Shown: piece by piece, positions 1 to 64,000 of the stretch
Position numbering within the stretch: position 1 is the first letter of the stretch
How the letters are laid out: every line of letters begins with the position of its first letter
Sequence record: PQ818761.1
DNA from: Escherichia phage EcoM2
Length of the DNA stretch: 64,000 nt
Reading direction: 5' to 3' (one strand)
Program-made: the position numbers and the translations under genes
The notes under the pieces: model-generated
What the model was told of the DNA's origin: nothing
Database searches by the model: none
The model's input: only the letters and a program-made list of their open reading frames with translations

Positions 1-843
1 AATCAAGAAGTATGAACGGTGACAACACTCATAGAAGGAGTCTTCAGAGATTGAACGGTACATTGCACCTTCAAACTTAGCTTCAACCCACTTATCATGA
101 GCTTCATCAAACTCTTCCCAAGAATTTACACGACGAGACTTAACAGGAACAACTTTACAGCCGTCTCTAAAGTCATTCAATGGTGAAGTCTCAATAATAT
201 CTCTACGCTCAGGCCACGTCTTAGTACTGTCACAGATATCGTACCAGTAAAACTTGAGCAAGTGTCTGTCAGGATTGTCTTCATTTTTAATCATGGAGAC
301 AATATCCTCTAAGTCCCAGCCATGAGCATAAATCTCACCATCAAATTCATCAACATCTTTGTGGAGCCTTAACATTGCCATAATGTCAGGTATTAGTTCG
401 GTAGGGATTTTGTAAACAGTATTTTCACGAGAGTATGCTGTGAATACACTGCCAATACTTAAGTGCCTTGAAATCCTACAACGGACACCATCAAGTTTCG
501 GTTGAGCATCAGCAGGGAACTTCAGATACTTTGCATGACTAACCTTTGCAGCATCATGAGCAAGCTGCACACCTACCTTCTCAGTATTCTGTGCAGACTC
601 TTTTGTGTAAGCATAACCTTTGCGGTCAACCTGCTTTTTATACTTAGCAGCAACTTCAAAGAGAGCTTGCTGTTCAGCGTTACGCTCATTCTTTTTACCG
701 ATGTTTTTAGGTTCTGCTGTATACTCTTCAAACATCATCTTGCCATTTTCTTTACCGTAGGTTGTAATAACTTTGTCACCTACAGCAACGCATGACCAGA
801 CGTTAAAAGAGCCATCTTTATTTTGTTTGTACAGAATTGTCAT
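1..843 (-). CDS. ATP-dependent DNA ligase (partial, runs off window start)
   Basis: Minus-strand reading frame starting at rc-ATG 841-843 and still open at position 1. My manual translation reads MTILYKQNKDGSFNVWSCVAV... and, around 481-543, ...VSHAKYLKFPADAQPKLDGVR, i.e. a KxDGxR nucleotidyltransferase motif I. Absent from ORF track because no stop lies in the window. Confidence 0.55.
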   Translation of the reverse strand, partial: MTILYKQNKDGSFNVWSCVAVGDKVITTYGKENGKMMFEEYTAEPKNIGKKNERNAEQQALFEVAAKYKKQVDRKGYAYTKESAQNTEKVGVQLAHDAAKVSHAKYLKFPADAQPKLDGVRCRISRHLSIGSVFTAYSRENTVYKIPTELIPDIMAMLRLHKDVDEFDGEIYAHGWDLEDIVSMIKNEDNPDRHLLKFYWYDICDSTKTWPERRDIIETSPLNDFRDGCKVVPVKSRRVNSWEEFDEAHDKWVEAKFEGAMYRSISEDSFYECCHRSYFLI

Positions 844-1036
844 TTTTAACCTCTGAGTGATACCAAGTGTAACAAGCATTACATGCGTAAAGCTCTAAGT
901 CATTTTTATCTGGTTTATGGAAACAGTTTGACCCACAACGACACCGGAATAGTTTACCATCAACACGAAGAATGAATGTTTCAAGCTCACCATCTTCTGT
1001 AAGAACTGCGTTCTTAAATTTATCTTCTACAGTCAT
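818..1036 (-). CDS. small Cys-rich (zinc-ribbon-like) protein
   Basis: 72 aa ORF with CRCGSNC...CNAC cysteine pairs; same strand as neighbours. Confidence 0.4.
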   Translation of the reverse strand: MTVEDKFKNAVLTEDGELETFILRVDGKLFRCRCGSNCFHKPDKNDLELYACNACYTWYHSEVKNDNSVQTK

Positions 1037-1239
1037 TTTCTCTTACCACCAATCTCTACGTCAATCACTTGAACATCACCAGCAACATCAAACTTATGAA
1101 TGATGCTTTCCACAGTGTAAGTCCAACCCTCGATTCGAACCAACTCACCTTCTCGTGGGACGATTGGGTTACGTTGAGCTACGGTTGTAGTGGAGTGAAC
1201 AACATCATAACAGTAGATATAGTTTACTAGGACTTCCAT
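1033..1239 (-). CDS. hypothetical protein
   Basis: ORF-track ORF 1033..1338 trimmed to internal ATG at 1239, which has a GAGG RBS upstream and avoids overlap with the lipoprotein gene. Confidence 0.35.
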   Translation of the reverse strand: MEVLVNYIYCYDVVHSTTTVAQRNPIVPREGELVRIEGWTYTVESIIHKFDVAGDVQVIDVEIGGKRK

Positions 1240-1249
1240 CTTGAAAACC

Positions 1250-1510
1250 TCACTCAATAACAGTAGTGTGTGATTGACCATTTTTGCCATAGCTATAAGA
1301 TGTTGTTGTTTGAGAGTTTGGGCATCTGACAACAACAATATCTCTGCTTATGGCATCACCATGTAACTTATAGACTCTGCAATCTTGCATCTCTGGTGGG
1401 AGGCTATAAGAAGCATTTTTGTCCTCGTAAGAGGGATTACAGCCAGATAGAAGGATAACACTAAGCACAATTACTGCTTTCCACATAATACTTCTCCTAT
1501 TACTGTTCAC
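1250..1510 (-). CDS. putative lipoprotein
   Basis: 86 aa; N-terminal signal peptide ending in lipobox LLSGC. Confidence 0.5.
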   Translation of the reverse strand: MNSNRRSIMWKAVIVLSVILLSGCNPSYEDKNASYSLPPEMQDCRVYKLHGDAISRDIVVVRCPNSQTTTSYSYGKNGQSHTTVIE

Positions 1511-1672
1511 GATGTTCTACTTCTCTGTACGTTCGTCGATAGTTTATAATAAGCTGTGCTAACTCGTTGCTTTTAACATCTGAACGTAGAAGTTGCCAAT
1601 CAAAACCTTTACCGACTCTTCCATACAAACTAAAGAATTTTACTTTGCGTTTCATTTTGGTATCTCCAATAC

Positions 1673-1885
1673 TCAGATGTCAATGCTAATACGTTCACCC
1701 TTAAGGACTCCTGTACGGTCCCTTGCAATCTTACCGTCAACAATAAGGATATGTGCAGACCTTAAAGATTCGCCATTAAAAGCTTTTACGAACTTACAAG
1801 GCATTACCACAATAGACATCTCCTGAATCAACTCTGGAGTATAGCAATTGTCGTGAAGTTGCTGAATAACGTCTGCAAGTGTCAT
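1673..1885 (-). CDS. hypothetical small protein (paralog A of tandem pair)
   Basis: MTLADVIQQL...DGKIARDRTGVLKGERISIDI aligns with the 2088..2306 product (MTL...GGKIAKDKTGYLKGERVNIE). Confidence 0.45.
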   Translation of the reverse strand: MTLADVIQQLHDNCYTPELIQEMSIVVMPCKFVKAFNGESLRSAHILIVDGKIARDRTGVLKGERISIDI

Positions 1886-2091
1886 TTTTGATGTCTCCAA
1901 TACTCAATGTCAATAAGTTCTTGTGTAATGCTTTTCAGATTACCTTTCAAGAAAACCTTCTCAGAACCTGAAAGAGATGAATTGTCAATTAACCTGTTCA
2001 TTCTCTCAAACAACTTCTGCTTACGATTCTTGATAGTTTCCTTTGAAGCACCTTTCATCATCGCTGCATGGGTTCTTCCACGGTGGCTCAT
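1882..2091 (-). CDS. hypothetical basic small protein
   Basis: 69 aa ORF sandwiched between the two paralogs; 4-nt overlaps suggest translational coupling. Confidence 0.4.
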   Translation of the reverse strand: MSHRGRTHAAMMKGASKETIKNRKQKLFERMNRLIDNSSLSGSEKVFLKGNLKSITQELIDIEYWRHQK

Positions 2092-2306
2092 ACTAAAGTC
2101 TCAATGTTTACACGCTCACCTTTTAAGTAGCCTGTCTTGTCTTTTGCGATTTTGCCTCCAGCAATAAAGATATCGACTCTACGTAGAACTTCAGGGTTTA
2201 CCTTCAAATTCCTACAGCTACTGCAAAGAACAATAAACATCCCTTCAATCTCTTTTTGAGAGTAACCAGCACATTGCAACTGAACTTCAATCTCTGAAAG
2301 TGTCAT
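2088..2306 (-). CDS. hypothetical small protein (paralog B of tandem pair)
   Basis: 72 aa; paralogous to 1673..1885 with shared C-terminal GKIA-D-TG-LKGER motif. Confidence 0.45.
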   Translation of the reverse strand: MTLSEIEVQLQCAGYSQKEIEGMFIVLCSSCRNLKVNPEVLRRVDIFIAGGKIAKDKTGYLKGERVNIETLV

Positions 2307-2367
2307 GTGACCTCCTATATAAGATATTGTATAAGGTACTCTTCCATGAGCACCTTGTCAATACTAA

Positions 2368-5067
2368 TTAGTGTACTTCAAGCCAGCTTTTGCCAACCTT
2401 ACCAGTACCTGTGACAAGTGTTTCTTTCTTAAGACCTAAGTTCTTAGAAGCTTGTCCATAATACCAGTCAGTAACTGCTTTCACCTCTGCCGTCATACTT
2501 TCTGGACATTCCCAACTTGTTTCATCGTGATATGCACAGAGTAAACGAGCACCAATAGCTGGTTTGCGACCATTCAACTTCATCAAGCCTTCGTCAATCA
2601 TACGACGACAAGCAAGGTTAATCGCCTCATTTTGAATCTGAGCCTCTGAACCCATCAAAAGATAGTTCAATAATTTGTGTGGAGATTTACACCACAACCA
2701 AGCTCCAGCAACCTTTACAAAACCACCTTTAGAGATTGCAGCGGTCTTACCAAACACCTCTTCAAGTGCCTTTTTAGTTGCTTTGTAGTCAGCTTCCAAG
2801 TTATCTAATAGCTTCTTAATTTTAGGCAAACGGATAAAGTAAGTCTGTTTAGTCAGCGCACCTTCCTGAGTAGTCGCAGCTTTAATCGTCTTAGCAAACT
2901 TCTCATCACCTGCACCGAATAGCAGTGCATAGATACCATTCTTAGCTTTCTTACGACCTTTGCTAATCTCATGAAGAAGATTCTCATCCTGAGTAGCTCG
3001 ACAAGTCAAGATGTCCTGCTCATCGTTCAAGCTAAAGTAGATACTGTTCAGTGTATGTGCATCAGTCCCTGAATAGACAACGTACAGGTCATTCTCAGAG
3101 TCATAGCGAAGGTACTTATCAATCTCTGGGTTTAGGTACTCATCAAAATGTTTGCAGTAATAGCGTCCATCTTCTTGACGAATGAACTCAATCTCTTCTT
3201 TACCTTGCGTTACCGCTTTGGTGAAGTCTTTGTCACCCATAAAGTTACAAAGGAGAACTAGCTGGGCTGAGTTCATGTCTACAGAGACAACGTTAGTACC
3301 TTCTTCACAAATCCACACTGCCCTCATTGGTTCCCCATAGACAGCAGCACCAGATGGTACGTTTACAATACCATATTGTGTCATACGTCCAGTTGAAGTA
3401 CCAAACACCATTGCACCAGCACTAAGGCGACCATCGGGACGAATCTGGTTCAACCAACCTTTTTCATCATCCTTTGAGTTCTCAATAGTTCTGCGTCGGT
3501 GCATCAAAGTATAGTACTTAGCAATCTTCTGTCCAAGTTCACCTTCAATCGTATCATAAGATGATTCAGTAAGTTTTGGTGAAGTACGGATTAAGCAAGG
3601 CTCAAGCAAATCTGTGTATTTCTTCACAGACCAGTTATGCTCAATGTACTGGACACCTTCATGTTCAACATAACTTAAACCACATCGTTCCACCATTTCC
3701 TGCCACTTAGGATGTTTTGTAATCATCTTTTTATTGTCTTTGAAACGACAAACTTTGACAGGGCGACCGTCTGAGTCTTTCTTGTAGTTCCAGTCATCTG
3801 GAATCCAACCAACTGATTTCAAGTAGTCTTTAACAACTGCTACCTGAGTCATACGAGAAACTTCAAACTCAATTGGTGTATATGGTGCATCAATCAAACC
3901 TGTGTAGCGACTTGACTCAAGTTCAAAGTGGTTAACAACGTGGCTGTTATAGTACTTCACAGTTTTGACTGTTTTTACTGGCTTCCAGTCTTTGCACTTC
4001 TTACCAATCTTTGCATTCAACTCATTGCAAATTGCACGAGCATCCTTCATTGCTACAAAACCTTCCTTGTACTCTTCACCAGTTACAGAGTTGGTTGGTG
4101 TATAGCAATTTCTCTTTTCAATGTTAAAAATCTTCGTAGTTGGCTTACCAAATGGTTTGATTTCGTATGTCTGCATCTCACCATTACGTACCTGCTGACG
4201 ATACTTTGTCTTAGGGTACTTGGTAATTCTTTTCAGTCCATCTGCATGACCAAATGTTTCAACATACTCATTCCAAGCTTTTGCAAACTCTTCTCCAGTG
4301 ACTTTACCTTTGGTCTTAATAGTTGGAGGTAGATGTGGTTCAACCTCTGAAGCAAGCTCATTAGTCAACTTGTCAAGTTCCTTTACATGGAACTCCATAA
4401 GCTCTTTATCAGCTTTCCAACCATTGATAGCTTGCTGGCTCATCCAGAAAGATGTCTCTTTAGCTCGCATGTAGGTTTCATAAGTGTCTATGCCACACTT
4501 CTTAAGCTTGAGATACTCGTTATCAAGTGCCCGTTTAGTTTTGGCGTTAATACGGATATCTTCTACAACACGAGTGAAGATTTCTGCATTCCACACACCC
4601 CAATGCTCAATCTCTGGCTTACGAACACCAACACGAGCACCCCATGCAGCCAAGCCATGAGCACCTTTATAACCCTTTGGAGTTGGTCTATCCATCCACT
4701 GAACACGAGACTGGATAAGAGAATCCTGAAAGAAATTACTCCACGGCTTACACTTTGGATTATCAAAGTTCCATAAATCAGGTGCAATGTGATTAAAAAC
4801 CCACCAGTCATAACCGAGACCGTTATGGATGCAAAGACGTTTCGCCTTTAATGCAAACTCAATACCTTCACGCAAACCACCCTTAATGTACTTGGTGTAC
4901 TTGTGACCGAGGATAGGCTCATCTGTAAAAACCCATACAGGTGGCTCTTCATCATCAGATTTATAGTCTGCGAAAGCCATTACGTGCACTTTAGTGAACT
5001 CAAGGAGTAAACCATCAGTTTCTGTATCACCAACTAAATGTAAGTTTTTAAAATCTACGTTTTCCAT
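2368..5067 (-). CDS. DNA polymerase, family A, with 3'-5' exonuclease domain
   Basis: 909 aa ORF (track 2368..5097). N-terminus has VGDTETDG (exo I-like); C-terminal region has YALLFGAGDEKFAKT and AYHDETSWECP, matching Pol A motifs B and C. GAGGGAG RBS precedes the third ATG at 5067. Confidence 0.9.
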   Translation of the reverse strand: MENVDFKNLHLVGDTETDGLLLEFTKVHVMAFADYKSDDEEPPVWVFTDEPILGHKYTKYIKGGLREGIEFALKAKRLCIHNGLGYDWWVFNHIAPDLWNFDNPKCKPWSNFFQDSLIQSRVQWMDRPTPKGYKGAHGLAAWGARVGVRKPEIEHWGVWNAEIFTRVVEDIRINAKTKRALDNEYLKLKKCGIDTYETYMRAKETSFWMSQQAINGWKADKELMEFHVKELDKLTNELASEVEPHLPPTIKTKGKVTGEEFAKAWNEYVETFGHADGLKRITKYPKTKYRQQVRNGEMQTYEIKPFGKPTTKIFNIEKRNCYTPTNSVTGEEYKEGFVAMKDARAICNELNAKIGKKCKDWKPVKTVKTVKYYNSHVVNHFELESSRYTGLIDAPYTPIEFEVSRMTQVAVVKDYLKSVGWIPDDWNYKKDSDGRPVKVCRFKDNKKMITKHPKWQEMVERCGLSYVEHEGVQYIEHNWSVKKYTDLLEPCLIRTSPKLTESSYDTIEGELGQKIAKYYTLMHRRRTIENSKDDEKGWLNQIRPDGRLSAGAMVFGTSTGRMTQYGIVNVPSGAAVYGEPMRAVWICEEGTNVVSVDMNSAQLVLLCNFMGDKDFTKAVTQGKEEIEFIRQEDGRYYCKHFDEYLNPEIDKYLRYDSENDLYVVYSGTDAHTLNSIYFSLNDEQDILTCRATQDENLLHEISKGRKKAKNGIYALLFGAGDEKFAKTIKAATTQEGALTKQTYFIRLPKIKKLLDNLEADYKATKKALEEVFGKTAAISKGGFVKVAGAWLWCKSPHKLLNYLLMGSEAQIQNEAINLACRRMIDEGLMKLNGRKPAIGARLLCAYHDETSWECPESMTAEVKAVTDWYYGQASKNLGLKKETLVTGTGKVGKSWLEVH

Positions 5068-5324
5068 TTTTACTCCCTCTAAAATCATTAACCTCATACA
5101 TTACTGCAAAAAATTATAAAAAGCAAGTTGACAATGTACTTGACAAGGTGTTAATCTTTGCGAAGTGGGTTTTTACTTAAAAGGTTACTTAACAGTTTAA
5201 CTATACAGATACTTTAAAACTCTTAAAAGATTATTTAATAGCTTTTAAAAAGCTTTAAAGTATAACGTATAGAATACGTTAAGATAAAAGATTAAAACTT
5301 AATAGTTACTTAAAAGAGGCTTAC

Positions 5325-5747
5325 ATGCAGAAAATGTTTGTTCACCCAGACATAGCTGACTTTGTTAGAGCTTTGCAGAAGTTGGAAGAACTTGACATTG
5401 CTGCTCAACGGGAATATGCTCACCATCACAGGAGAATGGTTGATATACAACATGAAATAGAGTTGTCTGAAAACTATGAAGATGACTTAAAATGCTCTGT
5501 ATTTGAGCATATGAAAGATGTTGCTACAGCTAGACGTAAAGCTAAAGACACAGTTGCTTTACTAGATTCTCTTAAAAAGAGGTTGCAAAGTGGTACAGAC
5601 CTGTGTAATCTAGCGTCACTGATTAATGATGTTGAAACTTCTTGGGATAGACATTACTATCCACGTTCTGAAAAGACACTTGACTTTTCTTCATCCGAAA
5701 ACTTAAAATGTTCTAGAAAGAAACTTAACCAACTGAGAGAGAAATAA
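5325..5747 (+). CDS. hypothetical protein
   Basis: 140 aa ORF; first gene of rightward block diverging from the polymerase gene; RBS AGAGG upstream. Confidence 0.5.
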   Translation: MQKMFVHPDIADFVRALQKLEELDIAAQREYAHHHRRMVDIQHEIELSENYEDDLKCSVFEHMKDVATARRKAKDTVALLDSLKKRLQSGTDLCNLASLINDVETSWDRHYYPRSEKTLDFSSSENLKCSRKKLNQLREK

Positions 5748-5748
5748 T

Positions 5749-6549
5749 ATGAATATCGATGTAGAAAAGATGCTTGAAGAAAAAGGTATTGACGAAGCTT
5801 TCTTAATCAATGCCGTAGAAAGCATGGCTATGATTCTTCGTGGGAACAACTACACAGAACGGTTTATGCCTGCAAGCTATAACTTGCCTGAAGACAAGTC
5901 TGATAACGGTGCTTTTGTAGAACAGGTTAACATGATGCTTTGCGACAAAACACTTGCTCTGGCATCTATTGCGGTTGGTGTTGATGCTCTTGCAGAGTTC
6001 ATTTTTTATGAGATGCAGAGAAATGACTATATCAGGATGTCAGACGAAGATAAGGAACTGTTGCTGACTAAGGACACTGATTTCATTATTGATACACTTA
6101 TCTCATCAACAAGTGCTGTTATGGCTGTTCTTGAGAAGCGTATGGAAGAGAAACTTTCACGATATGAAAAACTTGAATGGGGCGTAGAAGAATTAAGCCC
6201 ACGAATCAAAGAAATTATCCAGCAAACTAAAGAGTCTTTGGAAGAAGCTGTTGAAAATGACTCTGTAGCTGATATAGAACCTCTTCAGGTGAAAGTTGCA
6301 CTGATGATTCCAGCTATCTCTACGATGATGAATATCGTTGCACTAATCCAACTTTCACAGATGATGGGTGTGAGTATTGAGTTCATTGAAGAGATGACTG
6401 GTGGCGTCAGTATGCAAGCAATCAATGATGTTTTGGTGAACATTGGTGCTTCCATCATTGAAGAGAAACTACGCATTAACTTCGGTGATGATTTTGTGAA
6501 GCAACTCTCAGCTATGGCTGAAAAAGAGTCTGCTGTGCAACTGAACTAA
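5749..6549 (+). CDS. hypothetical protein
   Basis: 266 aa ORF tightly following the previous gene; followed by a hairpin plus T-run. Confidence 0.55.
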   Translation: MNIDVEKMLEEKGIDEAFLINAVESMAMILRGNNYTERFMPASYNLPEDKSDNGAFVEQVNMMLCDKTLALASIAVGVDALAEFIFYEMQRNDYIRMSDEDKELLLTKDTDFIIDTLISSTSAVMAVLEKRMEEKLSRYEKLEWGVEELSPRIKEIIQQTKESLEEAVENDSVADIEPLQVKVALMIPAISTMMNIVALIQLSQMMGVSIEFIEEMTGGVSMQAINDVLVNIGASIIEEKLRINFGDDFVKQLSAMAEKESAVQLN

Positions 6550-6566
6550 GTCTTTATAAATCTTAC

Positions 6567-6595
6567 AAGCCTCCTTAGTTGGGGGCTTTTTAGTA
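6567..6595 (+). terminator. putative rho-independent terminator
   Basis: AGCCTCC-ttagtt-GGGGGCT stem-loop followed by TTTTT. Confidence 0.45.
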
Positions 6596-6610
6596 ATTAA
6601 TGGAGATAAA

Positions 6611-7354
6611 ATGAGTAATATTATCGCATTTACTGGAAAGGCACGTTCTGGAAAAGACACCTCATGTTCTATTGTGAAGAACATCTTAGAGGATGAGTAT
6701 GGCTACAATGTTGAAGTAATGGCCTTTGCAGACAACCTTAAACTATCTGCATCAAAGATATTTGACTTGACTTGGAATGACCTGTACGGTGAAACTAAAG
6801 AGACTCCACAGGTTTTTGACTTATCATATCCTGAACTGATGTTTAAAGTTACGGAAGCTATGGAGTTCACCTTCAGAGATGAACGTTACCATATGGACTT
6901 CAAGCTTATGTCAGAGTTAACCGGACGATTAATCATGGAGCTTAAGAAGGTTGCTAAACCTACCCTATTAACACGTCTGGGATTTAGTAAAAAGTATAAA
7001 TTCTCATCAAGACAAATTCAACAGATTTGGGGTACTGAAGTTGTCCGTAAAGTAATGGGCGACAAGTTCTGGTCTAAAGACCTTGAAAAAAGAATGGTTA
7101 GATTCCATGAAATGTGCTCACTTAGAAATCAATATGGTTTTGTCTTAATCAGTGATTTAAGATTTGACTCTGAAGCTGAATGGCTGAGTAGATTTGCACA
7201 CCAAACTATTGAAGTAAAAAGAGACAATGTGGACAAAGTTTCATCACATGTTTCAGAAAATGGGATTTCTACAAAATATGAGCGTGACATTATTCATAAT
7301 AATGGTACTCTTGCAGACCTTGAGAACAAGCTAAGAGCCATCATTAAAGTTTAA
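6611..7354 (+). CDS. deoxynucleoside monophosphate kinase
   Basis: N-terminus MSNIIAFTGKARSGKDTS is a P-loop closely resembling the T4 gp1 dNMP kinase N-terminus as I recall it; 247 aa. Confidence 0.75.
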   Translation: MSNIIAFTGKARSGKDTSCSIVKNILEDEYGYNVEVMAFADNLKLSASKIFDLTWNDLYGETKETPQVFDLSYPELMFKVTEAMEFTFRDERYHMDFKLMSELTGRLIMELKKVAKPTLLTRLGFSKKYKFSSRQIQQIWGTEVVRKVMGDKFWSKDLEKRMVRFHEMCSLRNQYGFVLISDLRFDSEAEWLSRFAHQTIEVKRDNVDKVSSHVSENGISTKYERDIIHNNGTLADLENKLRAIIKV

Positions 7355-7362
7355 AAGAGAGA

Positions 7363-7563
7363 ATGAAGATGAGAGTAAAAGACAATTTTAAAGTTATTGA
7401 CCACCGTTTAGTGGAACTCTCATCTCTTTCCAATGAGGTAATGATTGAACGTCTTAAGAGAGTTGAATCACGAAGGAAAGAGATTGCAGATGAAATTCAT
7501 GAACTGGACAAGATTGAAAATGGATTGAAGGCAGAACTACAACGAAGAGGTGCTAATGTCTAA
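7363..7563 (+). CDS. hypothetical coiled-coil protein
   Basis: 66 aa ORF. Confidence 0.4.
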   Translation: MKMRVKDNFKVIDHRLVELSSLSNEVMIERLKRVESRRKEIADEIHELDKIENGLKAELQRRGANV

Positions 7564-9541
7564 AGGTCGTAAATTGAAAGAGGCTGGTCAGTTTATTGGT
7601 CATTGTGCATGTCCACGTTGTGGTTCATCAGATGCTGGTTCAATCTATCATCATGACGATGATTCTTATTCGATGACTTGCTTTAGTTGTAACAAAGGTT
7701 TCCCAGAGTGGGATTTTGATAAAGGACAAATCGTGAGCACTTATTCTACTGGTTCAGACAATAAAAACCGTACTTTCCGTGGAATGGATTTAGACGATGT
7801 AAAAGAAAACCTTGAAGCAATGGACTTGAAAGACAGGAAGATTCCTGCAAAAGTTCTTGAGCGTTTGGGTATTAAGGTTGACATTGACAGTGATGGTGAA
7901 ATTGACGCGCATTTCTACCCAACTTACAAACGCAATGAAGATGGCAAGCTAGAGCATGTTGGCTACCGTGTTCGTCACCGTTACCCAGAAGACCATCCAA
8001 AAGAGCACCTACGAGGTAAGTTAAAAGACTTTTCTGGTGGTGTTGGAGACATTAAAGGTGAACTGGCAATGTTCGGTTCATGGATTGCTCCAGAAGGTGG
8101 TAACCGTCTATTCATCTGGGAAGGTGAGATGGAATGTGCGACAGCAATCTACATGACTTCTCTTGCGATTAAGGACAAATCTCGTCGTAAGAATTACTGT
8201 CACGTATCTGTTCCATCAGGTGCAAACATCAAGTCTATCAAAGATAACTATCAGTACATTACATCATTTGATGAGATTTACTTGTGCTTTGATAACGATG
8301 AAGCAGGTGCTAAAGCCACTAAAGAGGCTGCTGGTATCCTACCTATTGAGAAGGTTCGTTTATTCCAGTATCCAGAAGGCGTAAAAGACCTTAACGAGTG
8401 GTGGACAAAGTTCTATAAAGAGAAAGATACAGTTCTGGAAGGATTTAAGCAGCGTATCTACAATGCACCTCGTTACTGTCCTGCTGGTATCAAGAACTTT
8501 GCAGATGGTTTTGAGGCAATGAAGAATCGTGGTCAGATTCCATTGATTCCTTTCCCAGAATCTTTCGGAGATTTGAACAGGCTGACTTATGGTGGTTACG
8601 GTTTAGGTGAGATTACAACTATTGCAGCACCATCTTCAGTAGGTAAGTCAGCTTACACTCGTGAGATGATTTACTCAGCTTGGAAAGAAACTGATTATAA
8701 TATCGGTGTAATTCCTGTAGAAGATACCTATGAAGAGTTGATGGAGATGCTCTGTGCAATCCACCTGAGCAAGCAGATTTCTGAGATTCCTTATGATGAA
8801 CGGGATTGGGATGAATTAAAAGGAGCACACGCAGAACTATCTAAAGGCCGTCGTATCCATATCGTTGACCATCAAGGGGCAATTGACCAAGATAACCTGC
8901 TAGAGTTTGTTGACTATCTTGTTAACAGTTTAGACTGTAAGATTATCATTCTTGACCCTATCACGTTAGCCCTGTCACGTTCTGATACGGATGAAGAAGA
9001 AGTTTTGTCTGAGCTATTGCGTCGTTGCAAACGCTACCAGTATGCGCAGGTAAACGTATGTCACGTTCGTAAGAGTGCAGGTGGTCAGAAAGCTAACTCT
9101 GAAGGTGGAGATATCTCTGAAGAGGATATCAAAGGTTCTGGTGCGTATTTTCAGATTTCTATGAATAACATTCTGTTAATGCGTAACAAGGTTGACCCAG
9201 ACCCTGTTAAGAAAAACTTGACAAAAATTAAGTTAACTAAGTGTCGTCGTCATGGCAAGTCAACAGGTATTGCTGGTCATACTTGGTACAATCCAGACAC
9301 AGGACGTCTTATCAAAGCTTCTGGATGTGGTGTTGACATTGATGGTGCAGCAGAAAATATTCGTCAACAGTTTGGTATTGGTGAAGCCGAAGACCATTAT
9401 GACGACTCTTTGCCTCATTATGAGGATGAAGTGTTTGACCGTGAAACTGGTGAAGTCTATACTGAAGAACAGCGTCAAAGCTCAACGATTCCACCTGTAT
9501 TAAGTGAGGATGCAGATGACTGCCCGTTCGAAACTGAGTGA
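7556..9541 (+). CDS. DNA primase-helicase (T7 gp4-like)
   Basis: N-terminal zinc ribbon (CPRCGSSD...CFSCNKG), TOPRIM-like IWEGEMECATAIY, and DnaB-type Walker A APSSVGKSAYTREM. ORF track starts at GTG 7550; ATG at 7556 has a GAAGAGG RBS. Confidence 0.85.
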   Translation: MSKGRKLKEAGQFIGHCACPRCGSSDAGSIYHHDDDSYSMTCFSCNKGFPEWDFDKGQIVSTYSTGSDNKNRTFRGMDLDDVKENLEAMDLKDRKIPAKVLERLGIKVDIDSDGEIDAHFYPTYKRNEDGKLEHVGYRVRHRYPEDHPKEHLRGKLKDFSGGVGDIKGELAMFGSWIAPEGGNRLFIWEGEMECATAIYMTSLAIKDKSRRKNYCHVSVPSGANIKSIKDNYQYITSFDEIYLCFDNDEAGAKATKEAAGILPIEKVRLFQYPEGVKDLNEWWTKFYKEKDTVLEGFKQRIYNAPRYCPAGIKNFADGFEAMKNRGQIPLIPFPESFGDLNRLTYGGYGLGEITTIAAPSSVGKSAYTREMIYSAWKETDYNIGVIPVEDTYEELMEMLCAIHLSKQISEIPYDERDWDELKGAHAELSKGRRIHIVDHQGAIDQDNLLEFVDYLVNSLDCKIIILDPITLALSRSDTDEEEVLSELLRRCKRYQYAQVNVCHVRKSAGGQKANSEGGDISEEDIKGSGAYFQISMNNILLMRNKVDPDPVKKNLTKIKLTKCRRHGKSTGIAGHTWYNPDTGRLIKASGCGVDIDGAAENIRQQFGIGEAEDHYDDSLPHYEDEVFDRETGEVYTEEQRQSSTIPPVLSEDADDCPFETE

Positions 9542-9797
9542 TAGCTATAAAAGAGAGGGGTTCATACCCTTCTTTGAAGAAAAAAGTTTAAATAAATTTC
9601 AGGAAGAGTGTTTGACAAAGGTTGATAGGTTCTATAGAATGCTCTACATGAAATGTGATGGGGATATCGAAGTAGAGAAAAAGTCCTATCACAATACTGT
9701 CACAGTCATCATCACTATACCTGAACATAATATTGGTTGGCTGTTTGTAATAAAAGAAAATGTGTTTGAATATCAAGTATATCGGAGAATATCATGA
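9504..9797 (+). CDS. hypothetical protein
   Basis: 97 aa ORF overlapping the primase-helicase 3' end; true start uncertain. Confidence 0.3.
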   Translation: MRMQMTARSKLSDSYKREGFIPFFEEKSLNKFQEECLTKVDRFYRMLYMKCDGDIEVEKKSYHNTVTVIITIPEHNIGWLFVIKENVFEYQVYRRIS

Positions 9798-9943
9798 AAC
9801 ACTCTAAAGCATTTGAAAAAGTTTTTGGGGATTCCTTAAAAGCCACTGCTGGAAAACCAGCAAAATACTATGAAGAGAAGCGTGTAAGAACTGGAAAAAC
9901 TGCACGTAAAGCAGCTTCTAAAGATAAGCACAACTTCCAGTAA
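9794..9943 (+). CDS. hypothetical small basic protein
   Basis: 49-codon ORF (below ORF-track cutoff) with GGAGAA RBS and ATGA stop/start overlap with the preceding ORF. Confidence 0.3.
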   Translation: MKHSKAFEKVFGDSLKATAGKPAKYYEEKRVRTGKTARKAASKDKHNFQ

Positions 9944-10015
9944 TTAATATTTGACAATAGAGTATCAACAAATTAGAATTGGTACTCTTCATAAATTGAG
10001 ATAGAGGTTTAAATA

Positions 10016-10873
10016 ATGTCTAAAGTTGTTAAAATGAAAGCTCCGGTAGAGAAGTACAATGGTACTGAACGTCAAACTCTGCGTTACCTGCTGAAAGATG
10101 TCTGGTTTTATTACCTGAACACTTCACCACGTCCGGGAAAAGGTAAATCCATTGACAAGAAATTCCCAGGCAAAGACTGCAACTACAGTGTTTCAATTCT
10201 GGCAGAAGATGGTAACAAACTGTTTAAAGAGTTTACTAAGTCTAAGAAAAACCCAGAAGGTTGGGATAAAGTTACTACTGAAGCGGTTGATGCAGATGAC
10301 TTCGAAGAGAAGTTTGGTTGCAAACCACCTTTTGAAGCAGACACTTACTACATCTTGAAAGTAAGTCGTGCAGCCGCTTATAAAGACGGTGCTGTGTGGA
10401 CAGCTAAACAGTCATTCCCTGTAATGCTGATTGAAGAAGTAAATGGTAAGCGTGTAGCTGTTAAACAGCCGATGAAGAAAATCAAAGCTCAAGCATCTGA
10501 CAAACACGAAGATGACAAGAACTATGATGTAATTCATCCAGATATTGCAGTCGGTAACGGTTCTTTTGGTAGTGTGATTCTTTCTACTCACTTCTACACT
10601 TTTGAGAACAATGTTCTGACAAAACCTATTCAGGAACAGTTTATCATTGATACTCTTGTGCCTTACACTGGTGGTAACGGTGCTAACGGTGAACCTGAAC
10701 TGGATGAAGACGAACTGGCTATGCTTGGTCTTGATGGTGTTGAAGATAACGGTGAAATCACTGAAGAAGACGCAAAAGACCACAAACCTTCGAATGATTC
10801 TGATGATGGTGACGATGAAGACTTGCCAGACCCAGATGACGAAGAAGATGAAGACTTCGATACAGAAGACTAA
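10016..10873 (+). CDS. putative single-stranded DNA-binding protein
   Basis: 285 aa with a strongly acidic C-terminal tail (DDGDDEDLPDPDDEEDEDFDTED) as in T7 gp2.5 / T4 gp32; sits between primase-helicase and exonuclease. Confidence 0.5.
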   Translation: MSKVVKMKAPVEKYNGTERQTLRYLLKDVWFYYLNTSPRPGKGKSIDKKFPGKDCNYSVSILAEDGNKLFKEFTKSKKNPEGWDKVTTEAVDADDFEEKFGCKPPFEADTYYILKVSRAAAYKDGAVWTAKQSFPVMLIEEVNGKRVAVKQPMKKIKAQASDKHEDDKNYDVIHPDIAVGNGSFGSVILSTHFYTFENNVLTKPIQEQFIIDTLVPYTGGNGANGEPELDEDELAMLGLDGVEDNGEITEEDAKDHKPSNDSDDGDDEDLPDPDDEEDEDFDTED

Positions 10874-10892
10874 TCTCTAAAAGTTACTTTAA

Positions 10893-10920
10893 AGCCCTGT
10901 ACTTAGTATGGGGCTTTTTC
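10893..10920 (+). terminator. putative terminator
   Basis: AGCCC...GGGGCT hairpin followed by TTTTT. Confidence 0.4.
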
Positions 10921-10935
10921 ATATGGAGAGTCACA

Positions 10936-11976
10936 ATGGAGAAGTACACATTAAAAAAACTTCCCGATTCAGTTACACATGTCTTTATTGACTCTGACAG
11001 TATTGCCTATAAAGGTGCTTGTGTAGTTGAGAAAGCAAAATATAAATATGTCAATAAACTCACAGCAGAAGAATCTGAACCATTTGATAATGCAAAAGAT
11101 GCTTCAAGATGGTTAGCAGACCAGAGAATCCTTGTGGAAGAGCTTGGCCTAGCATTTGATGAAGATGAATGGGAAAGACAGACTTGGAAAGAAGCTAAGA
11201 GTGAAAAAGAAGCTATCATGGCTACTCAGCAGGTTCTTCAGGAATGGCTTAAGGTTGTTGGTAAAGAAAGAACTTGGGTAGGCTACTTAACAGAGAAAGG
11301 TGTACATAAACATAAAGACGTTAAAGGTCTTGAGCACCAATATCAAGGTAACCGTAAAGATGCTGTTACACCAACACATTTAGTCGCTTGTCGTGAATAT
11401 CTTTTATCCAGACCAGAGTTCAAGCTCTTAAAAGGTGGCTTCGAAGCTGACTCAATCGTAATTGCTAAAGCTGAAAAGATGGGTAAGAAAGCTGCTCTTA
11501 TGAGTATTGACAAAGACCTTCGACAAGCTGAAGGGACTTATTGTATTGATATGACTTATGAAAAGTCACCACTAATTTTTATTGCTGACAATAATGTTGG
11601 TGATATCTGGGATTGTCCTATCAAATCAAAACCAAAAGCTGCAAAAACAGTTGGTGTAGGTTTTAAATTCTTGTGTTATCAGGCTGTTGCTGGAGATAAT
11701 GCAGACAACTACTTCGGCCTTAAAGGTGCTGGCAAAGTAGCTGTAATGAATGCTTTAGATGGTAAAGAGACATATAAAGAGTGCCTTGATGCTATCTATG
11801 AACTCTATGCTAAAAAAGACTCTTATACCTATGTGTCATGGGATGGACAGACTGTTACCAAAACGCCATTAGAGTTAATGGAACAGCATTTCTGGATAGC
11901 ATATCAAGAGAGAAATCCAAAAGATAATTTCTCTTTTAAGAAATATAATTGGGAGCCGTGTATGAATGAAGATTAA
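10936..11976 (+). CDS. 5'-3' exonuclease / flap endonuclease
   Basis: N-terminal FIDSDSIAYKGA and later VAGDNADNYFGLKGAGKVAV resemble FEN / Pol I 5'-nuclease motifs; position next to replication genes. Confidence 0.6.
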   Translation: MEKYTLKKLPDSVTHVFIDSDSIAYKGACVVEKAKYKYVNKLTAEESEPFDNAKDASRWLADQRILVEELGLAFDEDEWERQTWKEAKSEKEAIMATQQVLQEWLKVVGKERTWVGYLTEKGVHKHKDVKGLEHQYQGNRKDAVTPTHLVACREYLLSRPEFKLLKGGFEADSIVIAKAEKMGKKAALMSIDKDLRQAEGTYCIDMTYEKSPLIFIADNNVGDIWDCPIKSKPKAAKTVGVGFKFLCYQAVAGDNADNYFGLKGAGKVAVMNALDGKETYKECLDAIYELYAKKDSYTYVSWDGQTVTKTPLELMEQHFWIAYQERNPKDNFSFKKYNWEPCMNED

Positions 11977-12463
11977 AGGATTTGGCAATTGTCCTACCTA
12001 TGGTCATTGGATATCTTTATGCGGGGAAGTTGACCCCGCTAAACATTTTGGTTTTGTCTATTTAGTATACTGTAAGAAAACCGGACAATATTATATTGGA
12101 AAGAAACAGCTTAATAGCGTGACCAAAAGAAAAGTTGCTGGTAAGACCCGGAAGAAGGTAGTCACTAAGGAGAGTGATTGGCTGACTTATGAGACATCTT
12201 CTGAGTATATTAAAAAAGATATTGAGAGCTTTGGAAAAGAATTTTTTGACTTTTACATTATCCAAACCTACTACACGAAAGGTGGCCTAGTTTATGGTGA
12301 AGCAAACCTCCAACATAAATTCGATGTAATGACAAAAAGGATTGACTCTAAGCTCAGACTCTTCTACAATGCCAATATTGCAGCAATTAAGTTTATTACT
12401 AAAGAAACTTATGAAGATGCTGAAAAAAGAATCCATAAGGTAATGAAAGCAAACTGTGCTTGA
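11966..12463 (+). CDS. hypothetical protein, possible GIY-YIG-like nuclease domain
   Basis: FVYLVYCKKTGQYYIGKK resembles a GIY...YIG motif pair; weak. Confidence 0.35.
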   Translation: MKIKGFGNCPTYGHWISLCGEVDPAKHFGFVYLVYCKKTGQYYIGKKQLNSVTKRKVAGKTRKKVVTKESDWLTYETSSEYIKKDIESFGKEFFDFYIIQTYYTKGGLVYGEANLQHKFDVMTKRIDSKLRLFYNANIAAIKFITKETYEDAEKRIHKVMKANCA

Positions 12464-12469
12464 TAACTA

Positions 12470-12733
12470 TTGAGAGAGAATAAAATGTTTAACAAAAGTA
12501 AAGCTGTGAGTCATGTAGCAAAAGTTGACAGCAAGATTGAAGAACTTGAGCGCATTCTTGCAAATGCCAGAGAGTCAATAATTAAAGAAGTTGAAGCTGT
12601 TGAATCTCAAATGCAGCACCTAATGCTTAAACGTCAAGAGCTACGTGAGCATCTGGAATATATTGAAACGCGAGAGCTAAAGGTTAACAAATATTTTAAG
12701 GAGTCCGAATGTTTAACTCAAGAGAATCAGTAA
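12470..12733 (+). CDS. hypothetical coiled-coil protein
   Basis: 87 aa ORF. Confidence 0.4.
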   Translation: MRENKMFNKSKAVSHVAKVDSKIEELERILANARESIIKEVEAVESQMQHLMLKRQELREHLEYIETRELKVNKYFKESECLTQENQ

Positions 12734-13464
12734 AAAACTGGAACCTTCGTTGTGGAAACACTCAAAAGCAACCTTACAGTGACGAGTATTGGGAATCTTT
12801 AAAGTCCCAATCTCTGTGTATGCTTGAAGAAGCAAAAGAGCTTGTAAAAGCAATTGAAGAGAAAGACCCCATTGAGACACTGGATGCTCAGGCAGATTTG
12901 CAATATGTCCTTGATGGTCTTATTTATCTGTCACAACATGACCATAACGGTGCTATGAAAGCTGTTTGTCATAATAATGACCTGAAGTACACAGATGACT
13001 ATGAAGAAGCTTTAAAACGTCTTGCAGATATTGAGAAGCGTACTGGTCAAGAGTGTATTATCAGAATGTCAGTGGTTGATGGTAAAGAGTGGTATGCGAT
13101 TGTCCGTGCAGCCGATGGGAAGATTATGAAGCAATCAAATCTCCCTAAAGTACAGCTTGGTGAATACATTGTAGAACTTGAAAGCCAAGAACTTTTTGTG
13201 GTAGTATCTGAGACATGCGTTATCTGCAAAGGTATTGTATGTAGCTTAAAGGATTTGGGTGTAGATGGTTTTGTAGAAGTTAATCCAATTACCTCTAAAG
13301 CAGATAAAGATTTCTGTAAAGAGAATGGACTATGGATTGCAGATATTGTCTACTATGATGGTGAGCAGTTCCATGTAACCTCATACCCAAAACTGAATTA
13401 TGATGCTAATAACCTGAAGTGCTGGTTAAAAGGGGTTGGTTATAATGGATTCACAGAACATTAA
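12709..13464 (+). CDS. hypothetical protein
   Basis: 251 aa ORF. Confidence 0.5.
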   Translation: MFNSRESVKNWNLRCGNTQKQPYSDEYWESLKSQSLCMLEEAKELVKAIEEKDPIETLDAQADLQYVLDGLIYLSQHDHNGAMKAVCHNNDLKYTDDYEEALKRLADIEKRTGQECIIRMSVVDGKEWYAIVRAADGKIMKQSNLPKVQLGEYIVELESQELFVVVSETCVICKGIVCSLKDLGVDGFVEVNPITSKADKDFCKENGLWIADIVYYDGEQFHVTSYPKLNYDANNLKCWLKGVGYNGFTEH

Positions 13465-13768
13465 TAAAGAAGGTGTGGCTCAGAAGAGCCACTTCTCAAA
13501 CTACAATATCTCTATGACGGTGTTTATGAATGACCCGTTACTTGAGAAGTATGGTGAGACTCCAGATACACTTCTGGATAATGAACAAGTTTTAAAAGCA
13601 GTTCTGTACAAATACGGGATTGATATTGAGAAAGAGTATTCTTTTGAAATCTGTCAACACAGGAATACTTTTGGTAAAGTTGTAATGGCTCCACTCTTCA
13701 TGGGTGTAGAAAGAACTGACTATGGTTGGTTATATCTAAAAAGAAACTTGGAGAAATACCGTGTCTAA
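13436..13768 (+). CDS. hypothetical protein
   Basis: 110 aa ORF. Confidence 0.4.
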   Translation: MVIMDSQNINKEGVAQKSHFSNYNISMTVFMNDPLLEKYGETPDTLLDNEQVLKAVLYKYGIDIEKEYSFEICQHRNTFGKVVMAPLFMGVERTDYGWLYLKRNLEKYRV

Positions 13769-14093
13769 AGCAAAAAAGCTATCTTATGATGACATTATCT
13801 CAGGTGCTAAATTAGGTGTTGATAGTATCGGACAAGATGTTAAGCACGGGGACACAGTCATGTACTGTGACGACAGAAGAGGCAGAAGTGCAATCTTGTT
13901 TGGAAGAGTTGTGTGCAAGATGCGAGGTAATTACGTTGTTGAAGACATGAATGTGGATGTCACAAAACAGCTTGAAATAATTATGAATAGTAATATATCA
14001 TGGTTCGTGAATTGTATGCACACCTCTTCAGTCACAAAGGTAAGTGATAAGTTTTACGATATGTGGCAGAATGAGCAAATTTTCAAGATTTAA
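13761..14093 (+). CDS. hypothetical protein
   Basis: 110 aa ORF. Confidence 0.4.
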   Translation: MSKAKKLSYDDIISGAKLGVDSIGQDVKHGDTVMYCDDRRGRSAILFGRVVCKMRGNYVVEDMNVDVTKQLEIIMNSNISWFVNCMHTSSVTKVSDKFYDMWQNEQIFKI

Positions 14094-14096
14094 ACT

Positions 14097-14126
14097 AGGG
14101 AGCCTCTTCGGAGGCTCTTTTCATCT
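14097..14126 (+). terminator. rho-independent terminator
   Basis: GGGAGCCTC-TTCG-GAGGCTC hairpin followed by TTTT. Confidence 0.6.
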
Positions 14127-14139
14127 GTAGGATTCAAAA

Positions 14140-16374
14140 ATGATTAAGACAATTAAAAAATCAAATGGTACAGTAGTAAGCTTTGACCCAGAAAGACTGA
14201 ATAAGTGGGCATCATGGGCAGATAAGCGTGGAATCATCTGGTCAGAAGTCACTATGGAAGCCATGAAACGTGTCTATGAAGGTTGCACTACAAAAGAGAT
14301 GCACCAAGCTATGATTGATGTTTGTGTTGATAAACAAACTCAAGAGTACTCAGACATGGCTGGGCGGCTACTTCTGGGGATTATCTACAAAGAAGCCTTT
14401 GGGGGCTTTACTAAGGTTCCTACGCTGATTACCTTCGTTAAAAATATGGAGAGAGCAGGACTTTGGGAGAAGATGGATTATTCACAGGAAGAGCTTGAAT
14501 ACCTGCAAGGTTACATCGTGCACTCAAAAGATATCTCTTACGGTTATGCAGTCTTGAAACAGTTCAGAGACAAGTACGGCATCCGTGATATTAAAACGGG
14601 AAGACTGTTTGAGTCACCACAATTTATGTTTATGGGTATGGCTATGAAAGCCTTTGAGAAGCAACCAAAGCACCGTAGACTGCAAGATGTTATCAAGCTG
14701 TACACTTACCTATCTGACCTGAAGATTAACGCTCCTACGCCTTATTTAAACGGTTTAAGAGCCACCAAGTCAGGCTATGCGTCATGCTGTTTGATTAAGG
14801 CAAATGATACTGCTGAATCACTTGGTATTGCTGCAAAGGTTGCTTATGATATGACTACAAAGCAAGCTGGTATTGGTATGCTGATGGAGACTCGCACTAT
14901 TGGTGATGGTATCCGTCAAAATACTATTGAGCACATGGGTAAACTACCTTATTACAAGCTTGTACGTTCATCTGTAGAGGCAAACAAACAGAAGAGTCGT
15001 GGTGGTTCAGCTAATAACTTCTACACTGCTCTAGACCCGCAGATTGAAGATTTACTGCGTTTGAAGCACCCTACAACGGTTCCTTCTAAACGTATTAATG
15101 AGATGGACTACTCATTCGGCACAAACGATTATTTCTGGCAGTGTGTTCAGTATGATACAGATTGGTTGCTATTCTCTTACAAAGATGCACCAAAACTCTA
15201 TGACATGTTCTACACAGCATCTGCTGATGAGTTTGCTATGGCAGTTGGTCACGCAGTACATTCAGGAGTTAAGCACAGACGAGTCAAGGCTCGTGAAATT
15301 GCTAAGCTGTTTATTCAACAGCGTTATGCTACAGGTCGTGTGTATCCATTCTTCACTAACAACGCAAACACACATACACCATTTAAAGAACCATTGAAGA
15401 TGTCAAATCTTTGTATGGAAATTGTATTGCCAGTGTATGGTTTTGAGAAAGAGACAGACCTTTACAGAGACGATGCTGTGAAAGAGGATGGTGAGGTGGC
15501 TCTTTGCTTCCTAGCTAGTTTGGTTGCAGGGAGAATTTCAGAAGATGAATACGCTGACGTTGCTTATTATGCTCTTGCAATGGTTGACTCCGTTATTGAC
15601 CTTATGGATTACCCGTATCCGTCGATGCGTAACCATGTTCAGAAGCGTCGTTCTGTTGGGATTGGCCTTACAAATGTGGCTCATTACCTTGCAAAGAACT
15701 ACGTGAACTACTCTTCACGAGCAGGTAAAACGAAACTTCATGAACTTGCAGAGATGCACTCTTACTATCTGCATGAAGCCTCGCTGAGACTTGCTAAAGA
15801 ACGTGGCGTGCCAGAGTACATGAAGTTCACTAAGTATCCTGAAGGCTGGGTTCCTCCAAAGACAGCTAACAAGAAGATTGATGAAAAGCATGATGCAAAA
15901 CTACGATATGATTGGGATGACTTAGCACAACGTATCAAAGAAAATGGTGGAATCCGAAACTCTGTATTAGAAGCTTACATGCCTAATGAGAGTTCTTCAC
16001 TAGCAACTAATACGACAAATGGCTTGTACCCAATTCGTGACTTTATTTTAACTAAAAAGTCTGCAACTGGTAACGTGCTGTTTATTGTTCCAGATTATGA
16101 AGAGTTGAAGTATGTCTATGAAATTGCTTGGGGTATTGACACCTTTGACCTGATTGATTGTTATGCAATTGTTCAAAAGTTCACTGGTCAAGCTATCTCT
16201 TCAGATTTCTATGTTGACTACGCAAAAGCTAAGAAGGTATCATTGGCTCAAGCTTTGAAGTACATGATTTATGCCAACTCGGTAGGTATGAAAACCATGT
16301 ACTACCTTAACAGTCGCATTGGTGTAGGTAAATCTGCACTGCAAGATGCTTATTGCGAGGGTTGTGGTGTTTAG
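14140..16374 (+). CDS. nrdA: ribonucleotide reductase class I large subunit
   Basis: 744 aa; N-terminal ATP-cone-like VVSFDPERLNKW and active-site region NLCMEIVLP typical of class I RNR alpha. Confidence 0.9.
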   Translation: MIKTIKKSNGTVVSFDPERLNKWASWADKRGIIWSEVTMEAMKRVYEGCTTKEMHQAMIDVCVDKQTQEYSDMAGRLLLGIIYKEAFGGFTKVPTLITFVKNMERAGLWEKMDYSQEELEYLQGYIVHSKDISYGYAVLKQFRDKYGIRDIKTGRLFESPQFMFMGMAMKAFEKQPKHRRLQDVIKLYTYLSDLKINAPTPYLNGLRATKSGYASCCLIKANDTAESLGIAAKVAYDMTTKQAGIGMLMETRTIGDGIRQNTIEHMGKLPYYKLVRSSVEANKQKSRGGSANNFYTALDPQIEDLLRLKHPTTVPSKRINEMDYSFGTNDYFWQCVQYDTDWLLFSYKDAPKLYDMFYTASADEFAMAVGHAVHSGVKHRRVKAREIAKLFIQQRYATGRVYPFFTNNANTHTPFKEPLKMSNLCMEIVLPVYGFEKETDLYRDDAVKEDGEVALCFLASLVAGRISEDEYADVAYYALAMVDSVIDLMDYPYPSMRNHVQKRRSVGIGLTNVAHYLAKNYVNYSSRAGKTKLHELAEMHSYYLHEASLRLAKERGVPEYMKFTKYPEGWVPPKTANKKIDEKHDAKLRYDWDDLAQRIKENGGIRNSVLEAYMPNESSSLATNTTNGLYPIRDFILTKKSATGNVLFIVPDYEELKYVYEIAWGIDTFDLIDCYAIVQKFTGQAISSDFYVDYAKAKKVSLAQALKYMIYANSVGMKTMYYLNSRIGVGKSALQDAYCEGCGV

Positions 16375-16429
16375 TTTTAACAACTATGAGGGTCGTAAAA
16401 GACCCTCTAAAAATAACTTTGGAGAGACC

Positions 16430-16687
16430 ATGAAAGATTTAATAGAAAAACATGAGCGACCAATATACTTGCTCTACAAACCCCGCAAAACATTGTACTA
16501 TGTGAGCAGCACAGGTATCATGATAAAGCAGAATGATGACTTATGGGTCACTGGAGCCTCTTACATCTCTACAGCAGATGGTAAAATCTACGCAAGACCT
16601 TATGAGATGTTTAACAAAGAGAATTGGGAAGTTTTAGACAGAAAACAAGCCTTAGAAATGATAAAGAAAGGAGAAATCACGCTATGA
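16430..16687 (+). CDS. hypothetical protein
   Basis: ORF-track ORF 16346..16687 trimmed to ATG 16430 (MKDLIEKHERP...) with GGAGAG RBS. Confidence 0.35.
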   Translation: MKDLIEKHERPIYLLYKPRKTLYYVSSTGIMIKQNDDLWVTGASYISTADGKIYARPYEMFNKENWEVLDRKQALEMIKKGEITL

Positions 16688-17757
16688 TTAACCAGCACCC
16701 AATCTTTTTAGGTGGTGAGAGAAAAACTTTTGACTCACTTAATAAGCACTACCCAAAAATCTTCGAACTTTATAAACAACAAAAAGCACAAGACTGGTCA
16801 GAAGATGAGTTCCCTTTTGAACAATCACGTCTTGATTTTGAGAGTGTCCCAGCATCAATGTCAGGTGTAATGCTTGAGATTCTTAAGTGGCAGTGGGAAG
16901 CAGACACTCAAGTTGCTAAGAGCTTGGCATTTGCCTTTGCACCCTTTATCTCTGATGACATCTATGCAACTGCAATTATGAAGCAGTCTGAGATTGAAAA
17001 CCTACACGCTCTTACTTACTCAGAGATTGTAAGACAATGTATTAAAAACCCTGAAACAATCTTAGATGAGATTAACCAGAATGTTGCTGTACAAGACCGA
17101 TTAAAAACTGTGAATCGTGTTCTTGAAGAATTACTGGATGAAGGTATAAACTATCGTCTGAGTTATGTGCGTGACTCACTTCTGGACAAAGACCCTTTAC
17201 ACTTCCATAAAGTGATTCTAAAAGGTCTATTTGCAGTGACTGCACTTGAAGGTATTTCTTTTATGGCATCTTTTGCATGTACTTTTGCACTTGATGCTCA
17301 AGATAAATTTCAAGGTATTGCTCAAGCTGTCCAGAAAATTATGCTTGACGAAATCCTTCACACTAAAATTGATATTGAAGTTTTAAAAGAAACTTTAAGA
17401 GATGATGAGTGGCAAAAAGCTTTCCAACAAATTCTTCCAGAGATTAAAGTAATCTTAGATGAAGTAGTTGAAAGTGAAGAGAAATGGTCGTATTATATCT
17501 TCTCCGAAGGACGTGCTGTAGTTGGGTTAAATACAAAGCTTCTTCATGAGTGGGTTTACTATAATGCTGCCCCACTGTATGATATGTTTGGCATTCCCAG
17601 AGATTTTGTAGCTCCTAAAGAACCACCTTTGAAGTATATGATTAAGAAGATGGAAATTGATAAAGAGCAGAATGCTAATCAGGAGCAACAGAACGGTGCG
17701 TATTTATTGAATACTGTTGTAGATGATTTGAATAGTGGATTTTTAGAGGTTCCTTAA
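16684..17757 (+). CDS. nrdB: ribonucleotide reductase class I small subunit
   Basis: Immediately follows nrdA; start ATG 16684 (MINQHPIF) has AGGAG RBS and ATGA overlap; about 357 aa, typical size for R2. Motif-level confirmation not done. Confidence 0.75.
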   Translation: MINQHPIFLGGERKTFDSLNKHYPKIFELYKQQKAQDWSEDEFPFEQSRLDFESVPASMSGVMLEILKWQWEADTQVAKSLAFAFAPFISDDIYATAIMKQSEIENLHALTYSEIVRQCIKNPETILDEINQNVAVQDRLKTVNRVLEELLDEGINYRLSYVRDSLLDKDPLHFHKVILKGLFAVTALEGISFMASFACTFALDAQDKFQGIAQAVQKIMLDEILHTKIDIEVLKETLRDDEWQKAFQQILPEIKVILDEVVESEEKWSYYIFSEGRAVVGLNTKLLHEWVYYNAAPLYDMFGIPRDFVAPKEPPLKYMIKKMEIDKEQNANQEQQNGAYLLNTVVDDLNSGFLEVP

Positions 17758-17999
17758 TGACTTATGTAATTTACTCCAAAACTGGATGCCCTCAGTGTGA
17801 GACTGCAAAGAATTTTGCGAAAGCTCGTGGTATTGACCATGTTGTGAGAATGTTAGGGCAGGATTATGAACTGCCAGACCTGATGGATATTGCACAGATG
17901 CCAGTTCGTCAGATGCCATTCATCATGAAAACTGACGGTCAAAACCTAAAACCTGTTGGGACGCTACAGAATTTTATGGCAGAGGTGAATAATGCTTAA
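17757..17999 (+). CDS. glutaredoxin-like protein (NrdH-type)
   Basis: 80 aa with CPQC redox motif near the N-terminus; TAATG overlap with nrdB. Confidence 0.7.
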   Translation: MTYVIYSKTGCPQCETAKNFAKARGIDHVVRMLGQDYELPDLMDIAQMPVRQMPFIMKTDGQNLKPVGTLQNFMAEVNNA

Positions 18000-18198
18000 A
18001 CGCATTTGGGAAGGTTTGGTTGTTGATGCACCAGCTATTGTGATTGGTATGCTGATTGTTAACCTATTTACTGACTTTGAACAAGGTTCATTGTTTGGAG
18101 CCATGTTACTATGGGTTATCTTCGAAATATTAGAGATACAGCTAGGCATCACTGAAAAACTAAGAAAACTCGTTTCAAAGTTTTCTAAAAAGATTTAA
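17992..18198 (+). CDS. hypothetical small membrane protein
   Basis: 68 aa, hydrophobic. Confidence 0.35.
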   Translation: MLKRIWEGLVVDAPAIVIGMLIVNLFTDFEQGSLFGAMLLWVIFEILEIQLGITEKLRKLVSKFSKKI

Positions 18199-18204
18199 AA
18201 TGAA

Positions 18205-18226
18205 AGGGTCTCTTCGGAGACCTTTT
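18205..18226 (+). terminator. rho-independent terminator
   Basis: GGGTCTC-TTCG-GAGACC hairpin followed by TTTTT. Confidence 0.6.
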
Positions 18227-18246
18227 TAGCATGTAAAGGGGCAATA

Positions 18247-20391
18247 ATGAACAAAGTACAGATTATTAAAAAGAATGGCTCACTTGAAGAACCTGATATC
18301 AAAAAAGTATTAGCAGCAGTAACTAAGTCAGCTAACAGGGTTGGATATAAAGAACTCCCACCAGATGTTACCCAAGCTCTTGAGTCAGCATTCATGAGGA
18401 TTCTGGTAAAGTCCACTAAGCAGAATAATTTACTCATCTCAGTCAATGATATTCACAGCATTGTTGAGGGTGCTTTGGCAGAAGTCAATCACGAGATTTA
18501 TGAGTCTTACTCAACATACAGAAATTACCGTAAAGAAGTTGCTCAAAATTGGGATGAACTCTATCAGAAGACTAAAGACACACTCTTCTTAGGTGACCGT
18601 GAAAATGCTAACTTTGACAGTAGTTTAATTTCTACAAAAGGTTCAATTATTCGTGGTTATCTGACTAAAGAAATCTTTAAACAGTACCATTTAACACCAG
18701 AGGAACTCGAAGCCATTGAGAAAGGGTTTATCTATATCCATGATTTAAGAGACCTAATTTTTGGTGGTATCAACTGTTGCCTGTTTGACATTGGTAAAGT
18801 GCTGAAAGGTGGCTTTGAAATGTCTGGCATCGAATACTGTGAACCAAAGTCTGTGCTGTCAGCCTTACAGGTTATCGGTGATGTAGTTCTTTCAGCAACT
18901 GCACAGCAATTTGGTGGTTTTACTTTAGCAGAGATTGATAAGGTGCTTGTACCGTATGCTAAGAAGTCTCTACGCTATCATGCTGAGAAAGCAGCATCTT
19001 ACGGTATTCCTAAAGAACATTACCATAATTATGTCATGGAGCAGCTACAGATTGAATTAACTCAAGGTTTCCAGTCACTAGAGATGAAGCTAAACACTGT
19101 GCCTTGTAGCCGTGGTGATTTTGCATTCACAACTTTAACATTTGGTTTACTTGACTCAGACATGTCTAATGAAGACAACCGACTACAATACATGATTGCA
19201 AGTACTCTCCTAGATGTTCGTATGAATGGGCAAGGTAAGAGCAAAAAACCTGTTGTATTCCCTAAACTGGTTTATATCTACGACCAGAAGAGACATGATG
19301 AAAATATCTGTCAAGGCCACTTGTACAGTAAAGCTATTGAGTGTTGCTCTAAAGCGATGTATCCAGATTTCTTAAGCGTATCTGGTCATGGTGCTGTAGC
19401 AGAAGCTTTTGAGCGTTCTGGCAAGGTAATTTCACCGATGGGTTGCAGAGCTTTCTTATCCCCATATCTTAACGAGAATGGAGAAGAGTTCTACGTTGGA
19501 CGTGCTAACATTGGTGCTGTGTCTTTGAACTTGCCAATGATTTACCAGTATTCTAAAGAGAATGGTTTAGATTTCTGGAAAGAGCTTGATAAGTACCTAG
19601 AGATGATTCGCAGCTTCCACAAGAAACGCTACGAAATGATTGCTAATATGCCAGCAAGTTCTAACCCTCTTGCATTCACACAAGGTGGTCTGTACAAAGG
19701 GACTAAGAAACCTACTGACAAGGTTGGTTGGGATATCGTGAAGTCCTTCACAGCTTCTTTTGGGGTTACTGCTCTTGATGAGCTGTCTGTTCTTGCTGAA
19801 GGTAAACGACTTCATGAAGTTGGAAGCTATAGTTTTGCATACGATGTTCTGGCATACATTAACATGAAAACTGAAGAGTTTAAGAACGAAGATGGCTTCT
19901 TGTATGCGGTATATGGCACTCCAGCAGAATCACTTTGTGGAACTCAGTTAAAACAGTTCAGGGATATGTTTGGCGTTATTAAAGGTGTCTCTGACAAGGA
20001 ATATTTTACAAACAGTTTCCATATGAATGTTGCAGCAGATATCTCACCATTTGAGAAGCAGGACTTAGAAGAGCCATTCTTCCATATCTGTAGAGGCGGC
20101 AGAATCCAGTATGTGAGAGTAGCTAACCCAGAAAACTTACCAGCACTTAAAAGTTGTATTACAAGAGGGATGTTGAAGGGTTTTTATCAGGGACTTAACT
20201 TTGACTTAGCAATCTGTGAACATTGTGGTAACAGACCAAAGGCTGATGTTGAAGAGTGTGAGGTTTGCCATTCACATGACATCTCTGTGATTAACAGGGT
20301 GTGCGGATATCTGGGATGGACTAAGATTAAAGGTGAATCCCGAATGAATGATGCAAAAATCGCTGAGATTCGTGACAGGATTTCTATGTAA
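18247..20391 (+). CDS. nrdD: anaerobic ribonucleoside-triphosphate reductase (class III)
   Basis: 714 aa; C-terminal Cys cluster CEHCGN...CEVCH followed by glycyl-radical motif RVCGYLG. Confidence 0.85.
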   Translation: MNKVQIIKKNGSLEEPDIKKVLAAVTKSANRVGYKELPPDVTQALESAFMRILVKSTKQNNLLISVNDIHSIVEGALAEVNHEIYESYSTYRNYRKEVAQNWDELYQKTKDTLFLGDRENANFDSSLISTKGSIIRGYLTKEIFKQYHLTPEELEAIEKGFIYIHDLRDLIFGGINCCLFDIGKVLKGGFEMSGIEYCEPKSVLSALQVIGDVVLSATAQQFGGFTLAEIDKVLVPYAKKSLRYHAEKAASYGIPKEHYHNYVMEQLQIELTQGFQSLEMKLNTVPCSRGDFAFTTLTFGLLDSDMSNEDNRLQYMIASTLLDVRMNGQGKSKKPVVFPKLVYIYDQKRHDENICQGHLYSKAIECCSKAMYPDFLSVSGHGAVAEAFERSGKVISPMGCRAFLSPYLNENGEEFYVGRANIGAVSLNLPMIYQYSKENGLDFWKELDKYLEMIRSFHKKRYEMIANMPASSNPLAFTQGGLYKGTKKPTDKVGWDIVKSFTASFGVTALDELSVLAEGKRLHEVGSYSFAYDVLAYINMKTEEFKNEDGFLYAVYGTPAESLCGTQLKQFRDMFGVIKGVSDKEYFTNSFHMNVAADISPFEKQDLEEPFFHICRGGRIQYVRVANPENLPALKSCITRGMLKGFYQGLNFDLAICEHCGNRPKADVEECEVCHSHDISVINRVCGYLGWTKIKGESRMNDAKIAEIRDRISM

Positions 20392-20407
20392 AACTTGACA
20401 AGGTGAT

Positions 20408-20445
20408 GTGGGTCTTGATAGGCTTACATCACCTTTTTTATTGGA
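20408..20445 (+). terminator. putative terminator
   Basis: GGTGATGT...ACATCACC inverted repeat followed by TTTTTT. Confidence 0.5.
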
Positions 20446-20545
20446 TGTTAGATATGGCAGAGAGTATTATTGGGTTGTTCATAGGTTCTGTCTTACTAGG
20501 GTTCTTTTTAGGACTCTCTTATTGTGAATTGAGAGATAAGCTAAA

Positions 20546-20746
20546 ATGTTTAAGATATCAAAAACGATGATATACATACTCCACATTCTAATCTTCTTCT
20601 TTGGGGTTAGTGTTATGGTATGGGGTTTTTCAGACCCACAATGGGGTTTCTCATATCATGGTCAGATGGATTTATGGTCATGCTTCAAACCATTTTTAGG
20701 GTTAGCTATAGCATTCAGTGCATTACCAACTAAGGTGAAATTATGA
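20546..20746 (+). CDS. hypothetical small membrane protein
   Basis: 66 aa, two hydrophobic segments. Confidence 0.35.
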   Translation: MFKISKTMIYILHILIFFFGVSVMVWGFSDPQWGFSYHGQMDLWSCFKPFLGLAIAFSALPTKVKL

Positions 20747-21138
20747 TTAAGTTAAACCAAAAACAGTTAGAGTGGCTTAAAGATTACGCCTCAGAGTGTG
20801 GCTCTTGCGAAAAGAATCACGTCAGGTACTCAACATTCCACACGGTTTTCACGTTGTACATCAGTGACAACGTTCTAAGTGATTCCGTAGAAGATGGTGT
20901 AGCGTTGCCTAATGAATTGCTTGACAAATTGGCTGTAGTCACTGGAACTTGGTCTGAAGAAGACGGTCATGAATTATCTGACAATGTTGTCTTCTACAGT
21001 CTTGAAAATATTATGAATCCAGAGTACATTATGTTAATGACTTGTGCACAAGACTGTGTGCCATTACAAAACTTCATTAAAGAGCACTGTGAAGAGTTTA
21101 TTACTAAACAGGTTCCCTGTCAGGTAGTATTTGAATGA
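20743..21138 (+). CDS. hypothetical protein
   Basis: 131 aa ORF. Confidence 0.45.
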   Translation: MIKLNQKQLEWLKDYASECGSCEKNHVRYSTFHTVFTLYISDNVLSDSVEDGVALPNELLDKLAVVTGTWSEEDGHELSDNVVFYSLENIMNPEYIMLMTCAQDCVPLQNFIKEHCEEFITKQVPCQVVFE

Positions 21139-21172
21139 GTAAAGCAATTAAATAAATTGGTGAGGTAACTAG

Positions 21173-21658
21173 ATGAACTACATGGAGATTCGACCATTTG
21201 ATACAGCTAATGGTGAAGGGGTTCGTGTAAGCCTCTTCGTAGCTGGTTGTAAACATCACTGTGAAGGCTGCTTTAACAGGGAGTCTTGGAAGTTTAATGC
21301 TGGTAAGGTATTTACTTATGCAAACCTCTACGGAATCATCCAGCTAATGGGTGATAATGCTGTCAGTGGTTTGTCAATACTTGGTGGAGAACCTCTGGAT
21401 GATAGAAATATTCAAGAGGTTACAGACATATGCAAACGTGTTAAAACTGTTTACCCAGAGAAGACTATATGGCTCTGGACAGGTTTTCAACTGCACGAAA
21501 AAATCCACTTAGATGTGATGAAATATGTTGACGTGGTGATTGATGGTAAGTATGATGCTTCTAAACCAACGAATAAACCATATCGTGGTTCAGGCAACCA
21601 AAACTTGTGGAGAAAAGAATATGGCTGGCAAGGTGACTGTCAATGGAGAGCAGAATGA
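21173..21658 (+). CDS. nrdG: anaerobic RNR activating protein (radical SAM)
   Basis: 161 aa with CKHHCEGC (CxxxCxxC) radical-SAM cluster motif near the N-terminus. Confidence 0.8.
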   Translation: MNYMEIRPFDTANGEGVRVSLFVAGCKHHCEGCFNRESWKFNAGKVFTYANLYGIIQLMGDNAVSGLSILGGEPLDDRNIQEVTDICKRVKTVYPEKTIWLWTGFQLHEKIHLDVMKYVDVVIDGKYDASKPTNKPYRGSGNQNLWRKEYGWQGDCQWRAE

Positions 21659-21754
21659 TTATTCTGGCAAATGGACTAAGGTGTAACTCCAATTGGTATC
21701 ACTGAAGAAGAACTTCATAAGTTCTGTATTAAACTTTAATGAGAGAGACTAAAA

Positions 21755-22021
21755 ATGGGAATTTTAGGTAATATGAAAGCTGGATTCTTGAAGGCACTGG
21801 CAAAAGCAGCAGCAATTGTTTCTATGACTGGAAAGCAGGTAGGTGTAGATGCTTCAGCGGTTGCACAGGTTCTTACAAGCCAAATTGAACAGCAGCCTTA
21901 CATATATGTAGGCCGTGGCAAAGGTGGTAAGAAACAAGCCCACCGTCCGTCTGGTGCAGCAGCTATTAAACGAGCAGCTAAGAAAGCTCGTAACCGTAAA
22001 CGTAATAAGAAGGTTAAATAA
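21755..22021 (+). CDS. hypothetical highly basic protein
   Basis: 88 aa, Lys/Arg-rich C-terminus (KKARNRKRNKKVK). Confidence 0.4.
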   Translation: MGILGNMKAGFLKALAKAAAIVSMTGKQVGVDASAVAQVLTSQIEQQPYIYVGRGKGGKKQAHRPSGAAAIKRAAKKARNRKRNKKVK

Positions 22022-22023
22022 TC

Positions 22024-22344
22024 ATGAGCAAAGTTTATAACACTCGTAAATTACAGATTTTCTTACTGTGCCAGTTTATGGCTATAGAGCATAACTCCTA
22101 CTATTGTGGTACAGGATTCATTAGTGATAATGATGGCTCATATCTCCCATTCAAAGAGGCTGTAAAACTCTTCAATGAAGAGAAAAGCTCTGAGAAAGAT
22201 ATTGAAAAGGTTAAATTAACCTATAGTAAGAAAGATAAGAAGATTATCTGCCTAGATAACTTTGTGAAAGTTACCAAAGAGACTAGAGAGTTAATGGAAG
22301 AAAGTGAAATTCCATTCACAAGAATCTTGAAAGTAGCTCAGTAA
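22024..22344 (+). CDS. hypothetical protein
   Basis: 106 aa ORF. Confidence 0.4.
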   Translation: MSKVYNTRKLQIFLLCQFMAIEHNSYYCGTGFISDNDGSYLPFKEAVKLFNEEKSSEKDIEKVKLTYSKKDKKIICLDNFVKVTKETRELMEESEIPFTRILKVAQ

Positions 22345-22356
22345 GCAGATACTATA

Positions 22357-22382
22357 AGGGAACTGTAAAGGTTCCCTTTTTA
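22357..22382 (+). terminator. rho-independent terminator
   Basis: GGGAAC-tgtaaag-GTTCCC hairpin followed by TTTTT. Confidence 0.55.
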
Positions 22383-22395
22383 TTTTGGAGATAAT

Positions 22396-22911
22396 ATGTA
22401 TCTGTCAAATCTGAAACGTTCTGCTGCAATGTCAGTGTTAAGACTCAGTTTTGAGGAACGTCAAGAGTTCATTGACTCCCACCAATACGACCCTTCCAAC
22501 TCCAATCACATGATTCTCTGGAATCGTGAGAGTACTCGTGAAAGAGCATTATTTCGATATTATCCACACTACACCATAGACAACCTGTATGAATGTTTTG
22601 TTGTGAAGAACACCATTACAGTACTCAATAAACTTTGCAGATATACAGGTAGTCAATCCTTCACATTAGGCCACCACAAACCTGTTACAAAAGGTGGTGA
22701 ACATCACTGTGCAAACTGGTTTATTCAGACTAAAGCTGATAACCAGAAGCAAGGAGATAGCCTTTTAAGTACCCCTAAGATGACCTATGAAGAGCAAGAG
22801 AGATATATCAAAAATAATATGCCAGATGTGCTTGACAACAACTATACAGATTTGGCAATATCTCTCCTGTTGAAGTTCGAGATAGTTTATAGGGCAACTT
22901 ACAATGGCTAA
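22396..22911 (+). CDS. HNH endonuclease
   Basis: LGHHKPVTKGGEHHCANW matches the HNH core (His-His...Asn). Confidence 0.6.
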   Translation: MYLSNLKRSAAMSVLRLSFEERQEFIDSHQYDPSNSNHMILWNRESTRERALFRYYPHYTIDNLYECFVVKNTITVLNKLCRYTGSQSFTLGHHKPVTKGGEHHCANWFIQTKADNQKQGDSLLSTPKMTYEEQERYIKNNMPDVLDNNYTDLAISLLLKFEIVYRATYNG

Positions 22912-23182
22912 AGAAAAGTGGGAGATTTTACCACTAGTCAGCGAGGGTGGTAATGGTTGTGAAATGTACATGATACGTGGTCATGTCCCAGAACCAATTG
23001 CACTTGAGATGGTAAACAATTTTACAGATGGCTCTTACAAAGACTTAGGAGAACCAACTGTCAAGCAACAATGGGTTAAACCTGTACCAGACAGCACAGG
23101 TAACTGTAGTGTACTTTATCACGTTGTAGACCCTGCAAAATGCAAATCTGCAATGGCAGTAACAAACGTAACTTTTGATTGA
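22904..23182 (+). CDS. hypothetical protein
   Basis: 92 aa ORF. Confidence 0.4.
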   Translation: MAKEKWEILPLVSEGGNGCEMYMIRGHVPEPIALEMVNNFTDGSYKDLGEPTVKQQWVKPVPDSTGNCSVLYHVVDPAKCKSAMAVTNVTFD

Positions 23183-23194
23183 GAGAGAAAAACT

Positions 23195-24076
23195 ATGAAA
23201 ACATCTATCCGTGTTACAGTTCATTCACCAACTAAAGGAACTCATGAAGAAGAGTTTAACATCACCCAATTTCCTTCTGGTGAGATTGGTGGACACTTTT
23301 CGCCAGAGTTTGTTGATTTTACTGCTTATGCAGCATCATCTATCAACAATGTGATTATGATTGTAAAAGGTTATGATAAAGACACATTGTTTGCTGTGGC
23401 ACTTGCTAAAGAAGCAATTGATAATTTAGTACCTCATAAGTTTGCTATGAAGACCATTATCTTTTACTATTTGCCAAATGCACGTTATGACCGTCACATG
23501 TTTAAAGGTGATGCAGCAGCTTTGAAAGTGTTTGCACAACAGGTTAATGCAATGGGTTTTGATGCAGTCTGTGCAGTTGACTCTCACAGTTATGTACCAG
23601 ATAACCTGTTTAACTGCTTCCAGAGTATCCCCCAAAAGGAGATTGCAGTCCACTATGCGAATGACCCTCTGGTTGATTACTTAGTAGCCCCAGATGCAGG
23701 TGCTTCTAAGAAGATTGCAGAGACTGCTAAAGAGGTGGATAAACCATACATCACAATGTCTAAAGTGCGTAACCTTAAGACTGGTGAAATTACTGGTATG
23801 CGAATCCTTGATGATGTTGATTTGACCGATAAAACTGTTATGATTCTCGATGATATCTGTGATGGCGGTCGAACCTTCATAGAAGCAGCTAAACATCTTC
23901 GTGAAGCAGGTGCAAAACGTGTGGAACTCTATGTAACACATGGTATCTTCTCTAAAGGTGTTGAAAACCTTCTTGACAATGGTATTGACCACATCTACAC
24001 TACAAACTCTTTAGGGGAAGCTAAAGACCGTGGATTAACACATTATGGTCAAGTTACTGTAGCAAACCTTGATTAA
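23195..24076 (+). CDS. ribose-phosphate pyrophosphokinase-like phosphoribosyltransferase
   Basis: PRPP-binding motif VMILDDICDGGRTF; N-terminal FPSGEIGG resembles the Prs FxDGE region; 293 aa. Confidence 0.65.
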   Translation: MKTSIRVTVHSPTKGTHEEEFNITQFPSGEIGGHFSPEFVDFTAYAASSINNVIMIVKGYDKDTLFAVALAKEAIDNLVPHKFAMKTIIFYYLPNARYDRHMFKGDAAALKVFAQQVNAMGFDAVCAVDSHSYVPDNLFNCFQSIPQKEIAVHYANDPLVDYLVAPDAGASKKIAETAKEVDKPYITMSKVRNLKTGEITGMRILDDVDLTDKTVMILDDICDGGRTFIEAAKHLREAGAKRVELYVTHGIFSKGVENLLDNGIDHIYTTNSLGEAKDRGLTHYGQVTVANLD

Positions 24077-24086
24077 AAACTTTATA

Positions 24087-24108
24087 GGGGGCTTTTAAGC
24101 CCCATTTT
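24087..24108 (+). terminator. putative terminator
   Basis: GGGGGCTTTTAAGCCCC hairpin followed by ATTTT. Confidence 0.5.
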
Positions 24109-24123
24109 GAGAGAGATTAAAAG

Positions 24124-25905
24124 ATGACTAAATCACTTTATGCAGTACCAGCAGGTTTAAACGCAGATGCTTACAAATCTGGTCACATTTATCAGTACCC
24201 TAGTGCAACAGAGTACTTGATGTTTAACCTGACACCACGTAGTGATAAATGGTTTAACAGTCCTTTGGCAATTGACGGTGTAGTGGCTTTTGGTATTCAG
24301 CGTTTTGTTAAAGATTACTTGATAGACCACTGGAACGCCACCTTCTTTGAACGTGATAAAAAAGAAGCAATTGATGAAATCTTAGAAGTCATGAATGGTG
24401 TTCTGGGTAAAGATGCTATTGGTCGAGAGCATTGGGAAGCACTTCATGATTTGGGTTATCTACCAGTTGAAGTATACGCTGTAGAAGAAGGCACAGTTGT
24501 ACCTATGCGTGTGCCAATGATTGTCTTCCAGAATACTGTTTCAGGTTTCCATTGGGTAGCGGGGTATCTGGAAGATGCTTTCTCTGCTGAGATTTGGAAG
24601 GCTTGTACCATTGCAACTATTGCATTGCACTACAAACGTATCTGTAAGAAGTGGGCTGACCTTACTTGTGACAACGACTTGCATTTACCTTATCAGTGCC
24701 ATGACTTTGCTATGCGTGGTATGTCCGGCTTTACTGATGACGCATTTAACGCTGTAGGCCACTTAACCAGCTTTAAAGGAACTGATAGCTTCCCTGCTGT
24801 ATATACAGCTAAACGCATCTACGGTCAGTCCTACCCAATCTCTGATATTGGTAGCTCTGTACCCGCCACTGAACACTCTGTAATGTGTGCAAACATTGCT
24901 TGGGAAGGTGGTAATGAGTTGATTGAAGAAGAAAGACGCTTCAAAGGTGAGTTACAAACCTTCCGTCGCTTCTTAACAGAAACTTACCCAACTGGTATTG
25001 CAAGTGTTGTTTCAGACACTTATAATTTCTGGAGAACTGTATCAGTAATACTACCAGAACTCCGTAAAGAGATTATGGAACGTGATGGCAAACTGGTAAT
25101 TCGTCCTGACTCTGGAGACCCTGTACATATTGTCACAGGTTATAAAGCAATTCACTTAGAGTGTGCTAAAAAGGCTTATTACGAACACCTAAGCAAGCTG
25201 GAAGCCAGCGACACAATGTTGAATACTGTTCTGAACATGAAGCTTGAAAACATCAACTATGGTATTGCTGGATGGCTACTGTCAGAAGGCTACGAAATGG
25301 TTGTTGACAGAGAAGACTTTGAAGTTGCTGATACAGTGATGTTGAAAAATGCTTATATGGTTGGTTCTGCAAACGTTGTAACACGTCCTGTAGCAGAGAT
25401 TGATGGGGCTATTAAGACACTGTATAACATCTTTGGAGGGACTATCAACTCTAAAGGTTTTAAGGTACTGGATGAGCACATTGGCCTTATCTATGGTGAC
25501 TCTATCACGTTGGAACGTGCAAACGAAATCCTGAAGCGTTTGTATGAAATGGGTTTTGCAAGCTCTAACGTAGTGTTTGGTGTAGGTTCTTACACTTACC
25601 AGTACATGACTCGTGACACCTTTGCATTTGCTGTCAAAGCAACTCTTGCAAGCATTGGTGGTAAAGAGATTATGCTTGCAAAAGACCCTAAAACAGATAG
25701 TGGTGTTAAGAAGTCTGCTTTTGGTGGTGTAGCACCTATGTGGGATGGCGATAAGCTGAAAGCTGTAGATGGCTATGGATTCCAGAGCTTTGCAGATGTG
25801 CTTGAACATCCAGCTTGTGCTTTACGTTTAGTCTTTAGTGACTCTGAGCAGTTCGGTTACACAACTCTTGGTGATATTCGAAATAATATTGACAAGCAGC
25901 TTTAA
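24124..25905 (+). CDS. nicotinamide phosphoribosyltransferase
   Basis: ADAYKSGHIYQYP, LPVEVYAVEEGTVVP, HDFAMRGM and FKGTDS follow the NAMPT motif pattern (DSYK..H..QYP, LP..I.AV.EG, HDFG.RG, FKGTDT) as I recall it from the human enzyme. Confidence 0.8.
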   Translation: MTKSLYAVPAGLNADAYKSGHIYQYPSATEYLMFNLTPRSDKWFNSPLAIDGVVAFGIQRFVKDYLIDHWNATFFERDKKEAIDEILEVMNGVLGKDAIGREHWEALHDLGYLPVEVYAVEEGTVVPMRVPMIVFQNTVSGFHWVAGYLEDAFSAEIWKACTIATIALHYKRICKKWADLTCDNDLHLPYQCHDFAMRGMSGFTDDAFNAVGHLTSFKGTDSFPAVYTAKRIYGQSYPISDIGSSVPATEHSVMCANIAWEGGNELIEEERRFKGELQTFRRFLTETYPTGIASVVSDTYNFWRTVSVILPELRKEIMERDGKLVIRPDSGDPVHIVTGYKAIHLECAKKAYYEHLSKLEASDTMLNTVLNMKLENINYGIAGWLLSEGYEMVVDREDFEVADTVMLKNAYMVGSANVVTRPVAEIDGAIKTLYNIFGGTINSKGFKVLDEHIGLIYGDSITLERANEILKRLYEMGFASSNVVFGVGSYTYQYMTRDTFAFAVKATLASIGGKEIMLAKDPKTDSGVKKSAFGGVAPMWDGDKLKAVDGYGFQSFADVLEHPACALRLVFSDSEQFGYTTLGDIRNNIDKQL

Positions 25906-25918
25906 AAGTATATGATAA

Positions 25919-25942
25919 GAGGCTCCTACGGGAGCCTTTTTA
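25919..25942 (+). terminator. rho-independent terminator
   Basis: GGCTCC-TACG-GGAGCC hairpin followed by TTTTT. Confidence 0.65.
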
Positions 25943-25958
25943 ACTTCTGGAGAAGATT

Positions 25959-26294
25959 ATGAAAATCAAAGAAATGAACATCAATATTGTCTTAGAAGAA
26001 CGCTGGGAGAACATCAAGAAGCCTGAAAATGGTCATAAGTTCCTCAACAAAATCTTAGTAGCAGCTAAAGAAGAACTGACTGGCAAGGTTGCAGCAGCAA
26101 TCACAATAAAGGTCTGTGTAAAAGGTCTTCCAGACAATCACCAATTTGCACTTGACGAGTTTAAAGAAAGCTTCTACAATCCAAACAAACAGATGCTTGA
26201 AAGTAACTTTGCAGTATCTACAAGTATCGTCCATGACAGAAGCTTTATCCTTTACAAGAATATGAGAGGTGAGTCATGCAAGCATATTGGATAG
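25959..26294 (+). CDS. hypothetical protein
   Basis: 111 aa ORF. Confidence 0.4.
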   Translation: MKIKEMNINIVLEERWENIKKPENGHKFLNKILVAAKEELTGKVAAAITIKVCVKGLPDNHQFALDEFKESFYNPNKQMLESNFAVSTSIVHDRSFILYKNMRGESCKHIG

Positions 26295-26452
26295 AAATTT
26301 TGCTGTCACTTGGTAGTGTAGCAGTGTTTGTTTACCTTCTTTGCAAGTACTATGCAGAGCACAAAAAATGTGACTTCTGTAACGGAGAAGGTTATACAAG
26401 GGCAGGTTGTTGCCCTATGTGTGGTGGTTCTGGTAAAATGTTTAATAAGTAA
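26276..26452 (+). CDS. small membrane-anchored zinc-finger protein
   Basis: 58 aa (below ORF-track cutoff): hydrophobic helix then two CxxCxGxG motifs (CDFCNGEG, CPMCGGSG), DnaJ-type zinc-finger-like. Confidence 0.35.
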   Translation: MQAYWIEILLSLGSVAVFVYLLCKYYAEHKKCDFCNGEGYTRAGCCPMCGGSGKMFNK

Positions 26453-26480
26453 TTTAACAGTAAACTAAGAGGAAAGTATT

Positions 26481-28847
26481 ATGCGCATGGTAAACGACCA
26501 CGCAGAAGTGATTAAGAGTTCAACTTCTTTAGAGACGTCTCAAGCACAGATTACAATGACACCTGAAATGTTCAGCCTTTTGAGTTCTGGTGTATATACC
26601 TTTAAAGAAAGGGCAGTGATTCGTGAACTGTCATGTAACGCAGTAGATGCTCAGAAAGAAGCTGGAAAAGAGAATATCCCGTTCCATGTGCATTTACCTA
26701 CTCGTTTTGAGCCTTACTTTGAAGTTCGTGATTTTGGAACTGGATTGACTCATGATAAAGTTATGAGTTTGTATCTAAATTACGGGGCTTCTACGAAGAA
26801 TGACTCTAATGACTACATTGGTGCAATGGGTATCGGCTCAAAATCCCCATTTGCAATTGCTCAGTCATTCACAGTGTCTAGCTATGTTGACGGTGTTGTT
26901 AATAAGTACTCTGTTTATCTTGAGAATGGTATCCCTCAAGTAACTAAGCTGACCACTAACCCAACAAAAGAACCTAATGGTTTAGCTGTACGTGTGGCAG
27001 TTGCTGACCACCGTATTTCAAAGTTCTTTGAAGAGGCTGGTAATGTATACTCATACTTTGCTGTAAAACCAGAGAGTAATGTGGAGTATAATGATATATT
27101 AGCAGATATGGATGTGATTGCTCGTGAAGAAGGTGTCTATGATGCCATGACTCATAAGCATAGCTGGCGTTCAAGCAGCAATAGAACAGAGTTTAACGTG
27201 GTTATGGGTAATATTGCCTACCCAGTTAATATGGAGGCATTACTTGGTGATGATTTCTTCAAAGTCTTGCCAGAATTTTTCCGTAGGAGCGTAGACCTTG
27301 TAAACATCTACATGCCTATTGGTTCAGTTGCTATCGCAGCTTCTCGTGAAGCATTGCAGATGAATGACACGACAAAAAATGTTATCATTGAGGCTACTAA
27401 AAAGATAACTGAAGCAATTACAAAGGATGTTATCAAGAAAGTTAATAGCCAACCTACACTCATGGATGCTGCACAGGCTTATGCTGAGTTACGTTTGAAC
27501 TCACGAGAGATGTTTAATGCTGTGTGTCCAAAGCTAGAGTGGGGTGGTGTTAAGCTTGATTCTCTGGAAGAAGAATTACTAAACATTCGTCGTGGAATTA
27601 TCTACGCAGAAGACGGCTCAGTCATTTATGAACGTGACGGCAAAGGTAATATTAAGGTTGATAGGAACGGGAACAATATCCCTAAAGTAGATTATCTTTA
27701 TGACCCAGTTGCTTATGTCAAGTTCAACTCTTTAGAGAGTAAGATTCGTGCAACATCGCTTTCCTACACTCAAGAGGCAAGTATGTTCAATATCTTTGGT
27801 GCAATGCGTAAAAGCCAAATTGAACAGTTTTTGTTTGTTATAAATGACCGTCGCAATAAAAACGGTACTGAGAAGACTGTAGGACGCAATCAAATCTTGC
27901 GTGGTGCATGTCGAGACTATGCCAGTGAGTCTAGTCTGTTTCACAGATACAATGGTATTGTCTTTGTATTCTCGACTGAAAAAGAGCTAGATGACTTAAT
28001 CAATCTACACAAACTTGACAAAAGCTTGTTAAAGATTGTGAAGATGTCTGATAAGGAACACCATTATCAGCGTAAAGAAGCTGTAAGAGGTGTTGTAAAA
28101 CTCTGGAAAGCTGTTCCAGCAGAAGGTGTAGCTTCCTATAAAGAGGTTTCAGAGGACTTAGACACAATTGAAGAGCCTCAACTTTATATCAAGGCAGTCG
28201 GTGACACAGTTGATGGCGAATGTTTTTGCTCATCTCCAGAAGATGTAGCTAAGTCAGTTGCCAATGTCATTGGAAAGACAGTCTATGTTTTCCGAAAAGC
28301 AAATTGGAAAAAGATACCAGAAGACTGGATTGAAGTAGATGAGAAGCTCTTGAACGACAGCTTAACTGATGTTCACTGGATTAACCATAACAGGTATATG
28401 ACACGTATCTATATGAATGGTGTTCTTGACCTTACAAGCAGTTGGATTATTGCCAGAAACTTTACGTTCAATAACAGGAAGATTTCTCGTGGCTATTGCT
28501 ATTCACGAGACACAAACAAAACTATCTTCTTAGAAGGCAATGAAGATGCTGTAGAGGCAATGTTCGGTAAAATCCAATACGTTGCTGCACCGTTTGCATA
28601 CACTTACACTATTAGCAGATTGCAAACTTTGAAAGAATGCCTTGACAATGATACAAAGCTATACAAGAAAATTAAGAAAGCTGGTGACCGTATGGTTATT
28701 AAGGTGACAAACTATCTTTCAAAAAGAAAACAAGAAAACTTCTTGCTTTCTCATTTAGATTGGAATAAAGTGTCACCCATCGAAGTGAGTAAGTTCTTAG
28801 GCTTTGATGTGAAGTGTGTTCCAGAAGGGACTACAATTTACGATTAA
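26481..28847 (+). CDS. rIIA: rIIA-like protein (GHKL-type ATPase fold)
   Basis: N-terminal RAVIRELSCNAVDA, RDFGTGL and SNDYIGAMGIGSKSPF match the pattern of the T4 rIIA N-terminus as I recall it; 788 aa. Confidence 0.75.
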   Translation: MRMVNDHAEVIKSSTSLETSQAQITMTPEMFSLLSSGVYTFKERAVIRELSCNAVDAQKEAGKENIPFHVHLPTRFEPYFEVRDFGTGLTHDKVMSLYLNYGASTKNDSNDYIGAMGIGSKSPFAIAQSFTVSSYVDGVVNKYSVYLENGIPQVTKLTTNPTKEPNGLAVRVAVADHRISKFFEEAGNVYSYFAVKPESNVEYNDILADMDVIAREEGVYDAMTHKHSWRSSSNRTEFNVVMGNIAYPVNMEALLGDDFFKVLPEFFRRSVDLVNIYMPIGSVAIAASREALQMNDTTKNVIIEATKKITEAITKDVIKKVNSQPTLMDAAQAYAELRLNSREMFNAVCPKLEWGGVKLDSLEEELLNIRRGIIYAEDGSVIYERDGKGNIKVDRNGNNIPKVDYLYDPVAYVKFNSLESKIRATSLSYTQEASMFNIFGAMRKSQIEQFLFVINDRRNKNGTEKTVGRNQILRGACRDYASESSLFHRYNGIVFVFSTEKELDDLINLHKLDKSLLKIVKMSDKEHHYQRKEAVRGVVKLWKAVPAEGVASYKEVSEDLDTIEEPQLYIKAVGDTVDGECFCSSPEDVAKSVANVIGKTVYVFRKANWKKIPEDWIEVDEKLLNDSLTDVHWINHNRYMTRIYMNGVLDLTSSWIIARNFTFNNRKISRGYCYSRDTNKTIFLEGNEDAVEAMFGKIQYVAAPFAYTYTISRLQTLKECLDNDTKLYKKIKKAGDRMVIKVTNYLSKRKQENFLLSHLDWNKVSPIEVSKFLGFDVKCVPEGTTIYD

Positions 28848-28852
28848 AGTGT

Positions 28853-28882
28853 TTGACAAGGGGCTTCAAAGCCCCTTAGAAT
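28853..28882 (+). promoter_or_regulatory. sigma70-like promoter with hairpin in spacer
   Basis: TTGACA - 18 nt (aGGGGCTTcaaaGCCCCt) - TAGAAT upstream of 28927 gene. Confidence 0.4.
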
Positions 28883-28926
28883 AGCCTCACAAAATGATTT
28901 ATTAACTAACAAGAGAGAGTAATAAG

Positions 28927-30036
28927 ATGACTACTAAAACTAAAGCACAGATTGACGCAGAAATTTATGAACTGGTTAAAGAAGGTAAGCTGACTAAAAC
29001 AGCTATTGCACAGAAGTTCAATACTTCAACCCGTTCAGTTGGTCGTGCTGTAGAGCGTCATGAAGCAACCTTAAAAGGCAAGAAAAAGGCAACTTCTAAG
29101 CCAGCTACAAAGACTTTGAAGCAAGTTGCTAAGTCAGTTAAAAAGAAAGCTGGCAAACCAGTTGAAAAGGTTGTTAAAGACACTGTACAGAAAGCTCCAG
29201 TAAATAAACTGCACGAAGCTATGCAGAAAGATGATAAGATTGAGTACATGATTACTGGTGACTCTGTAATTATGACTTACGGTTCAGAATCTGAAATTGT
29301 TGAGTCTACTCATCCGAACTATCAAGAGATTGTAGTTCATGTTGTGAAAGGTGAGTTCAAGAAAGCATTTGAACTGATGAACATTCGTAAGTCTATCGAA
29401 AACTTCACTCAGGGTGCTATCACAATCAAAGGTGACAAGTTATTCTACGGTGCTGTTGAGATGCGTTCTACTCTGGTTGACCGTATTCTTCACATGATGA
29501 AGACTGGTGATAAAGGTTTTGAACGACTTGTAATGTTCTTCGAAAAACTGATGGAAAACCCATCTAAAGACTCTGTAGAACAACTTTGGGGCTTCGTATC
29601 TCACCTTGATGTCGAAATTGATGAAGAAGGCTACATCATTGGTTGGAAGAAAGTATCCACTCGTGAAGGCAAGCTGGTTGACTCCCACACCTACAAAGTA
29701 CCTAATGATTTGGGTAACGTTGTAGAAATGCCACGTTGGATGGTTGATAATAACCGTAACGTAACTTGCTCTCAGGGTCTTCATGTTGGTGCTTGGGATT
29801 ATGTTCGTTGCTTCTCAGGTGATACAATCCTGAAGGTTCGTGTCCATCCACGAGATGTTGTATCTGTTCCGACTGATTACAACGATATGAAGATGCGTTC
29901 ATCCCGTTATGAAGTTGCAGCAATCGTTGATAATCAACGTAAAGTGTTGAAAGCATGGGACGGTAAGACTGAAGCTTTGCATGTCATCGTTGGCACTGCT
30001 GGTGAACTCATCTCCCAACGTAAACGTGAAATCTAA
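28927..30036 (+). CDS. candidate rIIB-like protein
   Basis: 369 aa ORF immediately downstream of rIIA, the conserved rIIA-rIIB order; no motif-level confirmation. Confidence 0.45.
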   Translation: MTTKTKAQIDAEIYELVKEGKLTKTAIAQKFNTSTRSVGRAVERHEATLKGKKKATSKPATKTLKQVAKSVKKKAGKPVEKVVKDTVQKAPVNKLHEAMQKDDKIEYMITGDSVIMTYGSESEIVESTHPNYQEIVVHVVKGEFKKAFELMNIRKSIENFTQGAITIKGDKLFYGAVEMRSTLVDRILHMMKTGDKGFERLVMFFEKLMENPSKDSVEQLWGFVSHLDVEIDEEGYIIGWKKVSTREGKLVDSHTYKVPNDLGNVVEMPRWMVDNNRNVTCSQGLHVGAWDYVRCFSGDTILKVRVHPRDVVSVPTDYNDMKMRSSRYEVAAIVDNQRKVLKAWDGKTEALHVIVGTAGELISQRKREI

Positions 30037-30051
30037 TAAGTAATTTCTTAA

Positions 30052-30076
30052 AAGGCTGCTTCGGCGGCCTTTTTTA
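30052..30076 (+). terminator. rho-independent terminator
   Basis: AGGCTGC-TTCG-GCGGCCT hairpin followed by TTTTTT. Confidence 0.55.
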
Positions 30077-30136
30077 TTTGTATTTTGTGCAGAGTACTGT
30101 ATAATTGTTGTCACGATAAACTAAACAGGAGAACCA

Positions 30137-30685
30137 ATGAAGAAATTGATTCTAAGTTTGTGCTTAATGTTTACAGCACACTTATCTTATGCAGTTGACT
30201 GCCCAGAGCTATCAATTAGCCAAAAAGTAAACATGTTAAAAGCTTACCAGTATGGTGAGAATAATATGGGTAAAGGTTGGGGTATTACTCTAGCTGCTAT
30301 AGCCTTACAAGAGTCAGAGTTAGGTCTGAAGGTAGAGAATAAAAAGACACATGATTATGGTATTTTCCAGAATCACTTGAAGACTGTTGTAAAGCGTAAC
30401 AAAATTAGTCCTAATGTGGCTAAAAAGAAACTCTTAAGAGACTTTGATTATGCTGCGAAGGAAACTCACAAAGAACTTGAGTTTTGGACAAAGGTGCATG
30501 GCCAGCCAAAGTCAAAGAAGACTTTACAAAAAGTTTTAGCATCATATAATGCTGGGTATTCGTACAAAATCCCTAAAGCTAAGAAATATTCTCAAGATGT
30601 CTATAACAACATGAAAGTTATTGCTCAATGTGAATTTGCAACAAACATTTCTAAGGTAAATCATGAAAAAATTAAGAAAGTCTGA
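30137..30685 (+). CDS. secreted lytic transglycosylase-like protein (candidate endolysin)
   Basis: N-terminal signal peptide MKKLILSLCLMFTAHLSYA; SLT-family motifs ALQESELG, YGIFQ and SYNAGYS. Confidence 0.6.
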   Translation: MKKLILSLCLMFTAHLSYAVDCPELSISQKVNMLKAYQYGENNMGKGWGITLAAIALQESELGLKVENKKTHDYGIFQNHLKTVVKRNKISPNVAKKKLLRDFDYAAKETHKELEFWTKVHGQPKSKKTLQKVLASYNAGYSYKIPKAKKYSQDVYNNMKVIAQCEFATNISKVNHEKIKKV

Positions 30686-31358
30686 TGAAGTACTGTGTCA
30701 TGCTTATGACTTACATCCTCATGAGTTAGGTCTTGATTCCTGTGTATGGACTCCAGAACAGTGTAGGGATTTTGAAGACACCGCAAGAGAAGTTGTATGT
30801 TCACTCGAAGAGTTTCACACATCAGAGACAATTGTGAATGTTGTAGATAAAGAGACTGGACAAGCTATAGGTGTAAGGCGTGACAGCTTAGTCATAGTCA
30901 ATAAAGACCTTGTAGAAAAAGGTAACCTTATCTTAGCAGACATTGATGGTGTTCTTACAAATTTTAATCACGAAGATTGCTCAACGGAATTGATTGATGG
31001 GTCATTTTCACAGTACACTAATTTGCTTGACTCTGTAAGAGCAAAACCAACGTATGTTTTCAATATTATTGATGCAATTGCTAATCATGCCGCCATTGGA
31101 CTCTTGACAGCGAGAGGTGAATCTCAGAGAATACCTACTGAGATGTTTTTAAGGCATTACATAGAGCATGATTACATACTTTTTATGCGTGGTTTTGGGA
31201 CTAACTCTATAAGTGCAGAAAGTTTGAAAGTGAGGATGATTCAGTCTTGCATTCTGCCTTACTTTAATATAGTATGTTTTATAGAAGATACAGAGAAGAA
31301 TGTGCAGAAGGTGAACAGAATCCTTCCACACATTAAAACCATGTTAGTTAAACATTGA
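30663..31358 (+). CDS. hypothetical protein
   Basis: 231 aa ORF. Confidence 0.45.
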   Translation: MKKLRKSDEVLCHAYDLHPHELGLDSCVWTPEQCRDFEDTAREVVCSLEEFHTSETIVNVVDKETGQAIGVRRDSLVIVNKDLVEKGNLILADIDGVLTNFNHEDCSTELIDGSFSQYTNLLDSVRAKPTYVFNIIDAIANHAAIGLLTARGESQRIPTEMFLRHYIEHDYILFMRGFGTNSISAESLKVRMIQSCILPYFNIVCFIEDTEKNVQKVNRILPHIKTMLVKH

Positions 31359-31368
31359 GAGAAAACTT

Positions 31369-31833
31369 ATGAATAATATCATTACGGTAGCACTGGACGA
31401 TACGGCAAACAAATCTGAAGTAGTTCGTAAAATGATTCAAGGTAACTTTGAAGGTAAAATTTTCCGTGCTGTTAATGTAAAAGCTGATGGTAGCATTCGT
31501 GAATATCGTGCATTGTTGAACGTTAAGAAGCACGTAAAAGGTGTTGGTTCAACGACTGCACACAAAGAAAACCTGATGACTATCTATGATATGGGCAAGG
31601 CTTCAGAGTTAGGTGCTGAAGGTATCGTTAAAGAAGGTGCTCCGTATCGCTCTTTCAATCTGGAAACTACTCTTATGCTTTCCTTTACAAGTGGTTCTAA
31701 AACAATCACTTACCTCTTTACTGATGCTGCAACGGTATCTGCTATTAAGGATAGCACTGTCAAAGCTGGCGTAGTTGCTGCTGCAAAAGCTTCTTCGATG
31801 GCTGCAAATATCCTTGCTAAAGTTCTCGGTTAA
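31369..31833 (+). CDS. hypothetical protein
   Basis: 154 aa ORF. Confidence 0.45.
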   Translation: MNNIITVALDDTANKSEVVRKMIQGNFEGKIFRAVNVKADGSIREYRALLNVKKHVKGVGSTTAHKENLMTIYDMGKASELGAEGIVKEGAPYRSFNLETTLMLSFTSGSKTITYLFTDAATVSAIKDSTVKAGVVAAAKASSMAANILAKVLG

Positions 31834-31844
31834 GGTTAAGATAC

Positions 31845-31866
31845 AGGCTCCTTCGGGAGCCTTTTT
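31845..31866 (+). terminator. rho-independent terminator
   Basis: AGGCTCC-TTCG-GGAGCCT hairpin followed by TTTTT. Confidence 0.65.
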
Positions 31867-31885
31867 CATTTCAGGAGATTGTTAA

Positions 31886-32233
31886 ATGACATTTAAAGAG
31901 TTCTGTCAAGCTACTTTCATAATTGTTTTCTTAGTTGGGACAGGTGTCTGGGGAGGATACTCTTACAGAGGCTACCAAGTTGCTGAAGCTGAGTTAAGCA
32001 ATGAGAAACTAATAAGTGTTGCTAAAGATGCTTATCAGGAAGGTTTAGCCACACTCAGCACCAATTACAAAAATGATTTGAAAGATGTGCTTGCTAAGAA
32101 TAAGCACACAAAAGAGGTACTAACATATGAAAAAACTAAGCCAGAGTTTTATAATGTTTGTGTTACTGACAATTATGTCAGGGTGTTCAACGAACAAAGT
32201 GAACAGTACATTCAAAAACTCCCAAGTAAGTGA
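31886..32233 (+). CDS. candidate i-spanin (Rz-like)
   Basis: 115 aa with one N-terminal transmembrane segment and a charged, predicted-helical periplasmic part; sits after the transglycosylase gene. Confidence 0.45.
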   Translation: MTFKEFCQATFIIVFLVGTGVWGGYSYRGYQVAEAELSNEKLISVAKDAYQEGLATLSTNYKNDLKDVLAKNKHTKEVLTYEKTKPEFYNVCVTDNYVRVFNEQSEQYIQKLPSK

Positions 32234-32396
32234 GAGTGACAAGTACACACAAGAAGAGTCAAGATTCACTGTCAAAGGTAATACTGGTAGTGATGTGGCA
32301 GCAGCCCTTGAGTTTTATCGTGATGGTTTTTACCAGTGCACAATTAAAGCTAATAACCTTATTGATATGATTTTATTAGGAAATAAACAGCAATGA
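32127..32396 (+). CDS. candidate o-spanin (Rz1-like lipoprotein)
   Basis: 89 aa in a different frame overlapping the 3' end of the i-spanin candidate; signal peptide ending in lipobox-like MSGC. Confidence 0.45.
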   Translation: MKKLSQSFIMFVLLTIMSGCSTNKVNSTFKNSQVSESDKYTQEESRFTVKGNTGSDVAAALEFYRDGFYQCTIKANNLIDMILLGNKQQ

Positions 32397-32662
32397 CAGA
32401 GAATGAAGATACTTTTTACGTAGAAGGTTACTTACTGTTACCACGACCAAAAGAAACTTATATGCGAATTGACTTCTTGCCAACCATTATGGATAATGTG
32501 ATGTGTCATATCTTTATGCAAGGTGTCACAGCACAGCTTAAGCACGTTGGTAAAGAGTGCAAAATAAAGGTTGACACTCATCCAGAAATCAAAGAGAATC
32601 ACTACACATGGTTCTTACCAGATTCTAAAGAAATCTTAGCAGTTCTTAAAACGAGGAAATGA
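32393..32662 (+). CDS. hypothetical protein
   Basis: 89 aa ORF; ATGA overlap. Confidence 0.4.
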   Translation: MTENEDTFYVEGYLLLPRPKETYMRIDFLPTIMDNVMCHIFMQGVTAQLKHVGKECKIKVDTHPEIKENHYTWFLPDSKEILAVLKTRK

Positions 32663-32973
32663 TTATGCAATTCCAGCCAACCAATCGTGGATTTTCTTAT
32701 GCAGAATTTAAAGATGCTAAAGGGGAAATTTGTACTTTACAAGAGAGTTCATCATATGAACCATGTATCTGGTTAGGTGCTAAAGAGGTCTCTGTTCAGT
32801 ATCTAGATGGTGGCTGGAAAACACTTGATATCCCAGCATTAGTAGGCAAAGATTTTGTAGGTAACCAAAGAATGAAACTCAACCAAGAACAGGTGAAAGA
32901 GCTATTGCCATACCTTCAGTACTTTGCTGAAAATGGTGAATTACCAACAGAGGAACTTACAAATGCAGATTAA
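32659..32973 (+). CDS. hypothetical protein
   Basis: 104 aa ORF. Confidence 0.4.
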   Translation: MIMQFQPTNRGFSYAEFKDAKGEICTLQESSSYEPCIWLGAKEVSVQYLDGGWKTLDIPALVGKDFVGNQRMKLNQEQVKELLPYLQYFAENGELPTEELTNAD

Positions 32974-33289
32974 CGGAAGAGACTTTGTAGCCGTTTACTA
33001 TGAGAAAGATAAAGAAGTTGGTGTAGCACAAGTATCTTATGGTAATGGTAAGTGGTTGTATGGGACAATCGCAGTAGTCGGAACAAGAAGTGATACAAAA
33101 ACTTTTAAAGACTGTGTTGACCTTCTTGAAGAATCCATCCATAATCATTGGTGTCTGATATGGATGACTGACAACGAAGTGATAGAACGCTTCAAAAAGA
33201 TTGGTATCAACATTGATAGCATTGAACATGTTGATTTATATGAGCTAACTGAGAAGGTAAACTATGAAAGTAATACTAGCCAGAGATAA
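32963..33289 (+). CDS. hypothetical protein
   Basis: ORF-track ORF 32924..33289 trimmed to ATG 32963 to limit overlap. Confidence 0.35.
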   Translation: MQINGRDFVAVYYEKDKEVGVAQVSYGNGKWLYGTIAVVGTRSDTKTFKDCVDLLEESIHNHWCLIWMTDNEVIERFKKIGINIDSIEHVDLYELTEKVNYESNTSQR

Positions 33290-33491
33290 AAAGACACGGA
33301 AACTTATCAGGTCAGCGGTGTTCATTGGACGAAATGAGGTCATACCATTTACAGCAAATGATGTGATAGCTTACCGGAAGAACTTAGTATTCACTGACTG
33401 TTTACGTGGCTTCATCTCTGAACCATTAGAACACTTTAAAAGCCGTTGTGGTAAAGGAATCATCATTCAAGAGGCAATTATTCATGGCTGA
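33264..33491 (+). CDS. hypothetical protein
   Basis: 75 aa ORF. Confidence 0.35.
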   Translation: MKVILARDKKTRKLIRSAVFIGRNEVIPFTANDVIAYRKNLVFTDCLRGFISEPLEHFKSRCGKGIIIQEAIIHG

Positions 33492-33684
33492 CTTCTGCAA
33501 AGACTGTTCTATAGAAATGTTTGGACGTGATACAGGTGACTTAAAAGGTCTTATCACTGAAGATGACTTTAAAGCTGGCTATGCAATGCCAGTAATCTGT
33601 GAAGGTTGCGGGTGTATCTGGGTAGACCACGAAGGACAACGTGTAAAACCTTCAGAAGATAAAGAGTCTTGGGAGAGATGTTAA
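33484..33684 (+). CDS. hypothetical Cys-rich small protein
   Basis: ORF-track ORF 33448..33684 trimmed to ATG 33484; CKDCS...CEGCGC cysteine motifs. Confidence 0.4.
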   Translation: MADFCKDCSIEMFGRDTGDLKGLITEDDFKAGYAMPVICEGCGCIWVDHEGQRVKPSEDKESWERC

Positions 33685-34464
33685 ATGGGTATTGTAAAAG
33701 TTGTGAAAGGTAACTTACTGGCTGCCTTCAAAAACACAGATATCGAGTTAATTGCTCATGGTTGCAACTGTCGTAACCTCATGGGTGCTGGAATCGCTCA
33801 AAAAATTGCTAAGATTTTCCCAAAAGCTGAAGAAGCTGACAGGAAATTCCATAAGAAGTTTGGCTACAATGCTCACGATATAGGATACCAGATGATTGGT
33901 GAGGTGTCACATGCTCGAACAGAGTATGGTTACATTTTTAACCTATATACACAGTTGGATGTTGGAAAGTGTGCATCATACCGATACTTAGTGGAGTCAC
34001 TAGAAAAACTCCGTAAGTTTTGCTGGATGCACAACATTCGTAAGATTGGTTTACCCATGATTGGGGCAGGTATCGGTGGGTTAGACGCACAAGCCGTGAA
34101 AAGCCTCATTAATAGCATTATGTACAACGTTGATGTGTACCTATACGTCTATGATGAAGCAATGGCAACTGTAGTTACCCCTAAGTATGCCACCTCAGCA
34201 CCACAATTCTATGATGGTGTTGTTCTCAGTGACGGTAAGTCTAACCATGTTACCCTCTATCAACTTGTTGAAGGTAAGGTAGAGGTTAGTTACCCTCTGG
34301 TTAGTGAGATGGGTATGTGTAACAGTGAAATGTTCTCAGTTGACCCGTTTGGTAGATACGAAGGGGTATTCTTTGATAACTACCCAGCAGCATACATCTA
34401 CACAACAAATCAGGATGAAGTTCACTACTTGCTGTATTCTAAAAAGTTCAAATTCATAAGCTGA
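33685..34464 (+). CDS. macro-domain (ADP-ribose binding/processing) protein
   Basis: N-terminal region ELIAHGCNCRNLMGAGIAQKIAK fits the macro-domain N...G-x-G-(V/I)-A signature; about 100 aa C-terminal extension of unknown function. Confidence 0.6.
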   Translation: MGIVKVVKGNLLAAFKNTDIELIAHGCNCRNLMGAGIAQKIAKIFPKAEEADRKFHKKFGYNAHDIGYQMIGEVSHARTEYGYIFNLYTQLDVGKCASYRYLVESLEKLRKFCWMHNIRKIGLPMIGAGIGGLDAQAVKSLINSIMYNVDVYLYVYDEAMATVVTPKYATSAPQFYDGVVLSDGKSNHVTLYQLVEGKVEVSYPLVSEMGMCNSEMFSVDPFGRYEGVFFDNYPAAYIYTTNQDEVHYLLYSKKFKFIS

Positions 34465-34708
34465 TTAGCACTTCACATTATCTACAAATCATCCAAGAAG
34501 GCTGCCTAACCAATTGAAAAATTTAAGGTAAGGCGGCCTTTTTCATTTCCAATTTGTGCAGGTATCTGTAGAGGTCTGCACAAATACCTCAAAAAATCTC
34601 ACCTCCAGATAGAAAAATCATTTTCAAAACGTGCAGACCCCGCTCAGGTCGGGCAAGAAAAATCATTTTAGAATTGTGCAGGTAGGATTTTATAGAGAGC
34701 CAGACCAG

Positions 34709-34739
34709 CCCCTCTCCCCCTCTTACTCCCCCTCTCCCC
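34709..34739 (-). other. G-quadruplex-forming G-run tract (C-rich on + strand)
   Basis: + strand CCCC-TCT-CCCCC-TCTTACT-CCCCC-TCT-CCCC, i.e. four G-runs of at least 4 on the - strand. Confidence 0.5.
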
Positions 34740-34860
34740 AAAAGTCAAGAGAAAAATTTGTAGCGGATTGAAAAATAATTCTTGATTTGTGTTCTGTTTT
34801 GTGGTAGTCGTGTGCGCCCGTTTCATTACAGTTTTGCTAAAAATATTTTTAAAATTTTTC

Positions 34861-34889
34861 TTGACTCTTTGAACGTGGTTATCTAGTAT
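34861..34889 (+). promoter_or_regulatory. sigma70-like promoter
   Basis: TTGACT - 17 nt - TAGTAT upstream of the first small-gene cassette. Confidence 0.5.
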
Positions 34890-34895
34890 TTGCAT

Positions 34896-34952
34896 CAACA
34901 GGGAGGGAATGTCCTTCCCCACTAAATAAAGTCCTAAACTGGAGATTCAAAA
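34896..34952 (+). repeat. type A hairpin/leader cassette, copy 1
   Basis: caacaGGGAGGGaatgTCCTTCCCC hairpin then conserved leader ACTAAATAAAGTCCTAAACTGGAGATTCAAAA before ATG. Confidence 0.7.
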
Positions 34953-35336
34953 ATGAAATACCGTGCACCTAAATTCATCAACAAAGACAACTTTCGCAAC
35001 GCACTGGAGAAGTCACTTGATGAAAGTTTTAAAGGTAACATTATCGTTGTTCACGCATTCAATTTTAAGTATGATGTAAACGGGAATAGAATCAACCATT
35101 ACACGGCAACCATGTTAGATGGTACACTTTCAAGTGAAAAAGCCGTACTAAATGCACTGGCAGGACGTGGAAAGGTATTAGTAAGATGTGATAAGAGACG
35201 TTATCAGGGCGGCGCATATGGTTATGATGATGCTGTTTACCATCTTGAAAATATGGGCTATCAAGTAGAAAAAGCTGGAGCATCACAAATCATCGGCAGC
35301 GATGGTTATGTAACTATCTTCAAAATTAACAAATAA
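34953..35336 (+). CDS. hypothetical protein (small-gene array 1)
   Basis: 127 aa ORF preceded by type A cassette with GGAG RBS. Confidence 0.55.
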   Translation: MKYRAPKFINKDNFRNALEKSLDESFKGNIIVVHAFNFKYDVNGNRINHYTATMLDGTLSSEKAVLNALAGRGKVLVRCDKRRYQGGAYGYDDAVYHLENMGYQVEKAGASQIIGSDGYVTIFKINK

Positions 35337-35337
35337 A

Positions 35338-35422
35338 GTGCTTTACAGGGGGCTTATAGTTCGATAAAGTAAGCCCCAGATAAAGAGCTTTACCACTAAA
35401 TCCTAAATTGGAGAACTTAAAA
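35338..35422 (+). repeat. type B hairpin/leader cassette, copy 1
   Basis: GTgCTTTACAgGGGGCTTAtag...TAAGCCCC hairpin, AGATAAAGAGCTTTACCACTAAATCCTAAAtTGGAGA leader. Confidence 0.7.
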
Positions 35423-35716
35423 ATGGCTATTATCAAAAACGTTGTAATTGCTGCAAAAACTCGTGATGACGCTCGCGTTATGGCTAAAAAGTTATGCGGG
35501 AAAGTGGTTGACAACGGAAAACAATCTGCTGTAAGGTGGGGCGTGAAGGTTGATAAACAGTTGAAGTTAAAAAATTCACCGATAAACCTTTTTACATGTG
35601 TAAACACTATCGGTAAGACAAATGTATACACGAAAAAGGCATACATTAGACGCGTAGCATTAACATCCCCCATTCGTACAATGAGAAGTTATGCAAAGCT
35701 GAAAATTAACAAATAA
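35423..35716 (+). CDS. hypothetical protein (small-gene array 2)
   Basis: ORF-track ORF 35408..35716 trimmed to the ATG positioned by the conserved leader (MAIIKN...). Confidence 0.5.
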   Translation: MAIIKNVVIAAKTRDDARVMAKKLCGKVVDNGKQSAVRWGVKVDKQLKLKNSPINLFTCVNTIGKTNVYTKKAYIRRVALTSPIRTMRSYAKLKINK

Positions 35717-35717
35717 A

Positions 35718-35801
35718 GTACTTTACAAGGGGCTTAAAAGCTGATACCTTAAGCCCCAGATAAAGAGCTTTACCACTAAATCCTAAACTGGAGATTCTAA
35801 A
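35718..35801 (+). repeat. type B hairpin/leader cassette, copy 2
   Basis: GTACTTTACAAGGGGCTTAAAAG...CTTAAGCCCC then conserved leader. Confidence 0.7.
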
Positions 35802-36314
35802 ATGAAAACTGTAGACGCTACCTTTGAAGTTGTAAAAGAAAAATTTTCCATCATCTACGAAGCGGTAAATTGCTACGAAGCAAGCCATAATCTCGTTAAT
35901 TGGGAGTTTACAAACGACCATCAAGGCGGTGTGACTGTTAAAAATCCTAACTGTCAGCATAATGATTTTAAATATGCAAACCCTTTGCATTACAGCCTTA
36001 AACAGCTTTCAAGTGACTATGCAAAACAAGGCCGGGAAAATCCATCAAAAGAGGCTTACGCAAGCTTACAAAAAGAACTAGAAAGAGATTTAGAGGCTTC
36101 AGAGTACAACCTTGCCGCGAAAGTTGTGGATGCAAACGGTAACACGGTTTTAGAAAGTTTTTATCTTGGTTATGCTTTCGATTGGTGCTATCGTGACGGC
36201 GATGATTTAGAGGATAGACTAAAAGAAGAGGTGAACAATTCAGACGCAGAAACTGAAGTATTAGAACGTTTGGAATCGTTGAAAGATTCAGTGATGAATA
36301 TCTTTAAGAACTAA
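35802..36314 (+). CDS. hypothetical protein (small-gene array 3)
   Basis: 170 aa ORF after type B cassette. Confidence 0.55.
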   Translation: MKTVDATFEVVKEKFSIIYEAVNCYEASHNLVNWEFTNDHQGGVTVKNPNCQHNDFKYANPLHYSLKQLSSDYAKQGRENPSKEAYASLQKELERDLEASEYNLAAKVVDANGNTVLESFYLGYAFDWCYRDGDDLEDRLKEEVNNSDAETEVLERLESLKDSVMNIFKN

Positions 36315-36315
36315 A

Positions 36316-36406
36316 TAGACCTCTTTACACGGGGTTATCAAGTTGGTATGATAGCCCCAGATAAAGAGATTTATCAAATAAAGCCCTTAAACTAGGAGAT
36401 TCTAAA
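36316..36406 (+). repeat. type B-variant hairpin/leader cassette
   Basis: CTCTTTACACGGGGTTATCAAG...GATAGCCCC then AGATAAAGA...CTAGGAGATTCTAAA. Confidence 0.6.
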
Positions 36407-36703
36407 ATGAAATTATCAAATCAAGTGCGTGAAAATTTGAGCAAATTACTCAACAAAATTGATTTTATCGAGACATCAAGGAATAGGCATGATGTTATGG
36501 AATGGTTACACGGCAAAATAAAAGGTCGTCGTGTAGTGATTTGCTTATGGAACAGTTGCAGGGAGTATAAAAAACCTGTATTACAAGTTAATATATACGA
36601 TAATACTTTTAAAAGTCCTGTAAAGTCTAAAAGCGATTTATTAGAATCCTATGAGATAACTGTAAATGGCAAAGTATCACGTAAAGAGGAAACACCATGT
36701 TAA
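36407..36703 (+). CDS. hypothetical protein (small-gene array 4)
   Basis: 98 aa ORF. Confidence 0.5.
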   Translation: MKLSNQVRENLSKLLNKIDFIETSRNRHDVMEWLHGKIKGRRVVICLWNSCREYKKPVLQVNIYDNTFKSPVKSKSDLLESYEITVNGKVSRKEETPC

Positions 36704-37029
36704 TGACTGGTATCACTGCAATCATTGCCATTTTCGCGCTATATAAGGCATATAAAGCCTATAATCTAGCAAGTAAGGCAATTACGCAGCAGGTTAGCAA
36801 TAACCTTGTAGAAAGCTTTCTAGGGCGTCTCAGTGATGAGCAAATAAAGCGGCTAGAGATGAGCTTCAGATATAAAGCGAAAACCTATCAGATAAGTGAC
36901 ATCTTTAAAGATGATTTTCAGTTAGTTGATGATTATAATTCTCTGATAAATGCTTTAAACATCAATGACTTGAAAGAATATCACGCTGTAATTGTTCAAG
37001 AATTGAGCAAACGAAAACAAATCTGTTGA
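36697..37029 (+). CDS. hypothetical membrane protein (small-gene array 5)
   Basis: 110 aa with N-terminal hydrophobic helix; overlaps upstream gene by 7 nt. Confidence 0.45.
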   Translation: MLMTGITAIIAIFALYKAYKAYNLASKAITQQVSNNLVESFLGRLSDEQIKRLEMSFRYKAKTYQISDIFKDDFQLVDDYNSLINALNINDLKEYHAVIVQELSKRKQIC

Positions 37030-37054
37030 CACTGGTTTTTAGATAGATTAAATT
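37026..37054 (+). promoter_or_regulatory. sigma70-like promoter
   Basis: TTGACA - 17 nt - TAAATT; 29-mer identical to the copy at 38078. Confidence 0.55.
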
Positions 37055-37060
37055 ACACAT

Positions 37061-37121
37061 CAACGGGGAGGGAATGACCTCCCCCCCCACTAAATAAAGT
37101 CCTAAACTGGAGATTCAAAAA
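37061..37121 (+). repeat. type A hairpin/leader cassette, copy 2
   Basis: caacGGGGAGGGaatgaCCTCCCC hairpin plus conserved leader. Confidence 0.7.
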
Positions 37122-37280
37122 ATGTTTTGTGCAGGTGATAAAGTTGTCTGGAATGATATAGATGACGGTTTATGTACGAAAGTTGTTGTTATCTTAGAAA
37201 TTGATTATATCACTGGTGTTGCAACTGTAGCAGATAATGATATAATCTTTGATGTCTTAATTAGTGAACTGTCAAAATAA
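37122..37280 (+). CDS. hypothetical small protein (small-gene array 6)
   Basis: 52 aa ORF (below ORF-track cutoff) starting exactly at the ATG positioned by the cassette leader. Confidence 0.4.
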   Translation: MFCAGDKVVWNDIDDGLCTKVVVILEIDYITGVATVADNDIIFDVLISELSK

Positions 37281-37305
37281 AGTCCTTAAACTAGGAGATT
37301 CAAAA

Positions 37306-37578
37306 ATGTACACTACTAACAACGGTCGCACCTTAAACGTAACCCTACGCCACTATGTGAACGGTGTAATGCACTTCGAGGATTTACAAGCTGAACAGCA
37401 CATTTTGGATTGGCAACTTGCAGGATTCCAAAAAACTGCTACCGGATACGGGAAAAAGATTCCAACTAGCTGGAAAGTATACTACGAAGGCCGTTTGCGT
37501 AGAATTTATCAAGATGTATGCGGCAATAGCGCATCAAGTTACATCATAGTAAAAGGCAAAAAGCTGCATTTAGCATAA
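37306..37578 (+). CDS. hypothetical protein (small-gene array 7)
   Basis: ORF-track ORF 37264..37578 trimmed to ATG 37306, which follows a copy of the leader (AAGTCCTTAAACTAGGAGATTCAAAA) without hairpin. Confidence 0.5.
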   Translation: MYTTNNGRTLNVTLRHYVNGVMHFEDLQAEQHILDWQLAGFQKTATGYGKKIPTSWKVYYEGRLRRIYQDVCGNSASSYIIVKGKKLHLA

Positions 37579-37663
37579 AGTACTTTACAAGGGGCTTATA
37601 AGTCTGTACAGTAAGCCCCAGATAAAGAGCTTTACCACTAAATCCTAAATTGGAGATTCAAAA
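37579..37663 (+). repeat. type B hairpin/leader cassette, copy 3
   Basis: GTACTTTACAAGGGGCTTATAAG...GTAAGCCCC plus leader. Confidence 0.7.
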
Positions 37664-38068
37664 ATGGCTATTAATAATCGTGAGTTATCTATCTTAAAAG
37701 CACGTTTGACCGTTAACCGGATTAATGTTATCACATCAGCAGCACCGGATGAAACACTGCAAAACATTATTGGGAAGATTCAAAGTGTTATCTTAGACGT
37801 TGAAAGCGTAAAAAACTCATTGGCTGACGTTGCAGCCGGTATCACGCTAGACGGTGCACAACATGAGATGGCCGACATGTTAGGCAAATCAAAGGTAATG
37901 AATAAAGAATTAGACTTGAAAATGTTTCGATTTGCTGTTAAAGTGTGGCTATCCGTCGAGTATGACGCTAACTTTGCAATCGCTGACTTTTTCGCCACTT
38001 GGTTGCAGCGTAATTTGTCAAATCATGATTTTCGTAATATCTGTGATGCAATTTATGCAGAACTCTAA
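37664..38068 (+). CDS. hypothetical protein (small-gene array 8)
   Basis: 134 aa ORF. Confidence 0.55.
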   Translation: MAINNRELSILKARLTVNRINVITSAAPDETLQNIIGKIQSVILDVESVKNSLADVAAGITLDGAQHEMADMLGKSKVMNKELDLKMFRFAVKVWLSVEYDANFAIADFFATWLQRNLSNHDFRNICDAIYAEL

Positions 38069-38077
38069 AAAATTTTG

Positions 38078-38106
38078 TTGACACTGGTTTTTAGATAGAT
38101 TAAATT
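38078..38106 (+). promoter_or_regulatory. sigma70-like promoter
   Basis: TTGACA - 17 nt - TAAATT, identical to 37026 copy. Confidence 0.55.
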
Positions 38107-38112
38107 ACACAT

Positions 38113-38171
38113 CAACGGGGAGGGGATGACCTTCCCCACTAAATAAAGTCCTTAAACTAGGAGATTCTAAA
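38113..38171 (+). repeat. type A hairpin/leader cassette, copy 3
   Basis: caacGGGGAGGGgatgaCCTTCCCC plus leader. Confidence 0.7.
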
Positions 38172-38369
38172 ATGGCTATTATTAACGGCTTAACCATTGA
38201 AACAACACACATCAAAGATATCAAAGTTGGTGATGTAGTCCTTTCCCACGGCGTAGAAAAAACTGTCACTGTAAAGGATATCAAAGAGGATTCTTTCATG
38301 GGTAGAACTCTCTTCGGTGATTCTTATTGCTTAGGTTATCTTGCAGTTTTAAAAGTTGTCAAAAATTAA
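38172..38369 (+). CDS. hypothetical protein (small-gene array 9)
   Basis: 65 aa ORF. Confidence 0.45.
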   Translation: MAIINGLTIETTHIKDIKVGDVVLSHGVEKTVTVKDIKEDSFMGRTLFGDSYCLGYLAVLKVVKN

Positions 38370-38377
38370 GTAATAAA

Positions 38378-38461
38378 GTACTTTACAAGGGGCTTAAAAA
38401 GTTGGTATCTTAAGCCCCAGATAAAGAGCTTTACACAGTCCTTAAACTAGGAGATTAAAGA
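38378..38461 (+). repeat. type B hairpin/leader cassette, copy 4
   Basis: GTACTTTACAAGGGGCTTAAAAAG...CTTAAGCCCC plus leader. Confidence 0.7.
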
Positions 38462-38710
38462 ATGATGAATTATTTAAACATTCCCGACACTTGCAGACTG
38501 TTAACGCAACCAGAAAATTTAGGTAAGGCTTACCTATACCATATGCCAAATAATACGGCAAAAACTTATAGTTACACTGTTAACCGATTCACGGCATACG
38601 CTGCAAAAAACGGTTACAAGGTTGTTACTCAAAAAGTAACACTGTTTACAACTGTTGAGGAACTCCCCACGGTTGCAGTTAAACTGATTTTTTCAAAGAA
38701 AACTAAATAG
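38462..38710 (+). CDS. hypothetical protein (small-gene array 10)
   Basis: 82 aa ORF. Confidence 0.5.
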   Translation: MMNYLNIPDTCRLLTQPENLGKAYLYHMPNNTAKTYSYTVNRFTAYAAKNGYKVVTQKVTLFTTVEELPTVAVKLIFSKKTK

Positions 38711-38795
38711 ATTTCTTTACACGGGGTTATCAAGCTGATAAGATAGCCCCAGATAAAGAAATTTATCAAATAAATCCTAAACTGGAGATTCAAAA
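38711..38795 (+). repeat. type B-variant hairpin/leader cassette, copy 2
   Basis: TTTCTTTACACGGGGTTATCAAG...GATAGCCCC, near-identical to 36316 copy. Confidence 0.6.
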
Positions 38796-39338
38796 ATGAA
38801 ATGTTTTCACGGTACTACTCAAGAAAACTTTATCAACCTGATTAATAACGGTGATAAACCATCAGGCGCATGGAATTGTTCTGATATGGATGGGAATTTT
38901 TACGTTTACCCAGAGAATAAAATCTATGGCGACGATGAGGAAGAAATAATCTTTGAAGGTATCCAGCAAGCTCTGGGCAATGCCACTATCACCGCAGCTT
39001 TTCAGATGAAAACTCAAAACATTGTTATCTTGGAACTTGAGATTCCAGAAGATGAGCTAAACGATGATTATTCTTGTGATAATATGTCGAGCGTGGCAAG
39101 TTTTACAGAATATTTCGATTTAAATTGGATTAAAAAGGTTTACATCACTGAATTTAATGCTATGTATTCGCCTTTTTGTCTTCCTTCACTGGATAACCCA
39201 AATATGAATTATCTTGATGAGACATTAGAACTACTTGCTAAAAGTGTTCAACAATCGGACAGTATTCAGGTTTTTTGTGACATCATGGACACACTAACGG
39301 AAAACATCGCAGAAGAGGATTTAAAGAGCTTTTTCTAA
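38796..39338 (+). CDS. hypothetical acidic protein (small-gene array 11)
   Basis: 180 aa ORF. Confidence 0.55.
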   Translation: MKCFHGTTQENFINLINNGDKPSGAWNCSDMDGNFYVYPENKIYGDDEEEIIFEGIQQALGNATITAAFQMKTQNIVILELEIPEDELNDDYSCDNMSSVASFTEYFDLNWIKKVYITEFNAMYSPFCLPSLDNPNMNYLDETLELLAKSVQQSDSIQVFCDIMDTLTENIAEEDLKSFF

Positions 39339-39404
39339 AACCCTATGCAATCACATTATAAACACTATTCAGCCCCTTGTAGGGGCTTTTAAGAGGCTTA
39401 AATC

Positions 39405-39638
39405 ATGCTTACAACCGTTTATCTTATCCTTTCTATATGTAATGGTCATTCATGCGATTTTAAAGGGCTTGAAGAGTTTACAGGAAGTAAAGAAAATGCT
39501 ATTCAAGTTTGCCAGATAGCGAGACAAGACTATCCCGCAAGTGATGATATTCAGTGTTACTTTAAGACAGAAGATGAAGACGGTATCTATTTTGACAGTG
39601 TAGATGGTCAGTATGAAATTATCATTGAAAAAGACTAG
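39405..39638 (+). CDS. hypothetical protein (small-gene array 12)
   Basis: 77 aa ORF preceded by a CAGCCCCTTGTAGGGGCTTTT hairpin. Confidence 0.45.
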   Translation: MLTTVYLILSICNGHSCDFKGLEEFTGSKENAIQVCQIARQDYPASDDIQCYFKTEDEDGIYFDSVDGQYEIIIEKD

Positions 39639-39670
39639 ACAAGCCTGATAAAAATCTGTAAATTGTCAAT

Positions 39671-39729
39671 CAACGGGGAGGGAATGACCTTCCCCACTAA
39701 ATAAAGTCCTTAAACTAGGAGATTCAAAA
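39671..39729 (+). repeat. type A hairpin/leader cassette, copy 4
   Basis: caacGGGGAGGGaatgaCCTTCCCC plus leader. Confidence 0.7.
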
Positions 39730-40071
39730 ATGGCTTATGTAACCGTAATTACCGATAAAGCTGGCGCATCTTGGTCAACTCAAGTAAGCGATAAGATGTC
39801 ACCTATGCAGTGCCTAAAATACTTTGAACAGTGGAATAAAGGCGAGGACACAAGCCCCTTTCAAGTGATGCAGATTATCCATGTAGACAACGAAGGGAAT
39901 AAAACTGTTTTGAACAGTGAGTACTATGCAACCCGATTTGAAACGAGAAGTAAAACAATGAAACTTTTACGTGAATCCGGTTATTCCCATATCGCCGCGT
40001 TAATCTGGGATGACCTGCTAAAAAACCAACGTATCAGCTATGTAAAACCTGAAAAAATATTCATCAGTTAA
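39730..40071 (+). CDS. hypothetical protein (small-gene array 13)
   Basis: 113 aa ORF. Confidence 0.5.
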   Translation: MAYVTVITDKAGASWSTQVSDKMSPMQCLKYFEQWNKGEDTSPFQVMQIIHVDNEGNKTVLNSEYYATRFETRSKTMKLLRESGYSHIAALIWDDLLKNQRISYVKPEKIFIS

Positions 40072-40235
40072 TCAATAACTTACAAAAAACTTTCAAAAAA
40101 GTATTGACAAAGCCCCTTGACATTGGTAGATTTGTTCGAGGGGGTTTATCTAAAAGGGATTAACTTAAAAGATTCTTTATAGATAAGCTCAAAAAATTAC
40201 TTGCAATCAACTATCAAAACAAGTAAATTACTAAT

Positions 40236-40291
40236 CAACGGGAAGGCAATAACCTCCCCACTAAATAAAGTCCTAAACTGGAGATTCTAAA
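40236..40291 (+). repeat. type A hairpin/leader cassette, copy 5
   Basis: caacGGGAAGGcaataaCCTCCCC plus leader. Confidence 0.65.
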
Positions 40292-40822
40292 ATGAACAAA
40301 TTTCAAGCTATCAACTTCATTCGTTCAAATGCTGTAATGTCAAAGCCTGTTAAAGACACCTATGAATTTCGTTGTAATGGTGTACATTTTGCAACAATCA
40401 CCAAATCAGAAAACGGGGCTTATTACGTCCATCGTCGTAATGTTTCTACTGTTGTAGTTTCTCACTTTATGCAAGCTGTCGCGGAACTTCTCCCGATGTT
40501 TTTAGGTCTTTACTTAGATGAGTGTAAAAACGTTCACAATCACGTTAAAAACCTTTTAAACAGTTATAAAATGGCTTATGAACGTTCTATCAAGTCCTTA
40601 AACAAGTTTTACAACGCACCTGAAAATACTGTGTCAATGGCCTATGCTGTAAATGGTGATGCGGTGAGTCTCTTTGAAGTGGAAGAAATCAAGCTGCATG
40701 ATTTACGCACTAGCGGTTACTCTAAGACTCTCGGTGAAGGTTTAACGTTCAATATCAAGAACTTAGAAAAAACTTTAAAAGATATTGAAAAAGATATTGA
40801 CGAGACAATCAAAAGTCTGTAA
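40292..40822 (+). CDS. hypothetical protein (small-gene array 14)
   Basis: 176 aa ORF. Confidence 0.55.
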   Translation: MNKFQAINFIRSNAVMSKPVKDTYEFRCNGVHFATITKSENGAYYVHRRNVSTVVVSHFMQAVAELLPMFLGLYLDECKNVHNHVKNLLNSYKMAYERSIKSLNKFYNAPENTVSMAYAVNGDAVSLFEVEEIKLHDLRTSGYSKTLGEGLTFNIKNLEKTLKDIEKDIDETIKSL

Positions 40823-40831
40823 ATTGTCAAT

Positions 40832-40888
40832 CAACGGGGAGGGAATGACCTTCCCCACTAAGTAAAATCCTAAACTGGAGTTATCAAG
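40832..40888 (+). repeat. type A hairpin/leader cassette, copy 6
   Basis: caacGGGGAGGGaatgaCCTTCCCC plus divergent leader. Confidence 0.65.
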
Positions 40889-41152
40889 ATGGAAAACGTA
40901 GAATTAACCACACTTTTACAAATTGCAACCGACAAAGAAGACGTAGCATTATTTCACCGTATCGAAAGCGATTTATTCAATGGTGAAATCATCAAAGAAT
41001 CTTATGAAGTTGTCGGATTCAAAGATGGTAAAGCATTTGGCTTTTTTGACCTCGACAAAGGCAACGCGGTTACAAAATACGATGTTTTATCTTGTGAGAT
41101 TCTGACAAAATACAACGAAAAAAGGCTTGCAACATACGCCAACATGCAGTAA
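40889..41152 (+). CDS. hypothetical protein (small-gene array 15)
   Basis: 87 aa ORF. Confidence 0.5.
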   Translation: MENVELTTLLQIATDKEDVALFHRIESDLFNGEIIKESYEVVGFKDGKAFGFFDLDKGNAVTKYDVLSCEILTKYNEKRLATYANMQ

Positions 41153-41161
41153 ATTATCAAT

Positions 41162-41218
41162 CAACGGGAGGCGATAACCTCCCCACTAAATAAAACCCTT
41201 AAACTAGGAGATTCAAAA
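41162..41218 (+). repeat. type A hairpin/leader cassette, copy 7
   Basis: caacGGGAGGcgataaCCTCCCC plus leader. Confidence 0.65.
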
Positions 41219-41467
41219 ATGGCAACTATCCGCGCAACTGTCAATGCTTATGGCTGTTATACTCTGGACGTTAAATTTGATATTGGTGGAACTGATGAGT
41301 GTTTTTCATTAGTGAAGACAGTTATCAAGCAAGTTATCCCAGATTATAACCCTACTGATGACTTCTGGAAAGACGCTGTAAAAGAGGCATTAAACGACGA
41401 GCATCACTATCATTACTGGGGTGACTTGATTATCTCACTGTACTACAATAAACAAGGTTACAACTAA
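41219..41467 (+). CDS. hypothetical protein (small-gene array 16)
   Basis: 82 aa ORF. Confidence 0.5.
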   Translation: MATIRATVNAYGCYTLDVKFDIGGTDECFSLVKTVIKQVIPDYNPTDDFWKDAVKEALNDEHHYHYWGDLIISLYYNKQGYN

Positions 41468-41505
41468 TCGACGCAACGGGGCTAAATAGCCCCAGATACC
41501 TTCAC

Positions 41506-41528
41506 AGCCCCATTTAAGGGGCTTTTTT
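41506..41528 (+). terminator. rho-independent terminator
   Basis: AGCCCC-atttaa-GGGGCT hairpin followed by TTTTTT; ends the rightward small-gene array. Confidence 0.6.
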
Positions 41529-41529
41529 A

Positions 41530-43128
41530 CGTCTATGTAATAGCCCCTATACAATCCTTTCCCTTTCCTTTCCAGAATCTTACTAGACCTTAAAAGCAAT
41601 AACTCTATAGCTTACTCTATAACCCCTTATCAAATCAACTTAAATATAAGCCCATAACCCGAAAGGGAAGGGCAACCGTTTAAACGCTCTATAAAGCTCT
41701 ATAACAGCCTTATCAACCTAACTTAAGGGATTGCATTACCTCACCCTTAAAAGCCCTTTATAAAGCTTCTCAGAGCCTTAAAAGAATCTTATAAGGGTGT
41801 AAGCTTTATTATCTCGTTAGTTCCTTGTGAATATCTAGAAAGGGCTATGAGATAGGAATCTATCGAATCCTATTGTTAGTGTCTTAAAAGTGTGTTATAG
41901 GGGCTATGAAGTTACTTCAAAGTTGCTTAAAAGTTACGTAAATGCTAGCCCCCTTAACATTTTCTTAACAATTTCTTAACAAACCCTACATAGTTATGCT
42001 TTTAAGGCACTTGTTAGCAACTTGTTAGCCCCTTGTTAAATCTCTGTTAAAACCACGTAAAAGCCTTGTAAGAGTCTTTGACATAGCCTTAAAAGCTCCT
42101 GTAAAGCTCTATAAAAAGGTGTCTGTACAGTTGGGGTGTAATTACTAGGAAGAGACTTAAAAGAGCTTACAAAGAGCTATAGAGAGCTTTTAAGAGGTAT
42201 GTTTAAGGAATCACTAAGAAAGGAAAGGGAATGATAAGAAAAGGGATAGTGACCATGTTAATAGCTTGTTAAAAAGATTAGACACTTGTTAGGAACTTGT
42301 TAATTATCTTAACAAAATAACTCTTAAAAATTAACTTGTTAGCTCTTGTTAGTCACTGTTAAGACTCTGTAAAGACCATGTATCGACTGTTAAGAACTTG
42401 TTACAGCCTTGTTAGTTCTGTTAAGAGTCTGTTAAGACCTCTGAAGAGATGTTAAGAGCTTGAGAGAGTTGTTAAGAGATTGTTAAGGATATTTTAAAAT
42501 TCTGCAAAGGGGATGTTACAGGGATGTTAAGGGCTACCAAGCAGATATACATCCTAGACAGATATTTTTCAGTTCCTTCAAAAACCCTAAAAAATGACTT
42601 GATAGCCCTATTTTATAAAAATTTTAAAAATCTGAATAATTACCTAGACAGTCTTTCAAAAATACAGGTAGAAACAGGCTTATAAGATACCTTGTTAGTA
42701 CCGTGTTAGACCTTGTGAGATAAGGTCTGTAAAGATATTCCTGTTAAGTTTGTTAAAACAGTCTATATAGAGGCTTAGTAATACCTAGTGAACACCTATA
42801 GAGGGTCATCTATGTGACATAGAGATTAAGAGGTGTATAGGAGCTTCTAAGAATGTGTAGAGAGATGGTTAAGGTGATTGTATAGGTTGTTAAGAATGCT
42901 TGTTAGAAGAGTGTTTAGAAGGGCTATACAGATGGGCTATTAAGACCACTAGATAGATACTAAGATACTATATAGTACTATATAACTGTATATAGAGAGT
43001 AAGCTTAAGAAGGGTGTTAAGAAGGATAGATATTTTATTCACATATGATGGTGACCCAGAGGTTGGGACAACCGATAAAATTTTATAAAAATTAAAAAGC
43101 CCCCAATTAAGGAGGCTCTTAAGATATT
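41530..43128. repeat. ORF-free repeat-rich region with iteron-like short direct repeats
   Basis: About 1.6 kb with no ORF of 60 aa or more on either strand; more than 20 copies of TGTTAAG / CTTGTTAG, locally at about 11-bp spacing (42330-42540), plus CTTAAAAG and GCTCTATAA repeats. Confidence 0.6.
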
Positions 43129-43722
43129 TTAAATCAGTGTTTCCAGAACTGTCTTCAGTGATGACTTGGTTGTCTGATAAAAATGAGTAAATCCATTGTT
43201 GTTATCGAATACCTGCATCATGATATCATCTCCCTTGATTGGGTACACTCGAATATCATAGTGAAACCCATTAAAGACAGCAGAACCATTACAGAATGAA
43301 CTGAAATCATCCACTGAGATATACTCTTCATGACCTGTGATTTTTATACAAACACCTTTACTCGGTCTCTTAGGGTTGATATCTTCCATCACAGACATAC
43401 TCTGTCCACCAAGAGATACCATAGTGACCACTTTACGGTTCTTCTGTCTAAAGTACATCTTAACTTTCTGCAAAGTGTCTTCATAGAACGGATAAGACTT
43501 CTCTACAAAGATTCCTTCTAACGGCTCTTTACCATTTTCAACTTCTCTGTTATGCCGTACTGCAAAGATAATTTGTTGGAACCAGTCAAAATTTTCTTCG
43601 GAGAGTCCTTCCCGAATATCATTCCAGTCAAGGACTAGGTAGTTACCTTCAACTTCTTTTAAGTTATCTTTTTCCATATCTATCACACCATTATCGTAAA
43701 ACTTGGTACTCTGGAACTGCAA
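43129..43722 (-). CDS. hypothetical protein
   Basis: 197 aa ORF; first of the leftward block converging on the repeat region. Confidence 0.5.
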   Translation of the reverse strand: MQFQSTKFYDNGVIDMEKDNLKEVEGNYLVLDWNDIREGLSEENFDWFQQIIFAVRHNREVENGKEPLEGIFVEKSYPFYEDTLQKVKMYFRQKNRKVVTMVSLGGQSMSVMEDINPKRPSKGVCIKITGHEEYISVDDFSSFCNGSAVFNGFHYDIRVYPIKGDDIMMQVFDNNNGFTHFYQTTKSSLKTVLETLI

Positions 43723-44158
43723 ACTTGTTGTTGTTGTTCTTCTTAATGAGGTCTTCTTCTGTTACTAAAAATGTAAGACCACACAAGTGTGTATATCTGC
43801 TATCATACTCAAATATTTTAAGTAAGTATTTACCATCATGATAAACAGACTCTACTACACCTTTTGCAACAATCTTTCCAGTCTTGAAATCTTTAAGAGG
43901 GTATACATTACCAACTTTAGGGACTGTTTTCATCTCAGGTTCTTTTAGTTTCTCACCAACTTCTACATCACCTAGTAAGTTAGAACTTTCAAAAGCTACA
44001 TATTGCATATAAGCCTCTGAGCATTCCCAGATAAAGCAACTTACAAGAACCTTAGCAGCATGTCTTGAACAATTCAGCTTATCACAAATCTCTATGTACA
44101 TTTCATGTTTAGTTGAATTGTTAAGCATGGCTTTTTGAACGACTTCTTTAATTTTCAT
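43691..44158 (-). CDS. hypothetical protein
   Basis: 155 aa ORF. Confidence 0.45.
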   Translation of the reverse strand: MKIKEVVQKAMLNNSTKHEMYIEICDKLNCSRHAAKVLVSCFIWECSEAYMQYVAFESSNLLGDVEVGEKLKEPEMKTVPKVGNVYPLKDFKTGKIVAKGVVESVYHDGKYLLKIFEYDSRYTHLCGLTFLVTEEDLIKKNNNNKFAVPEYQVLR

Positions 44159-44570
44159 AAGCTCTCCGAATAACCCTATTAAGCATCTCTAAAGTCAGCT
44201 TTCCAGATTCTAAATGCGGCATAATAAGCTTTAAAGCTTCTTCAACATCATGCACAACATCTATTATACCTTCTTCATAGGCTTCTACAAGGATATCTTT
44301 TACACCGATATAGCCTTCATTGATGAGGATTTGCATATCAAAATCTTTCGATTGCTTGTTTAACTTACCTCTCCAATACCCATCAGCATTAAAAGATATC
44401 ACTTCGCACTCTTTAAAACCCATATCATCTGCATTGAATGGAGTAATTATTGTGCATTGGATTGGATACTCTACACCAGTGTAGTCAACATCAAAGACCT
44501 TCACAGAAGTGAGTGGTTTCTTTGTTTTAGAGCAATAAACTGTCAATCTTTTACCAATAAGCTCTTTCAT
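44148..44570 (-). CDS. hypothetical protein
   Basis: 140 aa ORF. Confidence 0.45.
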   Translation of the reverse strand: MKELIGKRLTVYCSKTKKPLTSVKVFDVDYTGVEYPIQCTIITPFNADDMGFKECEVISFNADGYWRGKLNKQSKDFDMQILINEGYIGVKDILVEAYEEGIIDVVHDVEEALKLIMPHLESGKLTLEMLNRVIRRAYEN

Positions 44571-44623
44571 TTCGCTACCTTCTAAGTTCCTACAAAGGGG
44601 CTATCAAGTAACCCCTCAAGTTA

Positions 44624-44848
44624 TTACTCAGACTTTTCAGCCTTCTTATCGGATTTCTTACTAGTCTTCTTCTCAGCTTTCTGCTCAGGTTCCTTCTCAG
44701 AAGTTGCCTTGATAACCATATCAAGAAGCTCTGATAAGTCACTCTTCAGTAGTGTAACAGGCTGCTCGTTGTAGAAGTTTTTGTCAAGATAAACTTTGAA
44801 CTCTTCTATAGAAGGAAATCCAAAAATTGGTACAGGTGTCTTAATCAT
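44624..44848 (-). CDS. hypothetical protein
   Basis: 74 aa ORF with Lys-rich C-terminus. Confidence 0.4.
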   Translation of the reverse strand: MIKTPVPIFGFPSIEEFKVYLDKNFYNEQPVTLLKSDLSELLDMVIKATSEKEPEQKAEKKTSKKSDKKAEKSE

Positions 44849-44924
44849 TACTTAGTCTCTCCATAGGCATCTTTCAAGATTGCCTTGTTAATCATTTCAG
44901 CGATTGCAAAACGAACACATACAG

Positions 44925-45458
44925 CTATAATTGTAGGTTGCATTCTTTACTTACCTCTTCAAGTTTAACCTCAGAGTCCTTGAGTCGTTTCTTATGAACT
45001 CTGAATCTTAGTAGTGAGATGATGATACCAACTAAAGGAACAGCATACAAGTACCAAACATCATATACCTTTGCAGTAATCTGTGTAATGGTCAAGTCTT
45101 GAGCTATGGAACTGATTGCTGATACTGCAAGTAATGTTGCTAGGAAAAATGCCAGTACCATGACAATACTTAAACAACCTCTGGCATGGTGTTCATGCTT
45201 AATGCACTTATTCTTTTCGTCAACAACCCTGTTGTAGTCGTTTGTAAAGTCTCTGTAGAAAGCTTTCAAGTATTCTTTATTGTAGCCTTCAAAGCAACCT
45301 GTACCGTACCAATAATCACCACCAAAATGTGCTATGATACCAGTATCTCCATTTGGTTTTGTTACTCTTAGGGAAGTATGATGGCGAGTATCCTGATAAT
45401 CTATCTTGTATCTTTCTTCGTAAATCATTTTCCAACCCCTCTCAATCGTTTGTTCCAC
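44925..45458 (-). CDS. hypothetical membrane protein
   Basis: 177 aa with a central hydrophobic segment (LSIVMVLAFFLATLLAVSAISSIA). Confidence 0.45.
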   Translation of the reverse strand: MEQTIERGWKMIYEERYKIDYQDTRHHTSLRVTKPNGDTGIIAHFGGDYWYGTGCFEGYNKEYLKAFYRDFTNDYNRVVDEKNKCIKHEHHARGCLSIVMVLAFFLATLLAVSAISSIAQDLTITQITAKVYDVWYLYAVPLVGIIISLLRFRVHKKRLKDSEVKLEEVSKECNLQL

Positions 45459-45658
45459 TCAAGGTCAACAAGTCTTTGCAGGACTTTCCCTCTAGGTGTT
45501 ACACCTTTTAAGTCTGCATCGTAGCAACGGTAAAAGTCACCTTCAGCGTGTTTACCATAGCATTTCCTGATATTCTGACTTCTACGGTATTGTTCTAATA
45601 GAGACAGCCTGTAGTAATCTTCAACTGTAGTTAGTTTTTTCATTCTTCCACCACGCAT
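45425..45658 (-). CDS. hypothetical protein
   Basis: 77 aa ORF. Confidence 0.35.
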   Translation of the reverse strand: MRGGRMKKLTTVEDYYRLSLLEQYRRSQNIRKCYGKHAEGDFYRCYDADLKGVTPRGKVLQRLVDLEWNKRLRGVGK

Positions 45659-45726
45659 CTTCTTAAGAAACTAAAAAGGGAACTACCTCTCGATAGCTCC
45701 CATCATAATCAGTGTTGTATACTCGG

Positions 45727-46308
45727 TCAAGAGTATTTTTTAGGCAGTAATGCACTACGCTTGTTACTCTCTTCACTCAATAGTGCAATGAAATCATCAC
45801 TTTTACCTTTCCACGGGCTGAATGAAGGGATATGTTCACGAATGGCTTCAATCACTGTCTTCAGTGCTGTATTCTTCATCCACCAATCAGAATCTGCTGA
45901 TGCTACAACATAGTACCCGCCATCATCAGTAAGGATTGGCTCTGAGATACATGGTGAAATCAGAGTGGTGATGATTGAACCATTATTCATGTAGTATGTG
46001 CGCTTCATAACCTTTTCAAGAAGCTTGTGAAGGTCACCAAACAATGTTACAAGCTCTTTGTGGTCAATATCTTTTTCGAGGCTTGCTCGATACTTCAATA
46101 GTGCAGCATCAACCTCTCTGTCATTGAACTTGAAATATTGAACTTCATCAACAAGGCAAACACTGATGTTGTTAACATTCATGGTCAACTTACAGACTTT
46201 TGCAGGAGAGTTGATGCTTGGTTGAAAAAGTGCAATACACCCTTCAATATTTCCAAAGTGTTGTACTAGTGTCACTTGTGGAGTGGTATTCTGTTGCTCT
46301 TCGGACAT
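45727..46308 (-). CDS. hypothetical protein
   Basis: 193 aa ORF. Confidence 0.5.
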   Translation of the reverse strand: MSEEQQNTTPQVTLVQHFGNIEGCIALFQPSINSPAKVCKLTMNVNNISVCLVDEVQYFKFNDREVDAALLKYRASLEKDIDHKELVTLFGDLHKLLEKVMKRTYYMNNGSIITTLISPCISEPILTDDGGYYVVASADSDWWMKNTALKTVIEAIREHIPSFSPWKGKSDDFIALLSEESNKRSALLPKKYS

Positions 46309-46652
46309 TACAGTTTCCTCATTAAATACTTTTTAAGTTGTGTGTTAGGTTTCTCAAAAACTTCTATAGAAGATATCTTGACAGATTCACCACGCATACC
46401 AGTATGTTTGAATATATAATACTCTAACATCCCTATGTACTTTGCTGGTAAGTCATATTTTACATATACCGTTACAGAATCTTCAAACTCAACAACCTTT
46501 GTACCATCTTTGTAGTTAAACTCTTTAGGGTGGTTGTAGTTGTCTATGTCGTACATTAAAAAGAGTCTTTTACGTTGTAAGTCAAGCTTATTTGTTAAAG
46601 ACTCTTTGATATCTGAGAAGTTTTTGTACACTGTGACATGGAGCTTACTCAT
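46308..46652 (-). CDS. hypothetical protein
   Basis: 114 aa ORF; 1-nt overlap with neighbour. Confidence 0.45.
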   Translation of the reverse strand: MSKLHVTVYKNFSDIKESLTNKLDLQRKRLFLMYDIDNYNHPKEFNYKDGTKVVEFEDSVTVYVKYDLPAKYIGMLEYYIFKHTGMRGESVKISSIEVFEKPNTQLKKYLMRKL

Positions 46653-46938
46653 CGTTAAACTCTCTGACGAAGAAATAGTTGACTTTGTTATTACCTACCA
46701 TAAGGTCAAAGCAGGTATTCTCAAAAGGTTTGTTGTAGGCATCATATGAAACATATGGGTCAGCTACTTGCTTAGTGCTTAACTTCTTACTTGATGGGTT
46801 TAAGAGGCCACCATATAGTTTCTTGATAGCCTCTTCTACAACAGACCAGATAATTTCGTCAGTAATTTCTTCGTACAGGTCAAGTTCACGCTCTAGTGAG
46901 AAGTCACAAATAGGGAAAACAACCTGTACTTTACTCAT
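46645..46938 (-). CDS. hypothetical protein
   Basis: 97 aa ORF. Confidence 0.45.
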   Translation of the reverse strand: MSKVQVVFPICDFSLERELDLYEEITDEIIWSVVEEAIKKLYGGLLNPSSKKLSTKQVADPYVSYDAYNKPFENTCFDLMVGNNKVNYFFVREFNDE

Positions 46939-47333
46939 TAACGAATAACCTGTGAGACTTGAATTGCTTCAGTTACTGACAAATCACCCACTTTCTCTTC
47001 TTTGATAAAAGTGAAGGTGAGTTCAACAGGCTCTTGCTCTTCTTGCTCAACTGGAACACCATTAAGCTCATCAAAGATTGATTGAGTTGTCCAGTCTTCT
47101 CCACCATCTGGGTAGTGGATTGCGTAAAGAGGGAACTCTAAATTATACCAAGCAAAAACAGGACAACCATCGGCATCATCTCGACATCTGTGGAGATATG
47201 TGTTTGTACCTTCAAAATGCAAATGCAGATTGCCATTCTTCTCAAATAGGAGAGCATCTTGCAGGTCTAATTCTTCATTTTCACTGTAACGACTGACATC
47301 AACTTTAACGTGGATATGACTGCTATTATTCAT
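46938..47333 (-). CDS. hypothetical protein
   Basis: 131 aa ORF. Confidence 0.45.
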   Translation of the reverse strand: MNNSSHIHVKVDVSRYSENEELDLQDALLFEKNGNLHLHFEGTNTYLHRCRDDADGCPVFAWYNLEFPLYAIHYPDGGEDWTTQSIFDELNGVPVEQEEQEPVELTFTFIKEEKVGDLSVTEAIQVSQVIR

Positions 47334-47724
47334 AAAAACCTCTCTCTGCTTGTTCGATTTTCGCTTTTAGGACTTCACACCGTTCAATGTGATATCTGGC
47401 TTCATTCTCATGTGTCGCCAAAGTTCTTTCAAGAATGGTTTTATAGTAACCTGCAAGTTGCTCTCTTGTCAAGGGGTGTTCTGAAATAATATCAAGACCA
47501 CTTTCCCCTAGAGTATTAAACTGCCCGTGTTCATTTACATGGTAAGTCTCAAACTTGAATAGTCCATTGTTAGCAGATTCAATAGGCGATAGCTCAGCTA
47601 ACTCAACAGTAAACCTTGTGTGTACCCTATCTCCAACTGTAACAACGTTACTCCCAATGATTCTCACCATTGAGCCATTACGAGTGTACTTAAAAGTCCC
47701 AAAGTCACTAGCCCAAAGTTTCAT
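47326..47724 (-). CDS. hypothetical protein
   Basis: 132 aa ORF. Confidence 0.45.
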   Translation of the reverse strand: MKLWASDFGTFKYTRNGSMVRIIGSNVVTVGDRVHTRFTVELAELSPIESANNGLFKFETYHVNEHGQFNTLGESGLDIISEHPLTREQLAGYYKTILERTLATHENEARYHIERCEVLKAKIEQAERGFYE

Positions 47725-47743
47725 AGTTTTCTCCTTAGAAAAT

Positions 47744-47767
47744 AAAAAAGGCTCCCGAAGGAGCCTA
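47744..47767 (-). terminator. rho-independent terminator (minus strand)
   Basis: Reverse complement reads GGCTCC-TTCG-GGAGCC followed by TTTTTT, just downstream of the lysozyme gene. Confidence 0.6.
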
Positions 47768-47775
47768 TGAAGATA

Positions 47776-48240
47776 TTACTTTGGATATACACTGTCAAGA
47801 TAAATGTCAGCTTCCATTCTACGTCTGTTTTTCAGTCCGTTTGAAGTGACCTTCTGACCTTTGACTGTAACCTTGTTCCACCACTGCATAGCTTCTGCAC
47901 AACCTACCTTATTACCAGCATTGTGGCGCTTGATAAATGTAGAATCCTGCATAGCTGTGATACCGATGTTGTATGTTTCACTTACAAGTGCATCGAACTC
48001 ATTCTGAGAGGTTGGAACCTTGATAGCTTTATTCACTGCTGCAACGAACTTCTCAACATCTGCAAGAAGATACTGTTCAGCTTGTTCAGCAGTAATTTTC
48101 ATACCCATCTTAACAGGTTTTCCGTCAATACGGATTGTACCATACCCAATTGTCGGGATTCCGGCAGAGTCTTCGTAAGCCTCTAACTTCAGACCTTCGA
48201 AGAACTTAATAGCTTCTAAACCTTTTCTTGAGAGTTGCAT
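47776..48240 (-). CDS. lysozyme (GH24, T4 e / lambda R-like)
   Basis: N-terminal FFEGLKLEAYEDSAGIPTIGYGT matches the phage lysozyme catalytic E...D...T region. Confidence 0.8.
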   Translation of the reverse strand: MQLSRKGLEAIKFFEGLKLEAYEDSAGIPTIGYGTIRIDGKPVKMGMKITAEQAEQYLLADVEKFVAAVNKAIKVPTSQNEFDALVSETYNIGITAMQDSTFIKRHNAGNKVGCAEAMQWWNKVTVKGQKVTSNGLKNRRRMEADIYLDSVYPK

Positions 48241-55641: not shown

Positions 55642-55716
55642 GCATCCATAGTTTAAACGGGAAAATTACAGTCTTCCAAACTGAGGTTGAGGGTTCGATT
55701 CCCTCTGGATGCTCCA
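55642..55716 (+). tRNA. tRNA-Gly (anticodon UCC)
   Basis: Acceptor GCATCCA/TGGATGC, anticodon loop CTTCCAA, T-arm GAGGGTTCGATTCCCTC, CCA. Confidence 0.75.
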
Positions 55717-55730
55717 AATTAAGGTGTGAT

Positions 55731-56144
55731 ATGAAAATATGCAGTACTTGCAGAATACCAAAAGATGAAAGCTTATTCCATAAGAATAAGAACAAAAAAG
55801 ATGGTCTTCAAAGTCAATGCAAAGACTGTGCAAGACTTCGTGATGCAAAGAGTTATCAAGCAAATGATAAAAGGAAAGAGGCTATTAAAAGCACTCGTAA
55901 CGTCAAGAGAGAGTATAACAAGGCTCTAGCTAGAAGGTACAAAGCTTTATGCAAATGTCATATATGTGGTGAGAAAGAACCAGTTGCACTGGATTTACAC
56001 CATACAGACCCTTCCCAGAAAGATTTGAATCCTGCATCACTTTATTCATACTCCACAAAAAGATTAAAAGATGAAATCAGAAAGTGCATTGTCTTGTGCG
56101 CTAACTGCCACAGAAAAGTACATGCTGGTATCATAAAAGTTTAA
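55731..56144 (+). CDS. HNH endonuclease (homing-endonuclease-like) inside tRNA cluster
   Basis: 137 aa with Cys pairs and LHHTDPSQKDLNPAS...CANCHRKVH, an HNH zinc-finger core. Confidence 0.6.
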   Translation: MKICSTCRIPKDESLFHKNKNKKDGLQSQCKDCARLRDAKSYQANDKRKEAIKSTRNVKREYNKALARRYKALCKCHICGEKEPVALDLHHTDPSQKDLNPASLYSYSTKRLKDEIRKCIVLCANCHRKVHAGIIKV

Positions 56145-56145
56145 T

Positions 56146-56222
56146 GCTGCTTTCGTATAATTGGCTATTACACATCCCTTGTAAGGATGGAAATGCAGGT
56201 TCGAGTCCTGTGAGCAGCACCA
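56146..56222 (+). tRNA. tRNA-Thr (anticodon UGU)
   Basis: Acceptor GCTGCTT/GAGCAGC, anticodon stem CATCC/GGATG with loop CTTGTAA, T-arm GCAGGTTCGAGTCCTGT, CCA. Confidence 0.75.
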
Positions 56223-56329
56223 ATTCAGAGGTCAAGTGAAAGACCGCTTTGAGTCAACTGAAGACCGTAACAAATTCCACGGAGTTGAGTTAGCGGCACA
56301 ACTCCAGACCTCTTCTCACACTCGCTTAG

Positions 56330-56394
56330 TTTATATGGTAAAACATCACCCTTACAAGATGAAGAAAAAGGTTCAAGTCCTTTAGTGAGTACCA
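56330..56394 (+). tRNA. tRNA-Val (anticodon UAC)
   Basis: Acceptor ACTCGCT/AGTGAGT, D-stem GTTT/AAAC, anticodon loop CTTACAA, T-arm AAAGGTTCAAGTCCTTT, CCA; only about 65 nt by my coordinates, so boundaries need software confirmation. Confidence 0.55.
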
Positions 56395-56395
56395 T

Positions 56396-56473
56396 GTTCC
56401 AGTATCCCAATTGGCAGAGGATGCAAGCTCAAACCTTGTACTAGTGACGGTTCGAATCCGTCTTGGAACACCA
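56396..56473 (+). tRNA. tRNA-Leu (anticodon CAA), short variable arm
   Basis: Acceptor GTTCCAG/TTGGAAC, anticodon stem GCAAG/CTTGT with loop CTCAAAC, T-arm GACGGTTCGAATCCGTC, CCA. Confidence 0.55.
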
Positions 56474-56478
56474 ATTTT

Positions 56479-56554
56479 GCAGGATTAGTTCAAATGGATA
56501 GAGCAACAGTCTACGAAGCTGTTAATAGGGGTTCGAATCCCTTATCCTGCGCCA
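56479..56554 (+). tRNA. tRNA-Arg (anticodon ACG)
   Basis: Acceptor GCAGGAT/ATCCTGC, D-stem GTTC/GAGC, anticodon stem ACAGT/GCTGT with loop CTACGAA, T-arm AGGGGTTCGAATCCCTT, CCA. Confidence 0.8.
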
Positions 56555-56573
56555 ATTTAAAGAGGCTATTTAG

Positions 56574-57131
56574 ATGAGATATTTGAAGTATGCTTCATGG
56601 ATTTTCTTAGCTTTGTTAGAGCCATTTGCAGCAATCTTAGCAGTTATCTTAGCACCCTTTGTAGTTCCATTCTACAGTGAGAAGAAAGGCCACTTACCTT
56701 TCGGATTCAGGTGGATGGAGACATATGACAACCCAATTGATGGTGATGAAGGTCACGTTAAAAGATGGGCTAAGATTAGAAAGATTGGTAAGCTTGGTGT
56801 CTATATGCAGAGAGTTGGTTGGCTCTGGAGAAACAAAGCTTATAACTTCTCTTACCATGTGTTAGGAAGAGATGTAAAAGATGTTACTAAGTGGAAAGGT
56901 AATATCAATGTAAGTTCTAACCCTGAAGATAATCAGACAGGTTATCTCCTAATGTGGAACAGTAATGCTTGGGGATTATTCGCTTTTATCCCGTCAATTA
57001 AAGTCTTTGGTAAGCAATTCTACTGGAGAATTTATGTTGGGTGGAAACTTAAAAGTGTTGTCCCAGAAGAAAGAGCATTCTCAAGGGGAAGAGTTATGTT
57101 GGCATTCTTTATTCATCCACTGAGAAAGTAA
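56574..57131 (+). CDS. hypothetical membrane protein inside tRNA cluster
   Basis: 185 aa; N-terminal hydrophobic region WIFLALLEPFAAILAVILAPFVVPF. Confidence 0.45.
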   Translation: MRYLKYASWIFLALLEPFAAILAVILAPFVVPFYSEKKGHLPFGFRWMETYDNPIDGDEGHVKRWAKIRKIGKLGVYMQRVGWLWRNKAYNFSYHVLGRDVKDVTKWKGNINVSSNPEDNQTGYLLMWNSNAWGLFAFIPSIKVFGKQFYWRIYVGWKLKSVVPEERAFSRGRVMLAFFIHPLRK

Positions 57132-57139
57132 AGATTTAA

Positions 57140-57215
57140 AGGGGATTAGTTTACAAGGTTAAAACCTCGGTCTTTGAAATCGAAGAAGTTGGTTCAATTC
57201 CAACATCCCCCGCCA
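57140..57215 (+). tRNA. tRNA-Gln (anticodon UUG)
   Basis: Acceptor AGGGGAT/ATCCCCC (A1-C72 unpaired), D-stem GTTT/AAAC, anticodon stem TCGGT/ATCGA with loop CTTTGAA, T-arm GTTGGTTCAATTCCAAC, CCA. Confidence 0.65.
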
Positions 57216-57217
57216 AT

Positions 57218-57296
57218 GCTCCATTACTCCAATTGGCAGAGAGGCCAGACTTAAAATCTGTGTTATGTATCGGTTCGAATCCGATATGGAGTACCA
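57218..57296 (+). tRNA. tRNA-Leu (anticodon UAA), short variable arm
   Basis: Acceptor GCTCCAT/ATGGAGT, anticodon stem CAGA/TCTG with loop CTTAAAA, 7-nt variable region, T-arm ATCGGTTCGAATCCGAT, CCA. Confidence 0.55.
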
Positions 57297-57301
57297 AATT
57301 T

Positions 57302-57377
57302 AGCGGTATAGCATAACTGGCAATGCAACAGTCTCTGAAGCTGTCTTATTAAGGTTCAAATCCTTATGCCGCTGCCA
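57302..57377 (+). tRNA. tRNA-Gln (anticodon CUG)
   Basis: Acceptor AGCGGTA/TGCCGCT, D-stem GCAT/ATGC, anticodon stem ACAGT/GCTGT with loop CTCTGAA, T-arm TAAGGTTCAAATCCTTA, CCA. Confidence 0.75.
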
Positions 57378-57408
57378 CTTCTAAGGGTTCTTACGAGAGT
57401 CCTTAAAT

Positions 57409-57484
57409 GTGGCCTTATCATAAAAGGTAATGACCCATGCTGTGAACATGGTCTATACGGGTTCAAATCCCGTAGGTCACCCCA
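57409..57484 (+). tRNA. tRNA-His (anticodon GUG)
   Basis: Acceptor GTGGCCT/AGGTCAC, D-stem TCAT/ATGA, anticodon stem CCATG/CATGG with loop CTGTGAA, T-arm ACGGGTTCAAATCCCGT, CCA. Confidence 0.8.
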
Positions 57485-57489
57485 ATTTA

Positions 57490-57566
57490 TAGTCCAAGTA
57501 GCTTATATGGTTAAAGCGCGTGTCTGAAAAACATGAGAAGAGGGTTCAAATCCCACTGGACTACCA
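57490..57566 (+). tRNA. tRNA-Phe (anticodon GAA)
   Basis: D-stem GCTT/AAGC, anticodon stem CGTGT/ACATG with loop CTGAAAA, T-loop GGGTTCAAATCCC; exact acceptor boundaries ambiguous by hand. Confidence 0.6.
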
Positions 57567-57582
57567 ATTTCAAAGGTGCTTA

Positions 57583-58317
57583 ATGAAAGAGATGACAGAA
57601 CAAGGTAAGGAGATTTTTAATCTCTTAAAAACCGGTAGAGGGTTTTCTAATCCCCTTATTACTGGTGCAGCAGTTCTAGGTGGAACCGTAGCTGCCTCTA
57701 CATCACTTGTAAGCTCTATTAGCTCTGTAACAGACCCTACAATAAAGGATAAGCTTGTTGCCGCTGGACTGACAACAGTTCTGCTTAACAGCTTTACAAC
57801 GAGTCTGACAAGCACTACATCAACTACTAAGACATTGACAGATTATGGTCAAAAGTCTATTGATGAGTTTTCCTCACGTATGCAGGTAGCAAAAGGCTAC
57901 TCCAATGTTATGGGTGCAGCAGGAGAGCAAGTTGGTTGTACACCATTTAGTGGTATTATGGGTGTTGCTACAGAGTATGGTCAAAAAGCTATTGACACAA
58001 TTAACAGTGCACTAGACGGTGTTAATGATGTATTAAGTGACTTACAAGATGCTATTGATAAAGGTCTTGATACTGTTTCTGATTTAGCTAACCAAGCTGT
58101 TAGTAAGATTAATGAAGGTATCTCGAAGATTACAGCTTATGCAGATGAAGTTGTGCAGATGATTGAAGAAGAAGCTGCCCTTATTGCAGAGTACCTTAAA
58201 ACGAATATCAATGGGTTCTTAGCAGGTATCTTACCAGACTGGTTTGATGATGCTTGTAAAACTGGTGTAATTGACACTATTGCAACACCAGAAATGAAGA
58301 ACGCATTACAGAAATAA
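57583..58317 (+). CDS. hypothetical Ser/Thr-rich protein
   Basis: ORF-track ORF 57520..58317 trimmed to ATG 57583 so it does not overlap tRNA-Phe; Ser/Thr-rich N-terminal half. Confidence 0.45.
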   Translation: MKEMTEQGKEIFNLLKTGRGFSNPLITGAAVLGGTVAASTSLVSSISSVTDPTIKDKLVAAGLTTVLLNSFTTSLTSTTSTTKTLTDYGQKSIDEFSSRMQVAKGYSNVMGAAGEQVGCTPFSGIMGVATEYGQKAIDTINSALDGVNDVLSDLQDAIDKGLDTVSDLANQAVSKINEGISKITAYADEVVQMIEEEAALIAEYLKTNINGFLAGILPDWFDDACKTGVIDTIATPEMKNALQK

Positions 58318-58318
58318 T

Positions 58319-58411
58319 GGAAGATTAACCCTAAAAGGTAAGGGAGCAGTTTGCTAAACTGCCAGTAGCTGAGAAATCGGTGTACCAGTTCAAGTCTGGT
58401 ATCTTCCTCCA
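58319..58411 (+). tRNA. tRNA-Ser (anticodon GCU)
   Basis: Acceptor GGAAGAT/ATCTTCC, anticodon stem GCAGT/ACTGC with loop TTGCTAA, long variable arm, T-arm ACCAGTTCAAGTCTGGT, CCA. Confidence 0.8.
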
Positions 58412-58415
58412 ATTT

Positions 58416-58491
58416 GAATCCGTGACAGAAATGGCTATGTGCCTGTCTGCAAAACAGGTTTATAAGGGTTCGAGTCCCTTCGGATTCTCCA
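58416..58491 (+). tRNA. tRNA-Cys (anticodon GCA)
   Basis: Acceptor GAATCCG/CGGATTC, anticodon stem CCTGT/ACAGG with loop CTGCAAA, T-arm AAGGGTTCGAGTCCCTT, CCA. Confidence 0.8.
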
Positions 58492-58528
58492 AGTTATTTT
58501 ACTCTCTCTCAATTAAAATAATAATAAT

Positions 58529-58588
58529 GCCCTGCTATAAGTATTCTTCCTTTCGCTACCGAAGAGTATTTTTAGACAGGGCTTTTTT
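58529..58588 (+). terminator. rho-independent terminator ending the tRNA cluster
   Basis: GCCCTG...CAGGGC long hairpin followed by TTTTTT. Confidence 0.55.
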
Positions 58589-58713
58589 ACAGAGTTATAC
58601 TTTATAAGAAGCCTTATACAGTATGTCTCTGACGTACATTGTGGTTTCTCCTTGACGGTCTCTGTACCGTCTTTTTTAAGGAGAAACATGGTTAATTATT
58701 TGGAGAAAACATA

Positions 58714-58914
58714 ATGAGCGAGACCGTTTATAAAGAACTTTATGAAGCTAACAAAAAGCTGGAATTTATGCAGAACACTATCATGGCAATTGCAGACAGA
58801 TTATCTGTAGCAACAGGTATTGATATTAAAGAGGCATCTATGGATGCACTTCTTGATGCTGTTGATGCTAAATTCGAAGTTAAGAAAGAAGAGACTGCTA
58901 CAGACTCTGAATAA
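58714..58914 (+). CDS. hypothetical small protein
   Basis: 66 aa ORF immediately upstream of the terminase gene. Confidence 0.4.
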   Translation: MSETVYKELYEANKKLEFMQNTIMAIADRLSVATGIDIKEASMDALLDAVDAKFEVKKEETATDSE

Positions 58915-58935
58915 TTCTATTTGCGGAGGTGCTTA

Positions 58936-60537
58936 ATGGATTTAAATGCTGTTAAGCAGAAGCGAGTGGAAGATGTTAGGAAAGTCCTAGCTGGAGAGTT
59001 GGGGCTTTCTGATGAAGTAAAAGAAATTATCAAATCATTCGGTAAAGACCCCTCTAAATTCCTTCCAACTCAAATTCTGACTTTATTAAGATACACACCA
59101 GACCAAGTTAGACTTATCTTCAAATTGATGACTGATAAGAATTATGTAGCCCCTCAACCGGGTTCTCAAGAGGTGTTTTTAAATACTAATGCTGACTTGG
59201 TTTTATATGGTGGTGCTGCTGGTGCTGGTAAAACTGCTGCATTGTTAATGGACTCTTTAAGGTTTATTGAAGACCCTAACTATAACGCTGTATATTTCCG
59301 TCGAAATACAACACAGTTACAAGGTGGTTTATGGCCTGCTGCAAAGAAACTATTTGGTAAGTTTGGTGGGGTTCCTCACGAGCAGAAGATGACTATCACA
59401 TTCCCTTCTGGGGCAACTATCAAGTTTACCTACCTAGAACTTGAAAAGCACGCTGAAGGTCATCAGGGTATTGAATACTCAGCTATCTACTTTGACGAAG
59501 GTACACACTTCTCTGCTTCACAGATTTCATACCTACAGACTCGTCTACGTTCTGGTGCTGAAGGCGATTCATACATGAAGATTTCCATGAACCCAGATAG
59601 AGACCATTTTATTTATGATTGGGTAGAACCATTCTTAGATAAAGAAGGTTATCCAGACCCTGAAAAGTGTGGTCGTATTCGTTGGTATGTAATGAATGAT
59701 GGTGTTATGGTTTCTGATTGGGAAAGAGACAAGATTCTTGAAATGTTCCCTCTTGAGATTCCTCAAACATACACCTTCATCTCTGGTACGATTGATGATA
59801 ACCCAATTCTTGACTTCTTAGAACCTAAATATCGTGGTAAGTTGGAAAACAACACACCTGTAAACGTTGCAAGACTTCGTTTCGGTAACTGGAAGGCTCG
59901 TGCAGAAGGTTCAAACTATTGGCAAAGACAATGGTGTGAGATTGTTGATTCACTCCCAGAAGATGTGTTTGATGTCAGAGCATGGGACTTAGCAGCAACT
60001 TTACCATCTGAGATTAACCCTAACCCAGACTGGACAGCGGGTGTTAAGATGGGTAAATCTAAAAAAGACGGTTGCTATTATATCATTGATGTAGTAAGAT
60101 TTAGAGATAGACCCTCTGGAGTCGAAACACAAATTAATTTGACTGCTGAAAGTGACGGTAAGCGAACTGGTATTTTTATCCCTCAAGACCCAGGCGCTGC
60201 TGGTAAATCCTATGCAACATCCCTCATCAGGAAACTTGCCGAGAAAGGTTATCGCGCAAGAGCTAAACCAACAAATAAAGATAAAGTTACCCGCTTTGCG
60301 GGATTTTCTGCTGCTTCTGAAGCTGGACTTGTAAAAGTTTTGAGAGGCAGTTGGAACGAAGCTTACTTTCAAGAACTTGAAGGTTTTTGTGGTGATGGTA
60401 AAACTAAAGATGACCAAGTGGATGCTACCAGTGATGCTTTCAACAGTCTTAACGAAGTTAAATTATTCAAGCCACCATCAATGGGTGCTCACACAGACTT
60501 AGTGAGAGGAAACCCATATGAGGGGCTTAGACGTTGA
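58936..60537 (+). CDS. terminase large subunit
   Basis: Walker A LVLYGGAAGAGKTAAL and Walker B-like IYFDEGTHF; ORF track begins at TTG 58921 but ATG 58936 has a GGAGG RBS. Confidence 0.75.
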   Translation: MDLNAVKQKRVEDVRKVLAGELGLSDEVKEIIKSFGKDPSKFLPTQILTLLRYTPDQVRLIFKLMTDKNYVAPQPGSQEVFLNTNADLVLYGGAAGAGKTAALLMDSLRFIEDPNYNAVYFRRNTTQLQGGLWPAAKKLFGKFGGVPHEQKMTITFPSGATIKFTYLELEKHAEGHQGIEYSAIYFDEGTHFSASQISYLQTRLRSGAEGDSYMKISMNPDRDHFIYDWVEPFLDKEGYPDPEKCGRIRWYVMNDGVMVSDWERDKILEMFPLEIPQTYTFISGTIDDNPILDFLEPKYRGKLENNTPVNVARLRFGNWKARAEGSNYWQRQWCEIVDSLPEDVFDVRAWDLAATLPSEINPNPDWTAGVKMGKSKKDGCYYIIDVVRFRDRPSGVETQINLTAESDGKRTGIFIPQDPGAAGKSYATSLIRKLAEKGYRARAKPTNKDKVTRFAGFSAASEAGLVKVLRGSWNEAYFQELEGFCGDGKTKDDQVDATSDAFNSLNEVKLFKPPSMGAHTDLVRGNPYEGLRR

Positions 60538-60553
60538 TAGCTAGGTGAGAAGA

Positions 60554-62020
60554 ATGGCAGAAATTACAGAAACACAAGAAAGCTTACCACCATTTAGAAT
60601 GGGTGAAGTAGGTTCTTTGGGTCTGAAGGTTAAGAATGGTAGAATCTATGAAGAACCTCGTCAGGCACTAAGGTTCCCTGAAAGTATTAAAACTTTCCAA
60701 TTAATGATGCGTGACCCTGCTGTAGCAGCATCTGTGAATATTATTAAGATGTTTGTCAGAAAAGTCAACTGGAGATTTGTACCTCCAAAGGGAAAAGAGC
60801 AAGACCCTAAAATGCTTGAAAGAGCAGACTTCTTTAATTCTTTAATGGATGACATGGAGCATGATTGGGCAGATTTTATTAACTCTGTAATGTCATTCTG
60901 CACTTATGGGTTCTGTGTTAACGAAAAAGTTTATAAGAAGCGACAGGGTAAAAAAGGAAAGTACCAGTCTAAGTTTGATGATGGTCTAATTGGGTGGGCT
61001 AAATTACCAATCAGAAACCAATCAACACTTGATAAGTGGTATTTTGACGAAGACTTTAGAAAAGTTACTGGTGTTAGACAGAATCTGAGAAATGTTTCAC
61101 ATATTGCTGGAGCAATTAATCTTGGGGAAAGACCTCTAACAAGAAAACTCCCACGAGCTAAATTCATGCTGTTTAAGTATGACGATGAATATGGAAATCC
61201 AGAAGGTCGTTCACCATTACTTAATGCTTATGTACCGTGGAAATATAAAGTACAGATTGAAGAGTACGAAGCTGTTGGTGTTTCAAGAGACTTGGTAGGT
61301 ATGCCAAAGATTGGTTTACCACCAGATTATCTGGATGAAAATGCAGAACCTGAAAAGAAAGCTTTCGTACAATACTGCAAAACTGTTGTTAACGATATGA
61401 TTGCTAATGACAGAGCAGGTTTAATCTGGCCTAGATATATCGACCCAGATACTAAAGAGGATATTTTTGAGTTCTCATTAGTTTCTAGACAGGGTGCTAA
61501 AGCGTATGATACAGGTTCTATTATTGACAGATATTCCAAGCAGATTATGATGGCATTTATGTCAGATGTTCTTGCTATGGGTCAGTCAAAATACGGTTCA
61601 TTCTCTCTTGCAGATTCTAAGACAAGCTTATTAGCAATGTCAGTAGATATTCTGCTGAAGCAAATTAAGAACGTAATTAACCGTGACTTAGTTGCACAGA
61701 CTTATGCTCTTAATATGTGGGATGATGAAGAACATGTGCAAATCACATATGATGATATCGAAACTCCAGACCTTGAAGCAATTGGTTCTTATATTCAGAA
61801 GACTGTTGCAGTAGGTGCTTTGGAAGTTGACAAAGAGCTATCTAACAAACTTAGAGAGCATATTGGTCTTCCTCCTGCTGATGAGTCTCAGCCAGTATCT
61901 GAAAAACTTTCTCCGAATAGCCAAAGCCGTTCAGGAGATGGTTATAAGACCGCTGGAGAAGGTACTGCAAAGACACCTTCAGCAAAAGACCCAAGCACAG
62001 CAAATAAGGCAAATAAATAA
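60554..62020 (+). CDS. candidate portal protein
   Basis: About 488 aa ORF directly downstream of terminase large subunit; assignment by position and size only. ORF track begins at GTG 60545. Confidence 0.45.
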   Translation: MAEITETQESLPPFRMGEVGSLGLKVKNGRIYEEPRQALRFPESIKTFQLMMRDPAVAASVNIIKMFVRKVNWRFVPPKGKEQDPKMLERADFFNSLMDDMEHDWADFINSVMSFCTYGFCVNEKVYKKRQGKKGKYQSKFDDGLIGWAKLPIRNQSTLDKWYFDEDFRKVTGVRQNLRNVSHIAGAINLGERPLTRKLPRAKFMLFKYDDEYGNPEGRSPLLNAYVPWKYKVQIEEYEAVGVSRDLVGMPKIGLPPDYLDENAEPEKKAFVQYCKTVVNDMIANDRAGLIWPRYIDPDTKEDIFEFSLVSRQGAKAYDTGSIIDRYSKQIMMAFMSDVLAMGQSKYGSFSLADSKTSLLAMSVDILLKQIKNVINRDLVAQTYALNMWDDEEHVQITYDDIETPDLEAIGSYIQKTVAVGALEVDKELSNKLREHIGLPPADESQPVSEKLSPNSQSRSGDGYKTAGEGTAKTPSAKDPSTANKANK

Positions 62021-62520
62021 TGGCTGAAGTTATCTCTATTTCAAATGCTACACGAGTGCATTCGTATAGGGGTGTCCTTATCATTACTGATAAGTTATCT
62101 GTAGAGGCTGGCTCAAGGGTCAGCCTTTCAGGTTATGTTAGTGATGGTGGAGTCTCTGACGTTTTCACTATTTGCAGGTTACTTGATGCACCAATGAGTG
62201 GAAAACCGTTTATTTCAGGAAATTGTAGTGAAATTGTTAAAATTCCATTTGACAGTTCATGCCTTTTGGGTGTAAAGTTATATAACTGCGAGAATAAACG
62301 TATCAATGTTAAAAGCATTGAAGCCGCTTTCATTACCCTCGACACTGCATTTCAATCTCCAATGACAGTTAATAAAGAAACAAACAGACTTGAATACATT
62401 TTTTCACAAAATGATTACAAAGTACTTGTCAAAGGTAAAGTATATGATATGATTGTAAATGTGGTAGATGAATCTGGTAACCATTCAACAGTCCTTAAAC
62501 AAAAAGTAAGGTTTAATTAA
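62020..62520 (+). CDS. hypothetical protein
   Basis: 166 aa ORF. Confidence 0.4.
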   Translation: MAEVISISNATRVHSYRGVLIITDKLSVEAGSRVSLSGYVSDGGVSDVFTICRLLDAPMSGKPFISGNCSEIVKIPFDSSCLLGVKLYNCENKRINVKSIEAAFITLDTAFQSPMTVNKETNRLEYIFSQNDYKVLVKGKVYDMIVNVVDESGNHSTVLKQKVRFN

Positions 62521-62852
62521 TGGGAACATTAACTATTGATGGTAAGAATAAAATCCTCGCCACGCTAACCCCAACGACTATTATTTTACACAATGTAGAC
62601 CCAACGGCAGACCCTACAGCAAATAAGGTTACTCAGCCAGTGGCTATTTATTTTTCTGAACCGGATAATGGCTTAATTGCCTCAGAAGACACAGTTAATA
62701 TTACTGTTCCAGCTTCTGCAACGGTCTCACACTATAGCTTGTGGGATGCTAACGATAAATGCGTGGCAACTGGTGCTCTTAGCAAACCTCAATTCTTTGC
62801 TGAAGAAGGTATATATGTTATCTCTTCAGTCTCTGTAGATTTAAACAAATAG
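62520..62852 (+). CDS. hypothetical protein
   Basis: 110 aa ORF. Confidence 0.4.
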   Translation: MGTLTIDGKNKILATLTPTTIILHNVDPTADPTANKVTQPVAIYFSEPDNGLIASEDTVNITVPASATVSHYSLWDANDKCVATGALSKPQFFAEEGIYVISSVSVDLNK

Positions 62853-62863
62853 GGTGAGTAAAA

Positions 62864-64000
62864 ATGAGTTCGAATATCTTCAGACTTGCTGATAGATTAT
62901 TCAACCAACCTTTACTAGCCACTGAATCATTAGCTCACTCAGCAGCAACTTATGTGAATAACAGATTGCTGGGTGATGTCCAAGCAGCAGTAAACTTTGA
63001 TAAACCCAAAGGTGAAGCAAGAAGTCTTTTAAAAGTAAAAGATGACATTGCTATTATCCCTATTATGGGTGGTTTAACCCATCGTATGACATTCATTGAT
63101 GCAATGTGTACAGGTGGATTAAGTTCTTATGAAGGTTTGCGTAGAGGCTTTGACGAAGCTTTAGCAGATGAGTCAATCAAGACTATTGTTCTGCACATCG
63201 ATTCCGGTGGTGGTGAAGCTTCAGGTTGCTTTGAATTAGCACGTCACATTATGGCTTCAAGAGGCCAAAAGAAAATTATTGCTTATGTAGATGAGTTCGC
63301 TTGTTCCGCTGCATACGCTCTTGCATCTTCTGCTGAAGAAATTATTGCATCACCAGATGCAGATGTTGGTTCTATCGGTGTAATCATGGTTCATCAGGAA
63401 TTAACTAAGGCATTTGAAAAGAATGGCGTAACAATTAACGTCATCAAAGCTGGTGAGTTTAAAGGTATGGGTTCACCATTCCAAGCACTCTCAGAAGAAA
63501 GCAAAGAAAGACTTCAAAAGAGAATTAATGATACCTACGCAACCTTTACAGGTTTTGTAGCCGAATCTCGTAATCTCTCTGAAGAAGCTGTAAAGAATAC
63601 TGAGGCGAATGTTTATTCTGCTCAGGAAGCTCTTGAACTTGGTTTAATTAACTCAATCATGTCTCAAGATGATTTCTTAAATTACTTACAAGGTTCTGAA
63701 GAGGCTCCTGTAAGTTTAAACGTTAACAATTCAGGTGAAGAAATGACTGAACAAGAAAAGCAAGAACTAGAAGCTTTGCGTCTTCAGGTTGCTCAAATGA
63801 AAGCTAAAGAACAGGAAGCTGCTTTGTCAGATTTGACTAATAAGATTTCTGCTTCTGCTGAAGCTTTTGGATTTGATGCAAAAGAAGCTGCAACGACTAT
63901 TTTAGGTGCTGGTCTTGATAACCCTCTGAGTGTTCTGTTTATGAATGCTATGGAAGGTGCTAACCAGAAACTTAATGAAACTATCGCATCCCACGCTTCT
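62864..64000 (+). CDS. prohead protease (S49/ClpP-like) with coiled-coil C-terminal region, partial
   Basis: Open frame from ATG 62864 to window end; contains IVLHIDSGGGEASG and AYVDEFACSAAYALAS, typical of SppA/ClpP-fold head-maturation proteases, then a helical Glu/Ala/Lys-rich region. Confidence 0.6.
   Translation, partial: MSSNIFRLADRLFNQPLLATESLAHSAATYVNNRLLGDVQAAVNFDKPKGEARSLLKVKDDIAIIPIMGGLTHRMTFIDAMCTGGLSSYEGLRRGFDEALADESIKTIVLHIDSGGGEASGCFELARHIMASRGQKKIIAYVDEFACSAAYALASSAEEIIASPDADVGSIGVIMVHQELTKAFEKNGVTINVIKAGEFKGMGSPFQALSEESKERLQKRINDTYATFTGFVAESRNLSEEAVKNTEANVYSAQEALELGLINSIMSQDDFLNYLQGSEEAPVSLNVNNSGEEMTEQEKQELEALRLQVAQMKAKEQEAALSDLTNKISASAEAFGFDAKEAATTILGAGLDNPLSVLFMNAMEGANQKLNETIASHAS

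Follow-up and report, generated by a model that had tools for sequence, protein, structure and literature searches.

The genome of Escherichia phage EcoM2 (record PQ818761.1) carries genes for both aerobic and anaerobic ribonucleotide reduction between positions 14,140 and 21,658 of the window, by which we mean the whole 64,000-nucleotide stretch of DNA analysed here, and small hydrophobic open reading frames are embedded among them. The locus raises the question of whether these small frames are genes and, if so, what their products do beside enzymes of nucleotide metabolism. Two of the frames had been singled out in the initial annotation, and both exist as given, at 17992–18198 (orf68, 68 amino acids) and 20546–20746 (orf66, 66 amino acids). 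Three other genes of the cluster had been missed, one hydrophobic (orf38, 20454–20570) and two soluble (orf85, 16430–16687, and orf131, 20743–21138). According to our analysis, the small hydrophobic ORFs are genuine membrane-protein genes under selection; one belongs to the core and is linked to the glutaredoxin gene (grx), and the others are dispensable. Taken as a whole, the locus is explained with good confidence as a cluster for nucleotide reduction in a Felix O1-like myovirus, arranged in three stretches and with real small membrane-protein genes inside.

A ribonucleotide reductase cluster of the Felix O1 type

The EcoM2 window comes from a Felixounavirus genome and has approximately 96% nucleotide identity to published phages across the whole flagged span. 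Nucleotide comparison identified 242 records that cover at least 80% of that span. The gene order agrees with ORF112–ORF121 of Felix O1 (NC_005282), whose nrdABDG cluster was published in 2010 (Whichard et al., PMC3185647). The description of this cluster as known biology was therefore correct: it is an already-described Felix O1-like system, both aerobic and anaerobic. Gene order, gene sizes and the terminators t111 and t116 are shared (PMC3185647; NC_005282), as are an 80-amino-acid glutaredoxin and the small membrane ORFs 116, 118 and 119. The proteins compared (Grx, Orf68, the NrdD C-terminus, Orf38, Orf66, Orf131 and NrdG) are 88–98% identical, and the two clusters differ only at the level of alleles. 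ORF119 is absent from the Felix O1 RefSeq record, yet it is encoded in the Felix O1 DNA. RT-PCR has shown that ORF114, ORF115 and ORF120 are transcribed during Felix O1 infection, and the table of those experiments does not include ORF116, ORF118 or ORF119 (PMC3185647).

Profile searches bore out every enzyme named in the initial annotation, and all named cluster genes lie on the plus strand. The large subunit of the class Ia reductase (nrdA, 14140–16374, 744 amino acids) matches the Pfam barrel domain Ribonuc_red_lgC (PF02867, E = 2e-90, 304 bits), the Pfam all-alpha domain PF00317 (E = 3e-14, 53 bits) and, with 578 bits, exceeds the cutoff of 341 set for the NCBIfam model TIGR02506; the N-terminal ATP-cone PF03477 scores 20.5 bits, under its cutoff of 25.8. 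The translation contains the motifs NLCMEI, ASCCLI, ALCFL and MYY and a C-terminal CEGC redox pair, which would correspond to the catalytic-cysteine, YY radical-transfer and redox-shuttle positions of the E. coli enzyme. The small subunit (nrdB, 16684–17757, 357 amino acids) matches Ribonuc_red_sm (PF00268, E = 2e-34, 119.5 bits against a cutoff of 33.6) and carries the metal and radical motifs ENLHALTY and DEILH. Its best NCBIfam match is the class Ia beta model, at a score under the equivalog cutoff of that model. The mechanical ORF opens at TTG 16624, and ATG 16684 is the start annotated in all relatives. The dN/dS is 0.01–0.05 for nrdA and at most 0.03 for nrdB. The grx gene (17757–17999, 80 amino acids, Felix O1 ORF115) encodes a glutaredoxin-fold redoxin with a CPQC active site (C11-P-Q-C14). 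It matches PF00462 (29.5 bits against a cutoff of 22.9) and the thioredoxin domain of phrog_22, and its scores all fall far under the cutoffs for the NCBIfam models of Grx, which depends on glutathione, and of NrdH-type redoxins, which depend on thioredoxin reductase. From what is known of these families, NrdAB would reduce NDPs aerobically by the class Ia mechanism, and the CPQC redoxin would re-reduce the C-terminal CEGC pair of NrdA.

The anaerobic class III reductase (nrdD, 18247–20391, 714 amino acids) matches PF13597 (E = 7e-114), the ATP-cone (46 bits) and Gly_radical in Pfam, and its score of 483 bits for TIGR02487 exceeds the cutoff of 326. Its translation includes the glycyl-radical motif RVCGY and a Zn-ribbon of the form CxxC...CxxC (CEHC...CEVC). 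The radical-SAM activase (nrdG, 21173–21658, 161 amino acids) matches PF13353 (E = 8e-43) and TIGR02491 (191 bits against a cutoff of 126) and carries the cluster motif CKHHCEGC (CxxxCxxC). By the precedent of its family, NrdG would generate the glycyl radical on NrdD for anaerobic reduction of NTPs. The dNMP kinase lies outside the flagged span on the plus strand, 7 kb upstream of the cluster (6611–7354), and matches PF21448 (DNMK) with an E-value of 1e-20 and a score of 74.8 bits, where the cutoff is 27.1.

Phage T4 is a virulent myovirus that likewise encodes nrdA and nrdB, the glutaredoxin-like thioredoxin nrdC, and nrdD and nrdG. Like the window, T4 combines a dNMP kinase and a redoxin of its own with class Ia and class III reductases. 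The reductase genes are dispersed in T4, whereas they form a single cluster in the window. The nrdD gene of T4 is a target of introns and homing endonucleases, and the same is true in relatives of the window, which have an intron with an HNH gene in nrdD. The window differs from T4 in that its nrdD is uninterrupted.

Hairpins, gene overlaps and soluble genes

Four hairpin elements were located on the plus strand. An intrinsic terminator upstream of nrdA (14098–14121; GAGCCTC-TTCG-GAGGCTC followed by TTTT) is identical to t111 of Felix O1 (Table 2, PMC3185647). Between nrdA and orf85 is a stem-loop without a T-run (16388–16407; GAGGGTC-GTAAAA-GACCCTC). It is invariant in Felixounavirus, in Mooglevirus and in the divergent loci L031 and L048, and Suspvirus has another stem here (GGGGGCT/GCCCCT) with the same kind of loop. 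The aerobic unit is closed by an intrinsic terminator (18204–18227; GGTCTC-TTCG-GAGACC followed by TTTTT) that corresponds to Felix O1 t116 (PMC3185647) and is invariant in three genera; its counterpart in L031 has a different stem, altered by compensatory changes, and the same TTCG loop. The element that follows nrdD was found by a terminator scan (20395–20441) and consists of TTGACA, a 16-pair hairpin and a T-run. It is invariant across genera, and phage ESh22 has a double compensatory swap in the hairpin (GGTAGTG/CACTACC). This element is probably a terminator or attenuator. An Rfam search of the region returned no matches.

The conserved hairpin terminators split the cluster into three stretches. 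The first unit (14140–18198) comprises nrdA, orf85, nrdB, grx and orf68; the second, nrdD by itself, followed by the strongly conserved TTGACA-hairpin-T-run element; and the third, orf38, orf66, orf131 and nrdG. Start and stop codons of orf85, nrdB, grx and orf68 overlap consecutively by 4, 1 and 8 nucleotides, and these four genes make up a translationally coupled chain.

The two soluble proteins missed by the initial annotation are both conserved. The stop codon of orf85 (16430–16687, Felix O1 ORF113) overlaps the nrdB start in the sequence ATGA. The gene matches phrog_2652 (E = 8.5e-37) over residues 29–113 of the 113-residue mechanical ORF, has a dN/dS of 0.09, and is 33–48% identical in other genera and L031. 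In Pfam its sole match is a weak one to DUF1653 (E = 0.13). We considered a YfaE-type ferredoxin and rejected this identification because the protein has no cysteine. Upstream of nrdG, orf131 (20743–21138, 131 amino acids, Felix O1 ORF120) matches phrog_4382, a family of unknown function, and has a dN/dS of 0.075. It is 40–56% identical in other genera, absent from Si3-type phages, and has C116 as its only conserved cysteine. AF2 modelled orf131 poorly (pLDDT 63), and every match in BFVD is to an uncharacterised phage protein.

Small membrane-protein genes of the cluster

The first small gene, orf68 (17992–18198, Felix O1 ORF116), is almost certainly a real gene for a small inner-membrane protein. 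Its product has hydrophobic 19-residue windows (Kyte-Doolittle above 1.6) and is predicted to cross the membrane with two helices and to end in a third that is basic and amphipathic; the AF2 model consists of three helices (2–27, 29–51 and 53–67; pLDDT 71). Acidic residues are conserved at D12, E45 and position 48 (E or D), two of them within the predicted second transmembrane helix. A GAGGTG ribosome-binding site lies 5 nucleotides upstream of the ATG. The protein matches phrog_4532, a family of unknown function, over its full length (E = 2e-42). It is under purifying selection, with a mean pairwise dN/dS of 0.14 within Felixounavirus, 0.25 between two members of a divergent lineage, and 0.08 between the window and mistaenkt at a dS of 2.5. 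Full-length unique alleles from related loci are open in 32 of 34 cases, and the two exceptions are presumably Mooglevirus genes that are two codons shorter.

The conservation that the initial annotation expected of the small ORFs holds throughout for orf68, which is present in 257 phage records from three genera (at 42–67% identity in Suspvirus and Mooglevirus) and also on two divergent metagenomic contigs of one lineage. An exhaustive profile search of 1.84 billion representative proteins found homologues only in Ounavirinae-like phages. The start of orf68 overlaps the grx stop by 8 nucleotides, an overlap that recurs in the annotated loci of all three genera examined, and orf68 is the last gene ahead of the conserved terminator. 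It also follows grx in loci that lack nrdD, namely L031, where the overlap is again 8 nucleotides, and L047 and L048. We conclude that orf68 belongs to the core genes of the subfamily and that, as the final cistron of the aerobic unit, it would be produced along with the redoxin.

For orf66 (20546–20746, Felix O1 ORF119) conservation holds where the gene is present, but it has been replaced in about 50 isolates. It occurs in 187 phage records, all of the Felixounavirus type, is absent from Suspvirus, Mooglevirus and Si3/Mushroom-type phages, and has homologues at 47–52% identity in the nrdD-less loci L031, L047 and L048. Since orf68 and orf66 both persist in a lineage without nrdD, both are independent of the anaerobic reductase. 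The orf66 product has hydrophobic 19-residue windows with Kyte-Doolittle values above 1.6, a strong transmembrane helix at its N-terminus, another, shorter stretch of hydrophobic residues and a conserved loop (WGFSDPQW...MDLWSC.KPF). The gene overlaps orf38 by 25 nucleotides and orf131 by 4, and it matches phrog_11929 ('membrane protein') over its full length (E = 5e-47). All 31 full-length unique alleles from related loci are open. The mean pairwise dN/dS within Felixounavirus is 0.36, which indicates weak constraint, at an unusually low dS of 0.19; between L031 and L048 it is 0.147 at a dS of 1.05. Like orf68, orf66 is under purifying selection, and we regard it as very likely a real gene for a small inner-membrane protein.

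The same holds, with somewhat less confidence, for orf38 (20454–20570), which encodes a single-helix membrane peptide with a basic tail and is the core of Felix O1 ORF118. In ORF118 as annotated, codons 1–16 span the post-nrdD hairpin, contain stops in 9 of 17 alleles and have a dN/dS of 0.81. Because this annotated 5' end is the hairpin, we shortened ORF118 to 38–41 amino acids, the longer form starting at the alternative ATG 20445. The remainder is predicted from hydropathy to lie in the membrane and has a dN/dS of 0.12–0.13, and the 55-residue form of ORF118 matches phrog_20082 over its full length (E = 3e-40). Unannotated homologues are present in Suspvirus (87% identity) and Mooglevirus (shared motif GSVLLGFxLGLxY), where they always abut the orf131 homologue.

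The slot after the post-nrdD hairpin that holds orf38 and orf66 is mosaic and recombination-prone. Alf5-type phages have another membrane-protein gene in place of orf38. In about 50 isolated phages (Si3, Mushroom, VSe11 and others) an HNH homing endonuclease replaces orf38, orf66 and orf131 together; 51 records fit this arrangement over at least 80% of the query. Since other small membrane-protein genes or a homing endonuclease occupy the slot elsewhere, orf38 and orf66 are dispensable accessory genes.

Possible roles of the small membrane proteins

That the small ORFs have no assigned role is also true of the wider record. Database entries call them 'hypothetical' or 'membrane protein', the sole published suggestion is that they are holin candidates, and searches of Pfam, NCBIfam, PADLOC and BFVD found no homologue of known function. 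By placing them in the module, the initial annotation implied a part in the ribonucleotide-reduction machinery, and nothing that we tested supports such a part. The products are probably neither reductase subunits nor a lysis holin. Our preferred reading, offered tentatively, is that they may insert into the host inner membrane in the early to middle phase of infection and there alter a membrane function of the host. This function could perhaps be the exclusion of superinfecting phages, or the modulation of a transporter or membrane complex. The proposal draws on the size, hydrophobicity and position of the proteins and on a parallel with small membrane proteins known from other virulent phages. 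In T4, Imm and Sp are small membrane proteins that act on the host envelope in superinfection exclusion. Proteins of this type are short, have one or two transmembrane segments, are products of early or middle genes, are dispensable in the laboratory and vary among relatives. In this respect orf38, orf66 and the other cassettes found in the slot behave similarly, by analogy only, and no homology to the T4 proteins was detected.

Alternatively, orf68 might serve the phage glutaredoxin or the class Ia reductase as a dedicated partner in the membrane, which we consider unlikely. Such a partner might anchor dNTP synthesis at the membrane or tune the reductant or metal supply of NrdB, and its co-translation with Grx would reflect a functional complex. 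The 8-nucleotide overlap with grx persists even in the nrdD-less L031, and Kolesnikvirus and PMBT37 have a non-homologous 72-residue ORF with two transmembrane segments at the same position after grx. This unbroken linkage and the Kolesnikvirus ORF could indicate a real functional tie to the aerobic unit, to which our preferred reading gives little weight, as could the conserved acidic residues in or near the predicted membrane helices. However, synteny inside one subfamily can be plain inheritance, and orf68 evolves far faster than its neighbours: between the window and L031 it is 29% identical, compared with 72–84% for Grx, NrdA and NrdB. No cysteine is conserved across the family, and the proteins of the Ounavirinae genera have none, so orf68 is incapable of redox chemistry itself. 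We also know of no ribonucleotide reductase system with a membrane subunit.

Whichard et al. (2010) named gp116, gp118 and gp119 as possible holin candidates of Felix O1 (PMC3185647), and we judge it highly unlikely that one of them is a holin or antiholin. The small products do have one or two transmembrane helices and end in a charged C-terminus. In genomes of this kind, as in Moogle, lysis genes lie dispersed, and the Felix O1 lysin gene ORF35 peaks at 25 min, like ORF114 and ORF115 (PMC3185647). Nevertheless, orf38 and orf66 cannot be an essential holin because they are absent from about 50 plaque-forming isolates. Only orf68 has the universal presence expected of a holin (257 records). 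Its predicted topology, with both ends inside the cell, is that of a class II holin. The pinholin S21 of phage 21 is of this class II, two-helix type. Class II holins and orf68 are of about the same size, have two transmembrane helices (predicted for orf68) and a basic C-terminus, and keep both ends in the cytoplasm (by the positive-inside rule for orf68). Unlike them, orf68 has two conserved acidic residues in its predicted second helix, has no lysis gene nearby, and belongs to a unit of nucleotide metabolism in which its translation is coupled to that of a redoxin. The genes flanking the small ORFs are reductase genes, and no endolysin or spanin adjoins them. Sequence similarity to class II holins was found in neither Pfam nor PHROGs; for orf68, orf38 and orf66 alike, Pfam gave no hits and the PHROGs are labelled 'unknown function' or 'membrane protein'. 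In Michonne a single-helix 'class-III holin' was placed at another site by specialists in lysis genes, the orf68 homologue of Maleficent is labelled only 'membrane protein', and another Ounavirinae annotation puts the holin at a gp79-like gene.

Least probable, and disfavoured, is the idea that the small ORFs are no genes and stay open by chance in AT-rich spacer DNA, conserved through RNA or regulatory elements: the 5' part of annotated ORF118 is indeed a conserved, noncoding hairpin, and orf66 shows low dS and weak codon-position bias within Felixounavirus, but Rfam recognizes nothing in the region, orf68 has its own ribosome-binding site, the alleles of both orf66 and orf68 stay open almost without exception, and protein homology outlasts saturated synonymous divergence for orf66 (L031 against L048) and orf68 (window against mistaenkt).

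Enzymes, overlaps and hairpins of the ribonucleotide reductase cluster

Profile matches and motifs bear out the enzymes named in the initial annotation, which had listed nrdA, nrdB, a CPxC glutaredoxin, nrdD and nrdG. NrdA (14140-16374) contains the RNR barrel and all-alpha domains and scores above the TIGR02506 cutoff; its ATP-cone match scores under cutoff. NrdB matches Ribonuc_red_sm, and its real start is the ATG at 16684 rather than the TTG at which the mechanical ORF begins. The 80-aa glutaredoxin (17757-17999) has a CPQC motif and scores above the glutaredoxin cutoff of Pfam; NCBIfam models do not separate Grx from NrdH for this redoxin. NrdD (18247-20391) passes TIGR02487 and carries an RVCGY motif, and NrdG (21173-21658) passes TIGR02491 and carries a CxxxCxxC motif. 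The dNMP kinase that had been linked to the module is indeed encoded, at 6611-7354, and genes for PRPP synthetase and nicotinamide phosphoribosyltransferase lie downstream of the cluster. From what is established for RNRs of classes Ia and III, the enzymatic part acts as in other large virulent phages, for which such a cluster is textbook biology. The initial annotation had called the module known biology, and the cluster was already described for Felix O1 in 2010 (PMC3185647); the order and sizes of Felix O1 ORF112-ORF121 agree with the window genes. Megablast with the span 14000-21800 finds 262 phage records, and in 242 of them the match extends over at least 80% of the span. The closest, at approximately 96% identity, are the Felixounavirus genomes LF82P3, VpaE1 and HY02. 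Publications and hundreds of GenBank records already contain the module and its small ORFs; only annotation corrections and distribution facts are new here, and they carry little weight beyond annotation.

Neighbouring genes overlap on both sides of nrdD. Upstream, orf85 (16430-16687) overlaps nrdB by 4 nt, nrdB overlaps the glutaredoxin gene by 1 nt, and the glutaredoxin gene overlaps orf68 (17992-18198) by 8 nt. Between nrdD and nrdG, orf38 (20454-20570) and orf66 (20546-20746) share 25 nt, and orf66 and orf131 (20743-21138) share 4 nt. The cluster is split by three hairpins with T-runs. Those before nrdA (14098-14121) and after orf68 (18204-18227) are the Felix O1 terminators t111 and t116, and the post-nrdD element (20395-20441) consists of an invariant TTGACA followed by a 16-pair hairpin and T-run at 20400-20441. 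Both t116 and the post-nrdD hairpin are kept across genera with compensatory changes, including a double swap in the post-nrdD hairpin of ESh22 (GGTGATG/CATCACC to GGTAGTG/CACTACC). In L031, a divergent metagenomic Ounavirinae-like contig, the counterpart of t116 has a different stem and the same TTCG loop. In Felixounavirus, Suspvirus and Mooglevirus the post-nrdD element is better conserved than the adjacent coding DNA. It occurs as a single copy in the window, which rules out a repeated regulatory element, and an Rfam search over 13500-22500 returned no match. A further stem-loop, GAGGGTC-GTAAAA-GACCCTC, separates nrdA from orf85 (16388-16407); it has no T-run and might serve in mRNA processing or stability. 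It is invariant even in L031 and L048, a contig of the same divergent lineage, and Suspvirus has another stem with a similar loop. This stem-loop is the reason why the 113-aa mechanical ORF at 16346-16687 looks conserved 5' of the real orf85 start at 16430.

Homing endonuclease genes occur in and around the cluster. A SegE-like GIY-YIG enzyme (11966-12463; PF19835, E=3e-27) is encoded just upstream in the window, as is a MazG/PRA-PH-like pyrophosphohydrolase (12709-13464). The window nrdD is uninterrupted. In the relatives JohannRWettstein (L033:6631-9517), Alf5 (L006:6256-9142) and D1-2 (L009), nrdD is interrupted by an intervening sequence bearing an HNH homing endonuclease, and one record enters the split gene as a two-part joined CDS.

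Distribution and possible roles of orf68

The small gene that follows the glutaredoxin gene, orf68, is almost certainly a genuine gene for a small inner-membrane protein. Its ATG is preceded, at a distance of 5 nt, by a GAGGTG ribosome-binding site. Hydropathy places a basic tail after two hydrophobic segments, and AF2 predicts three helices. By tblastn, orf68 is found in 257 phage records with the glutaredoxin always adjacent, a coupling that is invariable. Homologues in Suspvirus and Mooglevirus are 67% and 42-61% identical, respectively; dN/dS is 0.08-0.32 against relatives including these genera and averages 0.14 over 34 unique alleles. Conservation falls on D12 and P14, where helix 1 begins (D-A-P in the three genera), and on an acidic pair in helix 2 with a spacing of three positions. 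Five matches came from a profile search against 1.84 billion representative proteins. The three genuine ones are Ounavirinae-type proteins and one 82-aa relative, P0142; a 420-aa repetitive protein looks spurious on inspection, and the remaining match is a 1307-aa protein aligned in 15 short stretches. Two word-indexed homologue searches returned close relatives only, and the AF2 model had no match in BFVD.

P0142 comes from L031, a 41-kb contig from which nrdD is absent. Its gene order is nrdA, orf85, nrdB, grx, an orf68-like gene and a terminator, with the same 8-nt overlap between grx and the orf68-like gene. A second, independent contig pair from human gut metagenome (L047 and L048) is arranged in the same way, and dN/dS for the orf68-like gene is 0.25 between L031 and L048. 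Homologues of orf66, 47-52% identical, directly follow the orf68 terminator in all three contigs. Since orf68 and orf66 persist in this nrdD-less lineage, neither is an accessory to the anaerobic enzyme. The lineage also retains a 151-aa NrdG homologue (L031:6915-7370; L048:5597-6049) that is 31-34% identical to the window NrdG, lacks the CxxxCxxC radical-SAM motif and is under purifying selection (dN/dS 0.12 between L031 and L048). This protein may be a repurposed activase relic.

Our best guess, held with low confidence, is that the small membrane proteins modify some host inner-membrane function in infection. It is improbable that, across the Ounavirinae, orf68 is instead an obligate companion to the glutaredoxin/class Ia RNR unit, although we keep this reading because the position of orf68 is constant. 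The gene is homologous across Felixounavirus, Suspvirus, Mooglevirus and the nrdD-less lineage. Kolesnikvirus and phage PMBT37 have nrdA, nrdB and grx and lack nrdD and nrdG, and there a 72-aa two-helix hydrophobic ORF follows the glutaredoxin (Erwinia phage vEam_PM_21, L098:4768-4986; Salmonella phage PMBT37, L099:3268-3486). By hhalign, no homology is detectable between this ORF and orf68 (probability 0.06%); the ORF is a positional analogue. Such a companion would couple aerobic dNTP synthesis to the membrane, through enzyme localisation or through control of reductant or metal supply, which we regard as a long shot; if true, a phage RNR system would have an accessory component that had gone unrecognised. 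The Felix O1 paper (PMC3185647) lists orf68 as a holin candidate, a role that is compatible with its core distribution but unlikely: the gene is coupled to a redoxin inside a metabolic unit, helix 2 bears acidic residues, and lysis specialists place a class-III holin elsewhere in related genomes.

The mosaic slot between nrdD and nrdG

Among the small membrane-protein genes, orf68 is the sole core gene. The second membrane protein, orf66, is very probably genuine and has matches in 187 phage records, every one of Felixounavirus type. It is open in 31 of 31 unique Felixounavirus alleles. Its dN/dS is 0.36 within Felixounavirus, where dS is oddly low (0.19), and 0.147 at a dS of 1.05 between L031 and L048. 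Conservation centres on WGFS[DN]PQW...MD.W.C.KPF.GLA, which lies between and extends into the two hydrophobic segments. A lipoprotein is ruled out, since the lipobox-like LLGC occurs in L031 and L048 only and is absent from Felixounavirus.

The third, orf38, is probably also a genuine membrane protein gene, and its current annotation needs correction. The annotated start of Felix O1 ORF118 (54 aa) falls within the post-nrdD hairpin, so that this entry and phrog_20082 translate across the hairpin. Of 17 unique alleles, 9 have stops within the first 16 codons of ORF118, a stretch with a dN/dS of 0.81, and in Suspvirus a 1-nt indel separates the hairpin from the remainder of the frame. The real gene therefore encodes a 38-41 aa peptide starting at 20454 or 20445, and the 54/55-aa 'membrane protein' after nrdD should be re-annotated as this peptide gene behind a conserved hairpin. 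The peptide consists of one helix and a basic tail, and dN/dS for its gene is 0.12-0.13. Unannotated homologues of 38-41 aa are present in Suspvirus and Mooglevirus (L004:8881-8997, L008:8710-8826 and L003:8451-8576), share the core motif GSVLLGFxLGLxY and lie immediately 5' of the orf131 homologue. A Hok-like toxin is ruled out, as the 'CEL' resemblance is missing in Mooglevirus and Pfam gives no match.

Two further genes of the cluster, orf85 and orf131, encode conserved soluble proteins (dN/dS 0.09 and 0.075, respectively). No meaningful match came from Pfam (E up to 10) or PADLOC for orf68, orf38, orf66, orf85 and orf131, or from NCBIfam for orf68, orf66, orf85 and orf131; the matches were weak only (orf85 to DUF1653, E=0.13; orf66 to QcrA_N, E=0.29; orf131 to HEC-01B, E=0.007). 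PDB profile searches with orf85 and orf131 returned no match, and a homologue search with orf131 found close relatives only. The AF2 models of orf131 are poor (pLDDT 63 for the best, approximately 36 for the other four), and its BFVD structural neighbours are all uncharacterised phage proteins. A Cys-based redox or metal protein is ruled out for orf131, in which only one cysteine is conserved, and a YfaE-like ferredoxin for orf85, which has no cysteine. Literature searches turned up no transcriptomic or functional data for these ORFs.

Phages such as Si3, Mushroom and VSe11 have an HNH homing endonuclease gene that wholly replaces orf38, orf66 and orf131; with this arrangement as query, 51 records give matches covering at least 80% of its length. 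The endonuclease is approximately 200 aa long (L065:8099-8707 in Salmonella phage Si3). Because these phages were isolated and form plaques, the three genes are dispensable, and NrdD and NrdG do not need orf131. Their loss in approximately 50 isolates also means that orf38 and orf66 are accessory and cannot be the holin. The three genes are therefore safe engineering positions in therapeutic Felixounaviruses.

Elsewhere the slot is remodelled. Suspvirus has orf38 only, and the Mooglevirus slot has an extra 60-aa soluble ORF. In Alf5-type phages a 111-aa membrane protein (L006:9205-9540, Alf5_119) replaces orf38, and the C-terminal domain of this protein has a homologue in a Mooglevirus membrane protein of 85-87 aa (L004:8636-8899; L005:8639-8896). 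In this cassette, one or two helices at the N-terminus are combined with a C-terminal domain of approximately 50 aa, in which two cysteines are conserved. Many Felixounaviruses carry an extra 99-100 aa ORF between orf131 and nrdG (for example L001:8636-8935, HY02 gp117), which is absent from the window and Felix O1. A homologue with 37% identity is present in L031 (6491-6793).

Follow-up and report, generated by a model that had tools for sequence, protein, structure and literature searches.

The adps–namat locus and its surroundings

The window, by which we mean the whole stretch of 64,000 nucleotides that was analysed (Escherichia phage EcoM2, PQ818761.1), carries on its plus strand an open reading frame (ORF) of 293 amino acids at 23195–24076, which starts with an ATG at 23195, and, after a spacer of 47 nt, a second ORF of 593 amino acids at 24124–25905, in which 25905 is the last base of the stop codon. 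The preliminary description had placed a gene resembling PRPP synthetase beside a NAMPT gene here, and this was confirmed: the ORFs have exactly those coordinates, and their matches in Pfam, PHROG and NCBIfam, which are far beyond chance for both, indicate that a gene of the Prs family directly adjoins one of the NAMPT family, both being read from the same strand. We designate the first gene adps, for ADPR-pyrophosphate synthetase, a Prs-like diphosphokinase, on the basis of its ORF, its profile matches and its orthology with a gene of Escherichia phage Bas63, and the second namat, for nicotinamide ADP-ribose transferase, which is NAMPT-like, on the basis of its ORF, profile matches, Bas63 orthology and fold. 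The pair is located in a block of nucleotide-metabolism genes that includes NrdAB, NrdDG, glutaredoxin and a dNMP kinase. The 2.7-kb segment was found in 255 phage records, mostly of Felixounavirus, with a top nucleotide identity of 96.6%, and the window is, judged by such matches, Felixounavirus (FelixO1-like) DNA.

Two hairpins flanking namat were spotted by eye on the plus strand, and neither was called in a terminator consensus scan. The first, GGGGC-TTTTAA-GCCCC followed by ATTTTG, lies between adps and namat at 24088–24109, and a ribosome-binding-like motif, GAGAGAGA, is present directly downstream of it. The second, at 25920–25941, begins 15 nt past the namat stop codon and is terminator-like, with AGGCTCC-TACG-GGAGCCT followed by a run of T. 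Ahead of it is a putative sigma-70-like site, TTGACA-16-TATGAT, at 25889–25916 (11/12 matches); promoter-like sites occurred at twice the shuffled expectation in the promoter/terminator consensus scan, and none of them was convincing individually. A scan of the whole window at Rfam gathering thresholds returned tRNAs only, with no match near the operon.

The closest characterised counterpart is the pair bas63_0079/bas63_0080 of Bas63 (Escherichia phage JohannRWettstein, MZ501086), a phage of the same genus, in which the gene order, the lengths (293/593 amino acids) and the spacing are the same as in the window, and synteny extends to the neighbours 0077, 0078 and 0082–0084 (rIIA). Bas63 differs in having bas63_0081 just 3' of namat, which is not in the window, and another allele class of adps over the first ~160 codons. 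The ratio dN/dS against Bas63 was 0.03–0.10 for both genes, which shows strong purifying selection on adps and namat, so that both genes are maintained by selection.

Adps and Namat compared with Prs and Nampt enzymes

The adps product matched Pribosyltran (1.8e-11) and Pribosyl_synth (2.8e-09) in Pfam and PHROG 619, 'ribose-phosphate pyrophosphokinase' (9.6e-98). It does not score as an equivalog of the class I diphosphokinases of ribose phosphate (Prs, EC 2.7.6.1): in NCBIfam, the subfamily cutoff of TIGR01251 was narrowly passed (121 bits; cutoff 113), whereas every Prs equivalog cutoff was failed, the best score being 105 bits where 296 was required and all of these cutoffs being at least 296. 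By BLAST, the scores with Adps of Vibrio phage Gary (124 bits, 34–35% identity) and Adps of Bacillus phage SPbetaL1 (96 bits) were higher than that with E. coli Prs (64 bits), the identity to SPbetaL1 Adps, only 30–34%, being little above the 24–30% to E. coli Prs. The alignment with Bas63 gp79 was ungapped over equal lengths, with 80% identity. Lys190 aligned with the catalytic Lys162 of SPbetaL1 Adps, which corresponds to Lys197 of B. subtilis Prs, and the PRPP-loop motif DDxxDGGxT, aligning with the PRPP loop of E. coli Prs, was kept as DDICDGGRT at residues 219–227, as were the ARxDR motif (ARYDR, 96–100) and FPSGE (26–30). A PDB search with Adps returned no solved Adps structure, the top match being the archaeal Prs 4TWB (66 bits). 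As judged mainly by Bas63 orthology and gene context, the Prs-like protein of the window is a member of the Adps clade and not a housekeeping Prs; among Adps-clade genes, 97% have a Namat gene as neighbour (Osterman et al., bioRxiv 10.1101/2024.02.11.579819).

The namat product matched NAPRTase (1.7e-34) and also NAMPT_N in Pfam, PHROG 448, 'nicotinamide phosphoribosyl transferase' (7.9e-202), and NCBIfam NF006629 (468 bits; cutoff 405), and it is 98% identical (583/593) to Bas63 gp80, which has the same length. Its top sequence match among solved structures was Namat of SPbetaL1 (9W5W/9W5X, 433 bits), with human NAMPT scoring ~145 bits. An AlphaFold2 model of Namat had a pLDDT of 93.2, and a Foldseek search with it found the Namat crystal structure as the top match (E 5e-53, target-normalised TM 0.95). 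The SPbetaL1 system (PDB 9W5W/9W5X; PMC12774641), in which the two-gene layout is the same as in the window, has a Namat that is 43–46% identical to ours, and the NAD+-contact and catalytic residues, the type of the selectivity-clamp helix (SCH) and the catalytic lysine of Adps are kept between them. Of the 20 positions that contact NAD+ in the crystal structure of SPbetaL1 Namat, every one has either the same residue or a conservative substitution in the window, the substitutions being R40K (with Trp43 as the stacking residue), S190A, A362S and F392Y. The NAMPT-like catalytic core is also kept, with His251 as the catalytic, autophosphorylated histidine and Arg327 in place of SPbetaL1 Arg306, and Asp221, Phe195 and Tyr17 are the conserved counterparts of SPbetaL1 Asp215, Phe189 and Tyr15.

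The elements that contact adenine were further compared. The selectivity-clamp loop (SCL) of the window Namat, placed by alignment with SPbetaL1 Namat, in which Arg40 corresponds to Lys42, comprises residues 40–51 (SDKWFNSPLAID; 24241–24276, plus strand) and begins with Ser40-Asp41-Lys42-Trp43. It is four residues longer than that of SPbetaL1 and has Lys-Trp instead of Arg as the stacking element. According to the published rule, adenine stacking is provided by Arg at the third SCL position or by a stacking residue that follows Lys or Tyr there; where the third position is Lys, the fourth residue stacks on adenine, as exemplified by Bas63 (PMC12774641), and the SCL stretch of the window is identical to that of Bas63. 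The SCH signature, GSYTYQYMTRD at residues 488–498 (25585–25617, plus strand), is likewise identical to that of Bas63 and fits the published Namat consensus, GS-X-phi-X-phi-X-phi-TRD with aromatics at motif positions 3 and 7 (PMC12774641), these being Tyr490 and Tyr494. Its core, G-GS-Y-TRD, was invariant in an alignment of 41 sequences that included bacterial homologues. Genuine Nampts differ at the SCH, with GAQTYQRNTRD in HdNadV, GGALLQKVDRD in Xcc Nampt and GGGLLQQLDRD in the KVP40-like phage. The window Namat scored 298–314 bits with Namats and only 125–127 bits with KVP40-like and 44RR Nampts. Its identity to Nampts of the KVP40 and 44RR types is only 27–28%, and their GGGLLQ motif is absent from it.

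Probable NAD+ reconstitution from ADP-ribose and the alternatives

We consider it very probable that the pair forms a Felixounavirus operon for NARP1 (NAD+ reconstitution pathway 1), and the locus is in that sense already known, NARP1 having been discovered in the orthologous operon of Bas63, a phage of this genus. The NARP1 work by Osterman et al. was reportedly published in Nature in 2024. We infer from sequence similarity that the proteins of the window, including the divergent N-terminal allele of Adps, share the characterised NARP1 activities. Bacterial NADase defence (SIR2-HerA/Nezha, type I Thoeris, DSR, SEFIR, Kongming, SPARSA and similar systems) splits NAD+ into ADP-ribose and nicotinamide. 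Adps, a diverged ribose-phosphate diphosphokinase, would then use ATP as the donor to pyrophosphorylate ADP-ribose at its 1'' position, giving ADPR-PP, and Namat, a diverged NAMPT, would exchange the pyrophosphate of ADPR-PP for nicotinamide to give NAD+ directly. In this manner, NARP1 recycles the defence system's own products at a cost of one ATP per NAD+, with neither free PRPP nor NMN being made, and an NMN adenylyltransferase is not needed because the AMP moiety enters with ADP-ribose. Hence, the question raised in the preliminary description, namely which enzyme performs the adenylylation step, does not arise.

The operon of Bas63 has been examined in vivo. Deletion of its genes 79–80 made the phage sensitive to SIR2-HerA, ADPR-PP was detected by metabolomics only with wild-type Bas63 in combination with SIR2-HerA, and the rescue was independent of host pncC and nadR (bioRxiv 10.1101/2024.02.11.579819). 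In an independent screen, deletion of g79 or g80 resulted in a drop of 1e4 to 1e6 in plating efficiency on Sir2-HerA (10.1101/2024.10.10.617714). The in vitro biochemistry of NARP1 was obtained with the SPbetaL1 enzymes; Bas63 Adps purified poorly. Purified SPbetaL1 Adps converted ADPR and ATP to ADPR-PP, and Namat formed NAD+ directly from ADPR-PP and nicotinamide, with a preference for ADPR-PP over PRPP (bioRxiv 10.1101/2024.02.11.579819).

The preliminary description had proposed that the two enzymes make PRPP and convert nicotinamide to NMN. In such a route, which would resemble NARP2, a canonical PRPP synthetase and a canonical NAMPT would supply PRPP and NMN, and NAD+ would be completed by host enzymes (NadR, or PncC followed by NadD/NadE) or by a phage enzyme. 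The names in Pfam, PHROG and NCBIfam and nearly all GenBank annotations agree with this route, and Osterman et al. had themselves begun from it when they studied Bas63 genes 79–80 (bioRxiv 10.1101/2024.02.11.579819). However, their experiments refuted this chemistry for the Bas63 orthologues, to which the window proteins are 80% (Adps) and 98% (Namat) identical. SPbetaL1 Adps gave no product in a Prs-type control (ribose-5-phosphate and ATP in the legend, PRPP and ATP in the text), and Namat given both substrates yielded NAD+ only (bioRxiv 10.1101/2024.02.11.579819). Furthermore, the Adps score is far under all Prs equivalog cutoffs, and the window Namat bears the adenine-clamp motif that is absent from genuine Nampts. 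The route also calls for a finishing enzyme, and the search for a partner proposed in the preliminary description found none: neither PF01467 (CTP_transf_like) nor PF00293 (NUDIX) was detected at E ≤ 1e-3 when the ten ORFs around the operon and 95 further ORFs, ~105 other ORFs of the window in all, were scanned against Pfam. The annotation of Bas63, which is the sole basis for the ~24 kb of phage genome beyond the window, likewise contains no NMNAT/Nudix gene. With these observations, the canonical route is highly improbable, and of the role first suggested for the pair, joint phage NAD+ reconstitution against NAD-depleting defence holds for the Bas63 orthologues, whereas the PRPP/NMN chemistry does not. 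Namat still forms NMN when given PRPP in vitro (PMC12774641), and, by analogy, a minor NMN route may operate alongside NARP1.

NARP2 (Nampt and a bifunctional Nmnat/Nudix protein, Vibrio phage KVP40) likewise counters NAD+ depletion with an enzyme of the NAMPT family. It differs in starting from PRPP, in passing through NMN and in requiring Nmnat, whereas no Nmnat/Nudix gene was found in the window.

It could also be supposed that the two genes boost metabolism in general, raising NAD+, or recycling ADP-ribose of whatever origin (ADP-ribosyltransferases or sirtuins, for instance), for phage replication regardless of defence. The location of the genes within the nucleotide-metabolism block speaks for this, as does the finding that close chromosomal homologues in Enterobacteriaceae adjoin NrtR, an ADPR-responsive NAD regulator, which suggests housekeeping recycling in bacteria. 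In the Klebsiella michiganensis chromosome, for example, a gene for a Prs-like protein, 48% identical to the C-terminal 188 amino acids of the window Adps, lies directly upstream of one for a 496-amino-acid Namat-like protein that is 48% identical over an aligned 56% of the window query. Rodionov et al. (2008, PMC2330246) described prs-nadV operons of bacteria as part of the NrtR regulon. These operons differ from the phage pair in being chromosomal, beside the NrtR regulator, and in having a Namat homologue that does not carry the 83-amino-acid insertion described below, a connecting segment of 25 residues occupying this site in the bacterial homologues; bacterial NARP1 has also been reported (PMC12774641). 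On the other hand, NARP1 phages gave no rise in NAD+ without a defence system, ADPR-PP appeared only with SIR2-HerA, and the deletion phenotype was limited to defence-carrying hosts, as largely observed for Bas63. A defence-independent role is thus, in our estimation, slightly less probable even than the canonical route, and we retain NARP1 as the explanation of the pair.

NARP1 is an important recent discovery, comprising two previously undescribed reactions by which phages undo NAD+-depletion immunity, and is found in ~4% of sequenced phages. The present locus adds nothing new to it, and its practical value is in the correction of annotation: the names "ribose-phosphate pyrophosphokinase" and "nicotinamide phosphoribosyltransferase" mislead to a refuted chemistry and to a needless search for an adenylyltransferase.

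Adps alleles, a Namat subdomain and a distal Macro-domain gene

The dimorphism of the Adps N-terminal domain, an orphan subdomain of Namat and a distal Adpp-like Macro gene may bear on the diversification of NARP1. The N-terminal half of Adps occurs in two allele classes, and the window and Bas63 fall in different ones, the class of the window being the more common in Felixounavirus (the majority class). The differences between their adps genes are concentrated in codons 1–160, where the DNA identity is 61–77%. Diversifying selection was considered as the cause of this divergence and was rejected, because dN/dS for the N-terminus was 0.10 with dS saturated at 2.4; for the same reason, the divergent N-terminus is, as the substitution pattern indicates, an old allele that entered by recombination and has since been conserved by purifying selection. 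The two old allele classes might differ in function.

Compared with SPbetaL1 Namat, the window Namat has an extra 15 amino acids at about residues 258–272 and an extra 83 amino acids at residues 344–426 (25153–25401, plus strand), the latter being an insertion also in comparison with NAMPT. Residues 344–426 are predicted to form a compact alpha/beta subdomain. This inserted subdomain is Ounavirinae-specific and has no recognisable fold. Namat of Vibrio phage Gary, which is 37–42% identical to that of the window, carries an insertion at the same site too. The Ounavirinae subdomain might add a function, for example, docking of Adps or evasion of an inhibitor.

Phage Gary encodes the variant NARP1-AP (Adps-Adpp-Namat; bioRxiv 10.64898/2026.01.28.702374), which is defined by a Macro-domain gene for an ADPR-1''-phosphate phosphatase located no more than two genes from the NARP1 pair (bioRxiv 10.64898/2026.01.28.702374). 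By Pfam, no Macro domain is present in the ten ORFs that flank the operon of the window, and no Macro/Adpp or RyR/RyDEP accessory gene of the known NARP1 variants adjoins the pair among these ORFs. A Poa1p/Adpp-like Macro-domain gene, the only Macro gene found in the window, is present at 33685–34464, unlinked to the operon and 7.8 kb downstream of it. Because this gene is 7.8 kb away and none is contained in the ten flanking ORFs, the system of the window is core NARP1 and not NARP1-AP as published. In the published survey, a Macro gene was counted only if no more than two genes separated it from the operon's vicinity as so defined (bioRxiv 10.64898/2026.01.28.702374), and entries for Felixounavirus, Bas63 and Escherichia phages are absent from the supplement of that aRES/NARP1-AP preprint. 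The Macro protein encoded at 33685–34464 is Poa1p/OARD1-like and is 28% identical to Gary Adpp (E 1e-13), with the motifs AH-CNC...MG-GIA and GLP-IG-G in common. It is conceivable, if rather doubtful, from this similarity that it acts as a distal ADPR-1''-phosphate phosphatase feeding ADP-ribose to the NARP1 enzymes of the window; if so, Felixounaviruses would functionally be NARP1-AP phages and would be able to overcome aRES-type defence.

The gene pair and the NARP1 operon of Bas63

Two co-oriented ORFs were found exactly where the preliminary description had placed a gene pair (23195–25905), namely the Prs-like adps at 23195–24076 (+, 293 aa) and the NAMPT-like namat at 24124–25905 (+, 593 aa), 25905 being the last base of the stop codon. 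In profile searches, the adps ORF hit PHROG 619 (9.6e-98) as well as the Pfam families Pribosyltran and Pribosyl_synth. Hits of the namat ORF were PHROG 448 (7.9e-202), NF006629 (468 bits), and the Pfam families NAPRTase and NAMPT_N. With these Pfam, PHROG, and NCBIfam matches, the original observation is therefore real, far beyond chance. The sole NCBIfam Prs model passed by the adps ORF was the broad subfamily TIGR01251 (121 bits vs a cutoff of 113), and the Prs equivalog cutoffs (at least 296 bits) were not reached, the top equivalog score being 105 bits.

The 2.7-kb segment is shared, according to megablast, by 255 phage records with a top identity of 96.6%, nearly all of them Felixounavirus-type phages of Escherichia, Salmonella, Shigella, and Citrobacter. 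Genes typical of this group (NrdAB, NrdDG, rIIA/B, terminase, and portal) are present in the window, as is a cluster of 25 tRNA genes (53033–58491, +), which is typical of Felixounavirus; no Rfam matches other than these tRNA genes were obtained for the window.

A Prs-like gene with a NAMPT-like gene behind it is, in a phage, the signature of NAD+ reconstitution pathway 1 (NARP1), the discovery locus of which is genes 79–80 of the BASEL phage Bas63 (JohannRWettstein, MZ501086), a Felixounavirus (bioRxiv 10.1101/2024.02.11.579819). At 293 and 593 aa, bas63_0079 and bas63_0080 are as long as their window counterparts, and the proteins are 80% identical without gaps for Adps and 98% identical (583/593) for Namat. 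The neighbors 0077 and 0078 upstream and 0082, 0083, rIIA, and rIIB downstream are also common to both phages, whereas the window lacks bas63_0081, which in Bas63 lies directly 3' of namat and encodes a 114-aa hypothetical protein; the alignment has a gap of ~350 nt at its site, between 25905 and 25959. The pair is NARP1, a system already known since 2024 and discovered in a sibling of the window phage.

Pathway chemistry and characteristics of Namat

The preliminary description had proposed that the two enzymes make PRPP and then NMN. Osterman et al. started from the same hypothesis, which was refuted by their experiments on Bas63 and on the homologues from Bacillus phage SPbetaL1 (bioRxiv 10.1101/2024.02.11.579819). 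In that work, untargeted metabolomics detected ADPR-pyrophosphate (ADPR-PP) only in SIR2-HerA cells with wild-type Bas63, and the purified SPbetaL1 gp79 homologue converted ADPR and ATP to ADPR-PP, with zero product in a Prs-type control reaction, for which the substrates differ within the paper (ribose-5-phosphate and ATP in the figure legend, PRPP and ATP in the text). The SPbetaL1 gp80 homologue formed NAD+ from ADPR-PP and nicotinamide, and NAD+ was the sole product when ADPR-PP and PRPP were offered together (bioRxiv 10.1101/2024.02.11.579819). The AMP moiety thus enters with ADP-ribose and the pathway has no adenylylation step, so that the earlier question of which enzyme adenylylates was misplaced. 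The proposed link to anti-defense was right. An independent knockout screen found that deletion of g79 or g80 in Bas63 decreased plating on Sir2-HerA by 1e4 to 1e6; on retron Ec86 and hhe, the effects were weaker (10.1101/2024.10.10.617714).

An NMN adenylyltransferase or Nudix partner had been suggested as something to look for. Pfam scans of ten flanking and 95 further window ORFs found neither NUDIX nor NMNAT (CTP_transf_like) domains, and the Bas63 annotation likewise has no NMNAT or Nudix gene. This absence agrees with NARP1 and not with NARP2 (Nampt and Nmnat).

The features that distinguish Namat from Nampt have been defined structurally. One of them is a clamp loop contributing the residue that stacks on adenine, for which Bas63 is the Lys-type example (PMC12774641). 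The loop of the window Namat is S40-D41-K42-W43, the same as in Bas63. Its clamp helix, GSYTYQYMTRD (residues 488–498), differs from those of genuine Nampt proteins of H. ducreyi (NadV, GAQTYQRNTRD), Xanthomonas (GGALLQKVDRD), and a KVP40-like phage (GGGLLQQLDRD). All 20 NAD+ contacts of the SPbetaL1 Namat crystal structure are identical or conservatively substituted, the substitutions (SPbetaL1 to window) being R40K, where W43 stacks instead, S190A, A362S, and F392Y, and the catalytic His H251 and R327 (R306 in SPbetaL1) are kept. The closest solved structures by sequence were Namat 9W5W/9W5X (433 bits); the scores of HdNadV and human NAMPT were 354 and ~145 bits. Furthermore, the AlphaFold2 model (pLDDT 93.2, pTM 0.91) had the Namat crystal structure as its top Foldseek match (E 5e-53, target-normalized TM 0.95). 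Compared with SPbetaL1 Namat, the window protein has insertions of 15 aa (approximately residues 258–272) and 83 aa (344–426), the latter confidently predicted to form a compact alpha/beta subdomain. This site is a hot spot for insertions in the family as a whole, their lengths ranging between 25 aa (bacterial forms) and 103 aa (other members).

Adps alleles, operon surroundings, and bacterial relatives

Catalytic K162 of SPbetaL1 Adps aligns with K190 of the window Adps, which also keeps the PRPP loop and the ARxDR and FPSGE motifs. BLAST scores were 124 bits for Vibrio phage Gary Adps, 96 for SPbetaL1 Adps, and 64 for E. coli Prs; orthology to Bas63 gp79, together with gene context, underlies the putative assignment to the Adps clade. 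Within adps, the first ~480 nt (~160 codons; patch at 23218–23667) are 61–77% identical to Bas63 DNA, with flanks at ~93%. Among 253 Ounavirinae records, the identity of this segment was bimodal (150 at 90% or more, 97 at 60–80%, and few between), which points to two old classes of allele for the N-terminal domain of Adps. The window has the majority class, and Bas63, the phage tested experimentally, carries the minority class. The segment has a dS saturated at 2.4 and a dN/dS of 0.10, indicating an old, recombined allele under purifying selection; diversifying selection on the N-terminus was rejected on the same values.

Upstream of adps, a strong terminator-like hairpin (22356–22378) precedes the homologues of Bas63 gp77 (22396–22911, +) and gp78 (22904–23182, +), the latter running directly into adps, and both may be co-transcribed with NARP1. 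Since Bas63 gp77 is reported to counter retron Ec67 (PhageMaP preprint), the stretch may be a small anti-defense island. The 47-nt adps–namat spacer contains a putative GC hairpin (24088–24103) followed by ATTTTG, and a candidate terminator-like 7-bp hairpin with a T-run lies 3' of namat (25920–25941). The purine-rich motif GAGAGAGA, a putative signal, precedes both genes.

Close relatives of both genes are carried by Enterobacteriaceae chromosomes. On the chromosomal Klebsiella michiganensis contig DAHJTQ010000013.1 (3211–6491), an NrtR gene (NUDIX and WHD_NrtR domains) is divergently oriented to genes for a 289-aa Prs-like protein and a 496-aa Namat-like protein. The former shows 48% identity to the last 188 aa of the window Adps, and the core G-GS-Y-TRD of the clamp-helix (SCH) motif is invariant in an alignment including the latter. 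NrtR at prs-nadV operons was shown to be de-repressed by ADP-ribose, its known effector, and the authors could not account for the second prs gene dedicated to these operons (Rodionov et al, 2008, PMC2330246). NARP1 chemistry would explain this puzzle.

A distal Macro-domain gene and other features

The sole Macro gene in the window (33685–34464, +; 259 aa; Pfam Macro, 30 bits) encodes a homologue of the "putative phosphatase" bas63_0095 (40% identical), with an uncharacterized C-terminal extension of ~100 aa. The protein shares 28% identity (E 1e-13) with a characterized ADPR-1''-phosphate phosphatase, Adpp of Vibrio phage Gary (bioRxiv 10.64898/2026.01.28.702374), and OARD1 and Poa1p are among its PDB matches. 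It may be an unlinked NARP1 accessory. The survey of NARP1-AP (Adps-Adpp-Namat) scored Macro genes only within two genes of the operon (bioRxiv 10.64898/2026.01.28.702374), and such a distal gene would therefore escape scoring. The window allele is uncommon, with 12 phage records reaching 90% identity. The family as a whole occurs widely (2827 phage records, T-even phages included), so that the link to NARP1 is only a hypothesis. That a distal Adpp-like phosphatase extends NARP1 seems rather unlikely to us and would be of moderate interest if true.

Elsewhere, 41468–43128 (~1.66 kb) contains a single 53-aa ORF and otherwise no ORF of at least 45 aa. Its G+C of 0.348 is the window minimum, and + strand genes give way to - strand genes here; the matching gap in Bas63 (70493–72154) is also unannotated. 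It might be an origin or regulatory region. NrdD, the anaerobic ribonucleotide reductase (18247–20391, +), is an uninterrupted 714-aa ORF in the window, whereas that of Bas63 is annotated as two joined pieces split by the homing endonuclease gene bas63_0068.

Follow-up and report, generated by a model that had tools for sequence, protein, structure and literature searches.

The question raised by this locus is what a macrodomain protein with a long C-terminal extension does for the phage that encodes it and, in particular, whether it reverses ADP-ribosylation-based host defence or processes NAD-derived signals, as had been proposed in a preliminary description of the DNA. The window (the whole stretch that was analysed, 64,000 nucleotides of Escherichia phage EcoM2, PQ818761.1) comes from a Felixounavirus, that is, a Felix O1-like phage, and the features discussed here are collected in Table 1. 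The position originally described for the gene agrees exactly with an ORF of the ORF list (+ strand, 259 aa); its ATG directly abuts the stop codon of the preceding ORF, and the N-terminus MGIVK is kept in all homologues in the alignment. Residues 1–258 match positions 53–317 of the 422 in the PHROG 335 ('phosphatase') profile (E 5.3e-85), and the arrangement in two parts, a macrodomain and a C-terminal domain (CTD), is common to the homologues of the protein (E 1e-167 to 1e-31). When a 2.5-kb query around the gene was used, 241 phage records were matched, nearly all from Felix O1-like phages of Escherichia, Salmonella, Shigella and Citrobacter. The orthologue in VpaE1_ev035 carries the annotation 'Macro domain, Poa1p_like family' and follows rIIA and rIIB; in all divergent carriers looked up the gene order runs Namat, rIIA, rIIB and, further on, a HAD/PNKP-like gene, small genes and the macrodomain–CTD gene. 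From this shared order the carriers are Ounavirinae-like phages; distant relatives likewise keep the gene in the early region, after rIIA/rIIB.

Table 1. Positions in the window of the macrodomain gene, its domains and the neighbouring features discussed in the text.
Feature	Position	Strand	Details and basis
NARP1-type pair	23195..25905	+	Adps-like 23195-24076, Namat-like 24124-25905; Pfam PF14572/PF00156 and PF04095/PF18127
Macrodomain + C-terminal domain CDS, complete	33685..34464	+	259 aa; ORF list, PHROG 335, homologues
Macrodomain, residues 1-162	33685..34170	+	Key residues H25, N28, MGAGIA loop 33-38, T89-Q90, P124-x-I-G-A-G-I-G-G loop
Interdomain linker, residues ~158-172	34157..34200	+	AlphaFold2: helix 158-164, then lower-confidence part; block 161-170 mean pLDDT 65
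CTD, residues ~173-259	34201..34461	+	Six beta-strands and one C-terminal helix; opens with P173, G178
Swapped allelic cassette	33700..34617		blastn breakpoints 33827 and 34618; per-gene identities; base-level alignment against UAB_Phi87
Intrinsic terminator	34495..34552	+	Hairpin, then UUUUUCAUUU; RNA fold -23.6 kcal/mol, z -4.7

The macrodomain signature is present as first described (AHGCNC at residues 24–29, followed by MGAGIA), and Pfam PF01661 matches residues 25–140 with a score of 30 bits, the gathering cutoff being 22 (E 5.6e-7). Sequence searches of the PDB gave matches to TARG1/OARD1, to the DarG macrodomains 5m31 and 5m3i and to yeast Poa1p. Structure prediction, which the preliminary description had proposed as a check, yielded an AlphaFold2 model (21 homologues; pLDDT 86, pTM 0.86) with the three-layer alpha/beta/alpha arrangement of a macro fold. 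The residues predicted to form the ADP-ribose site (N28, the MGAGIA and GAGIGG loops and the YTQ motif) are invariant in the alignment of 21 homologues. N28 aligns with N22 of DarG and N23 of PhiKZ AdfM, and H25 with H24 of the Adpp protein of Vibrio phage Gary; in Erwinia phage M7 gp101 a Gln stands in place of His25. The column that holds the catalytic Lys of DarG (K80), TARG1 (K84) and PhiKZ AdfM (K78) is occupied by Q90, which is invariant in the family of the window protein, and Gln is also found there in T4 Tk.4, in Gary Adpp and in all Adpp-type proteins compared. The column of TARG1 D125 holds Gly. DarG profiles match residues 4–163 (PADLOC, E 1.4e-16; NCBIfam, E 1.4e-15), with the NCBIfam profile NF048014 scoring 57.4 bits against an equivalog cutoff of 250 and aligning at positions 2–153 of its 338 only. 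The neighbour genes scanned are small phage ORFs and gave no match to DarT or an ADP-ribosyltransferase family. On these sequence grounds the macrodomain is assigned as a putative ADP-ribose-processing enzyme of the family used by phages against bacterial immunity.

Counter-defence roles were assigned to phage macrodomains only in 2025–2026, AdfM acting against DarTG2 and Adpp against aRES, and as T4 AdfM and Gary Adpp have both been characterized, the two ideas of the preliminary description each have a precedent within one family. T4 Tk.4, the anti-DarT factor macrodomain (AdfM), emerged from HIDEN-SEQ under DarTG2 as the sole hit, and a clean tk.4 knockout rendered T4 sensitive to DarTG2, the evidence being genetic and from a preprint (bioRxiv 10.1101/2025.11.20.689424). 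PhiKZ gp104 was shown biochemically to strip thymidine-linked ADP-ribose from DNA oligonucleotides, with N23 and K78 as putative catalytic residues, the counterparts of DarG N22 and K80 (PMC13309987). The name AdfM is used in both papers for macrodomain anti-DarTG2 factors (PMC13309987; bioRxiv 10.1101/2025.11.20.689424). [quoted passage not shown] E. coli, Klebsiella and Enterobacter were the sources of the aRES proteins that were tested. A search of the literature for a link of Felix O1 or Bas63 to DarTG or macrodomains found none.

Pairwise comparison relates the window protein to both kinds of characterized enzyme. It is 33% identical to T4 Tk.4 (E 7e-23) over T4 residues 2–155, i.e. the whole T4 protein, the end of which coincides in the alignment with the start of the CTD; it is 35% identical (E 2e-24) to the NARP1-associated homologue of the Pakpunavirus PAK_P1 and 28% identical (E 2e-12) to Gary Adpp, and the match to PhiKZ AdfM is barely detectable (E 0.002). 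T4 Tk.4 and Gary Adpp are themselves 35% identical (E 4e-22), and within the test set T4 Tk.4 is most closely related to phiAbaA1, a NARP1-associated macrodomain. The DarG HMM gave 133 bits with PhiKZ AdfM, and as a means of separating AdfM from Adpp it was rejected for lack of discrimination, with scores of 58.9 bits for the window protein, 52.4 for PAK_P1, 44.6 for Gary and 36 for T4.

Three further properties of the sequences lean towards one of the two kinds. In a neighbour-joining tree of 20 macrodomains the Ounavirinae-type proteins form one clade with 100% bootstrap, PhiKZ AdfM and DarG group together with 100% bootstrap, and the sister of the Ounavirinae-type clade is T4 Tk.4, a position with only 59% bootstrap. 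The number of residues that separate the catalytic column from the conserved Tyr that follows, an empirical loop-length signature derived here, is eight in all 7 Ounavirinae-type proteins, T4 AdfM, PhiKZ AdfM, both DarGs and TARG1; it is 12–15 in the NARP1-associated macrodomains (9/9, Gary Adpp among them), and for yeast Poa1p, the sequence of which was verified against 6LFQ, it is 13. The glycine loop GAGIGGLD is closer to GAGNGGL of DarG than to G[AC]GL[AG]GGDW of the Adpp group. By these sequence features the window protein would belong with T4 AdfM, DarG and TARG1 rather than with Adpp and Poa1p, and tree, short loop and glycine loop together lead us to favour the reading of the protein as an AdfM, i.e. 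a de-ADP-ribosylase. If the signature holds, it would also provide a cheap means of annotating many of the 'phosphatase' proteins of PHROG 335 as either DarG/TARG1/AdfM-like or Poa1p/Adpp-like.

The surroundings of the gene bear on the same choice. The NAD+ salvage genes reported to lie about 8 kb upstream are indeed there and can be named more precisely, as by Pfam make-up and genus they correspond to the NARP1 genes Adps and Namat. The NARP1 pair was defined in the Felixounavirus Bas63, a phage that was engineered by Cas13a selection, and the Pfam set of the window pair is that given for Bas63 genes 79–80. The pair is 90–97% conserved in most of 255 phage records, and NARP1 and the macrodomain gene co-occur with conserved synteny in all divergent relatives checked. 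The published criterion for Adpp places the macrodomain gene no more than two genes from Adps/Namat (bioRxiv 10.64898/2026.01.28.702374). The distance from Namat to the macrodomain gene is 7.8 kb or about 12 genes, with rIIA and rIIB in between, which is outside that limit and does not support the idea that the gene shares an operon with the NAD genes.

On the other side of the gene, a terminator hairpin begins about 30 nt past the stop codon and is followed by a U-run; 0 of 200 shuffled sequences were as stable. A repeat-containing non-coding stretch of about 400 nt comes next and leads to a promoter-like site at 34861–34889. The array of small genes said to follow directly does exist and starts at 34953; between it and the macrodomain gene lie the terminator and a non-coding interval of about 490 nt. 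Its genes are separated from each other by two kinds of repeated hairpin-plus-leader cassettes, and an Rfam scan of 33000–43000 for structured RNA gave one sub-threshold sRNA match only. Terminator, non-coding DNA and promoter-like site mean that the macrodomain gene closes the rIIA–rIIB early block and that the array is probably transcribed separately and not co-transcribed with it. A functional link between the two was not borne out, with the terminator between them and all the array genes assigned to PHROGs of unknown function. What survives of the preliminary proposal is therefore its core, reversal of an ADP-ribosylation defence or processing of an NAD-derived signal, which is supported by the homology to T4 AdfM and Gary Adpp, whereas a functional connection to the array and a shared operon with the NAD genes are not supported.

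Comparison with the Felixounavirus UAB_Phi87 revealed that the gene is exchanged as a unit. In a base-level alignment DNA identity is about 95% as far as codon 5; at codon 6, just past ATGGGTATTGTAAAA, it drops to about 60% or less, and it recovers about 150 nt beyond the stop codon. The proteins encoded on either side are 75–100% identical between the two phages (14 of the 16 at 93% or more) and the macrodomain protein is 40.8% identical to its counterpart (41% by BLASTP). Among 2755 matching phage records at least 80% of the protein was covered in 256, and an allele like that of the window (> 90% identical) was present in only 12; phages of Salmonella and of E. coli alike carry the window-type allele. 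Loci that engage variable host factors typically show this pattern, in which one gene is replaced as a whole while its surroundings are conserved. As a single gene has been swapped wholesale within a background of about 95% identity, the exchange fits a counter-defence role, without pointing to a particular target. Within six closely related type-A alleles dN/dS, in summary about 0.05–0.1, was 0.04–0.13 for the macrodomain and 0.03–0.26 for the CTD, so that both domains are under strong purifying selection and ongoing positive selection was found in neither.

The CTD was described at first as having no recognizable motif, and this is upheld: a Pfam search with all 18 homologous CTD sequences gave no match, and it is without a fold match in the PDB or BFVD, the only structure returned by Foldseek against BFVD being that of a SUSP2 member of its own family (E 0.013). 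Nevertheless the C-terminal part is modelled as a real, folded and constrained domain and not a disordered tail, since pLDDT is about 90 both in the full-length model and in a model of the CTD on its own and since its dN/dS is low. Its only invariant residues are P173 and G178, in a motif P-x-x-[FY]-[DA]-G, and in deep comparisons it diverges about twice as much as the macrodomain (macrodomain versus CTD identities of 88% versus 64%, 92% versus 64% and 51% versus 21%). A search of 1.84 billion representative proteins with a CTD profile found macrodomain-fused copies and two fragments (P0035, P0038) only, the other matches being repeat-protein noise (e.g. P0036, P0043); from this the domain seems to exist solely as a fusion to the window-type macrodomain, and as judged by these searches it is restricted to the Ounavirinae-like phage lineage. 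The Erwinia phage M7 gp101 (Kolesnikvirus, 260 aa) has a tail of similar size that is too diverged to align with the CTD profile; a similar P-x-x-Y...DG start is visible in it. The preliminary description had missed the replacement of the catalytic Lys by Gln, the conservation, folding and lineage restriction of the CTD, and the fact that the whole gene is a swapped cassette.

Several identities for the CTD were considered and rejected. Across homologues the CTD has isoelectric points anywhere between 4.9 and 10, which counts against a conserved DNA binder or DNA mimic. A fused neighbour gene was looked for by comparing the CTD HMM with T4 tk.1, tk.2, tk.3, vs, vs.1, tk and regB, and no match was obtained; for an aRad1-like aRES inhibitor the hhalign probability was 0.1%; and correspondence to the DarT-binding half of DarG was discarded, as the NCBIfam profile is unaligned beyond position 153. 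The strong purifying selection on it among the six alleles means that the CTD is functional and, as far as its sequence indicates, probably non-catalytic. One could imagine it as a new fold that binds and neutralizes a host immune protein (e.g. the DarT2 toxin or the aRES NADase), with the 41%-identical alleles directed at different targets and the whole protein a convergent, DarG-like antitoxin; we think this distinctly unlikely, but if true it would give a two-pronged antitoxin, with one domain undoing the damage and the other inhibiting the enzyme responsible for it.

Our preferred reading, to which we give a probability of roughly 45%, is that the window protein may be an AdfM-type counter-defence de-ADP-ribosylase (anti-DarT2) with an accessory domain. 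The N-terminal, T4-AdfM-type macrodomain would bind the ADP-ribose moiety and hydrolyse the bond at ribose C1''. We infer that the likeliest substrate would be the ADP-ribose put by the host toxin DarT2 (of DarTG2) on thymidines of single-stranded phage DNA, and its removal would let phage replication proceed; by analogy with the characterized relatives, removal of ADP-ribose from phage DNA is probably the role of the protein. Because the catalytic Lys is Gln (Q90), as in T4 AdfM, catalysis would have to differ in detail from that of DarG and TARG1, with N28 and H25 retained. The CTD, of about 95 residues, would be a lineage-specific, non-catalytic accessory module, probably for partner binding or targeting. 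Fold, family, motifs, domain limits, selective constraint and exchange of the cassette are thus observations, and substrate, countered defence system and role of the CTD are inferences. Counting for this reading are the homology to T4 Tk.4 and the sister position in the tree, the 8-residue loop, the matches to DarG profiles, the precedent of PhiKZ AdfM and the location in an early cassette locus. Counting against it are Gln in place of the catalytic Lys, Gly in place of TARG1 D125 and the 59% bootstrap, and also that the activity of T4 AdfM is known from preprint genetics, that the literature search gave no Felix O1-like phage linked to DarTG2, that the BLAST distance to PAK_P1 is as short as that to T4 and the DarG HMM scores Adpp-type proteins similarly, and that the same phage carries NARP1 in conserved co-occurrence, so that an Adpp activity makes biological sense.

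The main rival holds that the protein is an Adpp-type phosphatase working with NARP1 in trans, turning the ADPR-1''-phosphate produced by aRES into ADP-ribose from which NAD+ is then rebuilt by Adps and Namat. The family is shared with the proven Gary Adpp and with PAK_P1, H24 of Gary is conserved as H25, NARP1 lies upstream on the same strand and accompanies the gene in conserved order in divergent relatives, and the historical annotation is 'phosphatase/Poa1p-like'; moreover, NARP1 alone fails against aRES, and the aRES proteins tested had the three sources named above. We nevertheless regard it as unlikely, because the gene lies outside the NARP1 operon, the 12- to 15-residue loop seen in every NARP1-associated macrodomain compared and in Poa1p is absent, the tree groups the protein with T4 Tk.4, which comes from a phage without NARP1, and for a small-molecule phosphatase neither an extra domain nor replacement as a cassette is readily explained.

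The contrast between the two may be overdrawn if the enzyme is a promiscuous C1''-hydrolase that both removes ADP-ribose from DNA (anti-DarT2) and dephosphorylates ADPR-1''-phosphate (anti-aRES, feeding NARP1). Both reactions cleave a substituent at ribose C1'', and macrodomains of the TARG1 and viral type accept more than one C1''-linked substrate. T4 AdfM and Gary Adpp, which are 35% identical to each other, are about equally distant from the window protein, and the protein of the test set nearest to T4 Tk.4 is NARP1-associated; the sharp division of the groups by loop length suggests specialization, however, and we consider dual activity improbable. The most doubtful of the alternatives, and in our estimate very improbable, takes the change of Lys to Gln as a loss of DarG-type chemistry and sees in the protein an eraser of some other ADP-ribosylation (of protein or RNA, by ART toxins or mRNA-targeting systems) or a non-catalytic binder of ADP-ribose-derived immune signals. 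For it one may cite that Q90 replaces a Lys that is essential in DarG and TARG1 and that M7 gp101 has Gln for His25 as well, but the predicted ADP-ribose-site residues (N28, the glycine loops and YTQ) are invariant, Gln is shared with the catalytically active Gary Adpp and both of the closest characterized relatives are hydrolases. A small remainder of the probability is assigned to none of these readings.

Biocontrol and typing of Salmonella and E. coli make wide use of Felix O1-like phages, and these carry a member of this enzyme family as a positionally conserved early gene. The member in the window adds a domain that is structurally unmatched in the PDB and BFVD, and the whole gene is exchanged between near-identical genomes. 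The Gln-for-Lys active site, common to T4 AdfM and Gary Adpp, raises the question of the mechanism of hydrolysis.

Among known systems the closest likeness is to T4 Tk.4. Both proteins have the motifs HGCNC, MG[AS]G, NLYTQ and P-x-IGAGIG, a loop of 8 residues and Gln at the position of the catalytic Lys, and both are products of early or non-essential genes in virulent myoviruses of enterobacteria. Tk.4 differs in being a single domain of 155 aa without the added CTD and in its neighbourhood, which is vs/tk for the T4 gene and the region following rIIA/rIIB for the window gene, and the anti-DarTG2 phenotype has been demonstrated for T4 alone. Gary Adpp belongs to the same phage macrodomain family (PHROG 335) and shares the conserved His, Asn and Gln, and the window phage also encodes NARP1; Adpp and yeast Poa1p (PDB 6LFQ) differ in the length of the loop after Y[GT]Q (12–15 residues versus 8), and Adpp proteins differ also in being single-domain (about 150–170 aa) and encoded within two genes of Adps/Namat rather than 7.8 kb away. 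PhiKZ AdfM and TARG1, like DarG, share with the window protein the conserved Asn (DarG N22 = N28), the short loop and a similar GAG-x-GGL loop, but have a catalytic Lys where it has Gln and, in TARG1, D125 where it has Gly, and PhiKZ AdfM clusters with DarG in the tree and by its DarG HMM score, which the window protein does not. By profile (DarG HMMs, E ~1e-15) the window protein falls into the DarG subclass. DarG comes with an adjacent DarT partner gene, which is lacking here, but has the same arrangement of a macrodomain followed by a C-terminal domain. The window protein is an architectural variant, a macrodomain joined to a lineage-specific domain, of a recently recognized kind of phage counter-defence enzyme.

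In the array of small genes 3' of the macro gene (window 34953-41500, + strand), almost all genes have in front of them a repeated intergenic cassette of one of two types (see table), an arrangement that resembles a modular promoter/terminator/leader system of early genes. Because a gene of the Ocr anti-restriction family (PF08684) lies in the corresponding array, 3' of the macro gene, of a divergent relative (L008, ERZ1689379 contig, 14715-15056), there is a hint that the small-gene array houses counter-defence genes; no match to the Ocr family (PF08684) was found in the window's own array. Macro gene and array are separated by 490 nt of non-coding DNA (34465-34952) that carries several features and for which no matching Rfam family was found. 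The first 150 nt of this gap are taken in by the swapped allelic cassette.

Features of the window and of the macro-gene orthologue in Erwinia phage vB_EamM-M7 (L009)
Feature	Coordinates	Strand	Remarks
Radical-SAM / 4Fe-4S protein	21173-21658	+	PF13353, E 8e-43
PRPP-synthetase-like gene, Adps-type	23195-24076	+	Pfam make-up as NARP1 enzyme Adps
Nampt-like gene, Namat-type	24124-25905	+	Pfam make-up as NARP1 enzyme Namat
231-aa protein, PHROG 3970 ('polynucleotide kinase')	30663-31358	+	PseT in UAB_Phi87
Inverted repeat	34554-34585		TTGTGCAG...CTGCACAA; past terminator in gap
Direct repeats, two, 39 nt each	34598-34681		gap after macro gene
C-rich tract	about 34708-34740		CCCCTCTCCCCCTCTTACTCCCCCTCTCCCC; gap after macro gene
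Promoter-like site	34861-34889		gap after macro gene
Cassette type 1, 6 copies	array 34953-41500	+	hairpin GGGGAGGGAATGACCTTCCCC then ACTAAATAAAGTCCTAAACT(A)GGAGATTCAAAAATG
Cassette type 2, 4-5 copies	array 34953-41500	+	TTTACA...GGGGCTTA...TAAGCCCCAGATAAAGAGCTTTAC
tRNA gene array, 25 genes with small ORFs interspersed	53033-58491	+	
gp101, Kolesnikvirus orthologue of macro gene	vB_EamM-M7 2498-3280		

Upstream of the macro gene, the radical-SAM protein is presumably an anaerobic ribonucleotide reductase activase. The two NAD+ genes that follow it are usually labelled ribose-phosphate pyrophosphokinase and nicotinamide phosphoribosyltransferase in public records; it was in the Felixounavirus Bas63 that NARP1 Adps and Namat were defined. 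The gene for the 231-aa protein, whose relatives give a weak HAD_PNKP signal, sits in the interval from rIIB to the macro gene, a place that it keeps in all divergent relatives compared.

Among the relatives of the macro gene in other phages, an intact 259-aa ORF comprising macrodomain and C-terminal domain is present in Escherichia phage ECML-1 (OL631478.1, 904-1683), where it was left unannotated in the deposited record. In gp101 of Erwinia phage vB_EamM-M7 the conserved His25 is replaced by Gln, and no alignment of its C-terminal ~100 residues to the C-terminal domain profile of the other phages was obtainable. In Adpp, the ADPR-1''-phosphate phosphatase of Vibrio phage Gary, the counterpart of His25 is the residue changed in the engineered H24A mutant (bioRxiv 10.64898/2026.01.28.702374).

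With respect to known systems it should be noted that the name AdfM (anti-DarT factor macrodomain) has been used by two independent papers, for T4 Tk.4 (bioRxiv 10.1101/2025.11.20.689424) and for PhiKZ gp104 (PMC13309987), and that the macrodomains so named clearly belong to different lineages. T4 Tk.4 is of the PHROG 335 type with Gln in the catalytic-Lys position; PhiKZ gp104 is truly DarG-like and has the catalytic Lys.

Follow-up and report, generated by a model that had tools for sequence, protein, structure and literature searches.

An array of small genes in Escherichia phage EcoM2 and its PeSL-like cassettes, probable expression modules of a hyperplastic early region

Location and gene content of the array

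The window analysed here is a 64,000-nt stretch of Escherichia phage EcoM2, identified as Felixounavirus and 92% identical to Escherichia phage ASO1A. Sixteen + strand ORFs of 52-180 aa are arranged head-to-tail at 34953-41467, between a macro-domain gene and a terminator (Table 1), and both this arrangement and the upstream macro-domain gene agree with the initial annotation. The Mordin annotation names the macro-domain gene a phosphatase with a macro domain. Terminator scoring of the + strand returned 41506 as the only site. Within the array are two kinds of hairpin, type A (7 copies) and type B (6 copies), and a leader present 14 times, the hairpin counts and the shared leader being those first described, and no further copy of either hairpin or of the leader is found in the whole window. 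An A or B cassette precedes 13 of the 16 genes. The exceptions are g5, whose ATG overlaps the g4 stop with no cassette between the two genes, g7, which is preceded by the leader alone, and g12, which has its own Shine-Dalgarno (SD) sequence and is situated after the internal terminator.

The array proteins had been described as lacking recognisable domains, and a Pfam search indeed placed a domain in none of the 16. Fifteen belong to PHROG families of unknown function; g11 shows a weak ADP-ribosyltransferase-like fold. The suggested host-takeover or anti-defence functions of the genes are candidate roles. The Felix O1 homologues ORF16, 20, 21 and 22 were reported with maximum expression at 5 min, although 3 of the 7 Felix O1 array genes tested peak at 25 min instead.

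Table 1. Features of the EcoM2 array and its boundaries
Feature	Position	Strand	Remarks
Macro-domain gene	33685..34464	+	Pfam Macro, E 5.6e-7; left array boundary in all relatives
A cassette 1	34861..34952	+	TTGACT-17-TAGTAT; hairpin 34901-34919; leader
g1, 127 aa	34953..35336	+	phrog_4495, unknown function; present or absent depending on relative
B cassette 1	35334..35422	+	hairpin 35334-35392 with g1 stop; TTTACA-17-TAAAGT 35342-35370; leader
g2, 97 aa	35423..35716	+	phrog_5089
B cassette 2	35714..35801	+	hairpin 35714-35772; TTTACA-17-TACCTT; leader
g3, 170 aa	35802..36314	+	phrog_4190; Felix O1 homologue ORF16
B cassette 3, B2 subtype (GGGGTTATC/GATAGCCCC)	36312..36406	+	hairpin 36315-36374; TTTACA-17-TATGAT with TGn; leader
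g4, 98 aa, and g5, 110 aa	36407..37029	+	stop/start overlap
A cassette 2	37026..37121	+	TTGACA-17-TAAATT; hairpin 37065-37084; leader
g6, 52 aa	37122..37280	+	no PHROG
Stand-alone leader ahead of g7	37275..37305	+	
g7, 90 aa	37306..37578	+	phrog_3436; in every array read
B cassette 4	37576..37663	+	hairpin 37576-37634; TTTACA-17-TACAGT; leader
g8, 134 aa	37664..38068	+	phrog_4327; in every array read
A cassette 3	38078..38171	+	TTGACA-17-TAAATT; hairpin 38117-38137; leader
g9, 65 aa	38172..38369	+	phrog_3623
B cassette 5	38370..38461	+	hairpin 38374-38433; TTTACA-18-TATCTT; leader
g10, 82 aa	38462..38710	+	phrog_9030
B cassette 6, B2 subtype	38708..38795	+	hairpin 38708-38765; TTTACA-17-TAAGAT; leader
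g11, 180 aa	38796..39338	+	phrog_3303; homologue of Bas63 gp107
Internal canonical intrinsic terminator	39372..39390	+	GCCCCT-TGT-AGGGGC-TTTT, read from sequence
g12, 77 aa	39405..39638	+	phrog_4640
A cassette 4	39636..39729	+	TAGACA-17-TAAATT; hairpin 39675-39695; leader
g13, 113 aa	39730..40071	+	phrog_4318
Third promoter/stem-loop form	40104..40150	+	TTGACA-17-TAGATT, -10 in loop of CCCCTTGA/TCGAGGGG stem
A cassette 5	40201..40291	+	TTGCAA-17-TAAATT; hairpin 40240-40259; leader
g14, 176 aa	40292..40822	+	phrog_4725
A cassette 6	40797..40888	+	TTGACG-17-TAAATT, -35 within g14 3' end; hairpin 40836-40856; leader
g15, 87 aa	40889..41152	+	phrog_7022
A cassette 7	41127..41218	+	TTGCAA-17-TAAATT, -35 within g15 3' end; hairpin 41166-41183; leader
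g16, 82 aa	41219..41467	+	phrog_4559
Canonical intrinsic terminator, array end	41506..41529	+	Felix O1 t23

Structure of the cassettes

The type A cassette consists of a TTGACA-like -35, 17 bp, TAAATT, exactly 10 nt and a G/C hairpin of 6-8 bp, with hairpins at 34893, 37058, 38110, 39668, 40232, 40829 and 41157 and folding energies of -11 to -20 kcal/mol. Among 119 unique copies, 118 have the -35 placed 17 bp from TAAATT, TAGTAT or TAAAGT. The 29-bp TTGACA-17-TAAATT element noted earlier in some copies is identical in two of them (37026 and 38078), but promoters had been under-called, as a -35, a 17-18-bp spacer and a -10 are present in all 13 cassettes. The third promoter/stem-loop form is followed by no ORF in EcoM2 and carries a promoter plus terminator in the ASO1A record.

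The type B core AGCCCCAGATAAAGA occurs in 6 copies (35372, 35752, 36353, 37614, 38413 and 38745). TTTACA is followed after 17-18 bp by TAnnnT, often with TGn, and this pattern is kept in 144/146 unique copies. This spacer and the -10 are embedded in a 59-nt three-segment hairpin, with the -10 in its loop; the hairpin begins at the preceding gene's stop codon, which it includes. Within the loop T24, A25 and T29 are near-invariant and the other positions variable; G is found at -14 in 87% of copies. The hexamers themselves are weak (TAAAGT, TATCTT, TACCTT) and placed in a stable hairpin of 6+5+9 = 20 bp with conserved 1x1 and 3x3 internal loops (dG -24 to -27 kcal/mol, z -3 to -5). Pairing reaches 98.0% of cells over 125 unique B hairpins, versus 41-56% in shifted registers, and 6 of the 20 stem pairs show compensatory double changes, such as GGGG/CCCC to GGTG/CACC in Erwinia phages. 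Promoter function gives no explanation for the covariation of the outer stem.

The 12-20 nt upstream of the -35 contain 78-80% A+T, versus a background of 61-63%. A generic sigma-70 scan of the AT-rich array region gave no enrichment (31 sites versus 22 +/- 5 shuffled). No U-tract follows the A or B hairpins on the + strand; terminator function is therefore unsupported by the sequence, and termination of the PeSL (promoter-early stem-loop) type is not to be assumed.

The same 5' leader, CCT(T)AAACT(A)GGAG, stands downstream of A and B, with its GGAG Shine-Dalgarno sequence 8 nt before the ATG. All 14 copies in the window are on the + strand, and the leader patterns were observed 6 and 7 times against dinucleotide-shuffle expectations of 0.14 and 0.05. 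The leader exists as two alleles, distinguished by a coupled T...A insertion by which the UCC(U)/(A)GGA pairing is lengthened (165 and 93 copies, with 1 mixed in 259), and Erwinia phages have CCUU-AUA-AAGG at the pairing position. Across positions, the leader variant follows the lineage (GGAGATTC in 127/164 copies versus GGAGAATC in 28/41).

Variation among relatives

About 28 related arrays of Felixounavirus, Mooglevirus and Kolesnikvirus were compared. Gene content varies between conserved cassettes, as had been proposed, from 9 genes in Felix O1 through 16 in EcoM2 to about 19 in one Mooglevirus-like contig. The indels are gene-plus-cassette units with cassette repeats at both ends, and 111 of 126 internal alignment breakpoints fall in cassette sequence, which makes up 23% of the array. 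The shorter genome retains one repeat copy, with overlaps of 21-35 nt (leader) or 59-111 nt (AxA or BxB). For example, g6 is a 153-bp indel unit between two leader copies, of which relatives retain one within a 26-34-nt overlap. Between genera, cassettes are 80-84% identical, versus 71-72% for adjacent coding sequence. A perfect 430-bp tandem duplication and empty cassettes were also found, and duplication and deletion junctions used microhomology.

One family, x13, occurs at two positions and an Erwinia phage has a different gene order. Order is mostly collinear within Felixounavirus and Mooglevirus. Most variation is thus presence or absence rather than free shuffling, and a large ancestral array from which genes were differentially lost could account for most of it.

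Proposed function of the cassettes

In this Felix O1-type phage the array probably represents a hyperplastic early region, in which self-contained expression modules are joined by two PeSL-like composite cassettes. Both A and B can be read as composite sigma-70 promoter/stem-loop/Shine-Dalgarno units, and relatives gain, lose and move genes at them. Host RNA polymerase would fire at every cassette immediately after infection, so that each small gene would be expressed autonomously. The A transcript is predicted to start 1-3 nt before the hairpin, 7-9 nt downstream of the -10, which would make the hairpin a 5'-terminal stabiliser. For B, the predicted start is close to the A of CCCCAGATAAAG (CCCC-AGATAAAG position); only RNA reading through from upstream would then form the B hairpin, whose role there would be to insulate, process or protect the 3' end of that RNA. 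With 13-14 repeats in direct orientation, the cassettes act as portable homology, and whole gene-plus-cassette units, with their ends within cassettes, distinguish the relatives. The efficient homologous recombination of the phage may suffice for this, making a dedicated recombinase unnecessary; for Bas63, another Felixounavirus, about 30% recombination was reported in PhageMaP. For Felix O1-type phages, the searchable literature yielded no mapping of transcription starts, termination or processing.

An alternative to which we give a minor but real share of belief is that the A and B hairpins act purely at the RNA level, in a polycistronic early transcript from a few A-type promoters, with B an intercistronic RNase III site or 3' stabiliser (compare the T7 R sites) and its TTTACA...TAnnnT coincidental. 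The 20-bp hairpin with internal loops lies exactly between cistrons and takes in the upstream stop codon, its outer and inner stems covary in a manner not needed by a promoter, and it lacks a following U-tract. However, the loop positions that do not vary (-14 G, -12 T, -11 A, -7 T) coincide exactly with those that define a promoter, they lie 17-18 bp from an invariant TTTACA in all but two copies across three genera, and an AT-rich tract precedes the B promoter. The two roles are compatible, and an RNA role is therefore more likely added to the promoter than replacing it.

Somewhat less probable is that the leader is an SAS-like translational operator co-regulating all array genes post-transcriptionally, either as the target of a phage RNA-binding repressor or nuclease (RegA/RegB-like logic) or through a weak SD-sequestering mini-hairpin. 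Conservation of the 14 copies well past the SD, the coupled alleles, the Erwinia variant at the same place and the comparison of the 26-bp repeat with SASs by the Mordin authors (PMC4611695) are consistent with this. Against it, the two allele sites are 6 nt apart and their coupling may be simple linkage, the predicted mini-hairpin has just 3-4 bp, no candidate regulator was identified, and the promoters, large hairpins and indel pattern are left unaccounted for.

It is unlikely that the hairpins are terminators or insulators only, with gene variation an unrelated differential decay of a dispensable region. The WebGeSTer-based annotation of ASO1A, KhF and XTG1 labels the A hairpins as terminators, and PeSL stem-loops stopped transcription in a reporter assay. 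However, the + strand U-tract is absent, an A hairpin acting as terminator would stop the transcript of the very promoter it follows, and breakpoints are concentrated in cassettes with repeat copies retained.

Dedicated integron- or transposon-like mobilisation, in which a phage enzyme would recognise the imperfect B hairpin as a structure-specific recombination site, is very improbable: although an imperfect hairpin of about 60 nt comes after each of the small same-orientation ORFs, gene-plus-hairpin units are gained or lost and empty sites exist, there is no single crossover point but a leader or whole cassette (overlaps of 21-111 nt, as homologous recombination predicts), junctions show microhomology, hairpin sequence is strongly conserved, in which attC sites differ, the cassettes carry promoters themselves, and the array proteins and flanking macro-domain gene lack an integrase-like domain.

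Comparison with known systems

PeSL cassettes were described in T4-type phages (Arbiol, Comeau & Krisch 2010, PMC2839356; Comeau et al. 2014, PMC4122927), and the resemblance suggested in the initial annotation holds for both the published architecture and the behaviour of gene content. Shared features are a sigma-70-like early promoter, an AT-rich upstream tract, a GGGG...CCCC stem-loop, SD and ATG, a stem-loop between or over the -35 and -10 (as in type B) or just after the -10 (as in type A), clustering in a hyperplastic region of small ORFans, and motif-bounded indels between relatives. The EcoM2 cassettes would represent PeSL-type behaviour in a different phage family. In contrast, there is no sequence similarity, BLAST with EcoM2 cassettes matching only Ounavirinae-sized records; PeSLs form five loose subclasses, whereas EcoM2 has two or three sharply conserved forms; and the EcoM2 B hairpin is long, three-segment, covarying and holds the upstream stop codon. 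EcoM2 also has a conserved 35-45-nt leader and its hairpins lack a U-tract; promoter activity is predicted for it, and terminator activity and mini-circles would be hypothetical.

The early genes of T7 are separated by RNase III sites, not promoters, and share three upstream promoters. Like the B hairpins, these sites lie between cistrons as imperfect hairpins with internal loops, about two helical turns long, and it is host RNA polymerase that transcribes the early region in which they stand; for EcoM2, cleavage is a candidate role. In integrons, gene cassettes with attC sites are moved by an integrase. The likeness lies in small head-to-tail genes, an imperfect 3' hairpin for each and whole-unit content variation; the EcoM2 array differs in having no integrase, promoters within cassettes, conservation of sequence as well as structure, and variable crossovers.

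The SAS/ESAS elements of cluster K mycobacteriophages (Pope et al. 2011, PMC3203893) are also asymmetric SD-containing repeats in one orientation a few nt 5' of the ATG, are confined to non-structural genes of various families, and are extended by an upstream inverted repeat in about half the copies. They are not related in sequence to the EcoM2 repeat (GGGATAGGAGCCC versus CCTAAACTGGAGATTC). An RNA hairpin in the ESAS arms received little support from the authors, whereas the hairpins here covary, and neither a promoter link nor a role as indel boundary is described for SASs (PMC3203893).

Parts of the cassettes have been listed before. The Felix O1 paper gives 57-bp (type B) and 39-bp (type A promoter) direct repeats, the Mordin announcement gives the 26-bp leader repeat, likened to SASs (PMC4611695), and the GenBank entry for ASO1A has A promoters and 'terminators' marked. 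Compared with these three descriptions, the joining of promoter, hairpin and leader into one cassette is new, as are the recognised B promoter and the link of cassettes to gene gain and loss.

Composition of the array

The region 34500-42000 matched 261 phage records, with Escherichia phage vB_EcoM_ASO1A as the top match (92% identity over 93% of the query). The matching records listed are all Felix O1-type myoviruses of about 85-90 kb, and the window was assigned to Felixounavirus by sequence matching. The array consists of 16 open reading frames of 52-180 amino acids on the + strand (g1-g16). Type A cassettes are composed of a predicted promoter, a G/C hairpin and a leader, and type B cassettes of a predicted promoter inside a three-segment hairpin, followed by the same leader. 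Seven type A hairpins, six type B cores and 14 leaders were counted, so that the 16 reading frames, seven A and six B cassettes of the initial annotation were recovered in the same numbers. All copies lie on the + strand within the array region and none was found elsewhere in the 64-kb window; the two leader patterns occur 6 and 7 times, versus 0.14 and 0.05 expected from shuffles. Three genes have neither cassette: the start region of g5 overlaps the stop of g4, g7 is preceded by a leader alone, and g12 comes after an internal terminator. The coordinates are collected in the table. For the analysis of unique copies the window, 10 GenBank relatives and IMG/VR contigs were sampled; lone 15-mer matches in IMG/VR are chance matches and were left out.

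Coordinates of the array, its flanks and associated elements in the window
Feature	Coordinates	Context	Basis
Macro-domain gene	33685-34464	Left flank of array	Pfam Macro, E 5.6e-7
TCATTT(N4-5)TTGTGCAGG motif, three copies	34540-34685	400-nt non-coding stretch between macro-gene terminator and first cassette	
All cassette copies	34861-41218	+ strand	
Genes g1-g16	34953-41467	+ strand	
Gene ends 5' of type B cassettes	35322-35336, 35702-35716, 38362-38369	KINK, KINK and VKN before the stop (AAAATTAACAAATAA)	
Leader allele examples	37284-37297 versus 37100-37112		
Internal canonical terminator	39372-39390	Upstream of g12	
Third promoter/stem-loop form	40104-40291		
Canonical terminator	41506-41529	Right flank of array	Terminator scan
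Periodic repeat region	41530-43000	Non-coding, 1.5 kb	

Type A cassettes

The -35 element of the type A copies in the window is TTGACA, TTGACT, TAGACA, TTGCAA or TTGACG, followed in every copy by a spacer of exactly 17 bp and by TAAATT (TAGTAT in the first copy). Downstream of the -10 element lie 10 nt ending in ATCAAC, a 6-8-bp G/C hairpin (GGGGAGGG...CCTTCCCC) and then the leader. This promoter geometry is present in 118 of 119 unique copies, the sole exception being a visibly truncated 'empty' cassette. The hairpins of 50 unique segments have a mean energy of -13.1 kcal/mol, versus -3.7 for shuffles. Transcription usually starts 7-9 nt from the -10 element, which would place the type A start 1-3 nt 5' of the stem (AAC/GGGG), so that the hairpin would form the extreme 5' end of the mRNA. 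Under the 5'-end-dependent decay of E. coli, structure at the 5' terminus would stabilise a message, and the type A hairpin may stabilise its own mRNA in this way.

Type B cassettes

The type B element had been annotated as a hairpin; the hairpin is confirmed, and the same element can also be read as a promoter. In 144 of 146 unique copies an invariant TTTACA leads to TAnnnT across a spacer of 17 bp (138 copies) or 18 bp (6 copies). In the commonest length class of the loop, T24 and A25 are each conserved in 113 of 114 copies, T29 in 112 and G at -14 in 99, while the remaining positions are highly variable; the conserved positions are those that define a -10 and an extended -10 element. The 20 nt 5' of the -35 element are 78% A+T in type B, and the values upstream of -35 across both cassette types are 78-80%, versus a background of 61-63%. 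A generic promoter scan returned 31 sites versus 22 +/- 5 and is uninformative in AT-rich DNA, so the promoter call is based on positional conservation across unique copies, which strongly suggests an early promoter for the host polymerase at every cassette.

Folded as RNA or single-stranded DNA, type B forms a 59-nt hairpin of three segments (6 + 5 + 9 bp) interrupted by one 1x1 mismatch and one 3x3 internal loop (dG -24 to -27 kcal/mol; z -3 to -5), and it starts at the upstream gene's stop codon. Among 125 unique hairpins, taken with exact anchors from loci with at least two copies, standard pairs occupy 98.0% of pair positions, dropping to 41-56% on a 1-2-nt shift of the 3' arm, and compensatory double changes are found in 6 of the 20 pairs. 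About 55 chance matches that a relaxed regular expression gave at unrelated loci in IMG/VR were discarded. In Erwinia (Kolesnikvirus) phages the stem GGGG/CCCC is replaced by GGTG/CACC and TTTACA-17/18-TAnnnT is kept. The pairing, the compensatory changes and this stem swap with the promoter retained argue that the hairpin is selected in its own right, beyond the needs of the promoter. The B promoter would start its transcript at about the A of CCCCAGATAAAG (A of CCCC-AGATAAAG), within the 3' arm, and for this reason the full hairpin would form only in read-through RNA from upstream. The genes 5' of type B cassettes end alike; as these genes are unrelated, the homology of the cassettes appears to reach into coding 3' ends and to have remodelled protein C-termini.

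The imperfect duplex of roughly 20 bp, which has internal loops and lies between cistrons, resembles an intercistronic RNase III processing site. An Rfam search of 34400-43200 (E <= 1) returned nothing relevant. Neither the A nor the B hairpins have a U-tract behind them, the terminator scan flags neither of them on the + strand, and the only canonical intrinsic terminators in the array (G/C hairpin plus U-tract) are the two in the table; terminator function is thus doubtful, and a role as terminators only was rejected for want of U-tracts.

Leader

Downstream of both cassettes the leader reads (CCACTAAAT...)CCT(T)AAACT(A)GGAGATTC(A/T)AAA-ATG, and the 14 copies carry a Shine-Dalgarno sequence and start codon, ending in GGAG-N8-ATG. 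Two alleles, CCT-AAACT-GGAG and CCTT-AAACT-AGGAG, make up 258 of 259 unique copies (the other is a mixed form) and differ by a strictly coupled T...A insertion; the Erwinia phages have CCTT-ATA-AAGG at this position. Possibly the insertion would lengthen a small UCC(U)/(A)GGA pairing of anti-Shine-Dalgarno and Shine-Dalgarno sequence; little weight is given to this, since the coupling is just as well accounted for by linkage over 6 nt. Across positions the leader variants sort by lineage: 127 of 164 copies from one lineage have GGAGATTC, and 28 of 41 from the other have GGAGAATC, which indicates concerted evolution or a putative co-evolving reader of the leader. Concerted evolution was scored by counts of diagnostic motifs; whole-leader identity was dropped as a test because mixing of A and B upstream parts confounds it.

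Comparison with related genomes

Cassettes and gene families were mapped in about 28 arrays. An array syntenic and invariant across the family would have spoken against the shuffling proposed in the initial annotation: the backbone order is indeed conserved within Felixounavirus and Mooglevirus, but gene content is not, and it varies between conserved cassettes both in these arrays and in the alignment to 20 relatives. The number of array genes is 9 in Felix O1, 16 in the window and about 19 in one Mooglevirus-like contig, and only g5, g7 and g8 are present in every readable array. When the window was aligned with the 20 relatives, 111 of 126 internal alignment ends fell in cassettes, which make up 23% of the array; these ends are not independent events and represent about 14 distinct indel types. 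Most of the remaining ends lie 8-14 nt upstream of cassettes, in the conserved gene ends. At each indel the extra unit of the longer genome is flanked by a repeat, of which the shorter genome retains exactly one copy. The overlap measures 21-35 nt where the exchange was between unlike cassettes, in their shared leader, and 59-111 nt where it was A x A or B x B. As judged from this comparison, the cassettes act as recombination substrates. Since the cassette type goes with the upstream gene, the same gene (e.g. g1, g11 or g13) stands behind A or B depending on the genome.

One IMG/VR array (L013, IMGVR_UViG_2974556886_000001) contains at about 7000-7900 a perfect 430-bp tandem duplication of the B-leader-g2 unit with the junction AAAATG/CTTTACA, and in Mordin (L129, about 3660-3790) a truncated B is joined to the next B at CTTTAC. 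Both are traces of recent recombination at cassettes, of the unequal or microhomology kind. 'Empty' cassettes were found in one IMG/VR contig, in Mordin and in L053, a further array. The array gene family x13 is located at the array start in some Felixounaviruses and after g12 in Mooglevirus, and the Erwinia phage homologues (30-51% amino-acid identity) follow the order g3, g7, g11, g4, g12, g14, g10. Between Felixounavirus and Mooglevirus the cassettes are 80-84% identical versus 71-72% for the genes they separate; the corresponding identities to Kolesnikvirus are 71% and 62%. The array of VpaE1_ev78 (L133, LR597663) is unlike that of VpaE1 (L007) in having g3, g6, g10 and g15 and lacking g14. 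A literature search for a paper on VpaE1_ev78/ev035 as laboratory-evolved recombinants found none; if the 'ev' phages are laboratory-evolved, array exchange would be documented in real time. The Felixounavirus Bas63 was reported to yield about 30% recombinants in PhageMaP, versus about 2% for T7 (PMC11482910), a rate that fits efficient homologous recombination on short homologies.

Relation to known systems

By the published definition, a promoter-early stem-loop (PeSL) cassette of T4-type phages has a strong promoter of sigma-70-like type whose upstream region is AT-rich, a GGGG...CCCC stem-loop that can take any of five placements around this promoter, and a Shine-Dalgarno sequence with ATG; the cassettes cluster in hyperplastic regions with motif-bounded indels (PMC2839356). 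Every feature of this definition that can be tested on sequence is found in the array cassettes. Type B falls into the commonest class, in which the stem-loop lies between the boxes or overlaps the -10 element, and type A into the class in which it lies downstream of -10. The cassettes cluster in a hyperplastic region of small genes whose content varies among relatives, and insertions, deletions and replacements are motif-bounded here too. The PeSL-like reading of the initial annotation is therefore supported as far as sequence architecture and comparative genomics go. The phage that carries the array is a Felixounavirus and not a T4-type myovirus, and there is no homology to the PeSLs of RB49 and phi1: BLAST searches with the cassettes gave Ounavirinae matches only. 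Searches with the array region and with the cassettes matched about 260-290 Ounavirinae records. By analogy and not homology, the array would thus represent a PeSL-type device in a different phage lineage.

The start-associated sequences (SAS/ESAS) of cluster K mycobacteriophages are similar in having one orientation, in preceding non-structural genes of many families and in that about half have an upstream inverted repeat. Their 13-bp consensus GGGATAGGAGCCC, located 3-7 bp 5' of the start codon, is not matched by the array leader (CCT(T)AAACT(A)GGAGATTC, which stops about 4 nt short of ATG), and only the principle is shared. It seems improbable that the cassettes go beyond passive homology and that the covarying three-segment B hairpin, which is conserved from Felixounavirus to Erwinia Kolesnikvirus, is a structure-specific site for a phage-encoded factor that mobilises gene-plus-cassette units or switches modules. 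Mobilisation might proceed by mini-circle or integron-like capture during co-infection, and switching might toggle each module between promoter use and RNA processing; were such a site real, the Ounavirinae would carry a dedicated exchange system for host-takeover and anti-defence genes. An integron-like array was rejected: an integron combines an adjacent integrase of the tyrosine-recombinase type, promoterless cassettes and a fixed crossover point in the hairpin site, whereas no integrase domain was detected in the scan of the 16 array proteins and the flanking macro-domain gene, each cassette carries its own predicted promoter, and crossover positions vary, the overlaps spanning 21-111 nt and lying in different parts of the cassette.

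Repeats of 57 bp and 39 bp in Felix O1, a 26-bp 'SAS-like' repeat in Mordin, and promoter and 'terminator' features in the ASO1A record were reported earlier without interpretation. Reading the array cassettes as PeSL-like extends the PeSL idea beyond T4-type phages and supports regulatory cassettes as a general modular route of gene exchange in large lytic phages. Felix O1-type phages, with more than 250 public genomes, are widely used in Salmonella typing, biocontrol and therapy, and standard promoter/hairpin/leader cassettes in the variable early region would explain most differences in gene content between isolates. The cassettes also offer natural, insulated sites of insertion and deletion for phage engineering.

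Expression and gene functions

In a published RT-PCR study of Felix O1, expression peaked at 5 min post-infection for ORFs 13, 16, 20, 21 and 22 and at 25 min for ORFs 17, 19 and 23; 4 of 7 array genes were maximal at 5 min, which is indirect evidence of promoter activity in vivo (PMC3185647). The same study reported hardly any promoters and gave no explanation of early transcription (PMC3185647). The cassettes predict at least 13 unannotated early promoters per genome. Our search of the literature on Felix O1-type phages found no transcriptome, transcription start site map or mention of PeSL.

The statement that the array genes have no recognisable domains held, with a Pfam domain in none of the 16 proteins; 15 of them belong to PHROG families of unknown function, and Pfam and PHROGs together gave a function for none. 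The cassette-flanked ORFans form a defined shortlist for host-takeover and anti-defence screens, including one with a putative ADP-ribosyltransferase-like fold next to a macro-domain gene. The protein g11 is a homologue of Bas63 gp107, which was reported to be weakly Tpt1-like and more important on strain S17-1. Its invariant FHGT, FYVYP and E80 could form an H-Y-E triad, which is offered as a lead and not as a finding; a Foldseek search with its AlphaFold model (pLDDT 70.5) gave no significant match.

Other elements around the array

The TCATTT(N4-5)TTGTGCAGG motif upstream of the first cassette occurs in four copies at the same place in an Erwinia Kolesnikvirus (L130, 1100-1300); this conserved motif is possibly the site of a regulator or a phage-specific promoter. 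The region to the right of the array is packed with 10-11-nt periodic repeats (CTTGTTA, CTGTTAAGA; TRF periods 10, 11, 20, 31 and 62) and divides the rightward array from leftward genes. In the annotated relatives inspected (ASO1A, Felix O1, VpaE1 and Bas63) it likewise contains no genes, and it may act as an origin, in bending or in packaging. The third promoter/stem-loop form has TTGACA-17-TAGATT with TGn, its -10 lies in the loop that a CCCCTTGA/TCGAGGGG stem closes, and it is followed by about 140 nt without ATG up to the next type A cassette. It may be a slot that has been emptied or else a small non-coding RNA; in Mooglevirus Sf17 the same slot holds a gene for a 43-aa membrane protein.
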